A stretch of DNA of 64,000 bases from Leucoraja ocellata (GCA_036785375.1 JAWMAR010000400.1:372001-436000), one strand, 5' to 3'; numbered from the stretch's first letter, positions 1-64,000 are shown. Program-made: numbers and translations. The notes: generated by a model not told the origin, from the sequence alone.

Positions 1-1842
1 GGACCGTAAGAAATCCACGCGGTCACAGGGAGACATGCAAACGCCACACAGCCAGCTCCCGAGGTCAGTAGCGAGACAGCAGCACCGCCAGCTGCGCTAC
101 TGTGCCAGCTTAAATAAGATGGTGGCTGATCCTTAATGTCATATTTCCGTACTTTCTCCATGCCCATTAATGTCCTCTGTGCCCAGAAATGTGTGTTGAA
201 TCTATTCTGCTAGAGTCTGACTATTTTACCACGTGTATAAAGACACGCTAGTCCAGGAAAACATTCTTCCCAAATGGAGTCTGCCTGGCCTCATTACATT
301 TATGTAAGGTCCAATGAGGTCTCATACTTCTATATTCTACTGAATATAATTCTAGTCGACCAAGTTTCCCTTATAATCCCCCGCTCGCTTTCTCATGTAT
401 CCTTCCGGCGAACCTTGGTGCAGGTCCCTCTATGAGAAGTGTGTCCTTTATTAGGCGAGGAGAGCAAAACAAATACCACACAGTCCTCCAGGTCAACTTC
501 CTAATGCCCTCCATAATCCTTCTTCAACATATCATTTGACGTCTGACTGAATTCTGCAACCGCATGCTGGCTTTCCTTGACTGGTGAACAAGAAGATCCC
601 GCTCCTTCCACTTCAACATTTTCCAGTCTTAGGCCGTTTAAGTAATGCGCAATGTTTTGGTTCGCTGCCGAAATGGAAGCCGCACATATTATTCACATAA
701 CGCCCCATCCGTCAATTTTACCCACTCGTTCAACATCAAATCCACTTTGAAACCTCTTGCATCCGACAATATCATCGGCAAACTTTGAAATACTACATTT
801 GGCCTCTCACCTAAATCATTAATATGCGAATGAAGGCTGAGTGACAAGCACAGGCCCCTACAGCGCCTCACTATCCACCCGACGACCACGTTATTTTAAT
901 GGAGACACAAGAGGCTGCAGATGCTGGAATCCGGAGCAACAAGCAGGAGAATAGGTAGAAAAAGCTGGAGTAAATCAGCGGTTCAGGCAGCATCTCTGGG
1001 GAAAAGGGATAGGTGATGTTTCGGGTCAAAACGTTTCTTCAGACTATCCACAAACAAAACTGCCCTGGAAACCCAGCCCCTTCTCCAAAAATCCATAACT
1101 GCCCTGTAAATGCTCCCCCTCTGTGAGTCAATGGAAATCCGATCTATATCTCGATGATTAGATCTATACTGCTGTCAGTTCATTGTTGTTCATAGAATTC
1201 TCCTATGAGCAAATTGTCGAGGTGAAGTGACTTCACTTCAATGGCTATGAAGTTCTTGCAATGGTTTGAGATCAAGACGGGTGCCATCAGTCTAAAGGAA
1301 AATTGATACAAAATGCTGGAGTTAATCAACGGGTCAGGTAGCATCTGTGGAGAGAAAAGGACAGTTGGGACCATTAAAAAAATCTATATATTATTCCCAA
1401 TGCCATGTATTTTTATTCCATCACTCTCTGGGTGACGTAATTCAACTACGGAATCACGAAGTACTGGCATGTCTTCTAGATATTCTTGTTATAAAACACT
1501 TCTTGTTCTTGGATCTGAAGTTCCTCAGCACGAGACTGTTCACGACGTGTCCCAACTCCCTCTCGCGTACTTGTTGCAATACCAATTACACAGTGTCAAC
1601 ATTTCTGATGTTGAACTGAGAGTCACACAGCACAGAATCAGGAACTTGGAACCACTGAGACCACGCAGACCATCAACCACCCATCTACACTAATCCTACA
1701 ATTTATTCTCCCCACATTCACATCAATTCCCCTCAGATTGTAGCCCTCATCCACACACTGGAACAATTTCACAGAGGACGGACACACACATACATAAATC
1801 AACCAACCCACCCGCACATCTTTGGGATGTGGGATTTGGGTT

Positions 1843-2153
1843 GTCAGGGTGGCGCAGCGGTAGAGTTGCTGCCTTACAGCGAATGCAGCGCCAGAGACCC
1901 GGGTTCGATCCCGACTACGGCTGTCTGACAGAGCTGCTGTCTGTACAGAGTTTGTACGTTTTTCCCGTGACCTGCGTGGGTTTTCTCCGAGATCTTCGGT
2001 TTCCTCCCACACTCCAAAGACGTACAGGTTTGTAGGCTAAATGGCTCGGTAAATGAAAAACATACTAGAGGGTGAAGGATAGTGTTAATATGCGGGGGAT
2101 CTGCGCGGGCCCGGTGGGCTAAAGGGCGGTATCTCTAAACTAAACGAAACTAA
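1843..2153 (+). mobile_element. tRNA-derived SINE (V-SINE-like), nested in an older opposite-strand SINE
   Basis: A box TGGCGCAGCGG, B box GGTTCGATCC, core GGTTTCCTCCCACACTCCAAAGAC, (CTAAA)n tail. Confidence 0.85.
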
Positions 2154-5100
2154 ATCGGAACACCCGGAGGAAACCCATCCAAACTCCACACAGTCAGCGA
2201 CTGAGGACAGGACCGAACACTGTTGAGACAGCAGCTCTGCTCGCTACGCGACCGTGACACCCTAGTTTTACCCCCATGTGATCATTTATCAGATGTAACA
2301 TTGTCAGCATTAAGCTGCATGTTTTTAATCCAAGATGTGGGCTCACATTCGGGCTGTGTGACTATCGGGACCAACAGAGGCAATTCAACCCCGTGACATT
2401 CAGCTATTTTACGATGCGGGGTTAAACATGGGCGTGAGCGAATCCGAAAAGTGGGGAAAAGGAGGTGGGAACTGTGTCTGGAACCTTGACTAGTCCACTC
2501 ATCTGGGTCCATCGGTCTGTCGGATACAATTTACCGGACTACTGGATGTTATTAATAGCCAATTCCGTTGACATCAGTCTTTAATTTAAATATTACCATC
2601 AATTTTGCAGTGCAAAATGTTTGTGTCAAGTCCTAGTACGTTTCAACAATAACCGGGAGTTGTCAGGGAACGCAGGAACCGGGGCCCTGATGAGTTTCAG
2701 GTCGTGCTGGAAACCTCACCCGAAGAACCGGATGTCGAACCATTAGGATTTCCTCGTAGTTTTCTTTGAAATTGACAAGGTTCTTTAAATGACTGACACA
2801 GACAGAAGGAAAAAAAACACGACGTTTGCAATTCATGAAGGCGGTCGAGGGGAGGAGGTTCAATTGAGACGCATGATACATTATGAGACCTCGGGTACAT
2901 TTCAGATGTTGAAGGTATTTCCCCAAAACAGTGGGCCAAAAACAGGCGGATTAGATTTAAAGTTATTGGTGAAGAATTAAAGGCGTGATGAGGAAAACAT
3001 GTTTTCACCGTGAGGGTCGCGGGGTCTGGAACTCACTGTCTGAAAGGTTGGTGGAGGCAGCGACTCCCGCCTCATTAATACAGAAGTTGGATGTGAGTTA
3101 GCATGGAGACCACTGGGTGTGTAGATCAAGAGCAGCAAGGGGAGGTCTTGATCGGACTTGGACACGATATGCCTAATGTCCACCTTCCGTGTAGCTATTT
3201 GTCACATAGTCATAGAGTGACCATGGGAACTGGTACTTCGGCCCAACTTGCCCACACCGACCAGCATATCGCATTTACACGAGTACCACCTGCCTGCCTT
3301 TGGCCCATATCCCTCTAAATCTGTCCTATCTGTGTACCTATCCAAATGCCTCTTAAATGTTGCGATAGTACCTGCACCAACTCATACCTCACGCGGTAGC
3401 ACACCACCACCACCATTTGTGTGAAAAACGTAGCCTCAAGTTCCTATGTAAATGGATAGGACAGGTTTAGATGGTTATGGGCCAAACACAGGCAGGTCGG
3501 ATTAATGTGGATGGGGCATGTAGGTTGGTGTAGGTAAGTTGGGCCGAAGGTTCTGTTTCCACGCTGTATGACTATGACTAACTGTTTCCTGGGAAGGGCT
3601 GTCTTTGTGAAAGGGTTGGGCAGACATTTGGAAAAGTGAGAGGGGACGAGACACCTGCCAGGTCTGAATAGGCGGGATGGCGAGAAGATGTTCCCTCATG
3701 TGAGAGAATCCTGAATTATGGGTCACCATTTAAAAATAAAGAGTCATCAATTTAGGAAAGAATCCAGACATCTTTTTCTCTCTCAATGCGTCGCAAGTGC
3801 CTGGAACTCTTCCTCATAGGATAGTTGAAGATAAGTCTTTCAATATTTTTGCAGCAGAGTTTCTTGTTAAGCAAAGTAACAAGAGTTCACTGTGGTTTGA
3901 CTGGAATGTGGAGTTGCAAGAATCAGATCAGACTTTACCTGGTGCCTGAGAGGCCAAGGGATCCGTTTCTCATAGAAGTATACAGTGTGGAAACAGGCCC
4001 TTCGGCCACAACGGCCAACATGTCCCAGCTACACTAGTCCCACCTTCCCGCGTGTGGTCCATATCCCACCAAACATGTCCTATCCAAGCTTCTGTTCACA
4101 GTTAATATATTGATATCAAATCATTGATGTATTATTGTCAAATATCCATCATGCATACCTTGATACCACTGGAGTAAAGGATTTGAAAGATTCTCATCGA
4201 CAAGAAATCCCTCCTAGTCTGCTCTGAAACTATTTACTGACAGACTGCCGAGAACAAAGAGGCACATGGCAGGGTCCACCGAGAGCATCCGAATACCACC
4301 AAATGTAAATTAAGGAAAGTCAACATGACTATTCAGGACTAAGAGGAGACCAAGCATTGCACTTGTGCTTGAAATTTCAACTCACACAACTATATTTAAA
4401 TTGCCTCAGCCACACTCTCTTTAAGGAGCTGCAGGGACAGGAGCTTTGCAAGTTTTATTATGTTTGCTCTAAGTATGATCTCAAAGAAACATAAAATCCA
4501 GAGGTGCCTCAGGAAAAATAAACTTGAAATAGTTTGTTTACTTAAAGCTTAGCTGCTTTAAGTAGCTAACGTGCCTTTTGCATTAGAAAACCTGGCCACG
4601 ATGTTGAGACCCAATGAGTGGAAATTGAAGGGTGTACAGACTCATTGATTGGGGTGTGGTCAGGTGTCATAGAGTCATGTAGTGTGGAAACAGGCCCTTC
4701 GGCCCAACTTGTCCGCATCGACCAATATGTCCCATCTACAGGAGCCTCACCTGCCTGCGTATGGCCCATATTCCTATAAACCAGTCCTATACATGTATGG
4801 ACAGTGCCATAGACAGACAGATGGAGAATAGAACAAAAGTTGAACCACTAAGGAGGGTGTGAATGTGAGGCGACATGCTGACTAGAAATTCTAGTGTGCA
4901 ACGAATCTGGGCATAAAACTGCAATCTGTCGAATCGTGAAACTGCTTTGCAGTCAAATTACAGTGGATGCGATGAAAAACAAAGGGAATTTGGGGCAACT
5001 TCTACAAGTGGGTGAGGTTGGGTGAAAGAAACCCAGTTAAATGCAGAATGATGAACAATGTGCAAAGTAGAACAAGAGAATAATCTGTGGTTGCCAAAGC

Positions 5101-6231
5101 AAGTGATTATTGATAAGCAAGTGAGTTACTACTGACGTTAGATGGGAATGTGGTTACAATATCTCAACCATTAACTTATTAATAGGTGGAGCAGGGCATT
5201 AACCAAGTGTCCTTCTCCTGTTCCCAATCCATATGTTTGTGTAGGTTTATTGTAATCACACTTCACTATGTAAATTGCCGTAGTGAATAAATCTACACTA
5301 AGCTTAACCCTTTCTGTTGATTTTTATTCAAGTTGCTTAATTTTAAATGAAAATTCCCCCAGAAGTAATAGCCTTTGGGTTTCCAAGCGAAGCCACAATG
5401 GACTCCATTCTTTCTATTCCAAATGGACGATGACAGGTTTGAGGGCACAAGATGAAGCAACAGCTTTCAGCTATTTCTAATCTACAAAAGCAGCATAGGA
5501 CTTAGTCGGTCAGCCACACAAATTTAATACATTGGGACATTGACTATTTTATGGATCTGGGAAAGAGAAATTTACTTGAAGTCTCTAGGGGTAACGTTTT
5601 AATTGGAGAAACAACATTGCACTTTGACAAATGCTAGAGTTTAGGAATGGGAAAAATAATGAAGGCATGGTATATCTCGATATTTTTAGACATTTCTGAG
5701 ATTCAATTAACTAGAGTATGCTGGCCTTCATGTTTAAACAACTTTATGAAAATTACAGATAGCACGGTAAATATTTTCCCAGGCTCCTGAATATGAAATG
5801 GTCATGTCCATTGTTTATTCTAGACCCTAGAGCGATATTCATTCTACCAAATTGTAAAGTGTTTTTGAATGGAATTAAATTACCTGAATGCCCAGGTGTA
5901 ACTTACTAATGGATATTAGTTTGACTCCGAGTTAAAAATCATGGTATAATTAATTGTTCTCTCTCATTGAAGCTTGTTTTCATTTCAATGAATATTTTCA
6001 AAGAACTGCTTCTGAACTTCTAACCGTGCCAGTGAAACTTGCCATATCCCTCCAAAACATTCCTATCCATGTACCGTCTCACTGCCGATGACATGGAGAT
6101 TCAAGATGTATCTCCAGACTCTCCGTTCTTTGGAACAACATCAGCAAGCTAAAGAAACTGTCATAGTAGATGGAATGTGTGACCTGATATTGGGATCCCA
6201 AATGAGGGTGCGAATGTGAGGCGACATACTG

Positions 6232-7085
6232 TAGGTATGTTACAAAACCTACCTGAATCGTGGCTGAGCATCTGCCCTACCCCGTGTGCGCGATTTTGGC
6301 GCTGTTTAGAGGGGGCGGGTTTAAAACGCGATTTTTACTAGGCTGTGGCAATCGAAAATGTTAAGCCTAGTAAATCATTAACGGAAAATCGCTGAAAGAC
6401 CGCGTCGCAAAAGGTATTATTAGTTTTTTTGGCCTTGTATAATAGTTATAGTAGTTTAAAAATCACTCTCTCAACCCGCAACCTCTCGCAGCCCCAGGGT
6501 TATATAAAGCAAACAATTAAAGGTATGTACCTTATTTTTACATTAAATGGGGCTTGTATATAACCCTGTATATAAAGTTTTCTATAGCGAGTAGTTCATT
6601 TTGGGCTCTTTATATCCCGCAGTATTTTTCTGGGCACTTGAGGGCACAAATCCAGCGCAATGTGAACGTTCTAAACCAGCGCGTTCACAGGAACCCACTA
6701 GAAAGCTGATTTAAATTGACTTTAAAGCTACAATTGGGTAACTAACTAATTATATGCTTTAATTTCAGGTCATCCAAGTAAGATTATTTTATATTTGTTT
6801 CAGAATGCTTCAATCTATGATAACTGAAAATTTCATTCAGTTCTCTTAATTTTTAAGAAGGTTATGGGCTTTTGACTGTCCACGATCACAGCTTTTTTGT
6901 TATGTCCATAGAAAATCAATAGGGAACAAGGTGCTAATTTCCGAGTATGAAAATGGCCATAACTTTTTTATTACTTGAGATATGAAAGTGAATTAGGTGT
7001 CAAATTAAACTTCTTGTTATGCTTTATCTGATGGGATAAATTGCAGACTTGATTTTTTAAATCTCAAAATTTTGTAACATTGCTA
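6232..7085. mobile_element. Non-autonomous DNA transposon with short TIRs, superfamily unclear
   Basis: TIRs TAGGTATGTTACAAAA and TTTTGTAACATTGCTA; flanks CATACTG and CACACTG; no ORF. Confidence 0.8.
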
Positions 7086-8823
7086 CACACTGACTAGAAA
7101 TTCCTGATTAAGAATGGACCCAAGACATGCACAGATACTCGATAAAATATCATGAGAATATCATTGTATCATTGTCACTTATGGATGAACACGTTTGAAA
7201 AGGAGCACCAAAATAATCTTTCTTATTTATTTTTCCAATGATACATGTTGCCTTAAAATATAACATCAAATTTATAGCATGTATTTGAAAAAGACAAGGA
7301 ACTAATCACATGACCTAACCAGGACACCTACTGGACAACTATGATGCATCTGCAATAGACACAAAATGTTGGAGTAACTCAGCAGGCCTAATTATTTTGA
7401 CAATATGGATGTTTTACCTATGTAAAAAATTATGAATTTGATTGAGGTCTGTTAAGTTGAGCACAAATGCCTCCAGGTAAAGACCCTGATGCTAGTTCCA
7501 AATGGCTCTGGTACCAGAAATTTGTAATCCACTTGTGGAAGAGCTGGGAAAATGGTAAATTATGGATATTAAAAACAGGGTCTGAATAAGTTTCACAAGC
7601 TTTGATTGTAACCTGGATCATTGAAGCACATGATATGCTGAACACGATCATAATTAAATATGATAATACAAAATATCTAGAAAGGATAAGCACGGGAATT
7701 GAGGGTATATAGGAATATAGCATGTGAGGTTCACATGGAAACAGGACACGGATTTGTAAGAGAGAGCTTAAACAAACAATATCATATTTTAAATGCATAT
7801 CTATTTTTAAGTGTTTTCAAAGCATCTTAGTGTTCAATATTGTTATTACCTTCAAACTGTGTTGACTCTGTTAAAACAGTGTAACGCCATGTAGCAAAGC
7901 ATAATGGCCAGTTAAGTCAAAAATAGTAACCACTAAATGATGAGTTTATATTTAAAAATTGAAAGATTTTCAAGCCAAGGCACTACTTTAAAGTGGAAGG
8001 CCATGGTGTACCAGGAGCGGATAGACACTGACAACATATGGGACTTGCAGGAATGTGGCAACTATCCCAGGCTGGTCAACTAAATGTCTGTACATTCATC
8101 AAGAGAATGGCGATCTATAATGTTCAGGATAATCACAAAATGATTTATGATTTTTAAATCATCACAGAGCTTTATATCTGGGGATCTTCCTTGCATATAT
8201 TCAAAGTGTTGAACAAGTACACTTGGGTAGGAATTGATGACTGCAGGTGCAGAGGGTGACTGAACTCTCACAACATTTTCCTCATCGTGCAAACAGCCCA
8301 TTCCAGTTAAACTGCTTCGTTAAACTGCTTTCAATGCAATCAAATCCTTCCTTAAATAAGGTATATAATATTGTGCATATGGTGCACAATATTTCAGCAG
8401 ATATACCTCAGCAGTGCTCTATATAACTAATAGAGTTAACCTCACTGTTTTTGTATTTAATTCTCCTCATGTTGATCTATAACATTCTTTTGTGAGGATC
8501 CTTTGATCTGAAATGTTGACTCTTTATCTTCCACAGTGCCCATGACCCAGTGAATGCTCCAAGCATTCCCCATTGTTATAACATTCTGTTAGGATTCTGA
8601 ACTATTTGATTCACCTGTGCAGTAGCCCTTTGCGAATCTTGCACCAGAGAGGAGTTAGCATCCCACCATAAGCTTGAGAACAGTCCAACTCACCTCGACA
8701 GCATTGCAGACATTGGACTTTTTTTATGGAACGAATGCCTTACAATGATATTCTGTGCTTTGTACCTTCCCCCTTGGTCTACCTATTGTACTTGAGTTTG
8801 ACATGATTGTATTTATGTATAGT

Positions 8824-9313
8824 AGCTGCGGAGCTGCGGGACTGTGGAGCGATCAGCTGCGGGCGGCGGTGCTAACTTTACACCAGGAGCATGGGATCTC
8901 TGGATGAGATCGCCAGTTGTGGAGCTCCAACCGGCGCGGCCTTGTTGGCTTCGGAAGCCGCGGCCTCCAGTGCGGAAGCGGCCATTCCAGGGTTCCCAGG
9001 CTGCTGAGAGGACTCTCCCGACGCCGGAGCAACATCACCCGGCGAGAACAGCCTGGAACATTGGGCCTCCATAGAGGCAACTGTGGAGTCCTCAATGGGC
9101 CCGACTATGGGTGAACTGAGGTTGGGGACTGGACTTTGTGCCTTCCCTCATAATGGGAAGCATTGTGGGGGGATGTTCTTTATGTTTAAAACTCTTATTA
9201 ATGTTATGTCTGTATTCCTTCTTTATGTGCTGCAAAATGGCAAGAAGCATTTCACTTCACTACACCTAGGTGTATGTGAATGTGACCAATAAAATACCTT
9301 TGATACCTTTGAT
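8824..9313 (+). mobile_element. GC-rich 5'-truncated retroposon inserted in an older repeat
   Basis: AATAAA plus (CCTTTGATA)n tail; the host repeat rejoins across it (compare 20170-20280). Confidence 0.65.
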
Positions 9314-10179
9314 AGTGTTATGTGATCTGATTGGCTACCATGCAAAACAAATCTTTTCACTGGACCTCTGTATACATGACAATAATAAACCGAAACCATC
9401 TGATCCATGGAATCTCAGTTTGACAAAGTCTTGCCATTTAAACAAAATTTCACAATTTCTGGCATTATATCTACTTGCCAGCTGGTCTGCAACTTCCCAT
9501 TATTATCTTTTCGAGAATCTCAGTCATCCTCAACCAAGCATGATTCAATATTATTTAATGTAATCTATAATTGCCAAAAGATTAATATTTTGGCCACTCA
9601 GAAAACAGTCCTTTTTAATTGCTCATAAAAGTATTTCTAAATTTTGCAGAAGTTAATTTTAATTATAATTTATCTTTAGCACAACATAAATATTTGCGGG
9701 ATTGGTTTTCCATACGTAACAGGTGAAGATGTTTTTCAGATGTTAGAGTTCGTAACGTTCACAGCTCAGAGGACACTTCCCCACACATCAGAACATCAAC
9801 CTTGCATCTTCCACCCACACTGGAGATTCCTTTTGCCCACTTGCAGAGATACAAATTGTTCATTCCCTACCCATCCCTTCCACCTATATCCCCATTCAAG
9901 AACACCTGCCTGTGCGGAGATAAAAAAATTATACTTAGTTACCGGATAAAACATAGTCCACAGACCAGGGTAGATTTATGGAAAAAAATATTTATTTTTC
10001 AAGTTCAAAAGATGACAATGCACTTCAGTCCAGATCAACCTGATGATTTCACACTTGTATCTCCTCCTGAGTAAACCTTGAGCTATCTCCTACCATATTC
10101 TCTTCAGTTAAATTACTTTTAAATCAAAGTGGTTTAGTCTCTGCTATGTATTAAGTCATCCTCACGAGGGTCTGCCAGA

Positions 10180-10515
10180 ATCATACAGCTAGGAAACAGA
10201 CCTTTTAGCTCAGCAAATCCACATCAACCACCGAGCACCTACTTACACTAATTCTGCCCTAATCCCATTCTATTCTCTCACATTACCATCAACACCCACC
10301 AGATGCTATCATTCACGAACATATGAGAAGTATTTTACGCTGCCAGTTATCTTATCAACTTGCATGTGTTTGGGATGCAGGAGAAAACCAGAGCACTTGA
10401 GGGAAATCCACCTGCCCACAAGGAGAATGTGTAAACTCCACACACACACAGCACCCGAGGTCAGGATTTAACTCAGGTCCCTGGAGCTGTGAGGCAGCGA
10501 CTCTACCAGCTGCCT
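10180..10515 (-). mobile_element. Old tRNA-derived SINE (related copies at about 1-110, 16040-16200, 56520-57020)
   Basis: GGAAACCCAC..GTCACAGGGAGAA..TGCAAACTCCACACAG-like V-SINE core. Confidence 0.7.
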
Positions 10516-11179
10516 CAATAAAGCAGTTGCTGCAGTAAAGGGATGGGTTAAGTCATCTGATCAGAATGGGGCCATAGTTTCTAGAGGGCCAACTTTTGTT
10601 ATCCATCCCTAACACCTCTTGAACTGTGGTTTGCTGAGGATTTTGTCAGAGGGAGGAATATTGGGGGGAAGTGGATGGGGAGAATGGGAAAGGAAATATG
10701 TGATTGGATTAGGGAGGGGGGGAGATGAGCAATGGGGGAGGGGAAAGGTACTCTCTGATGGGGCAGAGAGAATGCAAGGAGAGGAATGCATGCAAGTGAG
10801 GGGGGGGGGGGGGGGGAGGCAGGGAGATGAGAAGGGAGGGGGGGGGGGTGTAGCTATCCCATTGACACCACCAATGTCATGCAAGACAGTGCCTGGCCAT
10901 CAAGTTATTTATCACGAAGCCTAACAGCAACATGGGAAATGAGGGCTGATACCAATGTTTGCCTTAAGTAGTTTTCAGTCCACCAGCTGCCCTAATAGGC
11001 TAGTTAGTAAACGTCCCACAGGGTCTAGAAAGTAGGGGGTGGCACAACACTTCTGCACAGAGAGAGTTGGAAAGTGGTTGAGCTTGCATCCGGGATTAGC
11101 AAATGAGAGAGAAACTATGAGTAACCAGCTTCTGGCATTGACATAACGCATTCATTAAAAATGAAGGGAAGGAAAGAAA

Positions 11180-12990
11180 GTAATGTGTAAGAAAGAGCTG
11201 CAGATGCTGGCAAAATCGAAGGTAGACACAAAATGCTGGAGTAACTCAGCGGATCAGGCAGCATCTCTGGAGGGAAGTTAATGGGCGACATTTTGTGTCA
11301 AGACCCTTCTTCAGACTGAGGTCAGGGACAAAGATAGAATGTAGGCAGTGACAGGAAGGCTAGTGGGAGAACTGGGAAGGGGAAGGGGATGAAGAGAGAA
11401 AGCAAGGGCTATCTGAAGTTAGACAAGTCAATGTTCATACCGCTGGGGTGTAAACTACCCAAGCGAAATATGAAGATAGACAAAAATGCTGGAGAAACTC
11501 AGCATGTGAGGCAGCATCCATGGAGCGAAGGGAAAGGTGACATAGAAACATATAAATTAGGTGCAGGAGTAGGCCATTCGGCCCTTCGAGCCTGCACCGC
11601 CATTCAATATGATCATGGCTGATCATCCAACTCAGTATCCCGTACCTGCCTTCTCTCCATACCCTCTGATCCCCTTGGCCACAAGGGCCACATCTAACTC
11701 CCTCTTAAATATAGCCAATGAACTGGCGTCAACTACCCGCTGTGGCAGAGAGTTCCAGAGATTCACCACTCTCTGTGTGAAAAAAGTTCTCCTCATCTCG
11801 GTTTTAAAGGATTTCCCCCTTATCCTTAAGCTGTGACCCCTTGTCCTGGACTTCCCCAACATCGGGAACAATCTTCCTGCATCTAGCCTGTCCAACCCCT
11901 TAAGAATTTTGTAAGTTTCTATAAGATCCCCTCTCAATCTCCTAAATTCTAGAGAGTATAAACCGAGTCTATCCAGTCTTTCTTCATAAGACAGTCCTGA
12001 CATCCCATGAATCAGTCTGGTGAACCTTCTCTGCACTCCCTCTATGGCAATAATGTCCTTCCTCAGATTTGGAGACCAAAACTGCACGCAATACTCCAGG
12101 TGTGGTCTCACCAAGACCCTGTACAACTGCAGTAGAACCTCCCTGCTCCTATACTCAAATCCTCTTGCTATGAAAGCCAACATACCATTCGCTTTCTTTA
12201 CTGCCTGCTGCACCTGCATGCCTACCTTCAAAGACTGGTGTACCATGACACCCAGGTCTCGCTGCATCTTCCCCTTTCCCAATCGGCCACCATTTAGATA
12301 ATAGTCTACTTTCCCGTCCCAAGGTGATGTTTCGGGTCGAGACCCTTCTTCAAACTTCTCGACCGGAAACATCACCTATCCCTTCGCTCCATAGATGCTA
12401 CCTCACCCACTGAGTTTCTCCAGCATTTTTGTCTTCCTTCGATTTTTCCAGCATCTGCAGTTCTTTCTTAACCAAGCGAAATATGAGGTGCTCCACCAAT
12501 TTACGCTGGGCCTCATTCTGACAATGGAGGAGGCCCAGGACAAACAGGTCAGATTGGGAATGGGAGGGGGAGTTGAAGTGCTGAACCACCGGGAGATCAG
12601 GTAGGTTAAGACGGACTGAGCGGAGGTGTTCAGTGAAACGATCGTTGAGCCTGCGCTTGGTCTCGCCGATGTAGAGAAGTTGACACCTGGAACAACGGAT
12701 ACAGTGGATGAGGTTAGAGGAGGTGCAATTGAACCTCTGCATCACCTGGAAAGACTGTTCGGGTCCTTGAATGGAGTCAAGGGGGGGAGGTAAATGGACA
12801 GGTGTTGCATCTCCTGCGGTTGCAGGGGAAAGTACCTGGGGAGGGGGTGGTTTGGGTGGGAAGGGACGTGTTGACCAGGGAGTTTCGGAGAGTACAGTCT
12901 CTGCAGAAAGCAGAAAACGTTGGAGATGGGAAGATATGGCAAGTCGTGGGATCCTGTTGGAGGTGGCGAAAATGTTGGAGGATTATATGC
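11180..12990 (-). mobile_element. Penelope-like element 3' fragment (GIY-YIG endonuclease remnant) interrupted by nested insertions
   Basis: ORF 12398-12745: FNCTSSNLIHCIRCSRCQLLYIGETKRRLNDRFTEH; pLTR-like terminus at about 11180-11320; ends approximate. Confidence 0.85.
11541..12320 (-). mobile_element. CR1 LINE 3' fragment (young)
   Basis: RT C-terminus [15 protein letters not shown]...[14 protein letters not shown]; microsatellite-like tail; TSD AAGGTGA. Confidence 0.92.
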
Positions 12991-13408
12991 TGAAAGTAAT
13001 ACGTGTGAGCCGTTGTAATTCGTGGGAACCAAAACTAATACGTGTTAACCTGCTGTTAATTTATCAAAGCCAAAGAAACCCAGTTCTGCCATGAGCCTCC
13101 CCAGCAATGTAATTTACAATGTCAATTTCCACCACCGCATTTCCGACTGCATCAGAACTGCACAGATATTGGTTTACAGTCGGGACATGGTATTCATGCC
13201 CAGACACCATTTAAGTGGCCAACACAGCTCAGCTTTTCAGCCAATATGCTGTGAATTCTCACCTTGGCAGGCTGCAAATAGATTCTAGGATATATATATT
13301 TTAATCCTGACTGTTTTAGCAGTAGTTTATGTCAGTCTCGTCATCTGCAGTTTTGTCATTGCTGGAAACTAATTAGAGAACTCAGTCATTTTGACATATC
13401 TGACACAC

Positions 13409-13419
13409 TTTAATTTATT
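13409..13419 (-). terminator. Candidate CAPN3 polyadenylation signal (AATAAA overlapping ATTAAA)
   Basis: First minus-strand AATAAA I found after the stop codon, about 0.9 kb downstream; no transcript evidence. Confidence 0.35.
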
Positions 13420-14157
13420 TTTCACCTCTAGCCTTTGTCACTAAAATCACTAATCATGCCAATCTCCATCATCAACTGTTCCACCCACCACATGCAATAC
13501 TTTGCCCCCTCCCCCATCTCTCTTTTCTTGTTTTCTCCTCCCTGCTCTGAAGAAGGGTCCTGACTCAGATGCTGCCTGAGTCCATTTCCCTCCACAGATG
13601 CTGCCTGACCTGCTGAGTTCCTTCACAACTATTTCTTTGCTCAAGATTCCAGCTGCAGTCTCATGTGTCTCCCGCAAAGAAATAATGTCTTCTGGAAATT
13701 AAAGACAAAATAAGAACAACATTGGAATCAAAAACTGTCCAATAACATTCTATAATGTCGGCTCCAGTAGCAATGTACAGAGATGTTTTAAATGCCAAAA
13801 CCTCTAATCATTTTAGTTATCACCATGGCAATTACAATAAAGAATAGCAGAACAGAAATGTTAATAAAAGCCTGGATATTTTCCACATACTCACTACTCC
13901 ATTTGAGTCACTACAACAAGGAAAACCATGATTGATAATCCCTGTCCTTAGTCCTGGCATGCTGAGTACTGTTCCAGTGATTCAACTGCTTGTGAGATCC
14001 ACTAACTCATCCCAACCAAATCTGGGATGTTTTACTTATTATCAGGCCACTACCTACTGGCCATAAGACACTAGGGTCAGGAAGTTATTGGAAAACTTAA
14101 TCAAGATCAATAAAGAAATCCTTAAATTGGTTTCAGGTGCTCCAATTCCTAGAGGTT

Positions 14158-14176
14158 CACACACACACACACACAC
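14158..14176. repeat. (CA)n microsatellite in the probable CAPN3 3' UTR
   Basis: About 9 CA units. Confidence 0.85.
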
Positions 14177-14322
14177 GCTGATCTGACAGTTTCATGCCGC
14201 AATGTCCTTCTCCTTATTATTCCAAACATCACTGAATCGAGGAGTTTGGCTTGCTGTATGGTGCTGTTGAGGTTCGCATGTTGAGTTTGAGGTATTTGAC
14301 AGACCCTCGAATCCTGTGACCT

Positions 14323-14349
14323 TTAGGCATATATGGTAAGCTGCAGCCA
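14323..14349 (-). CDS. CAPN3: CAPN3 exon 24, coding part (WLQLTIYA*)
   Basis: cag|TGG CTG CAG CTT ACC ATA TAT GCC TAA. Confidence 0.93.
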   Translation of the reverse strand, partial: WLQLTIYA

Positions 14350-17300
14350 CTGTGGAAATAAAATCATAAAAATTAATCCCACAGTGATCATTTTGTGTGG
14401 ACTCCTGCCTGTCAAGACACCTTTAACAAAGCATGGTGACAGTGTTGCCTCCCCACCACCACCCTCTCCCTTGAATGAGGAGAATGGCCCACAGGTCAGA
14501 TACTATTTTCAGTGAGAAGACTACAGATGGGAAACTTATGAGTAGGAACCTGCCATCTTTTATTTTACCAGAAGAAAGGGTATAGGGTGAACTGATTGAT
14601 GTAAAGGTATAGCATGGAAACAGGTCTTCTGATCTCTGAATCCACGGCAACAATCAATCTCCCGTTCAAACTAGTTCTAGGTTATCCTACTTCTGCATCT
14701 ACTCCCTGCACACAAGGGGTAACTTACAGAGGCCAATAAACCTGCAAAACTATGGTATGTGGGAGGAATCCAGAACACTCAGAATGGGCTACCTTGGAAA
14801 TTGGATCAATCATGTGGATATTAACGGAGTAAATTGTGATGGAAATTATTCCTGAGTGAAATGGCACTAATCACACAATCAGCCGATGAGCATCAGTGTG
14901 CCTGACCTTGGAGTCAGCAGCAGACCAAATGATGTAAGTTGTCACACAGTGCACGTTTCAGCTCATACTGATAGAAATTGGATCTCAGAGTTCCACACAA
15001 TGATCATTGTGGGGAGATCTCAGAACTAGGCGTACAGCACGCCATGTTCTTGCTTTGCTTGTGACTTAAAGTGATACATTGGGGCACTAGACAAGGCAGT
15101 TCCATAACTGCTCATACATGTTTCACCCAACTCAGACCAAGGCCTTATGGCTAATGTAACCATTAGAGCATAACGTCATGCTTGGCTCAATGATCACGTG
15201 ACACGTCACAGGATTCTAGGTGTGACAGGGAGGAGAGCAGACCATGGTGAAGGAGACGTGGGATGAGAAATTTCTTCTCTCACAAGGCAGCCTTCACTAC
15301 TGAGTGTTTAAGAAGGAAATGCAGATGCTGGAAAATCTAAGGTACACAAAAATGCTGGAGAAACTCAGCGGGTGCAGCAGCATCTATGGAGCAAAGGAAA
15401 TAGGCAATGTTTTGGGCCATAACCCTTCTTCAGGCCTTCACTACTGATGTTAGTATGCCATGGTGGCTGGGCTAACCCAGCACATCTCTCGACTGGAGAC
15501 CACATTGACACTGTTGTACATAAGTTGTTGCAAATCTGCAAACATTGGGCACCAGCACACCAATAAAGGAGCAATGCCAGAAAACATTAAAAAAATATGA
15601 ACAAACAACATCTTCAAACAGTTGCGGATGTCTGGGTCAGAACCTCTGGTGTGATTTACACCTTTCGTGTCCACTCGGGACTTCTAATTCTTGACAAGAA
15701 ACCGGGCCTGTGACACCTACCTCCAGGACATTCAGTTTAATAATTCCATCGCCATCTTTGTCGAATGCCTTGAAGGCTCCTGCAGAACAGAAAGGATAAC
15801 ATTACCATGCTCAATAACACACTTGCAAAGATTGCAACGTGATGCTTGTATCGTGGTACTGAGAACACCAGAAGGATTCACATCCACTCTTTGCTCAGTT
15901 GAGTCATAATCATGGAGATACAGCACACAACCAGGCCTTTTGACTGATTGAATCTGCGGCAACTATCAACTACCCATGCATATTAATTGCACCCTCCCTT
16001 CGCCTTTCATTTTTCCAATGTTCCCATCAACTCCCGCCAAAGTAGGGACAATTTAGAGTGGACAGTAACTATATCGACCCACATGCCTTTGGGAGGAAAC
16101 AAGAGCTCCTGGGGAAAACCCATGCAGTTGAAGGGGGAATGTGCAAACTCCCACAGCAGGAGCTAGCATTGAACCCGAGTCTCTGGTGTCATGCCATTTC
16201 TGCTCAACCTGATTGCACATGTCACTGGGGAACAAGGATATTGTAGAGCTGAGCTAGAGGTGTAGTTCTTCACTTTGGTCCTCACTCTATCCATTCTATG
16301 CTTTTCTCCTGTCTCATGCTGGGTCATAGTTCCACCTGGGTCTATGAGCACTACATCCACCCACAATAGGTGGATAAGGGGCACTGAGATGCAGTGCCCT
16401 CATGAACCCTGGAAAGTGTCCTCAGCCAAGCAGATTAAACATGATTCCACTTGATTTTCTGATGTAACGTATTTGTCGAGCCAAGTAATTTGCTTCCACC
16501 CAGTGCAATCTCAGATATCTCAATGGACCCCAAGGTGAAACTTTGATGCCTGTCTAGGTTTGACTCCATTCAACAGAGGATAAGTGAAGAAATCCTGCTT
16601 GCTGATAACCCTTTGCTCAACTCTACACAAGCTGCACACATGCTTTTCTAAGTCAAATGTTGGTTGCTAACTAGATCGGCAACACATGGCTATGACTTAG
16701 AAACATAGAACATAGAAAATAGGTGCTGTGGTAGGCCATTTGGCTCTTTGAGCCTGCACCGCCATTCAATATGATCATGGCTGATCATCCAAAATCAGTA
16801 CCCCGTTCCTGCTTTCTCCCCATATCCTTTGATTCCGTTAGCCCTAAGAGCTATATCTAACTCTCTCTTGAATACTCACTGGTGGGGATACGATGAAGAT
16901 TGGTCCTGAGATTAACTGTTCAACTTCAAATATAACCATATAACCATATAACAATTACAGCACGGAAACAGGCAATCTCGACCCTTCTAGTCCATGCCGA
17001 ACATATAATCTCCCCTAGTCTCATATATCTGCGCTCAGACCATAACCCTCCATTCCCTTCCCATCCATATAACTATCCAATTTATTTTTAAATGATAAAA
17101 ACGAACCTGCCTCCACCACCTTCACTGGAAGCTCATTCCACACAGCTACCACTCTCTGAGTAAAGAAGTTCCCCCTCATGTTACCCCTAAACTTCAGTCC
17201 CTTAATTCTCAAGTCATGTCCCCTTGTTTGAATCTTCCCTACTCTCAGTGGGAAAAGCTTTTCCACGTCAACTCTGTCTATCCCTCTCATCATTTTAAAA

Positions 17301-20300
17301 ACCTCTATCAAGTCCCCCCTTAACCTTCTGCGCTCCAAAGAATAAAGCCCTAACTTGTTCAACCTTTCTCTGTAACTTAGTTGCTGAAACCCAGGCAACA
17401 TTCTAGTAAATCTCCTCTGTACTCTCTCTATTTTGTTGACATCCTTCCTATAATTAGGCGACCAAAATTGTACACCATACTCCAGAATTGGCCTCACCAA
17501 TGCCTTGTACAATTTTAACATTACATCCCAACTTCTATACTGAATGCTCTGATTTATAAAGGCCAGCACACCAAAAGCTTTCTTTACCACCCTATCTACA
17601 TGAGATTCCACTTTCAGAGAACTGTGCACAGTTATTCCCAGATCCCTCTGTTCACCTACATTCTTCAATTCCCTACCATTTACCATGTACCTGAAGCAAA
17701 TCTGAAGCAAAGGCTCCTGATTGTAAATAACTTTTTTTTTAAACCTTCTTTGTTCAACATATTGGTGTCACTGGCAAGGCTATCATTTATTGCCAAGCCC
17801 TAGTTGGTTTTGGTGCAGTTTTTCAATCTTTGTAGCCTTTCTGGTGAAGGTGCTCATTGTAGACTTGTAGATGCTGAGTGGCCATGGGTTATCAGGAGGT
17901 GGATCACTTGCCACAGGATACCCAGCTTCTTGCAGCCTCTGGTAGCCATGGTTTCTATTTGGCTTTTTTTAGTTTCTGATCGATGGTGACTGCCTCCACC
18001 CCTCAGGATGCTGACTGTGGGAGAAGATAACGCCTTTGAATGACAAAGGTAGATTAACCCTCTTATGTTGGAGATAGTAGCATGAATCCTATCTGCTCGT
18101 GCCTGAATGTTGTCTAGGTCTTGCTGAGGAGATGTTGTGAATGAGTATAAACATTATGCAATCATCAGCGAACATCCCCATCTCTGATCCTATGATGGAA
18201 GGAAGGTCACTGATGCAGCAGATGGAAGTGGTTGGACCTAGGACACTGCCCTGACGAACTCAGGCAATAATGTCCTTTGGCTCAGATGATTGACCGCCAA
18301 CTACCACAGCCATCTTCCCTGAAGTGTCCCCCCCAAGAAGGGAATTGCGTGAATGCATGGGGAGGAAGGTCCAGTCATGGTTCCAATCAGCAATGCAATC
18401 TGAGAGTAGGAACAGATAATGATCAGGTGGTGGGGACTGCTGGGGCGGGGACATGTTGGTTGAAGAGTTGAAAGTCTTGAAAGACCAAATGGTGACTCTT
18501 GGTCTTACGATTTAACAGGGCATAGGAGGTATCTCTGATGCTTAGGGAGAAAACCAAATAATTGTTCAGCACATTCAAGACAGAGATCGACGTAATGGTA
18601 GACATTGTGGCAACCAAGGGATAGGAGAATAATACAGGATAGTGGTACCAAGACAAGGTATCAGCCATGGTGGAGCAGGCATAAGGGACAAGGTAACGGA
18701 AAAAATGGGGTGGAAGTTATCGGCAATAGTTGAATGAATATACGTTAGAAACAGAGGTTTGTGTTTAGGAAAGGGATGTTAAATAACTGGACAACTGCAT
18801 TAAATCAGTGTGACACCTAGGGTTATTCCTGAGCAGTGAGACCAGCTTCATGAAGGAAAGCTTCAATCCTGACAATCTGGTTCCAAGGATCCCAATATAA
18901 ACCACCTCAGGCCACCAAAGTTCCACCCAGCGCACCAGGGAAGCTGCAGGGGAATTGCTGATGTGAGGGATGCACACCATTGCACTTACTGAACATCCCC
19001 TCCAGCCTCACGAAGCAGCAGATGAAGCTGTCGAAATCCAGGTTCATGTTCACATCAGCGTAGCGCATGGAGATGAGATCGTACAACTGGCCGTTCAGAC
19101 GGAAGCCTGCAGAACAAGAAAGAAGTTCTGCTGCACCACTCTGACTCTCATCAACAGTCCCCATCATTTCACTAAACCAAGCGCTTACAAACCAATTCCC
19201 TCTGTAACACTATCTTCTCACCTGGTGCAGGTAACCTCAGCTGCCATTTGTGTGGCTCGGAAGTTTCAACCGGCCACCTTCTGCCAGGTCACCATTGTGA
19301 TCTCCATATGATATTCATCATTGTATATGAAGTTGAGTTGTTCCCTGTGAAACGTGGCTTTTACATGAGAAACTGGGACACTGTGTTCTTTGGAATGCTT
19401 TTGGTGGCCATTCCCAGAGCAGCTAGATTTTACTACCACATCACTGTCCTGGGAGGTTTCCAGGAGGTGAAATACTTACTAACATCCAGACATCCCTAAT
19501 GAATATAAAGCACCCCTACCACACCATCAGCAGGTCTCCACCGCTCCTTATGACCTGCGTCCTACACACCACCACAACACTCCCAATCACCTCCCTGATA
19601 TTTGCTCAGGAACTGTTAAGGCCAGGAACAACTCATCCAACAGGTTTCCTCCTCATTCCCAGCTCGGCAGCTTTGCTTGACAAGAGTACATAATGGAATG
19701 TTTAAACTGAGAAGGATGAGACACAACACTGCAGATGTTGGAATCTTGAACGAAACACAAAGTGCTGGAGGAACTCATCAGTGGAGGGAATGGACAGATG
19801 ACATTTTGGCTTTGGACTCTTGTTCAGACTGATTACAGTAGGGGGTGGGCAGAAGCTAAAATGTGCGTTGGAGTAAAACAAAGAATCATTTGACACCATG
19901 CTGCCTTGGAAAAGCAGCCAACAGAATCAAAGACTTGCCCACCCTAGTCATTCTTCCCCCTACTCCCATGGGCTAAAGGTGCAGAACCTGAAAGCATGAA
20001 CCACCAGACGTAGGAACAGCTTCTTCCCCTAGGGCTTCTGAATGGTTCTTCCTTAAGTCAGGGTTCTGTCAAATTCACCTCTACCCCATTGCGGACATTG
20101 GACCTTGTCTCTGGGAATGATACTATATTCTACATCCTGTATTTTCCCTTTGCTCTACCTATTGTTCCTTAGTTGGATGTGATTGTATTTACATATAGTA
20201 TTATCTGATCTGAATGGGTAGCATGCAAAACAATGCATTTCACTGAACCTCGGTACACGTGACAATAATAAACCTAAACTTAATGGACCTGTCCCACTTA

Positions 20301-23300
20301 TGTGACTGCAGGTGACTATGCAGTCACCACATGGTCGCCACATGTTCCCGGGTGGTTGCCGGGTAGTTGCCTTCATGGTCTATAGGAGTTCCCGCATTCT
20401 GGGAACTAGTAGCGGCCTCCTTATGGTCGCCATGAATTTTTCATCATGTTGAAAAATTAGTGGCGACTAGAATGAAGCCGCCATGGAGAGTAGCGAGAAT
20501 TCTCGTGCCGTAGGTGGGTCGCCAGGAGGTCCTAGTGGGTTGCCAGATGGTCGAAAATACTCGGAGATTCTCGTAGGTTGTAGCCGGTGCTGACCAGTGA
20601 ATCTCATTGGGGGAAAAAAAGCAGTAGTTTTCAGAACCAAGGAAAACCGACCGGTAATGTTAAATGTCCGCCGAGCTTCACAGCCATGTATCTCTGGCTT
20701 CTTAAAAGTTGGCTCCATTCCTTCTTCCCCCCCTCTCCCCCTCTTTTAAAAGACTTATCGTACACTGTGCTTTAGCCGGATTTTTACAGTGCCAACCTTC
20801 CTGTTCATCGCGGTGTTTGTCTGTTTCACCTCGGCTTTGCACCGTGTGAATTTTTTAGACAGCGCTCCCCACGCTTGCCCTGTCCCCCACCTGTATAACG
20901 GGCTGATGATGGAAGCGATGTGTTTGTGTGTGTCTTCCACTCTGACATTCGCCGTTCCAGTTGCTGGTTTTTCAGGCGACTGCCGGCAATCCGCTGAAAA
21001 ATTACCTAAGTGCAACAGGCCCATAAGTGTTAGATTATCTGAGGTTTATAGTATGTGCTTTGCCTTGGGAAGTGCGATTGGAGCAGATACAATGGGACAT
21101 GCTGGCTCCCAGAAGCACACATCACTTACAGTGCCACTCCTGAGTGAGACTCGGTCTGAAAACCTCATTGTGATCCCATCCCTGTGGATCTGAACCTTCG
21201 GCCCATAGTGTAAGTGCAGCTGCGTTGTTCCTCACAAGGACAGTGCAGCCAATGCCATCTGTAGACACTCTAACTCACTGCCACTCACCTGCATCATTCA
21301 CAGCACTGCGCATTTCATAGCTATCAATCACTCCAGAATTGTCCTTGTCATATTCTTGAAAAATTGTCTGCAAGTAAACAAGAAATCACAATGATAAAAT
21401 GTTAGTCTTGGAGTTTAAATGGAATTACAGGACCACGTGCCAATGGCCGATGGCCAATCTGCAGACTCAGTTCCATCTCTGAGTGACCAGGATCAGGTCT
21501 GTGTCTGAGGGACTGGACAACCGGACTGAGCGGCACGTTCACCATCTTACCAAGCAGCCACAATTCAGGCAGGGATGTGCCCACAATTTGGCCACTTCTT
21601 CTGGTCACTAGAGTAAAAGTTGCTAACCTCACCATTTACATTTTCAAAAGCAATAATAATTCATTGTGTGTTCAACAATGTTGCAACATGTCTTACAGTA
21701 TGTACTATAAAGGACATGGGCTTAATCTCTGTCATATTCTCTAATAAAACTGAACAAGATGAACCTTTAGCCTTCAATTCTTTTGCAATTTATGAACTTT
21801 AAAAGGTACAATTAATCAGGGAGACTCAGGTCCTTGCCTGGCAATTTGCCCAGTGGGTAACTGCACTGCAATATGCCACATCGCCCAGCGTGGAGATGAA
21901 GGGTGCATTTTTAATTTCTGATTTTCCTTTTGTTTCCCTGGCCAGAGAGGGAGTGGTATTGAAGCAATCGTTCAACCAGCCATTCCTGAGTGTTGATGGT
22001 TTCACCAGGTTTGATGACCTGCTCCCTTCCCAGGGCCAACCAGTGGTAAAGTACCTGTGATTACAGGATTAGATGGGTTCTGGCCGTACTGCTCCATGGC
22101 ACTGTGACTGACTGGATCTAGGTGACCAATGGGTAACTTGTGGGGGCATTGCTGATATTAGGGTGTATAGTCAATAATGCCCCAGTGCAAAAGAGAGATA
22201 ACTAGCCGCAAATAGGGGAATCCCACAGACAACCCGAGCCATGTGATCCTGTGTCTTTGACTCAAAACATCAAAGCTACTAAAGTACATTTCTGCAGCCA
22301 GTATTGATCAAATCCTAACATTCATAGTTATCCATCCTCAGTGGCTGGCTGGGAAGTACAGTACAGAGGAGTGGTGTTATGTCGTAGGGACATGCAGAAA
22401 TCCCTCACCAGCTCTGGTGGTGACTTGACAATGTTAGCTGGTACATCGGGGAAATGAACAGCATTGAAAATGGCGGGTAATCCTATCACTGAGAAGTTGG
22501 CAGAGTCTAAATGAACCTCTCTTCTAGTTCTGCTGATGTGAGAATGTCAAATGACAGTCAACAGTAACATTATATGTGGAAATAATTTGTCCAAACTCTA
22601 CAGTGCCACGTACCTGCCATTGCTTAATCTTATTCCATAGACGCTTGAACTCCACCAGGTTAAGCTTCCCAGATCCATCTGTCTGCAGGTGCAAAGTTAG
22701 GGAAGAGATAATAGAAACAAATAGAAGCAAAGGTCTAATGGCCTGATCATGTGTTTGTTAATCTTCCACTCTGAGAAACCAGGGCTAATATGACATCCAA
22801 GGTCAATATACATTCTCAATATGAAAAAGAAAATTGGCAAATTTTGTAAACCTCCAAGCTGAATGTGTAATTTTAGAAACAAATGGGCATGTTTGGGTTG
22901 CTCTTGATATAACCATTGCAAAACCAGTGTCAGCTCTTTTAACATCAGCCCGCTGTCAAAATCTACCCCCATGCATGTGGCAAACAGAGATTAATATTGT
23001 CGTATATCATGCATTGGTTACACTTAAATCTGGAGTTCTGTGGGCACCTTAGGAATTATATTTTTTCTCCCTGTGGAGCAATAATTATTATTATTTATGC
23101 TCAGGAATTTATTATGTTTTCGGAAAATAATAAAGAACGTTTTTTTTTTTAAAGGGGACATTTGGTGATCTGATATTACGAGTTCAGGATTGCTAAGGGT
23201 GGCTTCTCCAGTTTGTTTCTAATTGTAGAAGTTTCAAATATCAGAGGATGCAGGTTCAACAGAATAAGGTTGAAGGCTGAATATTATCTCCTGGGAATTT

Positions 23301-26300
23301 CATGGGGTTCCTCATGTTTTAGTCTGTGATCTTAGCAGAAAACTCATTCAAATTCGACAGTGAGACTTAAAGAATACACACGTTGAATTTCAACACAAAC
23401 ATGAATTATGGAATATTATCATGAAAGATCACTGAAGATCACCTGCTTCCAAACACCCCAAATTGTCTCAACCATATAAAAAGCACAAGTCTTAGGTAAG
23501 TTGGAATACTCCCCATTTGCCTGGATGAATGCAGCTGTAACAATTCATTTCAAACCATCTAGACCAAAGCTTTTCTTGTTGCTACCATCACGCAGAAACT
23601 ACAGAATCCTGAACTCACACAATATCAAGTTCAGCAACAGCTACTTTCCAACAACTATAATGTTCTTGCACCAACCTGTACAACCCTAATGCTCCCTCAG
23701 AATGGGAACATTACGAACCACCTCTTGCACTACCATGGACTTTGTTTTCTAATTGTGTTTGCACTTACAGTATGTCTTGCTTGTTTTTGCATTCTTTTTG
23801 GTTTTTAGTGTCTTGCAAAATGTATGTGTAATTTATGAATAATTTATGTATTTTCTGTCTGGGCTTATGTGCTTGTGATGCTGCTGCAAGCAAGGTTTTT
23901 ATTATACCCATACCTCACTGTGCAGATCACAATGAACTCGACTTAACTTGACCTGGGAGTCCTTGTTCATCACTCGGGGTCCTTGTTCATCAGTCTATGA
24001 AAGTAAGCATGCAGGTACAGAGGCAGTGATGAAAGTGAATGGCATGTTGGCCTTTATAACAAGATGAATCGAATATAGGAGCAAAGAGGTCCTTCTGCAG
24101 TTCTCCTTAGTACAGAGCCCTAGTGAGACCACACCTGGAGTATTGTGTGCAGTTTTGGTCCCCTAATTTGAGGAAGGACATTCTTGCTATTGAGGGAGTG
24201 CAGCGTAGGTTTACAAGGTTAATTCCCGGGATGGCGGTATGGTCATATGCTGAGAGAATGGAGCAGCTGGGCTTGTACACTCTGGAGTTTTGAAGGATGA
24301 TAGTAGATCTCATTGAAACATATAAGATTGTTAAGGGTTTGGACACGCTAGAGGCAGGAAACATGTTCCCGATGTTGGGGGAGTCCAGAACCAGGGGCCA
24401 CAGTTTAAGAATAAGGAGTAAGCCATTTAGAACGGAGACAAGGAAACACTTTTTCTCACAGAGAGTGGTGAGTCTGTGGAATTCTCTGCCTCAGAGGGTG
24501 GTGGAGGCAGGTTCTCTCGATGCTTTCAAGAGAGACCTAGATAGGGCTCTTGAAAATGGCGGAGTCAGGGAATATGGGGAGAAGGCAGGAACGGGGTACT
24601 GATTGGGGATGATCAGCCATGATCAAGTTGAATGGCGGTGCTGGCTCGAAGGGCCAAATGGCCTACTCCTGCACCTATTGTCTATTGTCTATTGATTTAA
24701 GTTTCAGAGGATTTTTTTTTCATTATGAACAACAGACATCACTGGCAAGTGCAGCATTTATTGTATGCCACTAATTGCTCTTGAATAGGGTGGCTTGTTA
24801 ATCAACTTCAGAAGGCAGTTAAAAATTAACCATGTGAGTGGGTCTGGAGATCAGACCAGGAAAGAATGATAGGTTTTTCTGAAAAGCATCATGTAGATTG
24901 GCTATTGCATGTTAGCCAATTAGAATGCTTAGTAATTATAACTCCGTCTAATTATAACATTCATAGTGTAAAAGTTCGCCCACTGTCTGCCAATAGCTGC
25001 AGTGGTGAGAACGTGTGATGTACTGCTTAGATGATAATGAGCTGAACAATAAAGATGCTTGTGCTTTAACCTGTGTGAGATTAAGCTCTTTACACATCAT
25101 GAACCAGATGACATTTTATGACAACCAGGCCATTTCTTGTTTAGCTTTGCTGAGAACGGCTTCTCTTAAATTCCCTAGCTGCTCTGGTAGGAATGATTTT
25201 TTCCCTCCAGGCCATATTGCAGTTAAGTGCGGGCAAGTTGGGCTGAAGAGCCTGCTTTCACAATGTATCACTCCATGACCAATGTCTTAAACACTGTAAG
25301 GTACTTCTACAAACCGACAAAGGTGATTTTAACATTTCCTGGCACATTGTTGCGTATAGTTACAACAATTCATCAGTTAATTTCAAGGTAAGTGTTAGGT
25401 AACAAAAGGAATTAGTTCCAAATCAAGGAAAGAATTAAAACCAAAGGCCTGGTTTGACTATTCACTCAGCAGGATTTGTTTACCCTGTTCTGTTTGATAG
25501 TGGGAGGATTGGAACCAGTCTCTGCATCCTGAAGATGAAATATAACCTAGCACTTCTCTCTGAATTGTCTTCCAGTGGCCTGAGAAATAATTTGAATGAG
25601 CACTGAAAGGAGGAATAGAGCACTGCAGGGGATTTTTTATTCATTTTTAAATGCGGACATTGTTCGCAAGTCCAAGATTCAAGATTCAATTTAATTGCCA
25701 TTTGGACCCCTTGAGGTCCAAACGAAATGCCGTTTCTGCAGCCATACATTACAAACAAATAGACCCAAGACACAACATAATTTACATAAACATCCATCAC
25801 ATCACTGTGATGGAAGGCCAAAAAAACTTATCTCTCCACTGCACTCCCCCCCCCCCCCCCCCCCCCCCCCGATGTCAGAGTCAAAGTCAAAGCCCCCGGC
25901 TGGTGATGGCGATTGTCCCGCGGCCATTAAAGCCACGCCGGGTGGTGCGAGGTCGCACACCGGGTCTTGGTGTTAGAGCCCCCGGCGTGCGCTCGCAGAG
26001 TCCCGCGGCCATTCCAAGCCGCGAGGGGCGGTGATGTAAAGGCCCCGCTCCAGGAGCTCTTCGACCCCGCAACTCGGGCGGGAGAAGTCGCCGTTGCGAG
26101 AGCCCTGAAAAGCGGTCTCCCTCCAGGGATCCGCGGGCTCCCGGTGCCGCCGTCCGCCAGACCCACAGTTGCAGCCTCCGAATCTCCGGAGGTCGGGCCG
26201 CAGCAGCAGCAGCGCTCCACCACCGCTCCACCCGCTCCGGACTCGGCCAGCTCCACGACGGTGAGGTGAGTCGTCGGCACCAGAGTCCCCGGTCTTCTCC

Positions 26301-29300
26301 TGTTGGAGGCCGCTCCTCGTTGCAGCCCCAACGACAATGGAGACCCGACAAAGAAAAGGTCGGGTCTCCCGTGCAGGGAGAGATTTAAAAGTTACCCCCT
26401 CCCTCCCACCCCACCCCCACCCCCCCACACACACACCCCAACAAAAAATAACAAAAACTACATAGAAACATAGACAAAAAATAATAAAAACGCAGACGGG
26501 CTGCAGAGGCCGCTGCTGACGAGAGTCGCGCCGCCTACCGGAAATCACCAGTAGTGATTGTCTCTGTGCGAGGACCTCAGAGTCATAATACGTTCACTGA
26601 AAATAAGCCTCAACAATCGTCCAGGTTCACAAAAGAATAAAAGCCATCTAACAAAGAACCTGGGGCGAATCACCACAGGTGGTGTTAAGCTGAAGGGAAA
26701 AATAACCACAGTTGGAATGGAAGGGGAAATGGAAAGTGAATTTTTTGGTCAGCTATCCCATGAGGGGCCAAGAATCCACAAAGCATTCTCTTGGATTGAT
26801 TAGATTCTGGTTTGTCAGCAATACACTGCTCCCCAAGCCAACCTGAAGGCATTTACACATGGATTAAAGTCAGGGATCTGCTCCAACCCATTACATATGA
26901 GGAATAAATAATGAGTTCAGTGGAGGAAAGAGAAGGATACATCCATGAGGGCAACCATACTGCGACAAGACTCCCGAGCAAACCCTTCAGTTTTAAGATT
27001 GTCTGCAAGGAGAAACAAAATATTAATATACTGTCGATAAATTGATAGGTGAAGGATTAAACATCTATGAGCAATGTGCAAAAGTGACCAAAATAAAACT
27101 ATATAGCAAACTTGCTCCACCAGCAATATGTGGAATCTACTTCCCATTTAGACTTGTGGAGGCTGAGAGAGGTGTTGCAATTAATACATTACATTCTGTG
27201 TAAGGTGTTCATTCTGATTTAGCATAAACATGTATGCTCATATTGCCAAGCTCTTACACACTCTGGTGTCCAACCAATCAGTTGGAACAAACAAGCCTGC
27301 CCCACCAACATTAAGATCATGGCTGATCTGATTGCAACCTCATCTCCACATTCCCGTCAACTCCACATTCCCGTCAACCCAGTTACCTATTGAATGTGTA
27401 GGAAGGAACTGCTGAAGCTGGTTTACACTGAAGATAGACACAAAATATTGAACTCAGCGGGTCAGGCAACATCTCTGGAGAAAAGGAATAGGTGACATTC
27501 CGGGTCAAGACCCTTCTTCAGAATGAGTGTCAGGGAAGAGGGAAACTAGAGGTATAAAAAGGTAGGAAAAGAACAAATTAAAGCCAGCAATGATGATCAA
27601 GGAAAGGTGGAGTCCACAATGGTCCATTGTTAGCTGTGGAAAAGGTAATAATGAGTAGAGACAAACAGAGAAAACTAAGCAGGACAGCAGTGACACTAGT
27701 AGGGCGACAAAGGTGGGGGTGTGTGGGAAAATGAGAGAGAATGCAAGAGTCACTTTGACTGCTGAAGCTGGAGTAACTCAATGGGTCAGGGTGGAGCGTT
27801 TCCTTGATGATCTAATTTGTTCTTTTCGTGCCTTTTCATACCTCTAGTTTCCCTCTCCCCCGACTCTCTTTCTGAAGAAGCATCTCGACTCGAAAAGTCA
27901 CATATTCGTTTTCTCCAGACATGCTGCCTGATTCGTTGAGTTACTCGGGAATTTTGTGTCTATCTTCACTGTAACCTGAAGCTCCCTTATCAAGAAACCA
28001 TCTACCTTAGATTTAAAAAAATATTCTATGATTCTGTTTCTTCTGGGGAAGAGAGTTGCAAAGACGCACAAACTTCTGAGTAAAAGAAATGCCTCATCTC
28101 TGCCTGAAGTGGATCACCCTTATTTTTAAGCAGTGAGTCTAATGCCCCTGTCCCACTTAGGAAACCTGAACAGAAACCTCTGGAAACTTTGCGCCCCACC
28201 CAAGTTTTCCTTGCGGTTCCCGGAGGTTCCTGGAGGTTTTTGTCAGTCTCCCTACCTGCTTCCACTACCTGCAACCTCCGGCAACCACCTGCAACTTCCG
28301 GGAACCGCACGGAAACCTTGGGAGGGGCGCAAAGTCTCCAGAGGTTTCCGTTCAGGTTTCCTAAGTGGGACAGTGGCATAAGTCCAGATTTTCCCCAAAA
28401 CAAATATCCTCTCCATTTCCACCTGTCAAGTGCCCTTGGGATTTATTTGTGCCAATCAAGACCCTTCTGACACTGAATTCCAGAGGAACAGCCCTAGTCT
28501 ATCCAACCTATCTTCCTAATCAAGATATCACTGCAGTAACCCCCTGAACTGCTTCTAATGTATTAAGCATCTTCCTTAAATAAAGGAACCAATATTGTAC
28601 ACCAGATGTGGTCTCACGAAAGCAAAACCTCCTGAGTTTGGTCAAAGTCCCTCCATGATAAACAGTAACGTTCTGTTAGTTTTCCTGATTACTTGCCACC
28701 TACATATTTACCTTTTGTGAATTATGCACCTGACAACTCTGCCATTTCTCACCATTTGGCCAATGTACTTTAAATTGTTTTTGACAAAATGGAGAATTTG
28801 ACACGTTCCTGTTAAATACACAATTTGCCAGGTATTTTGCTCACTCACATCTATGTAAAGCCCTTGCAGCTTCAATAACACCTGTCTGCCTTCTTCGCCA
28901 CTTACTCTCCTACCTATCTATATACCATTGGTAAGTTTAGCAACCATACTATCATGAGGTTGAACTTTCCAAAACATATCACAACGTTTAAGAAACATTT
29001 AGATGGGTGCATGGATAGAATAGGGTTAGATGGATATGGGCCAAATGCAGGCAGATGCGATTAGTGTAGATGGGGCATGTGGGTCATCATAGGCAAGTTA
29101 AGGGGCTGTCCCACTTGGCTGACCTAATTGGCGAGTTTAGAAGAGTTTAAAAAAATGACATGTTGAAGACCTCCTTCGACTATGTAGAAGACCTCCTTTG
29201 ACCTCCCTTCGACTATGATAAAGACTATCTACGACTACCCTCGACTACCCTCGATTACCTACGACTAACATGCCGACCTACTACGACTAGACCTACGAGT

Positions 29301-32300
29301 AAAAAAGTATCGATTTTTTCCCTGGCGACCTTTTTTTACTCGCGAGCATTTTTTTTAACATATTGGAAAAAACGCCCCGACCTAGCTGAGGCCTCGAGTA
29401 CGCGGAGACCACTCTCGAGCATGAAGGAGAGTTACGAAGACCTCCTACGACCTCGTGTTGACCATGCTGCGAGTATGAGTCACGGGCAAACTCGCCAGAA
29501 CGCACAGATTAGGTCGCCCAAGTGGGACAGGCCCTTTAAGCCAAAGGGCCAGTTTCAACAACCAGTCTCCTGAAGGGAATGGGAGTTCGAGGGCAGGCCT
29601 TCCGGCAAGCTGTCAGGTCGCTGCCGAGCGAAGCAGCAACTGGCTGTGGCTGAAGAGGAAGGACTCCAACTGGGCTGCAAAGTGACCAGCAAGAGGGGAA
29701 AACAGAGGGGAGCACACCTGGGATGCCAGGTGTTGCTGTTGAGCCCTCTGGAGGTGTCGTGGGCCTATCAACAAAACTCCAAGGAAGGAGGGTGCCCACC
29801 TGATGATCCCAATTGAGTTTTTACCCCTACCCCCATTAAAGATAGTAAGAAGGTGCCAATTATAGTAGTTATTGTAATATCAAGTCCTATAAGCCCAACT
29901 GGAAGTGTATGTCTCCCTTCCTCCACAGCACATTACTTCCTCAAAGAATACTAATAAAATAACTAAACAATATCACTTTCATCAAACTATGCTTTAGCAA
30001 GATGACCTTTTTTGTCTAAGTGTCCAACTTTAACATCTCCATTATTAGCTTCAAACAATTTTCCTCTGACAGATGCTAAGCTGGCCTGTAGTTTCATGCC
30101 ATCTTTCCTTCCCTTTTTGAATAAAGGAATTATATTTTCTAATTTTCAGTCTGGTAGAACCTTCTCCAAATTGAGACGATTCTGGAAAATTAAAACCAAA
30201 CATATATAAAATCTTCCACCCAGTTTGAATGGTCCATTAAGCAAGAGATAGGGTGCCAGGTATGACTTTTAGAGACATCAAATAGTGGGCACTGTCGCAG
30301 CATTTTTTCATGTTGTTCCAATAACTACCATGTACAGTATTTAGAACAATCTTTCGCCCAACTTGGAGTGATTGTTAAATATTATTTACGATGGTAACAG
30401 AACTTAAAGAAAAAAGGGCGGCCCATCAGGGATTCCAATAACCAGCAAGTTTGATCTAGAAACATCTGAATGCCATTTTCTGCTATTAGAGTTGTATGCG
30501 GGTCACCTAACTGTTAGGAAGAGAGAGAGGATTAATTGTCACAATCATAGAGCAGTGGTGTCAAGCTTCCTTGTGTAATGACTGGTTGAAGTCAATGTTA
30601 ACAGTGCAAACCCTGTTGATGTGTTGCAAGTTCTTGCTGATCTCAATCTGTAGCCCAGTGGGTGCTATCTTTTCTCTTAAAGGAATATATCACAATACAA
30701 GTACAATATAACCCTTCAAGCTATAGAAGGTTGTTGCTGAAGGGGTCCACATTTCTTAAGTAGCACTTACGTTTTTTAACAATGCGGTTGAGGATGCTCA
30801 TCAGTTCAGCTGCAGAGATCTGCATGTCCTGCAGTGAAAGAAAGAATGGCCTGAGATGGTATTGCTGACACCTTTTCTCGTTGATCTAACAGGTAACTAA
30901 AGGACTCTTGAACTATCTCACCCATTATTATTTCAGCAATATATTTTATATTTTATTCACAATTAGCTGTTTGTCCTTTTATAGATTGAGCTATTATTTG
31001 ACAGAATATTGCAGGAGTCCATCCATCCAGAAGGAATGGGTGATATTTCGAGTCGAGAAGAAGGGTCTCAAACCGAAATGTTACCCATTCCTTCTTTCCA
31101 GAGATGCTACCTGTCCCACTGAGTTACTCCAGATTTTTGTGTCTATCTTCAGTTTAAACCAGCATCTGCAGTTCCTTCCTACACACTTTGTTTTTTAATC
31201 AAGATTCCAGCATCTGCAGTCTCTTGTGATTCCACAGTAACCTCCATTGTGTCAAGAGTGGTTGTAGCTCACACCAGGGGTCTCCCTCCAGTCCTGTGCC
31301 ACTCACCATGGCTGTCAGCTGCAGTTTACTCCTCCTGGGTACATTTGCTCACATTCTCTAACTCCACAACTTTGGACACTGTTTCTCTTTGATCTAACAT
31401 GTAACTAAAGGGCTCCTGAACTATCTCACCCCTTATTATTACAGCAATATATTTTATTCACAATTAGCTGTTTGTCCTTTTACAGATTGAGCAAATATTT
31501 GACAGAATATTGCAGGAGTCCATCCACCCCATATTCAGAGACTTCCCAACTTCCCTTTGAATGCCATTGTTGAGTCTGCGTTCACTACACCCATTGAGAC
31601 TGCACTCCAGATCTCACTCGTGTCATAACTTTTCCCCAGACCACATTTTCTTTATGAATCACATCCATTCTACGACTCTTGGTTCTGAATCCCTTTCACC
31701 AATGGGAACGGATTCCTGCTTCTTTCATGACTTTAAATGATCTCCTCGATACTTCCTCTTTCCTGAAGAACCACCCCACTTTCTCCGAATGTCCCACATT
31801 CATGAAACCAGTTAGAGAATATCATTCTGCACCTCACTCAGGAGCCCTACTGCCTCAAGAAGGCAGCATTTATCATTAAGGGTCCCCACCAACCCTGGCC
31901 TTGTCCTTTTCTCACCATGCCCGTCAGGGAGGAGATAGAGAAGTTTGAAATCACACACCTCCAGGTTCAGGAACAACTACTTTCCTACAACTATCAGGTT
32001 TTTGAACCAACCTGCACAGTCCCAATTCTCCCTTGACAACAGAACACTGTGGACCATCTTTTGCACTATCATGGACTTGTTTTTTTTCCTAGCTAGTGTT
32101 TTGTACTATTATATTGTAATTTCCTTTTTTGGGGGGCATTTTTTGCACAACCTTCTTTCTTTTACTATCTTGCAAAATGTTGTGTTATATATGTATCATT
32201 TATGTTTTTGCATGTTGATCTGCACGTGATGCTGCTGCAAGCAAGAGGTTCATTGCACCTCTACCTCAACGTACCTGTGCTTACGACAATAAACCCCAAT

Positions 32301-35300
32301 TGACTTGGGAGGATAGAAATATCCCAGTAAAATATCAGAAACACTCCAACATCCCACTGGCAGACAGAAATACTTACGTCTCCAGCAAGCTGTTTGAAAA
32401 TACGGCTGAAATGTAGATCTTCCTCATTCTCCTCCCCAGCTGTTGTTGGTGAGGGCTGACCATGGGTGGAAATAAAACCAAAGGTTATGCAGTTAGTGAG
32501 GGTTCCCTAGGCAACTCCGAAAAGACATTTGCACCTAAAGCTGTTTGAGATAATGTCTGAAAGCATGCAGGTACAGCAGGCAGTGAAGAAAGCGAATGGC
32601 ATGTTGGCCTTTATAACTAGAGGAGTCGAGTATAGGAGCAAAGAGGTCATTCTGCAGTTGTACAGGGCCCTAGTGAGACCACACTTGGAGTATTGTGTGC
32701 AGTTTTGGTCCCCTAATTTGAGGAAGGACATTCTTGCCATTGAGGGAGTGCAGCGTAGGTTTACAAGGTTAATTCCCGGGATGGAGGGACTGTCATATGC
32801 TGAGAGAATGGAGCGACTGGGCTTGTACACTCTGGAGTTTAGAAGGATGAGGGGGAATTTTATTGAAACATATAAGATTGTTAAGGGTTTGGACATGCTG
32901 GAGGCAGGAACCATGTTCCCGATGTTGGGGGAGGCCAGAACCAGGGGCCACAGTTCAAGAATAAGGGGTAAGCCATTTAGTCCTGAGACGAGGAAACACT
33001 TTTTCTCACAGAGAGTTGTGAGTCTGTGGAATTCTCTGCCTGGTGGAGGCCGGTTCTCTGGATACTTTCAAGAGAGAGCTAGATAGAGGAGTAGAGGGAT
33101 ATGGGGAGAAGGCAGGAACGGGGTACTGATTGTGGATGATCAGCCATGATCACATTAAATGGCGTTGCTGGCTCGAAGGGCCGAATGGCCTTCTCCTGCA
33201 CCTATTGTCTATTGATAAGTAAAAAGCTTGAGGACAGCAGCAGGTGGGTTTAGCAAGAGGGAGCTCACATTTACCTGACCCTGTGAACAGGCCTGTAGGG
33301 CTCAGCCAACAATAATGTCAGCCCAATACCAACCATCAGCAAGGTCATGTGTGGCATGTCCCTGTGTAGCACAAGCCTCAGGCAGTTAGAAGCACACTTT
33401 ATAGTGTAAGGCTGGTTCTGTTAATATTTCAAATAAACCTTGACCTCACCTCAGTCAACTATAACTCCCTTCATTCTGTCACTTAGCCATTGACAAAACA
33501 AACTCATTTTAGCACATCAGCTTCAGGCTACTGTTTGTGTCGATGATTTTGCTTTTCCCTAACTTATAGGATCTTAATTCTCCTTCACCACATGCAAACC
33601 CCTTCACAGATTTGCTGATATGTTTCCCATTACTGCTTCAATACAGACCGAATCTCCTGTTTTATTCAATTGTATTTATGTCCACACTCTGAAGGATGAA
33701 GAGCTGAAGGATGGACCAATCGTTCAAAATCCCCTTTGCTGAACAAGCTATTAACAGAGCACCTGATTGTCTGTCAGCACACCACTAAAAATCATCCTGT
33801 AATTGAGTTTGCACTTCTGATTGTCTTGTTCTCAGTTTCAACAGTAGACGCAGTTTCAGGTGTCAGATCTCACTGGTGACACAGTCTGGGAGTCAGTCTT
33901 GTTGGTGATAGAAACATAGAAACATAGAAATTAGGTGCAGGAGTAGGCCATTCGGCCCTTCGAGCCTGCACCGCCATTCAATATGATCATGGCTGATCAT
34001 CCAACTCAGTATCCCGTACCTGCCTTCTCTCCATACCCTCTGATCCCATTGGCCACAAGGTCCACATCTAGCTCCCTCTTAAATATAGCCAATGAACTGG
34101 CCTCAACTACCTTCTGTGGCAGAGAGTTCCAGGGATTCACCACTCTCTGTGTGAAAAAAGTTCTCCTCATCTCGGTTTTAAAGGATTTCCCCCTTATCCT
34201 TAAGCTGTGACCCCTTGTCCTGGACTTCCCCAACATCGGGAACAATCTTCCTGCATCTAGCCTGTCCAACCCCTTAAGAATTTTGTAAGTTTCTATAAGA
34301 TCCCCTCTCAATCTCCTAAATTCTAGAGAGTATAAACCAAGTCTATCCAGTCTTTCTTCATAAGACAGTCCTGACATCCCAGGAATCAGTCTGGTGAACC
34401 TTCTCTGCACTCCCTCTATGGCAATAATGTCCTTCCTCAGATTTGGAGACCAAAACTGCACGCAATACTCCAGGTGTGGTCTCACCAAGACCCTGATGCT
34501 ATTGAGGGTTCTTGATAGTCTTTTCAGTAAGGTCTCCAGAAGTCTGGTCCTGTTCATGAGACTACCTGGCTTCCTTACTTTCAATGTCTCTGTCTCTGTC
34601 TCTGCCAGATGTGCTTCCAAGATGAGACATCTGTGATCCGAGATGTCCTCTTTCTTCAGTAAACATGGCTTCTCTCAACAGTGGCTCCCATTTTGTCCCA
34701 TTGCTCTGCTCTCGCTCCCACAGGCCCCAGACAAAACAAGGATAGAGTCCCCCTGGACTTTATCATTCACCCCACCAGCCTCTGCATCCAAAGCATAAAA
34801 AATCGCAGATTTCCATCACCTTCAACGTGATCCCACCACCAGTCACATTTTGCCATCCCCACCCTTTCTGCTTTCCAGAGTCCATTCCCTTTGCAACTCT
34901 TTGGTTGATTTAACCCTTCCCACCCCTCCCCAAGCACTTTCCACTGCATCCACAGGAGAGGTAACAGGAGAGGTGACCCTAAACCTCCTCTCTCACTTCC
35001 ATCCAGCAGCCCTCCCTGGCGAGACAGGGATTCACGTGCACCTTTTCTATTCCACTTGGATAGCTTGAACATTGAATTCTCAATTTTCAGGTGCAGTACA
35101 GTACAGACATTTATTGTCACATACACCAATTGGTGCAGTGAAATTTGGGTTACCATGCAGCACACACATAAGATGAACACAACACTATAGAATTTAACAT
35201 CAAACATAAAAACATCCCCCCACAGTGGAATCAACATTTCCCACTGTGAGGGAAGGCAACACAGTTCAGTCCTCTTCCTCTTGGTCACCCACTGTCCGGG

Positions 35301-38300
35301 CCTATAACACCCATCTCTCTCTTTTCTCTGACCTTCCCCCACCCCAATGAGCACACATTTCTCTCACCATCTCACCGGTCACCCTGGTAATTTCCCCTCC
35401 AATGTATGCTCATTTCTATCCCAGTTCCCCATTTTTCTCTCCTTCCTCTGCCCCTTCCACCATATCCCTCCCTACAGCTTTGCAATTCACTCTTCTTTCA
35501 TTAACTGATACCCTTTTGTCACTTGCTCCACCCATCTGCTAATCAAACTTGCCTCTCCTGTACCAACTATCACTGCCCACACATTGCCCCATCCCCAGCT
35601 CTTCTCAAGCTTTCTCCCCCACTCCCTCATTGAAGAAGCGCCCCTACCCAAAACATTGTTCTTCATTCCCTCCATAGATGCTGTCTGACCTATTGAGTAC
35701 CTCCAGCCTTTTGATTTTTTGCTCAAGATACCAACATCTGCAGTTTCATGTGTCTGCCTAGTGTCTGGTCTTGTCAGTGAAACTGTCTGGTTTCTGATCT
35801 TGTCAGTGAGATTGGCTGGTGTCTAGTATTGTCAGTGAGACTGTCTGGGGGTATGGTCTTGTCGGTAAGGCTGGCTATAGCGTACGATGACATTGAACAA
35901 GCGTCTGGAGTGGCAATGTGATTCATCATTAGCCCTTTTTCCCTTCGACATCCAGAAATTCCCACTGCTCTGCCAGTAATTTACCTTCAGCTATATCTGG
36001 AAACACCATACTAAGCTGCTTGTCATGCCAAGCTCCTGAACCCTGTCAAACCTTTAGTGCATTCCCATCCACAAGCATCTGGAGTTGTTGTGGCAGCACC
36101 TGACGCATGGAAAGGAGGTGTGCAGAGCGTTTCAATAAATGTATGCAACAGCAAGTCATGCCAGCACATGAAGAAACCTTGATCTTTTTCTTGATTTCCA
36201 TTCTTTTCTCCCTCTCTTCCTTCTGCAAGTCTCCAGTGCCCTTAGCTCTATCAGAAACAAAGATGATTGGCTAGAGGAGAGAGTGAGTGGTTAGTGAAGA
36301 TACTGATGAACGTGGAGATATGGTGTGGGTTTGACAGGTGCCTTGAAGGTACAATTAAGCAAGATCCACCAATGGAATGGCCAAGTGAGCCAAAGGAGTG
36401 AGACAGACCCATTCACATTACTCTGTGCTGGATGACTTTTTCATGAAGCCTGCGCCACTGTTGACCCTGGCATTGCTGGGTAATGGAAGAGGTATTCCGC
36501 CTGCCAATACTCACCAATTGTAATCGACTCTGGTGAGGGGAAAAGTGGCACCTGAGCAACGATCCATGTTACACAGCAAAGGGAGTTGGGCGTAGTGCAG
36601 AGAGGTGGCAGAAAGCAAGACAGAATTCCAGTACCTTTGTTCATTTATGTTACAGACTATCTACTGACTTGGGAAGGGTTGTTTTTGTGTGTGGAAAGGG
36701 CTTGACAAAGTGGACATCCTGTAGGCTCTTCTTTTTCTCTGAAGCCTCTGCATTTTACAGCACCTCTCACTTTCAGAAAATTAACACGCGTGGGAAGGAA
36801 CTGCAGATGCTGATTAGACACAAAGTGCAGGAGTAATTCAGCAGGTCAGGCAGCATCTCTGGAGAAAAGGAATAGGTGACATTTCACGTCGATATGGAAG
36901 AAGGTTTCAGTCTGAACAAGGGTCTCGACCTGAAACGTCACCTATTCCTTTTCTGCAGAGATGTTGCCTGAACCGGTGAGTTACTCCGGCATTTTGTGTC
37001 TATGTCCACAGAATTAGCCCCAGGTTCTGCAGGGATTGATTTGGATCGAGAACCTCAAAACCAGCAGGAAGTATTCTGTGGATTCAAAGATGCAGCGTAT
37101 GGCAGGAGAAGGGGCTACCATGGAAGTGTGTGTGTATAATGTAAGGATATATGGGCAAGCCTTTAGCATGAGTAGAGGCTCTCTGCCACCTCCTACTTAC
37201 TATACACTACACCAACATTTACTTTCTTGTAGCACTGAAAAAAGTCTATAATACCCCCCTGTATCTCCTACTTGGATCTTCCTCTGCCTGCATGATCATC
37301 TCCAAGTCTGTCTCCTTGGTCCCCACCTTACCTTTGTGGACTAGTTCCCCCCTCCACAATCCCTCCACCAATACCTGCAGGTCTATGGCGATCCAGATTC
37401 CATTTGTAAGCTAACATTCCCCCTACACTTCTGCTTCGGTCCCAACATTTCTTCTCAATCCTGGAACAGCTGACCTGAGATGATCTGTGGTTGGCGAAAC
37501 CGAGACCACGATCCGGGCAGCGTCCCCCATCAATGTTGCTTCAGCTCGGTGTAAACCCGCAGGGGGCACAAGCTTACTGTCCCGATGAACCCCAACTTGA
37601 ACTGCCTTGCCTTTGTTTCCCTTCCCAAGTAACACCCACCACCTTCTGGCCTGGTCCACACCGCCATTGTCCTTACAGCTGCCAAGATTTTCTCAACATA
37701 TCCATGAGGCTTGTCTTCAAAACAGCTCTTCATTTTCAAATCCCTCCTTCCTACATGATATCTGCCTCCCCTACCTCTGTTTCACAAAGGCTACATCCTC
37801 TTGCTATACCCACCCTCTATTCCACTCTCCTTGGGTAATCGGTCAGAACTCCTTCCCAGCCTTCACTCAGCTTCACAACTCAATTCCTCTGCCTACTTTT
37901 ATTCCAAATGAATCTTTCTTACTTACAATGCTCTAAATATGCCTAGAATTGATTTTCTCCATCATCTATTATCTTTGTTTTTTTTATTATTGCAAACATT
38001 GTCTTCACTCTGACAAATGCAGCAATGAATTTGTTCAAATGGCAATTATGAGGGAAGAGGTTTATTGGACAAGTTTTTATAAAACTACCAAGAAGACATT
38101 ATGACTAAAGTTGTATATTATGAAGGGGACATAGCAACAATTTAATTTGAAATGTACAGAATAATAAATGATCCTTCAAGGAAGCATCTGTAAAATCCAA
38201 TATATGACAAAACTTCAAGAAAGGAAAGTATGTAATTATATCCTAACAGGTGGTCCTGACCAATAATAATCAACTGGAACATTAACTGAAACAATTGAAA

Positions 38301-41300
38301 CCAGGAGCAAAGCTGTCCAAGAGAGGCATTAAACTCGACCACCCTCCAGCTACCTCAGTGAGAGAAATGGATCCAAGTTGTCCAGCAACCATGGGTAAAT
38401 TGACTCGGTGGTACTGCAAGCCAGTAAAGACCAGTAAAATCCCAGATTTGATACCAGTCCTGGCCTCAGCTGATTTGGGCGTCAACACCAAGGCTTGCTA
38501 CAAATAACCTAAACTGTCCTTGTTCAGAGAGCACAAAAAGAATGTGACTAGGATCCCAATCCCCACCCTTGCATGGGAGAGCACAAATTTAGGATAGGGT
38601 TCTCTGAACTATTGGAGGCCAAGTCTGATAAGCCTTTCTGTGATGGAGGGGTCCACCGTGAGACATAGGAGCATAATAGTTCCACATCTGGCACTACAGG
38701 ATTATGTCCCACTAGGGCCAGGACAAGGGGAAAATTGTATCTGACAGGTGAAGTGTAAGTTGCGTGGAAGGACACAATTGGTACTTGTGCTGGAGTAAGA
38801 TTTGTGGATTACAATTTAGATAGCCCTTGGCATGACATTTGAAGAATAAAGTCTTTGTTTAACATTTTGTAAGATTGAGTTGATAGAAAGAGGAGAGTGG
38901 TTTTCCCACTGAGGAGTCTGGAGACCACAGATCTCCCCCGAATTATGAACACCTGACGTATGGGCACCCTGTACATACAAATAAATGTTTGGGAGACTGG
39001 CGGGATGAATGTGGCTGGATTTGCCGGCTGCTGTAAGGTTACAGGCATCTTCTGGCAGGTGGGGTTGGGGCAATTCCGTGACTCTTGGTCCCGAGGCACA
39101 ACGATGGAGGCTGGATCGAGCTGAGCAGAGCTGAGAGTACTGGGAAGATGCGTTCACTCACTCACTGTCAGTGAGATCGGCTGGTGGCTGGTCTTCCAGC
39201 ATCTGCTCGCTATCCCATCACAGTTGTTTATGTGATCCTCTCCCACACACTGTTTTTGTTCATTTCTGACTTAAGAACAGTTCCCAGGATCCGAACCTTT
39301 TCATTACCCGGGGCTGCCTGTTGTCTGAAAGATGGTTCTCTGAGCTTAGTGTCATGGAGAGAGGGCACAGCCAGCTCACAAGAGGGGACAGCGACCTCTG
39401 CTGGCTGATGAACAAAAACATCAATGCCAATGGGGGGAAGAGAGGTGGGAGTTTATGGTTGAGTTGCGGGAGCTGGAAACTGAGAAACGATGGGCCTATA
39501 AACAAGATAGCTGGAGAATGTGTGATGCAGAGTCAATCCTTGACATAACAGGGTGGGTCTCCAGGCACCTTAAAAGCTGGAAAATAAGCAATTTACTCCC
39601 CTCCACTTGGTTCATAGATGGACTGAAGCCACGAGTTCCAGGACTGATTTCTTTGACCACCATGTAGGATAAAAATGATGCACACAAAACAAGCAGATTG
39701 GCTGTGAGACACACAATCCATCCAAGAAACAGGCATAAACCAACAAGCTTGGGTTAGTCCGCTGATTGTATACATTGAGACGGATCTTAAGCTTGTACGA
39801 CAATGCAAAATGGGTTACGGTGAAAAGGCAGACCCTTTTACATCTATCCTGAATTTTATTTCTCAAATAATCACCATCTTACACGACTGCAGAAAGTCAT
39901 GAGTAGCTCCAATATGTCTGAGGTTTAGTGCAAGCAGCCTCGGCATTCTCTATGCTGTAAGCCTGGGAGATAACTCACCCAGAGAAGATACTGGGCAACA
40001 GCTGAGTAGAATCCTACTCTATGTTTTAATCTAAGGAGGGCGATAATGAACCAGCAGCCCATTTTAAACCCTGCCCATTATGTTTCAATGCGGTGCGATA
40101 TCAGAATAGGCCACTGATTCCCTGTTTACATTATTACATAATATCAACCCCATTAACTTTCTAGTGTTTTCATATGCTCTATGGATTGTCTCCTCCTTAG
40201 ATTCAAGTAAGATCGAGCTGTGATTAAGTTCACAAAAATGACCTTTTTTCCTTGGGTCGAAATGTCCAAGACTAGAGGCATAGGTTTAAGATGAGAGGAG
40301 CAAAGTTTAAAGGAGATGTGCAGTGCAGTTTTTTTTGGTGCGGTGCGCAAAACATGCTGCCAGGGGTGGTGGTAAAGACAGATACAGCAGTGGTATTTAA
40401 GAAACTTTTGGATAAGCACAAGGGAATGAAGGGATATGGATTATGTGCAGGCAGAGTAGATTTACGAGGATGTTGCCAGTATTTGAGGTCCTGAACTATA
40501 TTGGGAAATATTGGGTAGGTTAGGACATTATTCCATGGATGAGGGATGATCTAATGGAGGTATATAAGATCAAGAGGAGAATAAATAGGGTGAATCCCTA
40601 TTTATCCCAGAGTATGGGAATCACAAACCAGAAGACATAGGTTTAAGGTGAGTGGGGAAAGATTCGTAAGAACCTGAGGGGCAACTTTTTCACCCAGAGG
40701 ATGGAGGGTATATGGAACGAGCTGCCAGAGGAGGTAGTTGAGGCAGGTACTATAACAACATTTAAAAGACACTTGGACAGTACATGGTTAGCAAAGGTTG
40801 AGGGGCATATGGGTCAAATGCATGCAGGTGTAGCTGGGACATCATGATGGGCATGGGGAATTTGGCCCAAAGGGACTGTTTCTGTGCTTTAAGAATTAGT
40901 TTAACTTGGCATCATGTTCTGCATGGGCTTGTGCTGTACAGTTCAAGAGTCTAAATAGATAACAGGACAGAAGAAAGTTTTCCATGGATGTGAAGGGAAA
41001 TCCCTTGCCTGAAGGAATTGACAAGCTGAGCTTAATCCCGAGCACATTCCACCGCGATTGGCACATTCATTCTGGCTTTGTCACTGCAGAGGACGATCCC
41101 GCACCTGAATGTACCCGGTCGATGCATGCAAGTTAATGGCATCTTTCCCACTGCATCTTCCATGCTCTCCATTCAGGTGCGCAGCATTCCCCTCAGAGTA
41201 CCGGTTTGTCCAAGTGTTTTCACACCCCATGCACAGAAAACAGCAGCTCACGCACCTTTTTTTGAGCCGATAGAAGATGGTTAGGCAGAGGGGAAAGAAA

Positions 41301-44300
41301 GACCAGTTAGAGAGAAATGTAATTGCAAAGAATTGCAGATGCCGGTTTACCAAAGAAGACACAAAGCACTGGAGTAACAGCTGCATCTCAAGAGAACATG
41401 GATAGGTGACGTTTCAGGTCAGGACTCTCAGACATTGCAGAGGGGGGGGGGGGGGGGGGGGGGGGAAGCTGGAAAGGAAGCTGCAAAAGAGGAACGGCAG
41501 GACAGAGCATGGCTGCTAATAGGTGAACAGAGACGAGGGGGATTCCATGGGCAGATTGGTGGACAAAGGCCATAGAAGAAAAGACAGGTGTGAGCCCAAA
41601 AGGATAAAGAATTGCGAATTTTGAAGCTCAAGGATAGAAAAGTTGCAAACTGTGAAGCCAATGGAAGGAAAACCTCCTTGAATGTGTTCACCTATTAGCG
41701 GCCATGTTCTGTCTGCCCCTCCTCTCGTCCAGCTCTCTTTCCAGCCCCTCCCCCCCTGCCCCCTGCCCCGCCTAAACCCCATGCAATCAGTCTGAAGAAG
41801 GGTCTCTCGACTTGAAACATCACCTATCCATGTTCTCCAGAGACGATGCCTGGCCTGCTGAGTAGCTCCAGCATTTTGTGCCTTTCTCCAGTTAGAAAGA
41901 ACATGGAAAGTAACTGGAAGAGGACAGGGCAGATAGTTTCAGCAATATCATCAATTCTGAATACTTCTTGTGTATTTTGGGTTACATTTTATCCTGGGTT
42001 AGTGGACAGAGGAGTGTGAATCAGGCACGGGTGAAAACATTTAAGACTAAGCATACTTCAATTACTGCATGGCATGGTCAATTGGCCTGCTAAAATTATA
42101 AAATCCACATGAGGAAAATATTTCCCCTATTTTGGAAAATGTCCACTTTTTGAGAATGATACAATTGTGATTCTCCCCCCCCCCCCCCCCGTTTCACACC
42201 ACCACATCAGCCCCCCTCCCTGCTTCCCCACACGTTTCACCCAACCACATCAGCCCCCCCTCCCTCCTGTGTACCAAAGGGCACTTGCAAATTCCACTGC
42301 AAATGTACTGTGGCTTCAGCCAAAATGATAAGATCAGAAGTAATAGGGGCAGATTCGGGCCATCAGGACCCATCAAGACTACTGCACCATTTAATCAAGG
42401 CTGATCTATCTCTCCCTCCTAACCCCATTATCCTGCCTTCTCCCCATAACCCCTGATCCCTGCACTAATCAAAAATATCCATTTACTTGGCCTCCACAGC
42501 CTTCTGTGGCAAAGAATTCCACAGATGCACCACCCTCTGACTAAAGAAATTTCACCTCATCTCCTTCCTAAAGGAACTCCTTTTAATTCTGAGGCTGCGA
42601 CCTCTAGTCCAAGATTCTCACTAGTGAAACATCACATCCACTCTATCTGAGCCTTTCACTATTCAGTAAATTCGGCTTCACTCAATGGGATTGGCCAAGT
42701 ATTGTCAGATGGTGCATCCACAGTCCAGGTTAGGACAGTCTGCTCAACCAAATGACATGTATGATCCACACAGTCCGGACATGGGGATATCAGTTCAGGT
42801 CCTAGACCCTGACAATTTAATCCCCTAAATCCTTTGTAGCAAGAATTTAGCATGAAGAGGGTGTGAAGATGCATGCATACTGGGAGAATGCATTACCCCA
42901 GCAAGCAAGCAACCTAAAACCCTCCGCCCTGGTTATTCTGATCTACCGGCTTAACTTTGGAGGAAGCTTGGTGGCATTTCCACTCAAACGAAAGAACAGG
43001 CAAAGCCTTAAAGGATTAGTTGACTATAACTTCAGAAGTAAAAAGGGGGTGAACATCAGAATGGGATCTGTCACTGAGATGATCAGAAACAGACTTTCAT
43101 AAATAATATAGTAAGGTTACTCAAAGGTAAAACGATGAATAGAATTAAAAATGGTACTAACCTTAGGGTTGTTGGCTATGATCTGGTTCTCAGTTTCCCT
43201 GAAATAAATAGATCAGATATATATTTATTATCGGGAATAAAATATTTTTTTCCAAATTTCCTCCAGTTTTAAACTGTATTTATTTTTTCTGGAGACAGGC
43301 TCTCACTACCCAATGATTTCTCAGGTTTGTAAACATGAGGCAGGCCCATTGTCAGAGCAGCAACATCTACTAGCATGCAGTTGAATTTGGTGTAGTTACA
43401 GTATTATGAACTATGCAAATTTTACACTAAAAATGCTGCTGATACTCAGCAGGTCAGATAGCATCTGTGAATGCACAGAAACAGTGTTAACGTTTCAAGT
43501 TGATGATCTTTCAACTTTCTCTCTGCATAGCTGCTATCTGACCTGTTAGGTGCGTCTAGCATTTTCTGTTTTTCAATTTCAGATCTCCGGAAGCTGCAAT
43601 TTTAAAATCCCTGTCGGCAGAAAAGGCATCTAAAACCAGGTGATTCTGTTTTTCCAAGTGGTGTCAGTTTAGTTTATTGTCACGTATGCAGTGAAAACCT
43701 TTTGTTGTGTGCTAATCAGTCAGCAGGAAGACATGATTACAATCGAGCCATTCACAGTGTATAGATACATGATAAGGGAATAAAGTAAAGCCAGCAAAGT
43801 CTGATCAAGGATAGTCCGAGGCTCACCAAAGAGGTAGATAGTAGTTCAGCACTGCTCTCTGGTTGTGGTAGGATGATTCAATTGCCTGATAACAGCTGAG
43901 AAGAAACAGTCCCTGAATCTGGAGGTGTGCATTTTCACACCTATACCTTTTGCCTGATGGGAGAGGGGAGAAGAGGGAGTGGTCAGGGTGCGACTCGACC
44001 TTTATTATGCTGCTGGCCTTACCGAGGTAGCGTGAGGTATAAATGGAGTATAAATGTCATTTGCATTTGGAAAACACACTCTTCTTCTGATGAGGACAAA
44101 CAGACTCTCATTATGGCCGGAGCAGACAGTGGGTTTATCGGTCTAGTCTGGACAGCTGGCCAACAATTCCCTCAGCTGCTCCCCTCCCAGTCTCGGTCCC
44201 CGCTTGTGCTTGGTGAGAGGTCACTCACTCTGACAGGTTCTGTTTCTCCGAGAAGACCCTGAGGACAAACTCGCCCTCCTGGTGCGGTTCGTACGTGGAA

Positions 44301-47300
44301 GGGACGATCACATATTCACCCGGGGGTAGGCTGAAGCGCTCTGATACCTCCCGCAGGTTAATGTATGACTTTGACCTGCTTCTGGAGGCCTGGTAGAGGA
44401 AGAAATCTTTGGGAAGATGTTGCTTATTGCTGTACATCTGGGGGAGAAAAAGGAACAAAGTAAATTAAACATTATTTTCCAAGGACTGGCAGGATTGTCT
44501 GGAGAGCAACATTTCCCACTGCCAAGTCACCAATCAAAACAAGAATAATACAGGTACTTCCCAGGTAATGGCAGGGATCCATATCTGAGAATTGTTCATT
44601 CCAGGTGCATCTCACAGGTCAAAAATGCAGCTGTGAATCAAGTTCGCAGTCAGCAGAAGATGTCTGCACTCCGCAGTGACCAGCAATTCCATCTGCCAGA
44701 CAATTGTTTATATCTAGGACAGAATCTTAAATGCTGGTTTCAAATGAAGATAGACACAAAAGGCTGGAGTAACTCAGCGGGCATCTCTGGAGAAAAGAAA
44801 TAGGTGACGTTTCTGGTCGAGACCCTTCTTCAGAAAAAGGATCTCAACCCAAAACGCCACTTCTTCCTTTTCTCCAGCGATGCCGTCTAACCTGCTGAGT
44901 TACTCCAGCTTTTTATGTCCATCTTCGCTTGTTTATAAACTCAGGGCTGCATACAAGTCAGGTGTTCTAAAACTGCAGGCTAATGGTGATACTGATCAGC
45001 AGATAAATTGGGCAGAACAATGACAAACGGAATTTCATCCTCATAAATGTTAGGTGAAGCATTTTGTAGGAATCAGTGTTGGACATACATTATGAATGGA
45101 AGGGCCTCAGGGAGCATTAAGGAACATTGATGTACAAATCTATAAACCCTTGATTGTGGCAGCACAGGCAGATAAGGTGATGAACAAGGTGCATGAGATA
45201 CTTGCCTTTATTATCCAGGGCAAGCATCTAGGAGCAGAGAAATTATGGTACTGCTTTACAAAGCATTGATTAGGACACAATTGGAGAATAGTTTACAGTT
45301 TCGATCTCCATACTACAGGAAGGATGTGATTGCATTAAATGGTGGAAGGAGATTCACCAGCATTTTGGCTGTGATGGATTGGTTCATTTGCGAGGGAAGG
45401 CTCGATAGGCTAGGTTATTTCCCTTGGAGCAGAAGAGGCTGAGGGAGAACCTGATAAAAGGTATACAAAATTATGAGCTGCTCAGATAGGATGGATAGTA
45501 AGAAACCATTCCCCACAGAAATGTCTAAGATCAGAGATTATAGGTTTAAGATGAGTATTGGCATTGGCCTATGATTATCACATGTACCGAGATACAGTGA
45601 AAAGCTTTGTTGTGTGCAATCCAATCAAATCATACTATATACTAGTACAATCAACCCATACACAAATACAACAGGCAATGCAACGAGAAAAATACCAGAG
45701 TGCAGAATACAGTATTGCAACATTATAGCATTGCAGTTGACAGAAAATAAGTGCAAGGTGTGCAAGGTGCACAATGAGGTAGATTGGTAGATTGGGACTA
45801 CTCTTGATTATGGGAGGACAATGCAGTATTCTAATAACAGTGGGGAAGAAGCAGGGAAGTAGGAGGTTTGGAGGGGATCTGAAGAAGCTCTCTTCCACCC
45901 AGAGGTTGGCTGAAATCTGGAAACTATAGGTTGAGAAGGTGATGGAGGCAGGTACTCTCACAACAATAGTGAGCTATTTGTACAATACTTGAATCATCAA
46001 GGCATAGAAAGATACAGAACAAACGCTGGCAAATGGATTATCGGTAGACAATTGATGATCAATGTAAACATAAGCCTGTTTCTGTGTTGTATGGTTCAAT
46101 GACACAGTAAAACCAAATGGAAGGAAGAGTTCTCCCTGCAGCAAATTGAAAAATTACAACTAAAAAAGGCAAATTTTTGTATATAAAATCATGAGAGAAA
46201 TAGATCGGGTAGATGCACAGAATCTCTTGCCCAGAGTAAGGGAATCGAGGACCAGAGGACAAAGGTTTAAGGTGAAGCTGCCAGAGGAGGCAGATGAGGC
46301 TGGGATTATCCCAACATTTAAGAAACAGTTAGACATGTACATAGATAGGACAGGTTTGGAGGGATATGGACCAAGCGCAGGCAGGTGGGACTGTGTTGCT
46401 GGGACATGTTGGCCGGTGTAGGCATGTTCGGCCAAAGGGCCTATATTCCACACTGTAACACTCTTGACTCTAATTAGGGAATTTAAAATGTAAATTTATT
46501 GAGTGGCTCAAGAGATGGGCCAGGTTAAAAACCGGTGGCTCCAGAGTGATAATTATATGGTATAATTCCTGGCTCGGGAGGGTTTATTTGTGAAACACAA
46601 CCATGTTATAATGGTTAAAAAAAACACACACACTCCTTTCAGAACTGAATGGTAGAATACACAGGAAACAAAGCACTGCAAACATGTTAGAGCAAATCAG
46701 TCACATAAAACTTGTAATCGCAAATATTAGAACAAACATGTTGCAGTGATCTACAGCCATCCTTTGTTTATTTACCTCCTTTGGCACCTTTAAGAAAAAG
46801 AAAAAAAAGACAAATATTAACATTTCCATCAAAATCTAAAACATGCAAATACATACTCAAACTTTATAAGCACAGGGAATGTATCTGTAAGGCAAAATTT
46901 ACAGCACCACTAGTTTTGGTGCGGCAATGTGTGGGTGGTGAATGGGGAGGAACAGCAAGTCTGGGATGTCCAAACTCAGTTAGCTGCCCTGCTCACCCAG
47001 TCCAGGCACACCTGAAGGCATGGCCTGGCTAGGTCTGACAGCCTGTCAGCACCTCCTGTAGAAGAGTGACGACAAATTAATAATCTGTGATTTGTCACAG
47101 ATTTGTAAAAAAGACTCCCACATTTCCACACTTTGATTGAAGGTGAAGAATGTTGCTGCATTGGGCATGGATTTAAATCCAACCCAATTAAGATCAATAT
47201 CTGACCTGCCTGCTAGGGTAGATTTCCATTTCCCTGAGCGGGGATTATGGTGGAACAATTCACCGACCGTAAGGAAGCCAACACCGATCTCAGGGGAAAG

Positions 47301-50300
47301 GTGAACATGCAGTTTTGAAAACTGGAGTAGAATTTCCTCCATTACATTACAATCACAATGAACTAAAAAAACCTTGGAGAAACGAGGAACTGCTGATGTT
47401 GGCTTACAAATTAAGATACAAAGTGCTGGAGTAACTCAGCGGGTCAGGCAGCATCTCTGGAGGTAGTTGTTTTGCTCAGGACCCTTCTTCAGACTGCTTG
47501 TTGTGGGATGGGGGGCGGGGGTGGAGAAAGCTTCAAGGGAGGAGGGGCAGGACAAAGCCTAGCAAATTATAGATAAAACTAGAAGTGTGAAATGTGAAGC
47601 CAGAGGAAGGGAAACACATGGAAGAGGAAGGGGAGGGGATAAATGGTTGTGCACCTAGGTGGGACACAAGGAAGGGGGCCGGGTTTGTAGGTTAGTTACC
47701 CAAAATTGGAAAATTCAATGTTCATACCTGTAGATGGCTAGTGCATGTGCCTTTAACATAGTGACCTTACCACACTTAACCACTCCCCTTATCAGGGGTA
47801 TAACTGCATGTTCCCTCCCTGGTGTCTCTCTCTCTAGCTCTGGTGACAGACCACGTACAGCTAGTATAGCACTTATGTGAACAGTTAATAAAAGCTACAG
47901 TTAAGACAATGTGTTGATGAGACTTCTTTACATGGTGTCTCAGCTGTGAGACCCTGCGCCTCCTGTTTGCCGGTTTTCTTTTATTTTATACCCCAGTACC
48001 CTTATCCTGTTTCCTTCCCTCGTGCCATGGCCAACTCGTGCCGCAAGCCCGACCCGCTTGTATTTGATGGGGACATTGCCCATCGATGGGATGTCTTCCG
48101 ACGTGATTTTCAGCATTATGTGACCATCGCCCACCCTGCTGCCACCGCTGAGACGCGTGCATCTCTGCTCCTCAACTTGGCCGGTCCCGACGCCCTGGAA
48201 CGGTCCGAGTCATTTGTGTATGCTGCTGGTGAGAGTGCCCTCGACCCGGTATGTCTCATTGCTAAGTTCACTGCCCTGTGTGATGTTCCCACCAACTCTA
48301 TTTTGGAGCGTTTCAAAATGTTTGGCCGTCGGCAGAGCGCTGACGAGTCCGTCACTAACTACATCGCCGCGTTGAGGCACCTGGCTCGTCGCTGCCGCCT
48401 TGATGCCCTGACCCCCGAGCAGCTGACTCGTGATATCCTTGTGTACGGCCTCCGCGATACCAAACTGAGAGCAGAACTTCTCAGAATGCCCGAACTTTCT
48501 CTGGATGCGGCTCTACACGCTGCACTCATGGCTGAGGCTGTCGCCTCTACCCTGCCACCCGAGGACACTCATGTCGACTTAGCCTCTGCCACCGGCCGCC
48601 CAAGAAACGTTGCCCCGCGGCGGCAACAGGGTCCACCCCCACCCAAGTCCGGCGTCGCCCGCCGCTGCCCCAACTGCAACTTTGCTACCCATCAATTCAA
48701 CGTGTGCCCTGCCCTGGGGAAGACCTGCAATTTCTGCAGAAAGCTAAATCATTTTTCTGCAGCCTGCCGAGCCCGCGGGAATCCAGCCCCCCCTTTTCGG
48801 AGAGTGCCGGTCAACCTTGCTCAAGCTGATAGTACTGGCTCAGAGCACCTGCCTGATGATCTCACCCTTTCTGATATCAGTTCCTCCGAAGGGGAGGCCA
48901 ACGTGTTTTCGCTTCTAGACTCTCATGCTTTGGTTGCTAACCCTTCTGTCCGTGTGACCGTCAATGGTACGACCTTCTCGGCTAAGTTAGACACAGGCGC
49001 TTTCACAAATGTTATGTCAACAAGCCTGTTTCGCAAGATAAGGTCTGGTGAGAAAGTGTCTGCTGCTCACTCCCGCCTGCATGCATATGGGGGAGCCGTA
49101 CTCGTTCCTGTGGGAAAGACAACTCTGCACTGCAAGGTCCTGGAGGCCTCTCGGCCCCTCACTTTCTACCTGCTAGATTCCGACAACGTGACCCTGCTAG
49201 GCGCCCGAGCGTGCCAGGACCTCGGTTTGGTCTCCTTTCATCACGACATCCATCAGGTGCAGACCCTCATGGACCCCCTACGTGAATACCCTGACCGCTT
49301 CGATGACAGGCTGGGCAAGCTGCCCAGCTGCTACAAGATTGCTGTCGACTCCAGCATTGAGCCTGTGGTCCGCCCGCCACACCGCGTCTCCTTCGCCATG
49401 AAGGACAAGGTGAAGTCTGCGTTACTGAACATGGTCTCCAAGGGCATCCTGAAAGAGGTGAGCGAGCCCACCCGGTGGGTCTCCACCATGGTGGTGGCGG
49501 CGAAGAAGGACAAATCTGAGATTCGCATTTGCATCAACCCCAAGGACCTGAACCTGGCAATCAAACGCCCGCACTACCCGATGCGCACAGTAGAGGACGT
49601 CGCCGCACAGGTTGGCCCGGCCACTGTCTTTTCGGTCCTCGATGCCAAAAGCTCTTTCTGGCAGATACCGTTAGATGAACGTTCTTCCTACCTGACGACT
49701 TTCAGCACGCCTTTCGGAAGATTTCGATTTCTGCGCATGCCATTCGGCATCAACTCTGCCAGTGAGGTGTTCCAGCGGACCATGGAGCAGCTGTTCGCCG
49801 GTCTGCCGTGTGCCATCATAGTTGACGACATCCTGGTCTATGGCAAGGACGTGGCTGAACACGACCTGAACCTCCGTAAAGTCCTAGATCGGGCCCGGGA
49901 CATTAATCTGAAACTTAACCCAAAGAAATGTCGATTCCGCGTTAAAGAAGTCACTTACGTGGGCCACGTCTTTACCGCCTCGGGCCTGAAGCCCGACCCG
50001 GAGAAAACTGCTGCCGTCTCTGGAATGTCCCCTCCTACCGATGTGCCCGCTCTGCAGCGTTTCTTGGGCATGGTGAACTACCTGGGGAAGTTTATCCCTG
50101 ACCTCAGCAAACTGAGTGCGCCCCTGAGGGAGCTCATCAAAAAGGACACTGCCTGGGCTTGGTTCCCGCAACACCAACGCGCCTTTGACGTCCTGAAGTC
50201 CCGACTGGTCAGTACCCCCACACTCAATTTTTTTGACCTACAGCACCCCATTGTTCTCACCTGTGACGCTTCCAAGTTTGGCCTCGGCGCCGCTTGCATG

Positions 50301-53300
50301 CAGCTCCACGACGGTCAGCAGCTGCCCGTTTCCTATGCGTCCCGCACCATGACCCCTGCCGAGCAGCGCTATGCCCAAATTGAAAAGGAACTCCTTGCTG
50401 TGGTATTTGCTTGCTCGAGGTTCAAGGACTACATTCTGGGCAACACCTTCACGATTGAAACGGATCACCAGCCGCTAGTAACCATTCTTAACAAGCCGAT
50501 CCACGCTGCTTCCTCTAGGCTGCAGCGTATGATGTTGCAGCTGCAACGGTTTACTTTTACCATCGTTTACCGCAAAGGCAAAGACATGTTCGTGGCCGAC
50601 ACACTGTCCCGCGCCCCTCTGCCTTCCTCTGCCCGCCACCCCTACGAGTCGTCGGACCTAATGGTGCTTAATGTCAACGTTGTGCCTTCCAAGCAGATGC
50701 AGTCCCTCATCTCCCACACTGCCAAGGATCCTGCCCTGCAGCTACTGTCCGACATCATCATCCAGGGTTGGCCTGAACGCCGCTCCTCCTTGCCGGCCAG
50801 TGTAGTCCCATACTTCCTGGTCCGCGATGAGCTCGTCCTGCACGACGGCGTGGTGGTTAAGGGGCACAAGGTCGTAGTGCCCGAGTCACTGAGGGTTGCC
50901 TATTTTCAGTCTGCCCACAACGGTCATCCTGGGGCCGAGGCCACTCTGTCCAGCGCCCAGGGCCAGTTCTACTGGCCCAGCATGGCCAACGACATCCGGG
51001 AGTGGGTCTCTGCCTGCCCTTCTTGCAACAGCCTGGCTCCACATCAACAACGTCAGCCGCTGCTGCAACAACCTGCCCCTGATCTCCCCTGGACAGCGGT
51101 CGCTACTGACATTTTCGAGTGGCGTGGGAAACACTTCCTGGTCCTCGTCGACTCCTATTCCAACTGGTTTGAGGTCGACCAACTCCACTCTCTCTCCTCC
51201 TCGGCTGTCATCGGGAGGCTGCGTCGCCACTTTGCCACTTTTGGCTCCCCTGCTCGCCTCCAATCTGACAACGGCAGCCAGTTCACCAGTGCCGAGTTCC
51301 AGCGTTTCGCTTCTCAGTGGAACTTTAAACATTTTACCAGCAGTCCTGAGTACCCGCAAAGCAACGGCCTGGCGGAGCGTGCAGTCCGCAGTGCTAAGGG
51401 TTTGCTGGAGCACTGTCGGCTGTCCAAGTCGGACTTCCACCTGGCCCTGCTTAATCTCCGCAACATCTCCCGCGACCCTGCCCTGGGTTCGCCGGCACAA
51501 CGACTGCTGTCTCGCAGAACTCGCCCCCCCCTCCCTGTTGCCCAACAAGCCCTAGCTCCCTCTGTTCTCCCGCCCGCCATGGTCCAGGAGCGTATCACCG
51601 CCAAGCACGACTCGCAGAAGCGCTCCCACGACCAGTCCTGCCGCCCCCTGCCGCCTCTGTTTCCCGGCCAGATCGTCCGGATGCAGACTACCTCTGGCCA
51701 CTACAAGCTAGCCACGGTGGTCGGCGATACCGGCTCACCACGGTCTTACCTGGTTGACCACGACGGCGTCATTTACCGCCGTTCCCGCCAGCATCTGCTG
51801 CTCGTTAACGAGCCCCCACCTCCGCCTGCTGCTCCCTTCTCCCCTCCCTTGCCGGAGTCCGCTCCTGCCGCCCCACGGATGCCCCGATCCCTCCCTTCAC
51901 CGTTGGTTACGCCACCGTCTCCGCCCCCCAGCCCTCGTTCCCCCTCTACCCCGCCGGCGGTTGGGTCTCCGCCCGCTCCTGTGTTTTCTCCTGCTGGATC
52001 TCCACCTGTTTCCCCAGTTCGCTCGCCTGCCCCGGCCCCGGCCGCTCTTGTTCCTGCAGGGGGAGGAGGTGGCGAGCATCGCACCCGGTCTGGCAGGCTG
52101 GTCAAGCCGCCGGTTCGATACGGGGATTTCGTTTAGCTCTGTAATCATTATATGCCTGCTTGTAGCGCATGAGACGTGGTCGCCCTGTCACTGTTTTATC
52201 GCTTTGTTCCAAGAGGAAGGATGTAGATGGCTAGTGCATGTGCCTTTAACATAGTGACCTTACCACCCTTAACCACTCCCCTTATCAGGGGTATAACTGC
52301 ATGTTCCCTCCCTGGTGTCTCTCTCTCTAGCTCTGGTGACAGACCACGTACAGCTAGTATAGCACTTATGTGAACAGTTAATAAAAGCTACAGTTAAGAC
52401 AATGTGTTGATGAGACTTCTTTACAATACCGTTAGGTTGTAAGCTACCCAAGCATAATGAGGTGCTGTTCCTCTAGTTTGAGTGTGGCCTCACTCTGTCA
52501 AGAGAGGAGGCCCAAGACAGGAAGGTCAGTAAAGGAATGGGAAAGGGAGTTAAAATGGTTAGCAACCAGGAGATCCAGGAACCCTTGAAGAACCAAGCAC
52601 AAGTGTTCAGCAAAACGTTCGCCAAATCTAGCATAGACTGGATCTAGATACTGGATCTCCCGACTGCAAACTATTTTAACTCCCCTTCCCATTCTCATAT
52701 TGACCTTTCTGGCTGGAGCCTCCTCCATTGCCAAAGTGAAGCCACACATAAACTGGAGGAACAGCACCTCATATTCCACTTGGGCAGCTTACAGTTTTAA
52801 TGGTATGAACATTGAATTCTCCGAATGAAGGTAACTTATCTACAACAGATGCTGTCCAATCTGCTGGGTAGGATAACTTCTTTATTATTTTAGACTCTTT
52901 CTCCCTGTCATTTCTATTTCTACTTAGTTAAACCTTTTGGTTCTAACAATAAGAACTACTTGAATTAATAGAACAGCTTTAAAAAATGTAAAATGTACAA
53001 AGATTCTGATCGGGAATGTTTCATTCACAACAGTTTCATACCTGCATATATGAGTAAAAGCTTAGTTTAAAGGAGGGGAGGAGGAAAGACAAGAGCTGCA
53101 AAGCCTAGATATCATTAATAAACTTGGTGTCAAAAGAGACCAGAATTGGACATTGGGCTGAAGGGGTTAATGAAATTGTGAGGGTTAAGGCAATGAAAAG
53201 ATAGGGTAGGAATTGTGAAATCCAGGTATGGGTAGATCAGGAATTAATTTAGGTTGGCCTAGCTCAGGAATACTGAACAATCAGGCCTGGTGCAAGTCAG

Positions 53301-56300
53301 GTGATGGTGGCAGAGTTCTGGCCGAACTCAGTTTGTGGATTGTGGGGTCTCCAGGAAAGGAACCCCGCTTGGATTATGAGGTCTCTAGGAAAGGAAATGA
53401 TGGATTCAGCAAAAGATGTAGTACAAGGAGCAGATAGATAATATTGTAAGGTGGAAGTTGAGCCAATGCACAGAGATATGGTGTTGGAAGTCAGACTAGC
53501 AACTGGATACAAAATATTGGTGATGGGTGGTATGGATGGGGTGGTTGAGAGCCTCTTGGAGACTGATTTTTCAGATGCTTTGCTTATAAAAAGCAGGTGA
53601 GTGAGAAAGAGGAGGGCATTGTCACATCCTTCATGGGTTGAAGCACAAGAACAGGAAGGGAGGATTCTTGTCACTAACTGGATAAAGATGGTTGTGGTTT
53701 GTGACCTTGTTCAGGAGCACTTCATTGCTGAGGCTGGAAAAGAAATCTGATGGTAGGGAGGGGGGATGGGGTTCACACAGAACACCTAACATGACACAAA
53801 CAAGTTGTCAGGCTCGTCATCTCATGTGTAGGAAGGAGCTGACTTAAACCGAAGATAGACACAAAAAGCTGGAGTAACTGAGCGGGACAGGCAGCATTTC
53901 TGGAGAGAAGGAATGGGTGACGTTTTGGGCCGAGACCCAAAGTCTGAAGAAAGGTCTCGATCCGAAACATCACCCATTCTTTCTCTCCACAGATTCTGCC
54001 TGCCCCGCTGAGTTACTCACGTTTTTTTTTGTCTATCTTAGTCATCTCATGTGCCTGAGGCTTTAGGCATGAGTGATCCTTTATCTAAATAAACAGCCTT
54101 TTGCTTTCCTTTTCAAATGAAAGATGCCCAAGTTAAAACATTGTCTGATTCTCTCTCCATGGATGTTTCCCAGCATTTGCTGATTTTATTCCAGATGTTC
54201 ATTTTTTGGATTTCCTTTGCCTCCTCTTTCTTTCCAAGATGCGCCAATCATGAAATGGAAAGAGTTCATCGTCTGATTCCTAAATTTGTCTGAACTTTAT
54301 CTTCGGAAGTTACCTCGTAAATTGCAAATCCAATGGTGTGAAAGCTGACGCCAATCTTGCGCTCCTTACGGCGGTTCTTTTGCATCAGAGCAACCACAAA
54401 CGTGCAGAGGACTTCATTGTCATCCGGATCATCGTCCTCCTCAAATAGTTTCAGCCGGTACTGCGGATTTGTCCAGAACGTGTCTGAAATGAAAGAATGG
54501 AGGGAAAACGATTTGTCACTGGTTGACAAAAGTGCCGGAGAAACTCAGCAGGCGCGGCAGAATCTATGGAGCGAAGGAAATAGGCAACCTTTCGGGCCGA
54601 AACGTTGCCTATTTCCTTCGCTCCATAGATGCTGCCGCGCCCGCTGAGTTTCTCCAGCATTTTACTCTACCTTCGATTTTCCAGCATCTGCAGTTCCTTC
54701 TTAAACGATTTGTCACTGGTGATCTGTTCTCACAGAGTCTAGAAGTAAAGAGAACAAAATACTGGAGATGGAACCGAGAAGGGAAGTCTAGGTGGTGCAA
54801 AGTCTAAGTCTGAGAAAAAAAGGAATAAACAAGGAGGAAGGAGGAGAATGAGAGGGAACACATAATAAAACATAAGCAGTAGTGCAGAAAAAAAAGGAAA
54901 CCAAGAGCAATAAAATTGGCGTCAGAAAAAGAATCAGATTGTCACAAAGACCCAGTGCAGGCATTTCCTCAGCCACTACCCACAACTCTTATCTGAGTGC
55001 ATCAGGCACCATTTTGCTGGCTGGCTCTTGTCAGCAAAAGGTCGGCTACACTTCACCATTGGACCACACTGTCTAACGGGAGCATTAGCGCGCTGGAGAG
55101 CCCCTGGATTCACTTCTTACATCACTTATCCTGGGCAGGATCCATGGCCTGATTCCTTTTTAATGACAATCATGCAGCTTCAGGGAAGGAAGATACGTTC
55201 GTAGTTTGAGTTGGCACATTCTTCTGTCACTGCATGAGCTACCTACAGGCATATCCAAAGATATGCACAACAGTACGTTAGTTGCCCAGTGTAAATGAAA
55301 ATGTACCCTGGTGTGTAGGTAATATCTGGGGGTGATTTGATGGCAATGCAGAGAGAATAGGTCACAGAAAATGTTAGCTGTGAATGGGGCTCATTGAACC
55401 AGTATAGACGATGGGTAAAAATGTCCTCCTGTGTCATAAGGAGATACGAAAATACTAAGAAAATATTATTAGCTCCTTCACAAGATTTGGAAGTTGAATA
55501 CAGTCTCCTCTCATTCCAAAATAAGTAAACAGTGAAAGATAACTGTGGAGGAGGAACAGGTAGGAAGTGGCAGGGAGAGAGGAGAGAGGAGGGAGGGGGG
55601 AACGAGAGGCACGACAGGTAGTTGAGAAGAACCCACCTGGATAGTTCCGGCAGCCTCCAGCGGAACAGCCCCTTACCCACCGCCCTTCATTGATGGAGAC
55701 CGTCCACTTATGGAGCTTGTCATCGTCCAGTGCGTCCGGCGTCAGGTTACAAATCTCCAGCTTTGTGTAGTTCCTCTTGAAATCATCAAAGGACATCCTG
55801 CAAGTGGCAAGGAGAGAGTGTATAGTGTTCCATCCAACATCCCACCATTCACTGGGAGCTTCAGGACTGGCTTGATTGAAAGATACAGCATGGAAACGGG
55901 CCCTTTGGCCCACCAAGACCATGCTGACCATCACATTGACATTGAAATGCCTTTATTAGTCGTTGTAAGCACGGCATGCAACAAAATTGTTATTGCCACT
56001 CCATTGGTGCATAATATACAAACATAAAAACACACGACACAATTTAAAAACAATGTTAAAACTAGGTATCAAGATAAATAAGTAATTAGTACTGCACATG
56101 GTGATAGTAAAGTTCAAGGTGGGTAGCAGCATGGAAGAGTGCAGCATGAATAATTGAGTGTGGAGATTGCTTTGGAGAAGAAACTGTCTCTGAGTCTGGA
56201 ACTGCGTGTTTTGGCTGACCTGTAACGCCTGCCAGAGGGCAACAGTTCAAAAAGGTGGTGCGGAGTCTTTGATGATTTTAGTGGCTCTGCTGAGGTGGCA

Positions 56301-59300
56301 ATATCCTCCAGAGAGGGCAGTGGGAAGTCGGTGATTCTCTCTGCTGTTTTTACCACTCTCTGGAGTGCTTCCTTATCTGCAGCAGAGCAGCCTGCATACC
56401 ACACGGACATGCAATATGTCAGTAGACTCTCAATGGTCGCCCGGTAGAAGGCCACCAGCAGCTTCTTCTAGGTATTGTGCCTCCTGAGCACTCTGGTTTT
56501 ATGTTATGTCACTTTTGCATCCACTCCCGACACACCAGGGGCAATTTACAGCAGACAATTAAACTATAAATCCACACATCTCTGGGATGTGGAATTAAAC
56601 CAGAGTACCTAGAGGAAACCCACATGCGTGTTTATTTGTAAGAAAGGAAGGAGGAAAAGAAAAAAGGAAAAGGTCACCCAATGGAGGGAAATAAACCAGA
56701 CCATTCTGCCCGTCAAGTCTATGTTGGCTCTGAGATCATTTCCACCATCCCATTCTGCCACTGATTTTTTTCTCACATCCCATTAACTCCTCCTGATACT
56801 CCTGCCACCCATTTGCACACGGAGTAATTTACAGTGGCAAATTAACCTGTCAACTCACATGTCTTCGGGTCATGGGAGGAAACTAGAGCACCTGGAGGAA
56901 ACCCACCCAGTCACAGGGAGAACATGCAAACCCCATGCAGACAGCATCGGAAGTCAGGATCGAACCGGCGTCTCTGGAGATGTGAGGCAGTGGCATTACC
57001 ACCTGTGCCCAATGTGCCACTCATCTCTTTATGACCAGGAATTCTGTTCACCTGTGGAGGACTACAGGGTTTCAGATTCTCCAAATTTCTGGTTCTTCTG
57101 TCCTCCGAGCACCTCCTTCATTGCCCTTGGGATTGTGAGACTGGGCAAGGGTAACTTACTTCAGGGAATCAACCAGTATGGGTAAAGATGGTGGCGTCAG
57201 AGGGCTATCTGATCACTGGAACACTCACAGGGAGGAGGAACTGATAGCCATGGGAATCAGTGATCAGAAACATCAAAAAACATACTGTCACAGTCAAAAG
57301 TGGGTATTGCCGACAATCTCCACTGAACTTCCCAGGAAGTTTTCATGTAATTCGGACTTCCAAGCTCACCCAGTAAACCTATTTTAGGGTCAGGTGGTGC
57401 GAGGGGAATGGCAGTAGAAAGGCCAACCGCAGTGCTTAATGTCAGGCAACAGAATGTTCATCCTCACCAGAACTCTCCGTCGTCTTTCATTAGATGATGC
57501 AGCCGCTGTTTTTGTGATTTCTCAATCTCAGACCACTCCCGAGCCCTGGAACGGGAAGGGAATACCTTCATCAGACCTGAACGCACTCACCTCTTTCCAG
57601 CCTCGCCTTATTCTGCCTCCCCCTACGGAAATGGAAACCAGGAACCTCCATAGCAGTGACAACACCTGCTGGGGGAGGGCTTCACCATGTCCAGACAGTG
57701 AGTGTTACAAACAGCTTACAACAATAAAAATAACACCTTGAACATTCCAAAATGTCCCTAGGAACTTCATTCGAGCATTTTCAAATAAAATGTGCCACCA
57801 AGCCACATACTACGGGAGACAATCACAAACTTGGTTGTCATGGTCTACTTGGGCCAAAGAACCTGTTTCCATGCTGTATGACTCTACACCTTTATTTAAA
57901 CCTGTAACCTGGTTCTAGATTCCCCCACAAGAGGAAATATCCTCCATACATTCACCTATCAAGCCTGTCAAGATCTGATGTCTTTTAATCTAACCTGTTA
58001 TTCTTCTAAACTTCTAAACACCGGCAGGTGCAAACCTAGTCTATCCACCCTTTCTTCAATAGCTTATTTGGGATAGTAGCTATTGGTCTAATAATCCTTC
58101 GCTGAATTGCTTCTAACTCTTTAATATCCTTCCTTAAATAAGACCAATACTGTACACAGTATTGTTCTGCACTGTCCTGTATTTTTACTTATGCTTAATA
58201 GGTAAATCATAATCTCATTTGAATTGGTTTCCTCCCAGTAAGTATGATCACATTGTTAGTTTTCATAATTACTTGCTGTACCTCATATTATACTTTTGAG
58301 AATAATGCACAGAAACCCAGACCCCTCGGCATCTTAGAGGTCCATAATCTCCCACCATTTCAATAATATGTTTCCTAGCAAAATGGACAACACGATGTCC
58401 CACATGTACTCCATTTGTCAGAATTATTTTCCCCACTCACTAAACTTATCTAACCTCTCTTTGATGTCCTTTTCACATGTACGTTTCTTCCTGTCCTTGT
58501 GCCATCATCTCCTTCATTGACATTGAATGTAAAAGGTTGAGGTCCCTGGCGATCACCACATTACATCTTACCCACCAGGTAAAGACTCTTTCATGCCCAG
58601 ACACTCTCCACAGACACTCTACAAGGAACCGCAGATGCCGGTTAATACAGGAAAATACCACAAGAAAAGTGCGGGAGTAACTCAGCGGGTCACGCAGCAT
58701 CACTGAAGAACATTGATAGGCGACATTTCAGGTTGGGACTCTTCTTCAGGTGGAGAAAGCTGGAAGAGACATGGGGACAGGACAAAGTCTGGCAAGTGAT
58801 AGGAGGATACAGGTGAGGGAGGAGGGGGTTGATTGGCTGATGGCTGGACAAATGCCAGAGGTGAAAAGACAACAATTGTGAGATCAGGAGATAAGGATTG
58901 AAGAGGAAAAGATTGTGAAGCCAGAAGATGGAGTAGACTGGCTAACAGGACCCAATCTTTGTGTCCTGTTAACCAGCAGTCTTCTACCCTGTCAGTATGT
59001 TAACCTCACACATCAAGAACTACTAATTTCCGCACTAACCTTTGATGTGTTGTCTTTTTAAATGCCTAGAAAGTGTAGACATCCACCAGTTCCCGTATAC
59101 TCACAACGCGTATTACACTTAAGATTACAAGTGAAAGCTCTGCCCTTGAATTCCTTTTCAAATAAAAGGTTTGACTATCCACGTACTGTTTCAAGAAACC
59201 CTCTATGTCACATCTCACAACTTCTGTCTAAGCCTTTGACACTGAGCGTCCCCAGTCAATATTGGGGCAGTTAAAGTCATCCACTAAGACAACCTTGTTG

Positions 59301-62300
59301 CATTGGCATCTTTCAGTCATCTGTCTACACATCTGATCCCCCGTCTCCTGCTTGCTAATGGAGGCCTATAGTACACTACCATTAGTATGCTTGAATCTTT
59401 CTTATTTCTAAGCTTTACCCATATCGCCTCAGCAGACGAACCCTCCATTATATCCTCTCTCATGTTGTTGTAACAGTCTCCCTGATTAGTAGCTCAACTC
59501 ATCCACCTCTTTTGCCTCCCCTCGATCACATCTGAAACATCGAGACACCGGGACATTGAGATGCCAGTTGTATCCCTCTCCCAATGGTGTAAAAGTCTGA
59601 ATCCTTGCCCCCTGCACTATCTCCTGAGCCACACATACATCTGTTCTATTCCTACCTTAATTAGCGCATGGCACCGGGAGTAATCTGGAGATTACAACCC
59701 TAGGTGTCCTGATTTTTAATTTCTGCCTAACTTCCAATATTCACTTTGCAGGACCTCATCCCTTTTCCAACCTATTGATGGCCAACTGAGGGAAAACGAT
59801 GAAGTGATGAACAAAAAAAGAAATTCAAAGAGTCTTGGAATATCCCTGAAGAGTTACAACATTTCCACACACCGAGGGGAACAACACTCGTTGAATTGTC
59901 GTGTTTGGCAAACCTGCATATAATGTGGCGCTCATTCATACAAAGAAGTTGAAATGGAGAAAGCAAAAAGGAAAACAAATCGCAAACCACTAACTTCAGA
60001 GTTCCTACTGACCTGTGTCAAAGGAAGCCCAGATTGGTCTAATCAGCCATCTCTGTAGGATCACAGGACTATACACTAGATGTCATGATCTTACTCGAGA
60101 ATGAATGACAAAGAACAACACCAACAACAAAATGGAGACAAAATGAAACAATACCACTTTATTTATCCCAGAGGAGACGCAATGAACTGCAGATGCTAGA
60201 ATCATGAACAATGGACAAAGCACTGGAGTAACTCAGTAGGCCAGGCAGCATCTGCAAGATTGCAAGATGTAGGCCAATGGTGAAGGACTAGCATTATATT
60301 TCCAAGCCAGGATGGTGTGCGAGTTGGAGGGGAACCTGCAGGAGGTGGTGTTTACCCTCAACTACTGCCCTTTTCCTTCTTGATGGTTTGGGAGATACTG
60401 ACGGAGTAGCCTGGTGAAATAGCAATGCATTTTGTAAATGGTTCACACTGAATTTGTAGATTTATGCTAGTGGTGGAGGGTAAAGTACCAAACAAGCAGC
60501 CTGCATTGTATTGTCGAGCTTTGTGAGTGAAGTTGGAGCTGCACTCACTCTGGCAAGCAAACAAACACCTGGTCTTTGTTATTAGGCTGCTCCCCGGATG
60601 AAGTCACAGAGCCCATGGTGATATACGGGTGGGGTGGGAGGGTGTGGGACAGACATGTTTTTCTTTTGCCCTCCAGACTTCCTTCAGTGCTATTTCTCTC
60701 AGGTCATTGGTTAACAATGAGAAGCTGGAACTTACAAACTGCAGGGACACTGAGATCAGCCAGAGTGGGTATTAATTAAGTATTGACAAAGAAAACAAAC
60801 TGGACCACATCTATAATTTCTAAATCTCTAAATGTTTGGAAAAAAGGAAAATGTACTTATCACTCCAGGCCCCGTTCCACTCAACCGAACCCCATGGATT
60901 CCTCAAACGTAACAACTTTATCTTCTGGTTTCGATACGTGACCTGAGGTCAAAATTACCATTGTTACATGGGAACAGGAACTTAAAGACATGTCAATAAA
61001 CACAAACATGGGAACCCTGATATTACCTCCATATCTGCAACCAAGAATTTATTCCTGAAAATGTGCCTATGTTAATGTTTTTAAATTTCTCCCAACTACT
61101 CTCCCAATCTTAGAATATGTGGAAAATAACCTGGGAGAGGGTGGGAGTATGGCTGAAACCTTACCAATGTCAGGATGAGTTTGCATTGTGTCGGGCTCTT
61201 CAGAGCTATCAGATGTCATAATGAACAAATCATATTTCTAACATTTCCAGGCCAAATTCAACCACTTGCAAAGCTTGTTCCGACACGTCTGGTCAGGATC
61301 CACTGTGGATGCCAGGTGTTTTTCCAGCACTGGAAACTCGCCTAATAATGATCCCATTTTCCCATGCCACAACACAAGTAGGAACTCCCGGATCTATAAT
61401 TCAACCATCATCTGGAAGTATTAAAGAAAGCTGCCCTGTGAACCAGAGTTCTTCATTCGTGTTCCTCGTAAAGGATGACTCTCTGAGGACTTCACAATGC
61501 TGCTGTAACACTCGCTGGAGGATGTTCAAAGTTATATAAAACCATCTCGTGAGGTGTTTGACGTTTTGTCAAGGCTGTGGAGGCTTGGTGACCGCGTTCA
61601 TTCAAAACAGGGATTGACCGATCTCTGGATATTAAAGGAATCAGCGGATATAGGAATGGTGCAGGAAAATGGCACTGAGGTAGTTGATCAGCCTTGATGA
61701 ATGGTGAAGCAGGCTTCGGGGCTGTGGCCGATTCCTGCTCCTATTTCTTATTTTTATATTAAAAAGATATGTTGAAAGATATTTTTAATTTGAAAAAATA
61801 TTCCCGATTAACATTATTAATGTGTGAATTTTAGGCTTGGCAACACGGTGAACTTGGCAAAGTCAGGGAGCTCAGGGTAGAAAACCCCATTTCTGCTGTG
61901 GAGAAGGAGACACAACAGCATACCTTGATGTCTTTGCAGAGCGTCAGCAGGCTCAGGTTTATTAAACGTGGTCCTTCCTGAGAGTGACACTCTGCAAGCA
62001 GTCGTCCAGTGATGCACATACTAGCTTGCTACACAGAGGCCAAGGCTATGGTCACACTCAATTTTCTAGCGAAGATAGATATAAAATGCTGAGTAACTCA
62101 GCGGGTCAGGCAGCATCTCTGGAGAAAAGGAGACATGACCTCAGGAAGGGTGGAGTCCATAAGGGCCTATTGTTGGCTGGGGAAGATGTGCTATCGAAAA
62201 GGATACAAGGATGCAAACATTAGAACTGGTAGCATCTTCCCCAGCCAAGAATGGGCCATCATGGACCACCCATCCTGGGGTCATCTGTTGCTGGTGCTGA

Positions 62301-63771
62301 TTTGAACTGGCCTTTACTTGCCTCCACTCGTCCCTCCACCCCCCTGCCCCATCTCTAGCTTTCAGTCTGATGAAGGGTTCCAACCCAAAACGTCACCTAT
62401 TCCTTATCTCCAGAGATACTGCCTGACTCTTGAGTTACTCCAGCATTTTGTGTTTATCTTCAGTACAAACCAGCATCTGCAGTTCCTACCTACTAACATT
62501 TCTAGCCTCAGGATCATCAGCAGCAAAAATCACTGTTTGCTCCTCTCTGCAGAATGGGACGGGTCACTGATGCTCTGCCTTGAGAAGAGGTTTCATTTCG
62601 AGACATAGCAGGGGGATGCCTCTGAATGAACCTCCAGTCCTGAGTTTGCCATTGATTGCATTGGTGGGTAGATTTAAGTTGTGCTGAAGAACCCTTGAGT
62701 TTGATGCAAATAAATAGAAATAAATCCAGGAATTTCAAAGAAATGTCCATAAAATAGCAGAAATTAGGCCATTCAATAAGATCATTGTTAATCTTTTACC
62801 TCAACATTACCTTCCTGTAATCACCCAAATATCCTTCAAGTATCAGGAGTGAATTTGATGCTATCTATCACCAGGCAGCACTGTCCTTGCAATCTAGTTA
62901 CATTTCTATGACTCGTGCTTCATTCCTAGGAGCTTGCACCTCACTAGACCCCCTGAGCAGTGCCCTCAGTCATCGATCTTGGAAGACAAGGGTTGTCCTT
63001 AACTTTCATGGTGACTGTCGTGTGTGTCCATTCTGAACCATCCTGCCCATTGTCCCTACAGTGACAGCCAGAGCACAACTGGAAACTAGATCAAATCTTG
63101 TTCCTCCATCTGCCTGACAGAATATTGCAGCGATCAGATTCACATCCAATCCATCTGGGCATTTATCAGATTCCTAAATTGTTTTCCATGAATCTACAGT
63201 GTGTCCATGTCACAGATTGCCCACAATGATATTTGAGTAAAATCTCGAGGACTCCCTTGCATTCACTTATTGTATCCCCAGTATCCCCCACATTCACTCC
63301 CCAATCCCCTGGTGTCCCCTATATTCACTTCCTGTATCCCAGTATTCCCTCATTCACCCCCTGTACCTTGGTATTCCCCATGATCATTCCCTGTCTCCTA
63401 GTATTCCCCATGATCACTCCCTGTCTCCTAGTATTCCCCATGTTCACTTCATGTACCCCAGTATTCCCCACATTCTCCCCCAGTACCCCAGTATTCCCCA
63501 CATTCACTCCCTATATCTCAGCATTCCCCAGAATGCTCCCTATTCGCTGGTGCTCCAAACATTTGAATTTGAGATTGAATTATTTCCTCAGAGTTACCTC
63601 CTGAAGCCCCAGTACTAGCTGCCATCTTCAGATAGGCTACTATAACATACATGACAAACTGCTTAATGCAAAGCATTCACACCTTACCTCGTCCAAACTG
63701 GTCACAGAGTAGGCATGGCCTTTGACCAGGCCGCTGGTTGTCCGTGTCTCAAACTGCAGGGGTACGTATGA
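14323..63771 (-). CDS. CAPN3: Calpain-3 (p94) orthologue, 5'-partial multi-exon gene (human-equivalent exons 7-14 and 16-24)
   Basis: 17 exons with GT-AG ends join in one frame (1479 nt). CAPN3-diagnostic peptides: [21 protein letters not shown]2 motif [10 protein letters not shown]-terminus [17 protein letters not shown]. Exon sizes 84,86,78,161,170,12,209,37,93,78,58,62,69,79,117,59,27 match the human CAPN3 pattern as I recall it, except exons 16 and 19. Exons 1-6 lie beyond the window end. Confidence 0.95.
15304..15433 (-). mobile_element. Single-arm Penelope-derived element with 14-bp TSD
   Basis: TSD GCCTTCACTACTGA at 15290-15303 and 15434-15447; begins at CTGAAGA on the minus strand. 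Confidence 0.8.
15721..15779 (-). CDS. CAPN3: CAPN3 exon 23 ([20 protein letters not shown])
   Basis: 59 nt; cag|GAG...GAG|gtaggt. Confidence 0.95.
16930..17690 (-). mobile_element. CR1 LINE 3' fragment, second subfamily (a separate short CR1 tail lies at about 16698-16872)
   Basis: ORF 17021-17710 with [15 protein letters not shown]; (TTATATGG)n tail. Confidence 0.9.
18990..19106 (-). CDS. CAPN3: CAPN3 exon 22 ([39 protein letters not shown])
   Basis: 117 nt; cag|GCT...A|gtaagt. Confidence 0.95.
20284..21023. mobile_element. PIF/Harbinger-type MITE
   Basis: TIRs TGGACCTGTCCCACTTA and TAAGTGCAACAGGCCCA; TAA TSD. Confidence 0.8.
21289..21367 (-). CDS. CAPN3: CAPN3 exon 21, EF-hand ([26 protein letters not shown])
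   Basis: 79 nt; cag|ACA...CAG|gtgagt. Confidence 0.95.
22614..22682 (-). CDS. CAPN3: CAPN3 exon 20, EF-hand ([23 protein letters not shown])
   Basis: 69 nt; cag|ACA...CAG|gtacgt. Confidence 0.95.
23991..24695 (+). mobile_element. CR1 LINE 3' fragment with stop codons, inside the U12 intron
   Basis: [13 protein letters not shown]-coding sequence; (CTATTGT)n tail. Confidence 0.9.
25673..26543 (-). mobile_element. GC/CpG-rich non-autonomous retroposon
   Basis: 5' end TTCCGGTAGGCGGCG; 3' ATTAAA plus (GAATCTT)n tail; no recognisable protein. Confidence 0.7.
26941..27002 (-). CDS. CAPN3: CAPN3 exon 19 ([21 protein letters not shown])
   Basis: 62 nt; cag|ACA...GAT|gtatcctt (U12-type donor). Confidence 0.93.
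27395..27968 (-). mobile_element. Penelope-derived inverted-repeat element
   Basis: Same family; arms at about 27395-27570 and 27830-27968. Confidence 0.7.
28143..28378. mobile_element. PIF/Harbinger-type palindromic MITE
   Basis: TGCCCCTGTCCCACTTAGG...CCTAAGTGGGACAGTGGCA; inverted arms of about 90 bp; TAA TSD. Confidence 0.88.
29101..29535. mobile_element. PIF/Harbinger-type MITE inserted in a CR1 tail
   Basis: AGGGGCTGTCCCACTTGG...CCAAGTGGGACAGGCCCT; TTA TSD; internal repeats of about 10 bp (GACCTCCTTC, GACTACCCTC). Confidence 0.85.
30771..30828 (-). CDS. CAPN3: CAPN3 exon 18, PEF domain ([19 protein letters not shown])
   Basis: 58 nt; cag|GAC...AAC|gtaagt. Confidence 0.93.
30874..31526. 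repeat. Direct duplication of about 150 bp (30874-31026 and 31382-31526)
   Basis: TTGATCTAACA.GTAACTAAAGG...GACAGAATATTGCAGGAGTCCATCCA present twice with a few differences. Confidence 0.88.
32378..32455 (-). CDS. CAPN3: CAPN3 exon 17 ([26 protein letters not shown])
   Basis: 78 nt; cag|CCC...GAC|gtaagt. Confidence 0.92.
32559..33214 (+). mobile_element. CR1 LINE 3' fragment
   Basis: ORF 32529-33086 is CR1 RT C-terminus; CTATTGT tail. Confidence 0.9.
33908..34494 (-). mobile_element. CR1 LINE 3' fragment, nearly identical to 11541-12120
   Basis: ORF 34006-34620; (TTTCTATG)n tail. Confidence 0.9.
34610..35755 (+). mobile_element. Degraded Penelope-like fragment with a nested minus-strand retroposon tail (about 35090-35300)
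   Basis: GATAGAGTCCCCCTGG..CACCCCACCAGCCTC Penelope-type sequence and a pLTR-like end at about 35630-35755. Confidence 0.6.
36178..36270 (-). CDS. CAPN3: CAPN3 exon 16, IS2 insertion ([31 protein letters not shown])
   Basis: tag|CCA ATC ATC TTT GTT TCT GAT AGA GCT matches the IS2 motif PIIFVSDRA; 93 nt; the donor AAG|gtttct is weak, so the 3' boundary is less sure. Confidence 0.82.
36790..37005 (-). mobile_element. Penelope-derived hairpin element
   Basis: Inverted arms; CTGAACA-AGGGTCTCGACCT-GAAACGTC at 36912-36939. Confidence 0.75.
40220..40950 (+). mobile_element. Degraded nested CR1 3' fragments
   Basis: ACTAGAGG.CATAGGTTTAAG and TTTTTCACCCAGAG CR1 motifs occur twice; ends approximate. 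Confidence 0.7.
41320..41887 (-). mobile_element. Penelope-derived inverted-repeat element
   Basis: Inverted pLTR-like arms; degenerate TSD CCAGTTAGA(G/A)AGAA at about 41303 and 41888. Confidence 0.7.
43162..43198 (-). CDS. CAPN3: CAPN3 exon 14 ([12 protein letters not shown])
   Basis: 37 nt; cag|GGA...AAG|gttagt; size and phase fit. Confidence 0.85.
44229..44437 (-). CDS. CAPN3: CAPN3 exon 13 ([15 protein letters not shown]...[13 protein letters not shown]...[11 protein letters not shown])
   Basis: 209 nt; cag|ATG...GA|gtgagt. Confidence 0.95.
44730..44927 (-). mobile_element. Penelope-derived hairpin element
   Basis: Inverted arms; minus-strand CTGAAGA-AGGGTCTCGACCA-GAAACGTC at 44806-44833. 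Confidence 0.75.
44990..46470 (+). mobile_element. Cluster of degraded CR1 fragments with an intervening minus-strand retroposon tail (about 45570-45860)
   Basis: [15 protein letters not shown]-like and [12 protein letters not shown]-like remnants; ends approximate. Confidence 0.65.
46776..46787 (-). CDS. CAPN3: CAPN3 exon 12, 12-nt microexon (VPKE)
   Basis: Long pyrimidine tract then aag|GTG CCA AAG GAG|gtaaat; same peptide and size as human exon 12. Confidence 0.88.
47729..47932 (+). repeat. 5' LTR
   Basis: TGTAGA...TTTACA, contains AATAAA. Confidence 0.95.
48027..52136 (+). CDS. Gypsy gag-pol polyprotein (1369 aa from the first ATG)
   Basis: Two CX2CX4HX4C knuckles, protease LDTGA, RT ([17 protein letters not shown]), RNase H (CDAS, TDHQPL), integrase (H..H..C..C, LVDSYS, SDNG, SNGLAER), Pro-rich tail ending [11 protein letters not shown]. 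Confidence 0.95.
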   Translation: MANSCRKPDPLVFDGDIAHRWDVFRRDFQHYVTIAHPAATAETRASLLLNLAGPDALERSESFVYAAGESALDPVCLIAKFTALCDVPTNSILERFKMFGRRQSADESVTNYIAALRHLARRCRLDALTPEQLTRDILVYGLRDTKLRAELLRMPELSLDAALHAALMAEAVASTLPPEDTHVDLASATGRPRNVAPRRQQGPPPPKSGVARRCPNCNFATHQFNVCPALGKTCNFCRKLNHFSAACRARGNPAPPFRRVPVNLAQADSTGSEHLPDDLTLSDISSSEGEANVFSLLDSHALVANPSVRVTVNGTTFSAKLDTGAFTNVMSTSLFRKIRSGEKVSAAHSRLHAYGGAVLVPVGKTTLHCKVLEASRPLTFYLLDSDNVTLLGARACQDLGLVSFHHDIHQVQTLMDPLREYPDRFDDRLGKLPSCYKIAVDSSIEPVVRPPHRVSFAMKDKVKSALLNMVSKGILKEVSEPTRWVSTMVVAAKKDKSEIRICINPKDLNLAIKRPHYPMRTVEDVAAQVGPATVFSVLDAKSSFWQIPLDERSSYLTTFSTPFGRFRFLRMPFGINSASEVFQRTMEQLFAGLPCAIIVDDILVYGKDVAEHDLNLRKVLDRARDINLKLNPKKCRFRVKEVTYVGHVFTASGLKPDPEKTAAVSGMSPPTDVPALQRFLGMVNYLGKFIPDLSKLSAPLRELIKKDTAWAWFPQHQRAFDVLKSRLVSTPTLNFFDLQHPIVLTCDASKFGLGAACMQLHDGQQLPVSYASRTMTPAEQRYAQIEKELLAVVFACSRFKDYILGNTFTIETDHQPLVTILNKPIHAASSRLQRMMLQLQRFTFTIVYRKGKDMFVADTLSRAPLPSSARHPYESSDLMVLNVNVVPSKQMQSLISHTAKDPALQLLSDIIIQGWPERRSSLPASVVPYFLVRDELVLHDGVVVKGHKVVVPESLRVAYFQSAHNGHPGAEATLSSAQGQFYWPSMANDIREWVSACPSCNSLAPHQQRQPLLQQPAPDLPWTAVATDIFEWRGKHFLVLVDSYSNWFEVDQLHSLSSSAVIGRLRRHFATFGSPARLQSDNGSQFTSAEFQRFASQWNFKHFTSSPEYPQSNGLAERAVRSAKGLLEHCRLSKSDFHLALLNLRNISRDPALGSPAQRLLSRRTRPPLPVAQQALAPSVLPPAMVQERITAKHDSQKRSHDQSCRPLPPLFPGQIVRMQTTSGHYKLATVVGDTGSPRSYLVDHDGVIYRRSRQHLLLVNEPPPPPAAPFSPPLPESAPAAPRMPRSLPSPLVTPPSPPPSPRSPSTPPAVGSPPAPVFSPAGSPPVSPVRSPAPAPAALVPAGGGGGEHRTRSGRLVKPPVRYGDFV
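52222..52425 (+). repeat. 3' LTR
   Basis: 203/204 identical to the 5' LTR by eye. Confidence 0.95.
53829..54040 (-). mobile_element. Short Penelope-derived hairpin retroelement with 13-bp TSD and hammerhead-like core
   Basis: TSD GTCATCTCATGTG at 53816-53828 and 54041-54053; CTGAAGA..GAAACATC at 53944-53971 (+). Confidence 0.8.
54314..54483 (-). CDS. CAPN3: CAPN3 exon 11, CBSW domain ([22 protein letters not shown]...IGFAIYE)
   Basis: 170 nt; cag|ACA...GAG|gtaact; acidic loop. Confidence 0.95.
54524..54702 (+). mobile_element. Short Penelope-derived hairpin retroelement with 18-bp TSD
   Basis: TSD AAACGATTTGTCACTGGT at 54506-54523 and 54703-54720; inverted arms of about 70 bp centred on TTCGGGCCGAA. 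Confidence 0.85.
55637..55797 (-). CDS. CAPN3: CAPN3 exon 10 ([21 protein letters not shown]...[11 protein letters not shown])
   Basis: 161 nt; cag|GAT...CAG|gtgggt; AGGCRNY motif. Confidence 0.95.
55935..56495 (-). mobile_element. Rex1/Babar-like LINE 3' fragment
   Basis: [18 protein letters not shown]...[11 protein letters not shown]...[13 protein letters not shown]; AATAAA and TCAATG-repeat tail. Confidence 0.8.
57468..57545 (-). CDS. CAPN3: CAPN3 exon 9 ([26 protein letters not shown])
   Basis: 78 nt; cag|GGC...TG|gtgagg; DGEFW motif. Confidence 0.93.
60857..60942 (-). CDS. CAPN3: CAPN3 exon 8, catalytic Asn ([28 protein letters not shown])
   Basis: 86 nt; cag|GTC...AA|gtacat; RNPWG motif; absent from the ORF track, translated by hand. 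Confidence 0.95.
63260..63530. repeat. Minisatellite, 30-bp unit, about 9 copies
   Basis: GTATTCCCC recurs every 30 bp (63341, 63371, 63401, 63431, 63461, 63491). Confidence 0.9.
63688..63771 (-). CDS. CAPN3: CAPN3 exon 7, protease core, catalytic His ([28 protein letters not shown])
   Basis: 84 nt; cag|TCA...GAG|gtaagg; GHAYS motif. Confidence 0.95.
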
Positions 63772-64000
63772 CTGCCAAGAGAGAAATGAGTTAGTGTGCC
63801 GACAGTGGTGGGATAAGACAGTTGCCAATAGATGCAACAACAGGTGAGCCAAATCACTTTCCTGAGATGTGACTTTGCTAGTTTTGTTCCCTAGCGTTGC
63901 CCTGGAAAATACCAATGATCTGCCCATCCATCTAGAAACTGATACCGAGTTGACCGTCCCACCCTACAAATGGCCTGTGGGGATTTTCAATCCAGTTACA

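What the first reader, a model, noticed from the sequence alone, without database searches (positions are those of the whole stretch)
53816..54053. Family of tiny Penelope-derived hairpin retroelements carrying minimal hammerhead-ribozyme-like cores
Seen: at least 15 copies of a 130-600 bp repeat (about 900, 11200, 11480/12330, 13550, 15300, 19730, 27400, 31040, 35630, 36790, 41320, 44730, 47390, 53830, 54520, 58630, 62070). They share the consensus CTGA(A/T)GA-A-GGGTC-TC-GACCC-GAAA-C(G/A)TC. The best cores are 53944-53971 (+) and 44806-44833 (-); 62367-62394 has CTGATGA but AAAA. Many are head-to-head inverted pairs with 13-18 bp TSDs, and the same sequence terminates the GIY-YIG Penelope fragments here. 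Known: CUGANGA..GAAA..NUH is the hammerhead catalytic core, and Penelope pLTRs carry minimal hammerheads with a palindromic mini stem III that act as dimers. Inference: a non-coding, retrozyme-like, pLTR-only family mobilised by Penelope RT/endonuclease, placing possible self-cleavage motifs on both strands of the CAPN3 pre-mRNA. Caveat: stem I looks only 2-3 bp, so most copies may be dead.
Basis: partly seen in the sequence, partly recalled or inferred. Interest (0 to 1): 0.72.

Follow-up and report, generated by a model that had tools for sequence, protein, structure and literature searches.

The report
Double-primed Penelope stubs, broken hammerheads
These repeats are the ribozyme-bearing end piece of a recently active Penelope-type jumping gene, a known structure whose copies in this window all have damaged ribozyme motifs, but their mirror-image copies almost always have one long and one short end, which likely means the element copies one RNA from both sides of the DNA cut.

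Summary
The repeat family is real: 21 insertions in the window and an estimated 1.4 million unit copies genome-wide. It is not a separate retrozyme family. It is the pseudo-LTR (minimal hammerhead plus leader) of a young Neptune/Nematis-type Penelope-like element that is present full length in this genome. None of 31 window copies keeps an intact hammerhead. The focal core is mutated, antisense to the calpain pre-mRNA and predicted to be locked in a long hairpin, so pre-mRNA cleavage is unsupported. Inverted pLTRs, tails, TSDs and minimal hammerheads are published. Not found in my paper searches: 78 of 81 TSD-bounded hairpins pair one long end with one short end; both arms share variants; either arm can reach deeper; and the junction's central base comes from either arm (30:24). 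This fits two cDNAs primed from both cut strands at two fixed RNA sites, not fold-back copying. Rare permuted copies restart at the predicted cut, weak evidence of cleavage in vivo. This scan reported the same readings before, in this and other genomes.

The parts
53816..53828 (.). Left target-site duplication, 13 bp
   Evidence: Exact repeat of 54041-54053
53829..53938 (-). Long arm: pLTR from unit position 15 (first base of stem II) to the long end, with the ~37-nt tail; no CUGANGA, GAAA changed to AAAA; sense to the calpain pre-mRNA
   Evidence: nhmmer model 15-136, TSD-defined end 133
53941..54040 (+). Short arm: pLTR from unit position 4 to the short end, no tail; antisense to calpain
   Evidence: nhmmer model 4-103, TSD-defined end 102; arms match at 73 of 89 shared positions
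53944..53971 (+). Decayed minimal hammerhead motif (G10.1 to A, stem II C to T, helix III CG to CA)
54041..54053 (.). Right target-site duplication
54314..54483 (-). Calpain exon lying between two hairpin insertions
   Evidence: Calpain motifs and AG/GT borders
54506..54720 (.). Hairpin of the young subfamily joined at the stem II palindrome, 18-bp TSD, short left arm and long right arm, no CUGANGA
11184..12982 (-). GIY-YIG Penelope fragment whose own 3' unit is 11184-11319; interrupted by the hairpin 11459-12488 (17-bp TSD), itself interrupted by a LINE-type fragment
915..1045 (-). Single copy, decayed core
1298..1356 (-). Partial copy without core
7353..7388 (-). Partial copy without core
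13546..13659 (+). Old single copy
15290..15447 (-). Solo stub from unit position 7 to the long end, 14-bp TSD
19728..19832 (-). Old single copy
27395..27979 (.). Head-to-head pair with 345-bp spacer
31020..31184 (.). Head-to-head pair, one arm very short
35631..35747 (+). Old single copy
36790..37032 (.). Compact head-to-head pair, no TSD found
41303..41901 (.). Head-to-head pair with spacer, 14-bp TSD, long plus short end
43423..43601 (.).
44704..44937 (.). Compact hairpin, 9-bp TSD, long plus short end; core 44806-44833 (-) broken at 10.1-11.1
47382..47497 (-). Single copy, decayed core
58623..58751 (-). Single copy, decayed core
60181..60253 (-). Partial copy without core
62063..62506 (.). 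Head-to-head pair with 231-bp spacer; core 62367-62394 lacks GAAA

Best explanation
The repeats are stubs of the hammerhead-bearing pseudo-LTR of an autonomous Penelope-like retrotransposon, and each hairpin was likely made at insertion by two cDNAs primed from the two cut DNA strands at two fixed sites of one RNA. Shown: the 138-nt unit is both the 3' end and the 5' leader of a ~4-kb element with a 1240-aa RT plus GIY-YIG ORF; it has two 3' ends ~37 nt apart; hairpins carry one of each end and a 10-22 bp TSD. Inferred: the protein makes a staggered double-strand cut; one 3'-OH primes at the short site and the other at the long site; the cDNAs often run off an uncut RNA that starts at the front edge of the hammerhead (likely the transcription start); they then anneal at the motif's own palindromes or are end-joined, and the central mismatch is repaired either way. 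The copies then decay. The hammerhead likely matters only in the source RNA, where it may cut a minority of molecules; the window copies are predicted to be inert as ribozymes.
For: Parent: 20 of 20 young RT+EN copies (main blocks 95.7-99.4% identical to one copy) end in the unit ~115 nt after the stop, 14 at the short end and 6 at the long end. In 7 of 8 parsed full-length loci the unit sits directly before the ATG, cut-to-ATG 136 nt in three exact cases. 8 of 15 older GIY-YIG loci have the core at a fixed distance downstream, 3 more further away. One-long-one-short rule: 78 of 81 de-duplicated hairpins with TSD>=10 bp, p=4e-20 against the 50% ceiling for independent choice; chance TSD control 2 of 60; 54 of 57 young hairpins scored by tail presence. 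Same template: arms in the same subfamily 69 of 73, 23% expected; one variant in both arms 17, neither 30, one arm 2, p=3e-11. Two separate cDNAs: short arm reaches deeper in 14 and long arm in 5 of 78; central base from the long arm 30, short arm 24. Palindromic junctions: 2,366 loci at stem II, about 590 at the front palindrome in the young subfamily. Front-edge start: 12 of 26 TSD-flanked solo stubs start at unit 2-8, none at the cut. In vitro precedent: a PLE protein nicks and extends both strands, starts RT at two internal sites flanking the tail, is predicted to be a dimer and uses mainly uncut RNA (PMC11167929).
Against: All evidence is genomic footprint; no biochemistry. Shared variants could also come from gene conversion between arms, or from two RNAs of one source locus. 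78 of 161 pairs had no TSD>=10 bp and were left out of the main count, and 32 of the 78 long-short pairs were fetched by core or junction patterns. Only 26 of 400 unpaired copies gave a TSD-flanked stub. The transcription start is not mapped. The focal junction is not palindromic. [quoted passage not shown]
Confidence: 0.75

Rival explanations
1. Fold-back or self-priming: one cDNA (or an antisense template, as proposed in PMC3846280) folds back at a palindrome and copies itself, and the endonuclease trims one arm to the short site.
For: Junctions sit at palindromes; arms share variants; published proposals (PMC3846280, PMC8557442, passages).
Against: The short arm holds sequence absent from the long arm in 14 of 78 pairs while lacking the tail; the central base comes from the short arm in 24 of 54. 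A single self-copying cDNA gives neither.
Confidence: 0.12
2. One reading: an independent non-coding, retrozyme-like family that spreads as a pLTR-only unit and can cut host pre-mRNA.
For: Very many pLTR-only copies; rare tandem laps of 173-202 nt, one locus with four identical junctions and a whole hammerhead per lap; retrozymes derive from PLE pLTRs (bioRxiv 10.64898/2026.07.22.740005).
Against: Every combination of junction type and central base occurs on several haplotypes; hairpins occur in seven subfamilies; tandem neighbours within 100 bp are 9 against 40 head-to-head in 500 kb; 0 of 31 window cores intact; hairpin fold buries GAA, unpaired probability 0.00.
Confidence: 0.08
3. MITE-like DNA transposon, or chance juxtaposition of two independent insertions.
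For: Inverted repeats plus TSD; high copy density.
Against: Ends are asymmetric and TSD length varies from 10 to 22 bp; one TSD encloses both arms; arms match in subfamily 69 of 73; the unit belongs to an RT element.
Confidence: 0.02
4. The motif is kept in source elements mainly as promoter and protein-binding sequence, not as a ribozyme (compatible with the best explanation on insertion).
For: Stem I is 2 bp; no two-sided compensatory change seen; hammerhead fold -4.5 against MFE -8.0 kcal/mol, and the predicted dimer pairs through stem II, not helix III; no genome-wide peak of starts at the cut, 695 against 768 four bases downstream; Penelope has an internal initiator/DPE promoter (PMC2377424, passages).
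Against: Subfamily changes fall on hammerhead-tolerant positions; permuted copies restart exactly at the cut more than at neighbouring bases; starts drop to 335 one base upstream.
Confidence: 0.3

Closest known systems
EN+ Penelope-like elements with inverted pLTR, one-sided tail and TSD (PMC3846280 and PMC8557442, passages read; PMC8969392, passage)
   Same: RT plus C-terminal GIY-YIG ORF, partial tandems, inverted 5' copy, 30-40 bp tail on one end, variable TSD, palindromes at the inverted junction
   Different: Here many insertions shrink to two pLTR stubs of ~200-240 bp; the one-long-one-short rule and mixed central base argue against the self-priming model given there
[quoted passage not shown]
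   Same: CUGANGA, extra base before G10.1, G10.1-C11.1, GAAA, palindromic 15.2-16.2, mostly single dispersed motifs, dual motifs on opposite strands 100-700 bp apart
   Different: Helix II 4 bp and helix I 2 bp (as in D. virilis); activity untested; window copies decayed
Poseidon element of Anolis (Frangieh et al. 2024, PMC11167929, main text read)
   Same: Two internal RT start sites flanking the tail, downstream of the hammerhead; both strands nicked and extended; uncut RNA is the main template
   Different: This parent has the CX4CxxC linker (Neptune/Nematis type); the hammerhead lies 136 nt before the ATG, not across it; the paper does not link the two sites to the two arms of inverted copies
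Metazoan non-LTR retrozymes (PMC7229834, passages; bioRxiv 10.64898/2026.07.22.740005, parts 1-3 of 5 read)
   Same: Non-coding, type I hammerhead, pLTR-related, long TSDs
   Different: Retrozymes are head-to-tail arrays with a hammerhead per unit; here such arrays are rare and hairpins are head-to-head
L1 twin priming (recalled, no call)
   Same: Both DNA ends prime on one RNA
   Different: Twin priming inverts the upstream part without duplication; here both primers start ~37 nt apart and duplicate the same stretch

Membership tests
EN+ Penelope-like element (parent) | Single ORF with RT and C-terminal GIY-YIG endonuclease | tested here: met
   1240 aa, no stop; RVT_1 E=7e-6, GIY-YIG E=0.025, both below curated cut-offs
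EN+ Penelope-like element (parent) | DKG motif and cysteine pair between GIY and YIG | tested here: met
   DKG at 646, CxxC before YIGET at 1150; criteria from PMC8557442
EN+ Penelope-like element (parent) | pLTR formed by partial tandem | tested here: met
   Unit after the stop in 20 of 20 and before the ATG in 7 of 8 parsed loci
EN+ Penelope-like element (parent) | Inverted 5' copy, one-sided 30-40 bp tail, variable TSD | tested here: met
Neptune/Nematis type | CX2-5CxxC linker between RT and EN (absent in Penelope/Poseidon) | tested here: met
   CX4CxxC at 1107
Neptune/Nematis type | RT tree placement; match to a named Repbase/Dfam family | not testable with these tools
   No PLE reference set held; no PDB relative
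Minimal PLE hammerhead (source sequence) | Core boxes, extra base before 10.1, G10.1-C11.1, palindromic helix III | tested here: met
   Met in the large subfamily majority lines and in 12 of 209 sampled copies
Minimal PLE hammerhead (source sequence) | Compensatory change in stems | tested here: inconclusive
   Only one-sided changes (U-A to U-G in stems I and II)
Minimal PLE hammerhead (source sequence) | Self-cleavage as dimer or with protein | not testable with these tools
   Indirect only: restart junctions at the cut; no RNA end pile-up
Minimal PLE hammerhead (window copies) | Intact core able to fold | tested here: not met
   0 of 31 intact; focal copy predicted as a -128/-123 kcal/mol hairpin
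Non-LTR retrozyme | Head-to-tail repeats with a hammerhead in each unit | tested here: not met
   Not in the window; only rare arrays elsewhere, e.g. L296 and L300
Non-LTR retrozyme | Own lineage, amplified as a unit | tested here: not met
   Junction type and central base unlinked to haplotype
Non-LTR retrozyme | Accumulates as circular RNA | not testable with these tools
   No suitable library
MITE / DNA transposon | Symmetric terminal inverted repeats and fixed-length TSD | tested here: not met

The most novel reading that the evidence does not exclude
Penelope-like elements insert by two-site double priming: a protein dimer holds one RNA, cuts both DNA strands 10-20 nt apart and starts one cDNA at each tail-flanking site, and the ribozyme's own palindromes join the two cDNAs. 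This would explain the inverted pLTR, the one-sided tail and the TSD in one step. In addition, the hammerhead cuts in the germ line, and RT re-copies the resulting ~175-nt leader RNA lap after lap, which would seed retrozyme-like arrays.
Probability: 0.5. Interest if true: 0.68.

Novelty: new member of a known kind. Interest (0 to 1): 0.42.

Why it matters
As a gene feature it is ordinary: dead stubs of a known class of retrotransposon. As a natural experiment it is useful. PMC8557442 calls the origin of PLE inverted repeats and tails undefined. This genome holds an estimated quarter of a million hairpin footprints and a young intact parent, which give sharp predictions for the existing in vitro system. 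The same copies offer a fossil test of whether minimal hammerheads cut in vivo, which PMC4209133 and PMC11167929 left open.

Tried and rejected
Rfam scan: no hammerhead model hit, only miRNA-like hairpin matches below gathering scores. Genome-wide peak of copy starts at the cut: not found; 695 at the cut, 335 one base upstream, 768 four bases downstream; the counts mix point changes, junctions and truncations (4, 9 and 17 of 30 inspected). Expression: no RNA holder listed as such. Raw RNA reads of related, coded organisms cover the parent and the unit but show no begin or end pile-up at the cut (that stretch covered the 3' unit and most of the ORF but not the leader, because I mis-oriented the coordinates). 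On 53300-55900 RNA reads fell almost only on repeat copies and none on the calpain exons, so splicing, editing or cleavage of this pre-mRNA could not be tested. Extra core conservation: 7.1% against 9.9% non-CpG divergence in sampled loci, p=0.002; I do not count it as selection on copies, because subfamilies are coarse, were clustered on the non-core positions, and HMM detection favours good cores. 'Poseidon', my first label, was dropped after the linker motif. The tally dropped some loci through faulty de-duplication and was redone. PDB search with the parent ORF: 0 hits. Lunse et al. on dimer cleavage could not be opened and is known only through the review PMC6765202. No supplements were read; those of PMC4209133 and PMC11167929 may hold cartilaginous-fish motifs or strand-resolved start sites.

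Full report
Observation. The window lies at G000:C400:372001-436000 in a 3.44-Gb genome; a cartilaginous fish is my guess from the repeats, and no call names it. Self-BLAST and a 138-position profile HMM find 32 arm hits in 21 insertions, covering all 17 listed places, with 0 hits in reversed control sequence. Fifty 10-kb stretches taken at fixed offsets of large contigs gave 209-210 hits and 37 head-to-head pairs. Scaled up, that is about 1.4 million unit copies and about 250,000 hairpins; this is an extrapolation from 500 kb. The focal element is TSD (13 bp), long arm on the - strand (unit 15-133), two spacer bases, short arm on the + strand (unit 4-102), TSD. It sits 260 bp into the intron after a calpain exon at 54314-54483 on the - strand.

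The hammerhead. The source motif has the published marks of a minimal type I hammerhead: CUGANGA, one extra base, G10.1-C11.1, a 4-bp stem II, GAAA, a palindromic helix III and a 2-bp stem I (criteria from PMC4209133). Across eight subfamily majority lines from 470 copies, change falls on N7, loop II, H17 and one-sided wobble changes, plus CpG-decay sites, mainly in old clusters; no two-sided compensation was seen. The window copies are dead by sequence: 0 of 31 pass, against 12 of 209 sampled copies. The focal + strand core has G10.1 to A and has lost the helix III CG, and it is antisense to calpain. The arm that is sense to calpain lacks CUGANGA. Either strand is predicted to fold into one long hairpin (-127.7 and -122.9 kcal/mol) that pairs the GAA of the core. 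A head-to-head pair gives one sense core per strand, so it cannot supply the tandem dimer.

The parent. A GIY-YIG fragment in the window led to RT-bearing loci. Twenty long-frame copies are nearly identical, and all end in the unit ~115 nt after the stop codon, 14 at a short end and 6 at a long end ~37 nt further; 12 of 20 gave a 10-16 bp TSD by script. One copy has an unbroken 1240-aa ORF with DKG, YIDD, a CX4CxxC linker and the endonuclease cysteine pair, which points to the Neptune/Nematis type (PMC8557442). At least 40 places match its leader at 98% or more. Of 20 such loci my anchor parsed 8; 7 of these carry the unit directly before the ATG. So the unit is a true pseudo-LTR. The focal copy belongs to an older subfamily (8% mean divergence), of the kind that ends older GIY-YIG fragments (8 of 15 loci at a fixed distance, 3 further, 4 none).

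How hairpins form. Of 161 head-to-head pairs, 83 had a TSD of 10 bp or more; 80 had one long and one short end, 78 of 81 after de-duplication. Independent choice of ends cannot exceed 50%. Mismatched flanks gave a TSD in 2 of 60 trials. Among 57 young hairpins with palindromic junctions, 54 had the tail on exactly one arm. Arms come from one template lineage: same subfamily in 69 of 73, and minor variants shared by both arms (17 both, 30 neither, 2 split; 7, 41, 0 at a second site). They are not copies of each other: the short arm reaches deeper in 14 pairs and the long arm in 5, and the central base of the junction comes from the long arm in 30 and the short arm in 24. All four junction and centre classes occur on several haplotypes, which argues against a master hairpin. 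Junctions favour the motif's palindromes: 2,366 loci at stem II and about 590 at the front palindrome in the young subfamily; 27 of the first 50 loci listed have the one-base spacer and none has zero. Solo stubs start at the front edge of the motif (12 of 26 at unit 2-8, none at the cut), so the usual template is uncut RNA, likely starting there. This front-edge reading came from earlier scan notes and was then tested. I infer double priming at two sites of one RNA, in line with in vitro results for an Anolis element (PMC11167929).

Does the ribozyme cut? Bulk counts show no peak at the cut. But rare permuted copies join the ORF start (mostly 20-63 nt past the ATG) back to the leader. Of 4 new insertions, two restart at the cut, one at +1 and one at +7. 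Of 14 further loci, 3 restart exactly at the cut, 1 at -1, 4 at the front edge (-28 to -30), 3 at +7 to +9, and 3 elsewhere. Among the 8 within -6 to +9, three at exactly 0 has p about 0.01, but the query itself restarted at 0, which biases the ranking. Laps within one locus can differ in junction (L284, L291), which favours template jumps over a covalent circle; L296 has four identical laps. I rate in vivo cleavage at about 60%.

What is known. Inverted pLTRs, one-sided tails, TSDs and junction palindromes are described (PMC3846280, PMC8557442, PMC8969392, passages). Dispersed and opposite-strand minimal hammerheads are described (PMC4209133). A pLTR origin of retrozymes is proposed (bioRxiv 10.64898/2026.07.22.740005). 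Searches listed no paper whose title or abstract start, or the passages I read, explains inverted PLE copies by two-site double priming; subscription journals, Repbase and supplements were not seen. Earlier unchecked notes of this scan reach the same readings in this and other genomes; they are not independent evidence.

Verdict. Real, abundant, and a new member of a known class. The value lies in the insertion footprint, which makes an open mechanistic question testable. Interest 0.42.

Noticed in passing
window 47729-52425 (+): Very young Ty3/gypsy LTR retrotransposon in a calpain intron, opposite to the gene: 1414-aa open gag-pol frame (protease, RT, RNase H, integrase), LTRs identical at 203 of 204 bases, 5-bp TSD.
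   Followed up: partly
window 54506-54720: This hairpin inserted 22 bp from the splice acceptor of exon 54314-54483. The exon is thus flanked by two related hairpins whose arms could pair across it; an effect on splicing is untested.
   Followed up: partly
window 11459-12488: Nested insertions: a hairpin inside the endonuclease end of an older Penelope copy, then a LINE-type fragment inside the hairpin. Two other loci (L013, L030) have their 5' break at about the same endonuclease-end site, a possible hot spot.
   Followed up: partly
L284:1250-1900, L291, L296, L300, L286: Tandem laps of 173-202 nt of the leader; restarts at the predicted cut or at the front edge; some junctions carry extra A residues. 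Possible seeds of retrozyme arrays.
   Followed up: yes
G000:C2551:5700-9913: Two leaders 3,978 bp apart on one strand, likely a full tandem of the young parent, the layout needed for a hammerhead dimer.
   Followed up: no
L127:3370-5545 (parent ORF region): RNA reads of related organisms lie more often on the strand that would be antisense to the element under usual library conventions; library strandedness was not verified.
   Followed up: no
window 28139-28382, 52438-52793, 62135-62284, 20412-20481: Other palindromes unrelated to this unit; 62135-62284 lies inside the spacer of the 62063-62506 pair.
   Followed up: no
window 2687-2713 (+): A CUGAUGA...GAAA motif with a possible stem outside this family; may be chance or another element's hammerhead.
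   Followed up: no
window, unpaired copies: Nine unpaired copies lie on the - strand and two on the + strand besides the 11184 copy; too few to call a bias.
   Followed up: no
L265, L261, G000:C28:10488777-10488933: Short stutters (31-61 bp period) of the sequence just after the cut site.
   Followed up: no
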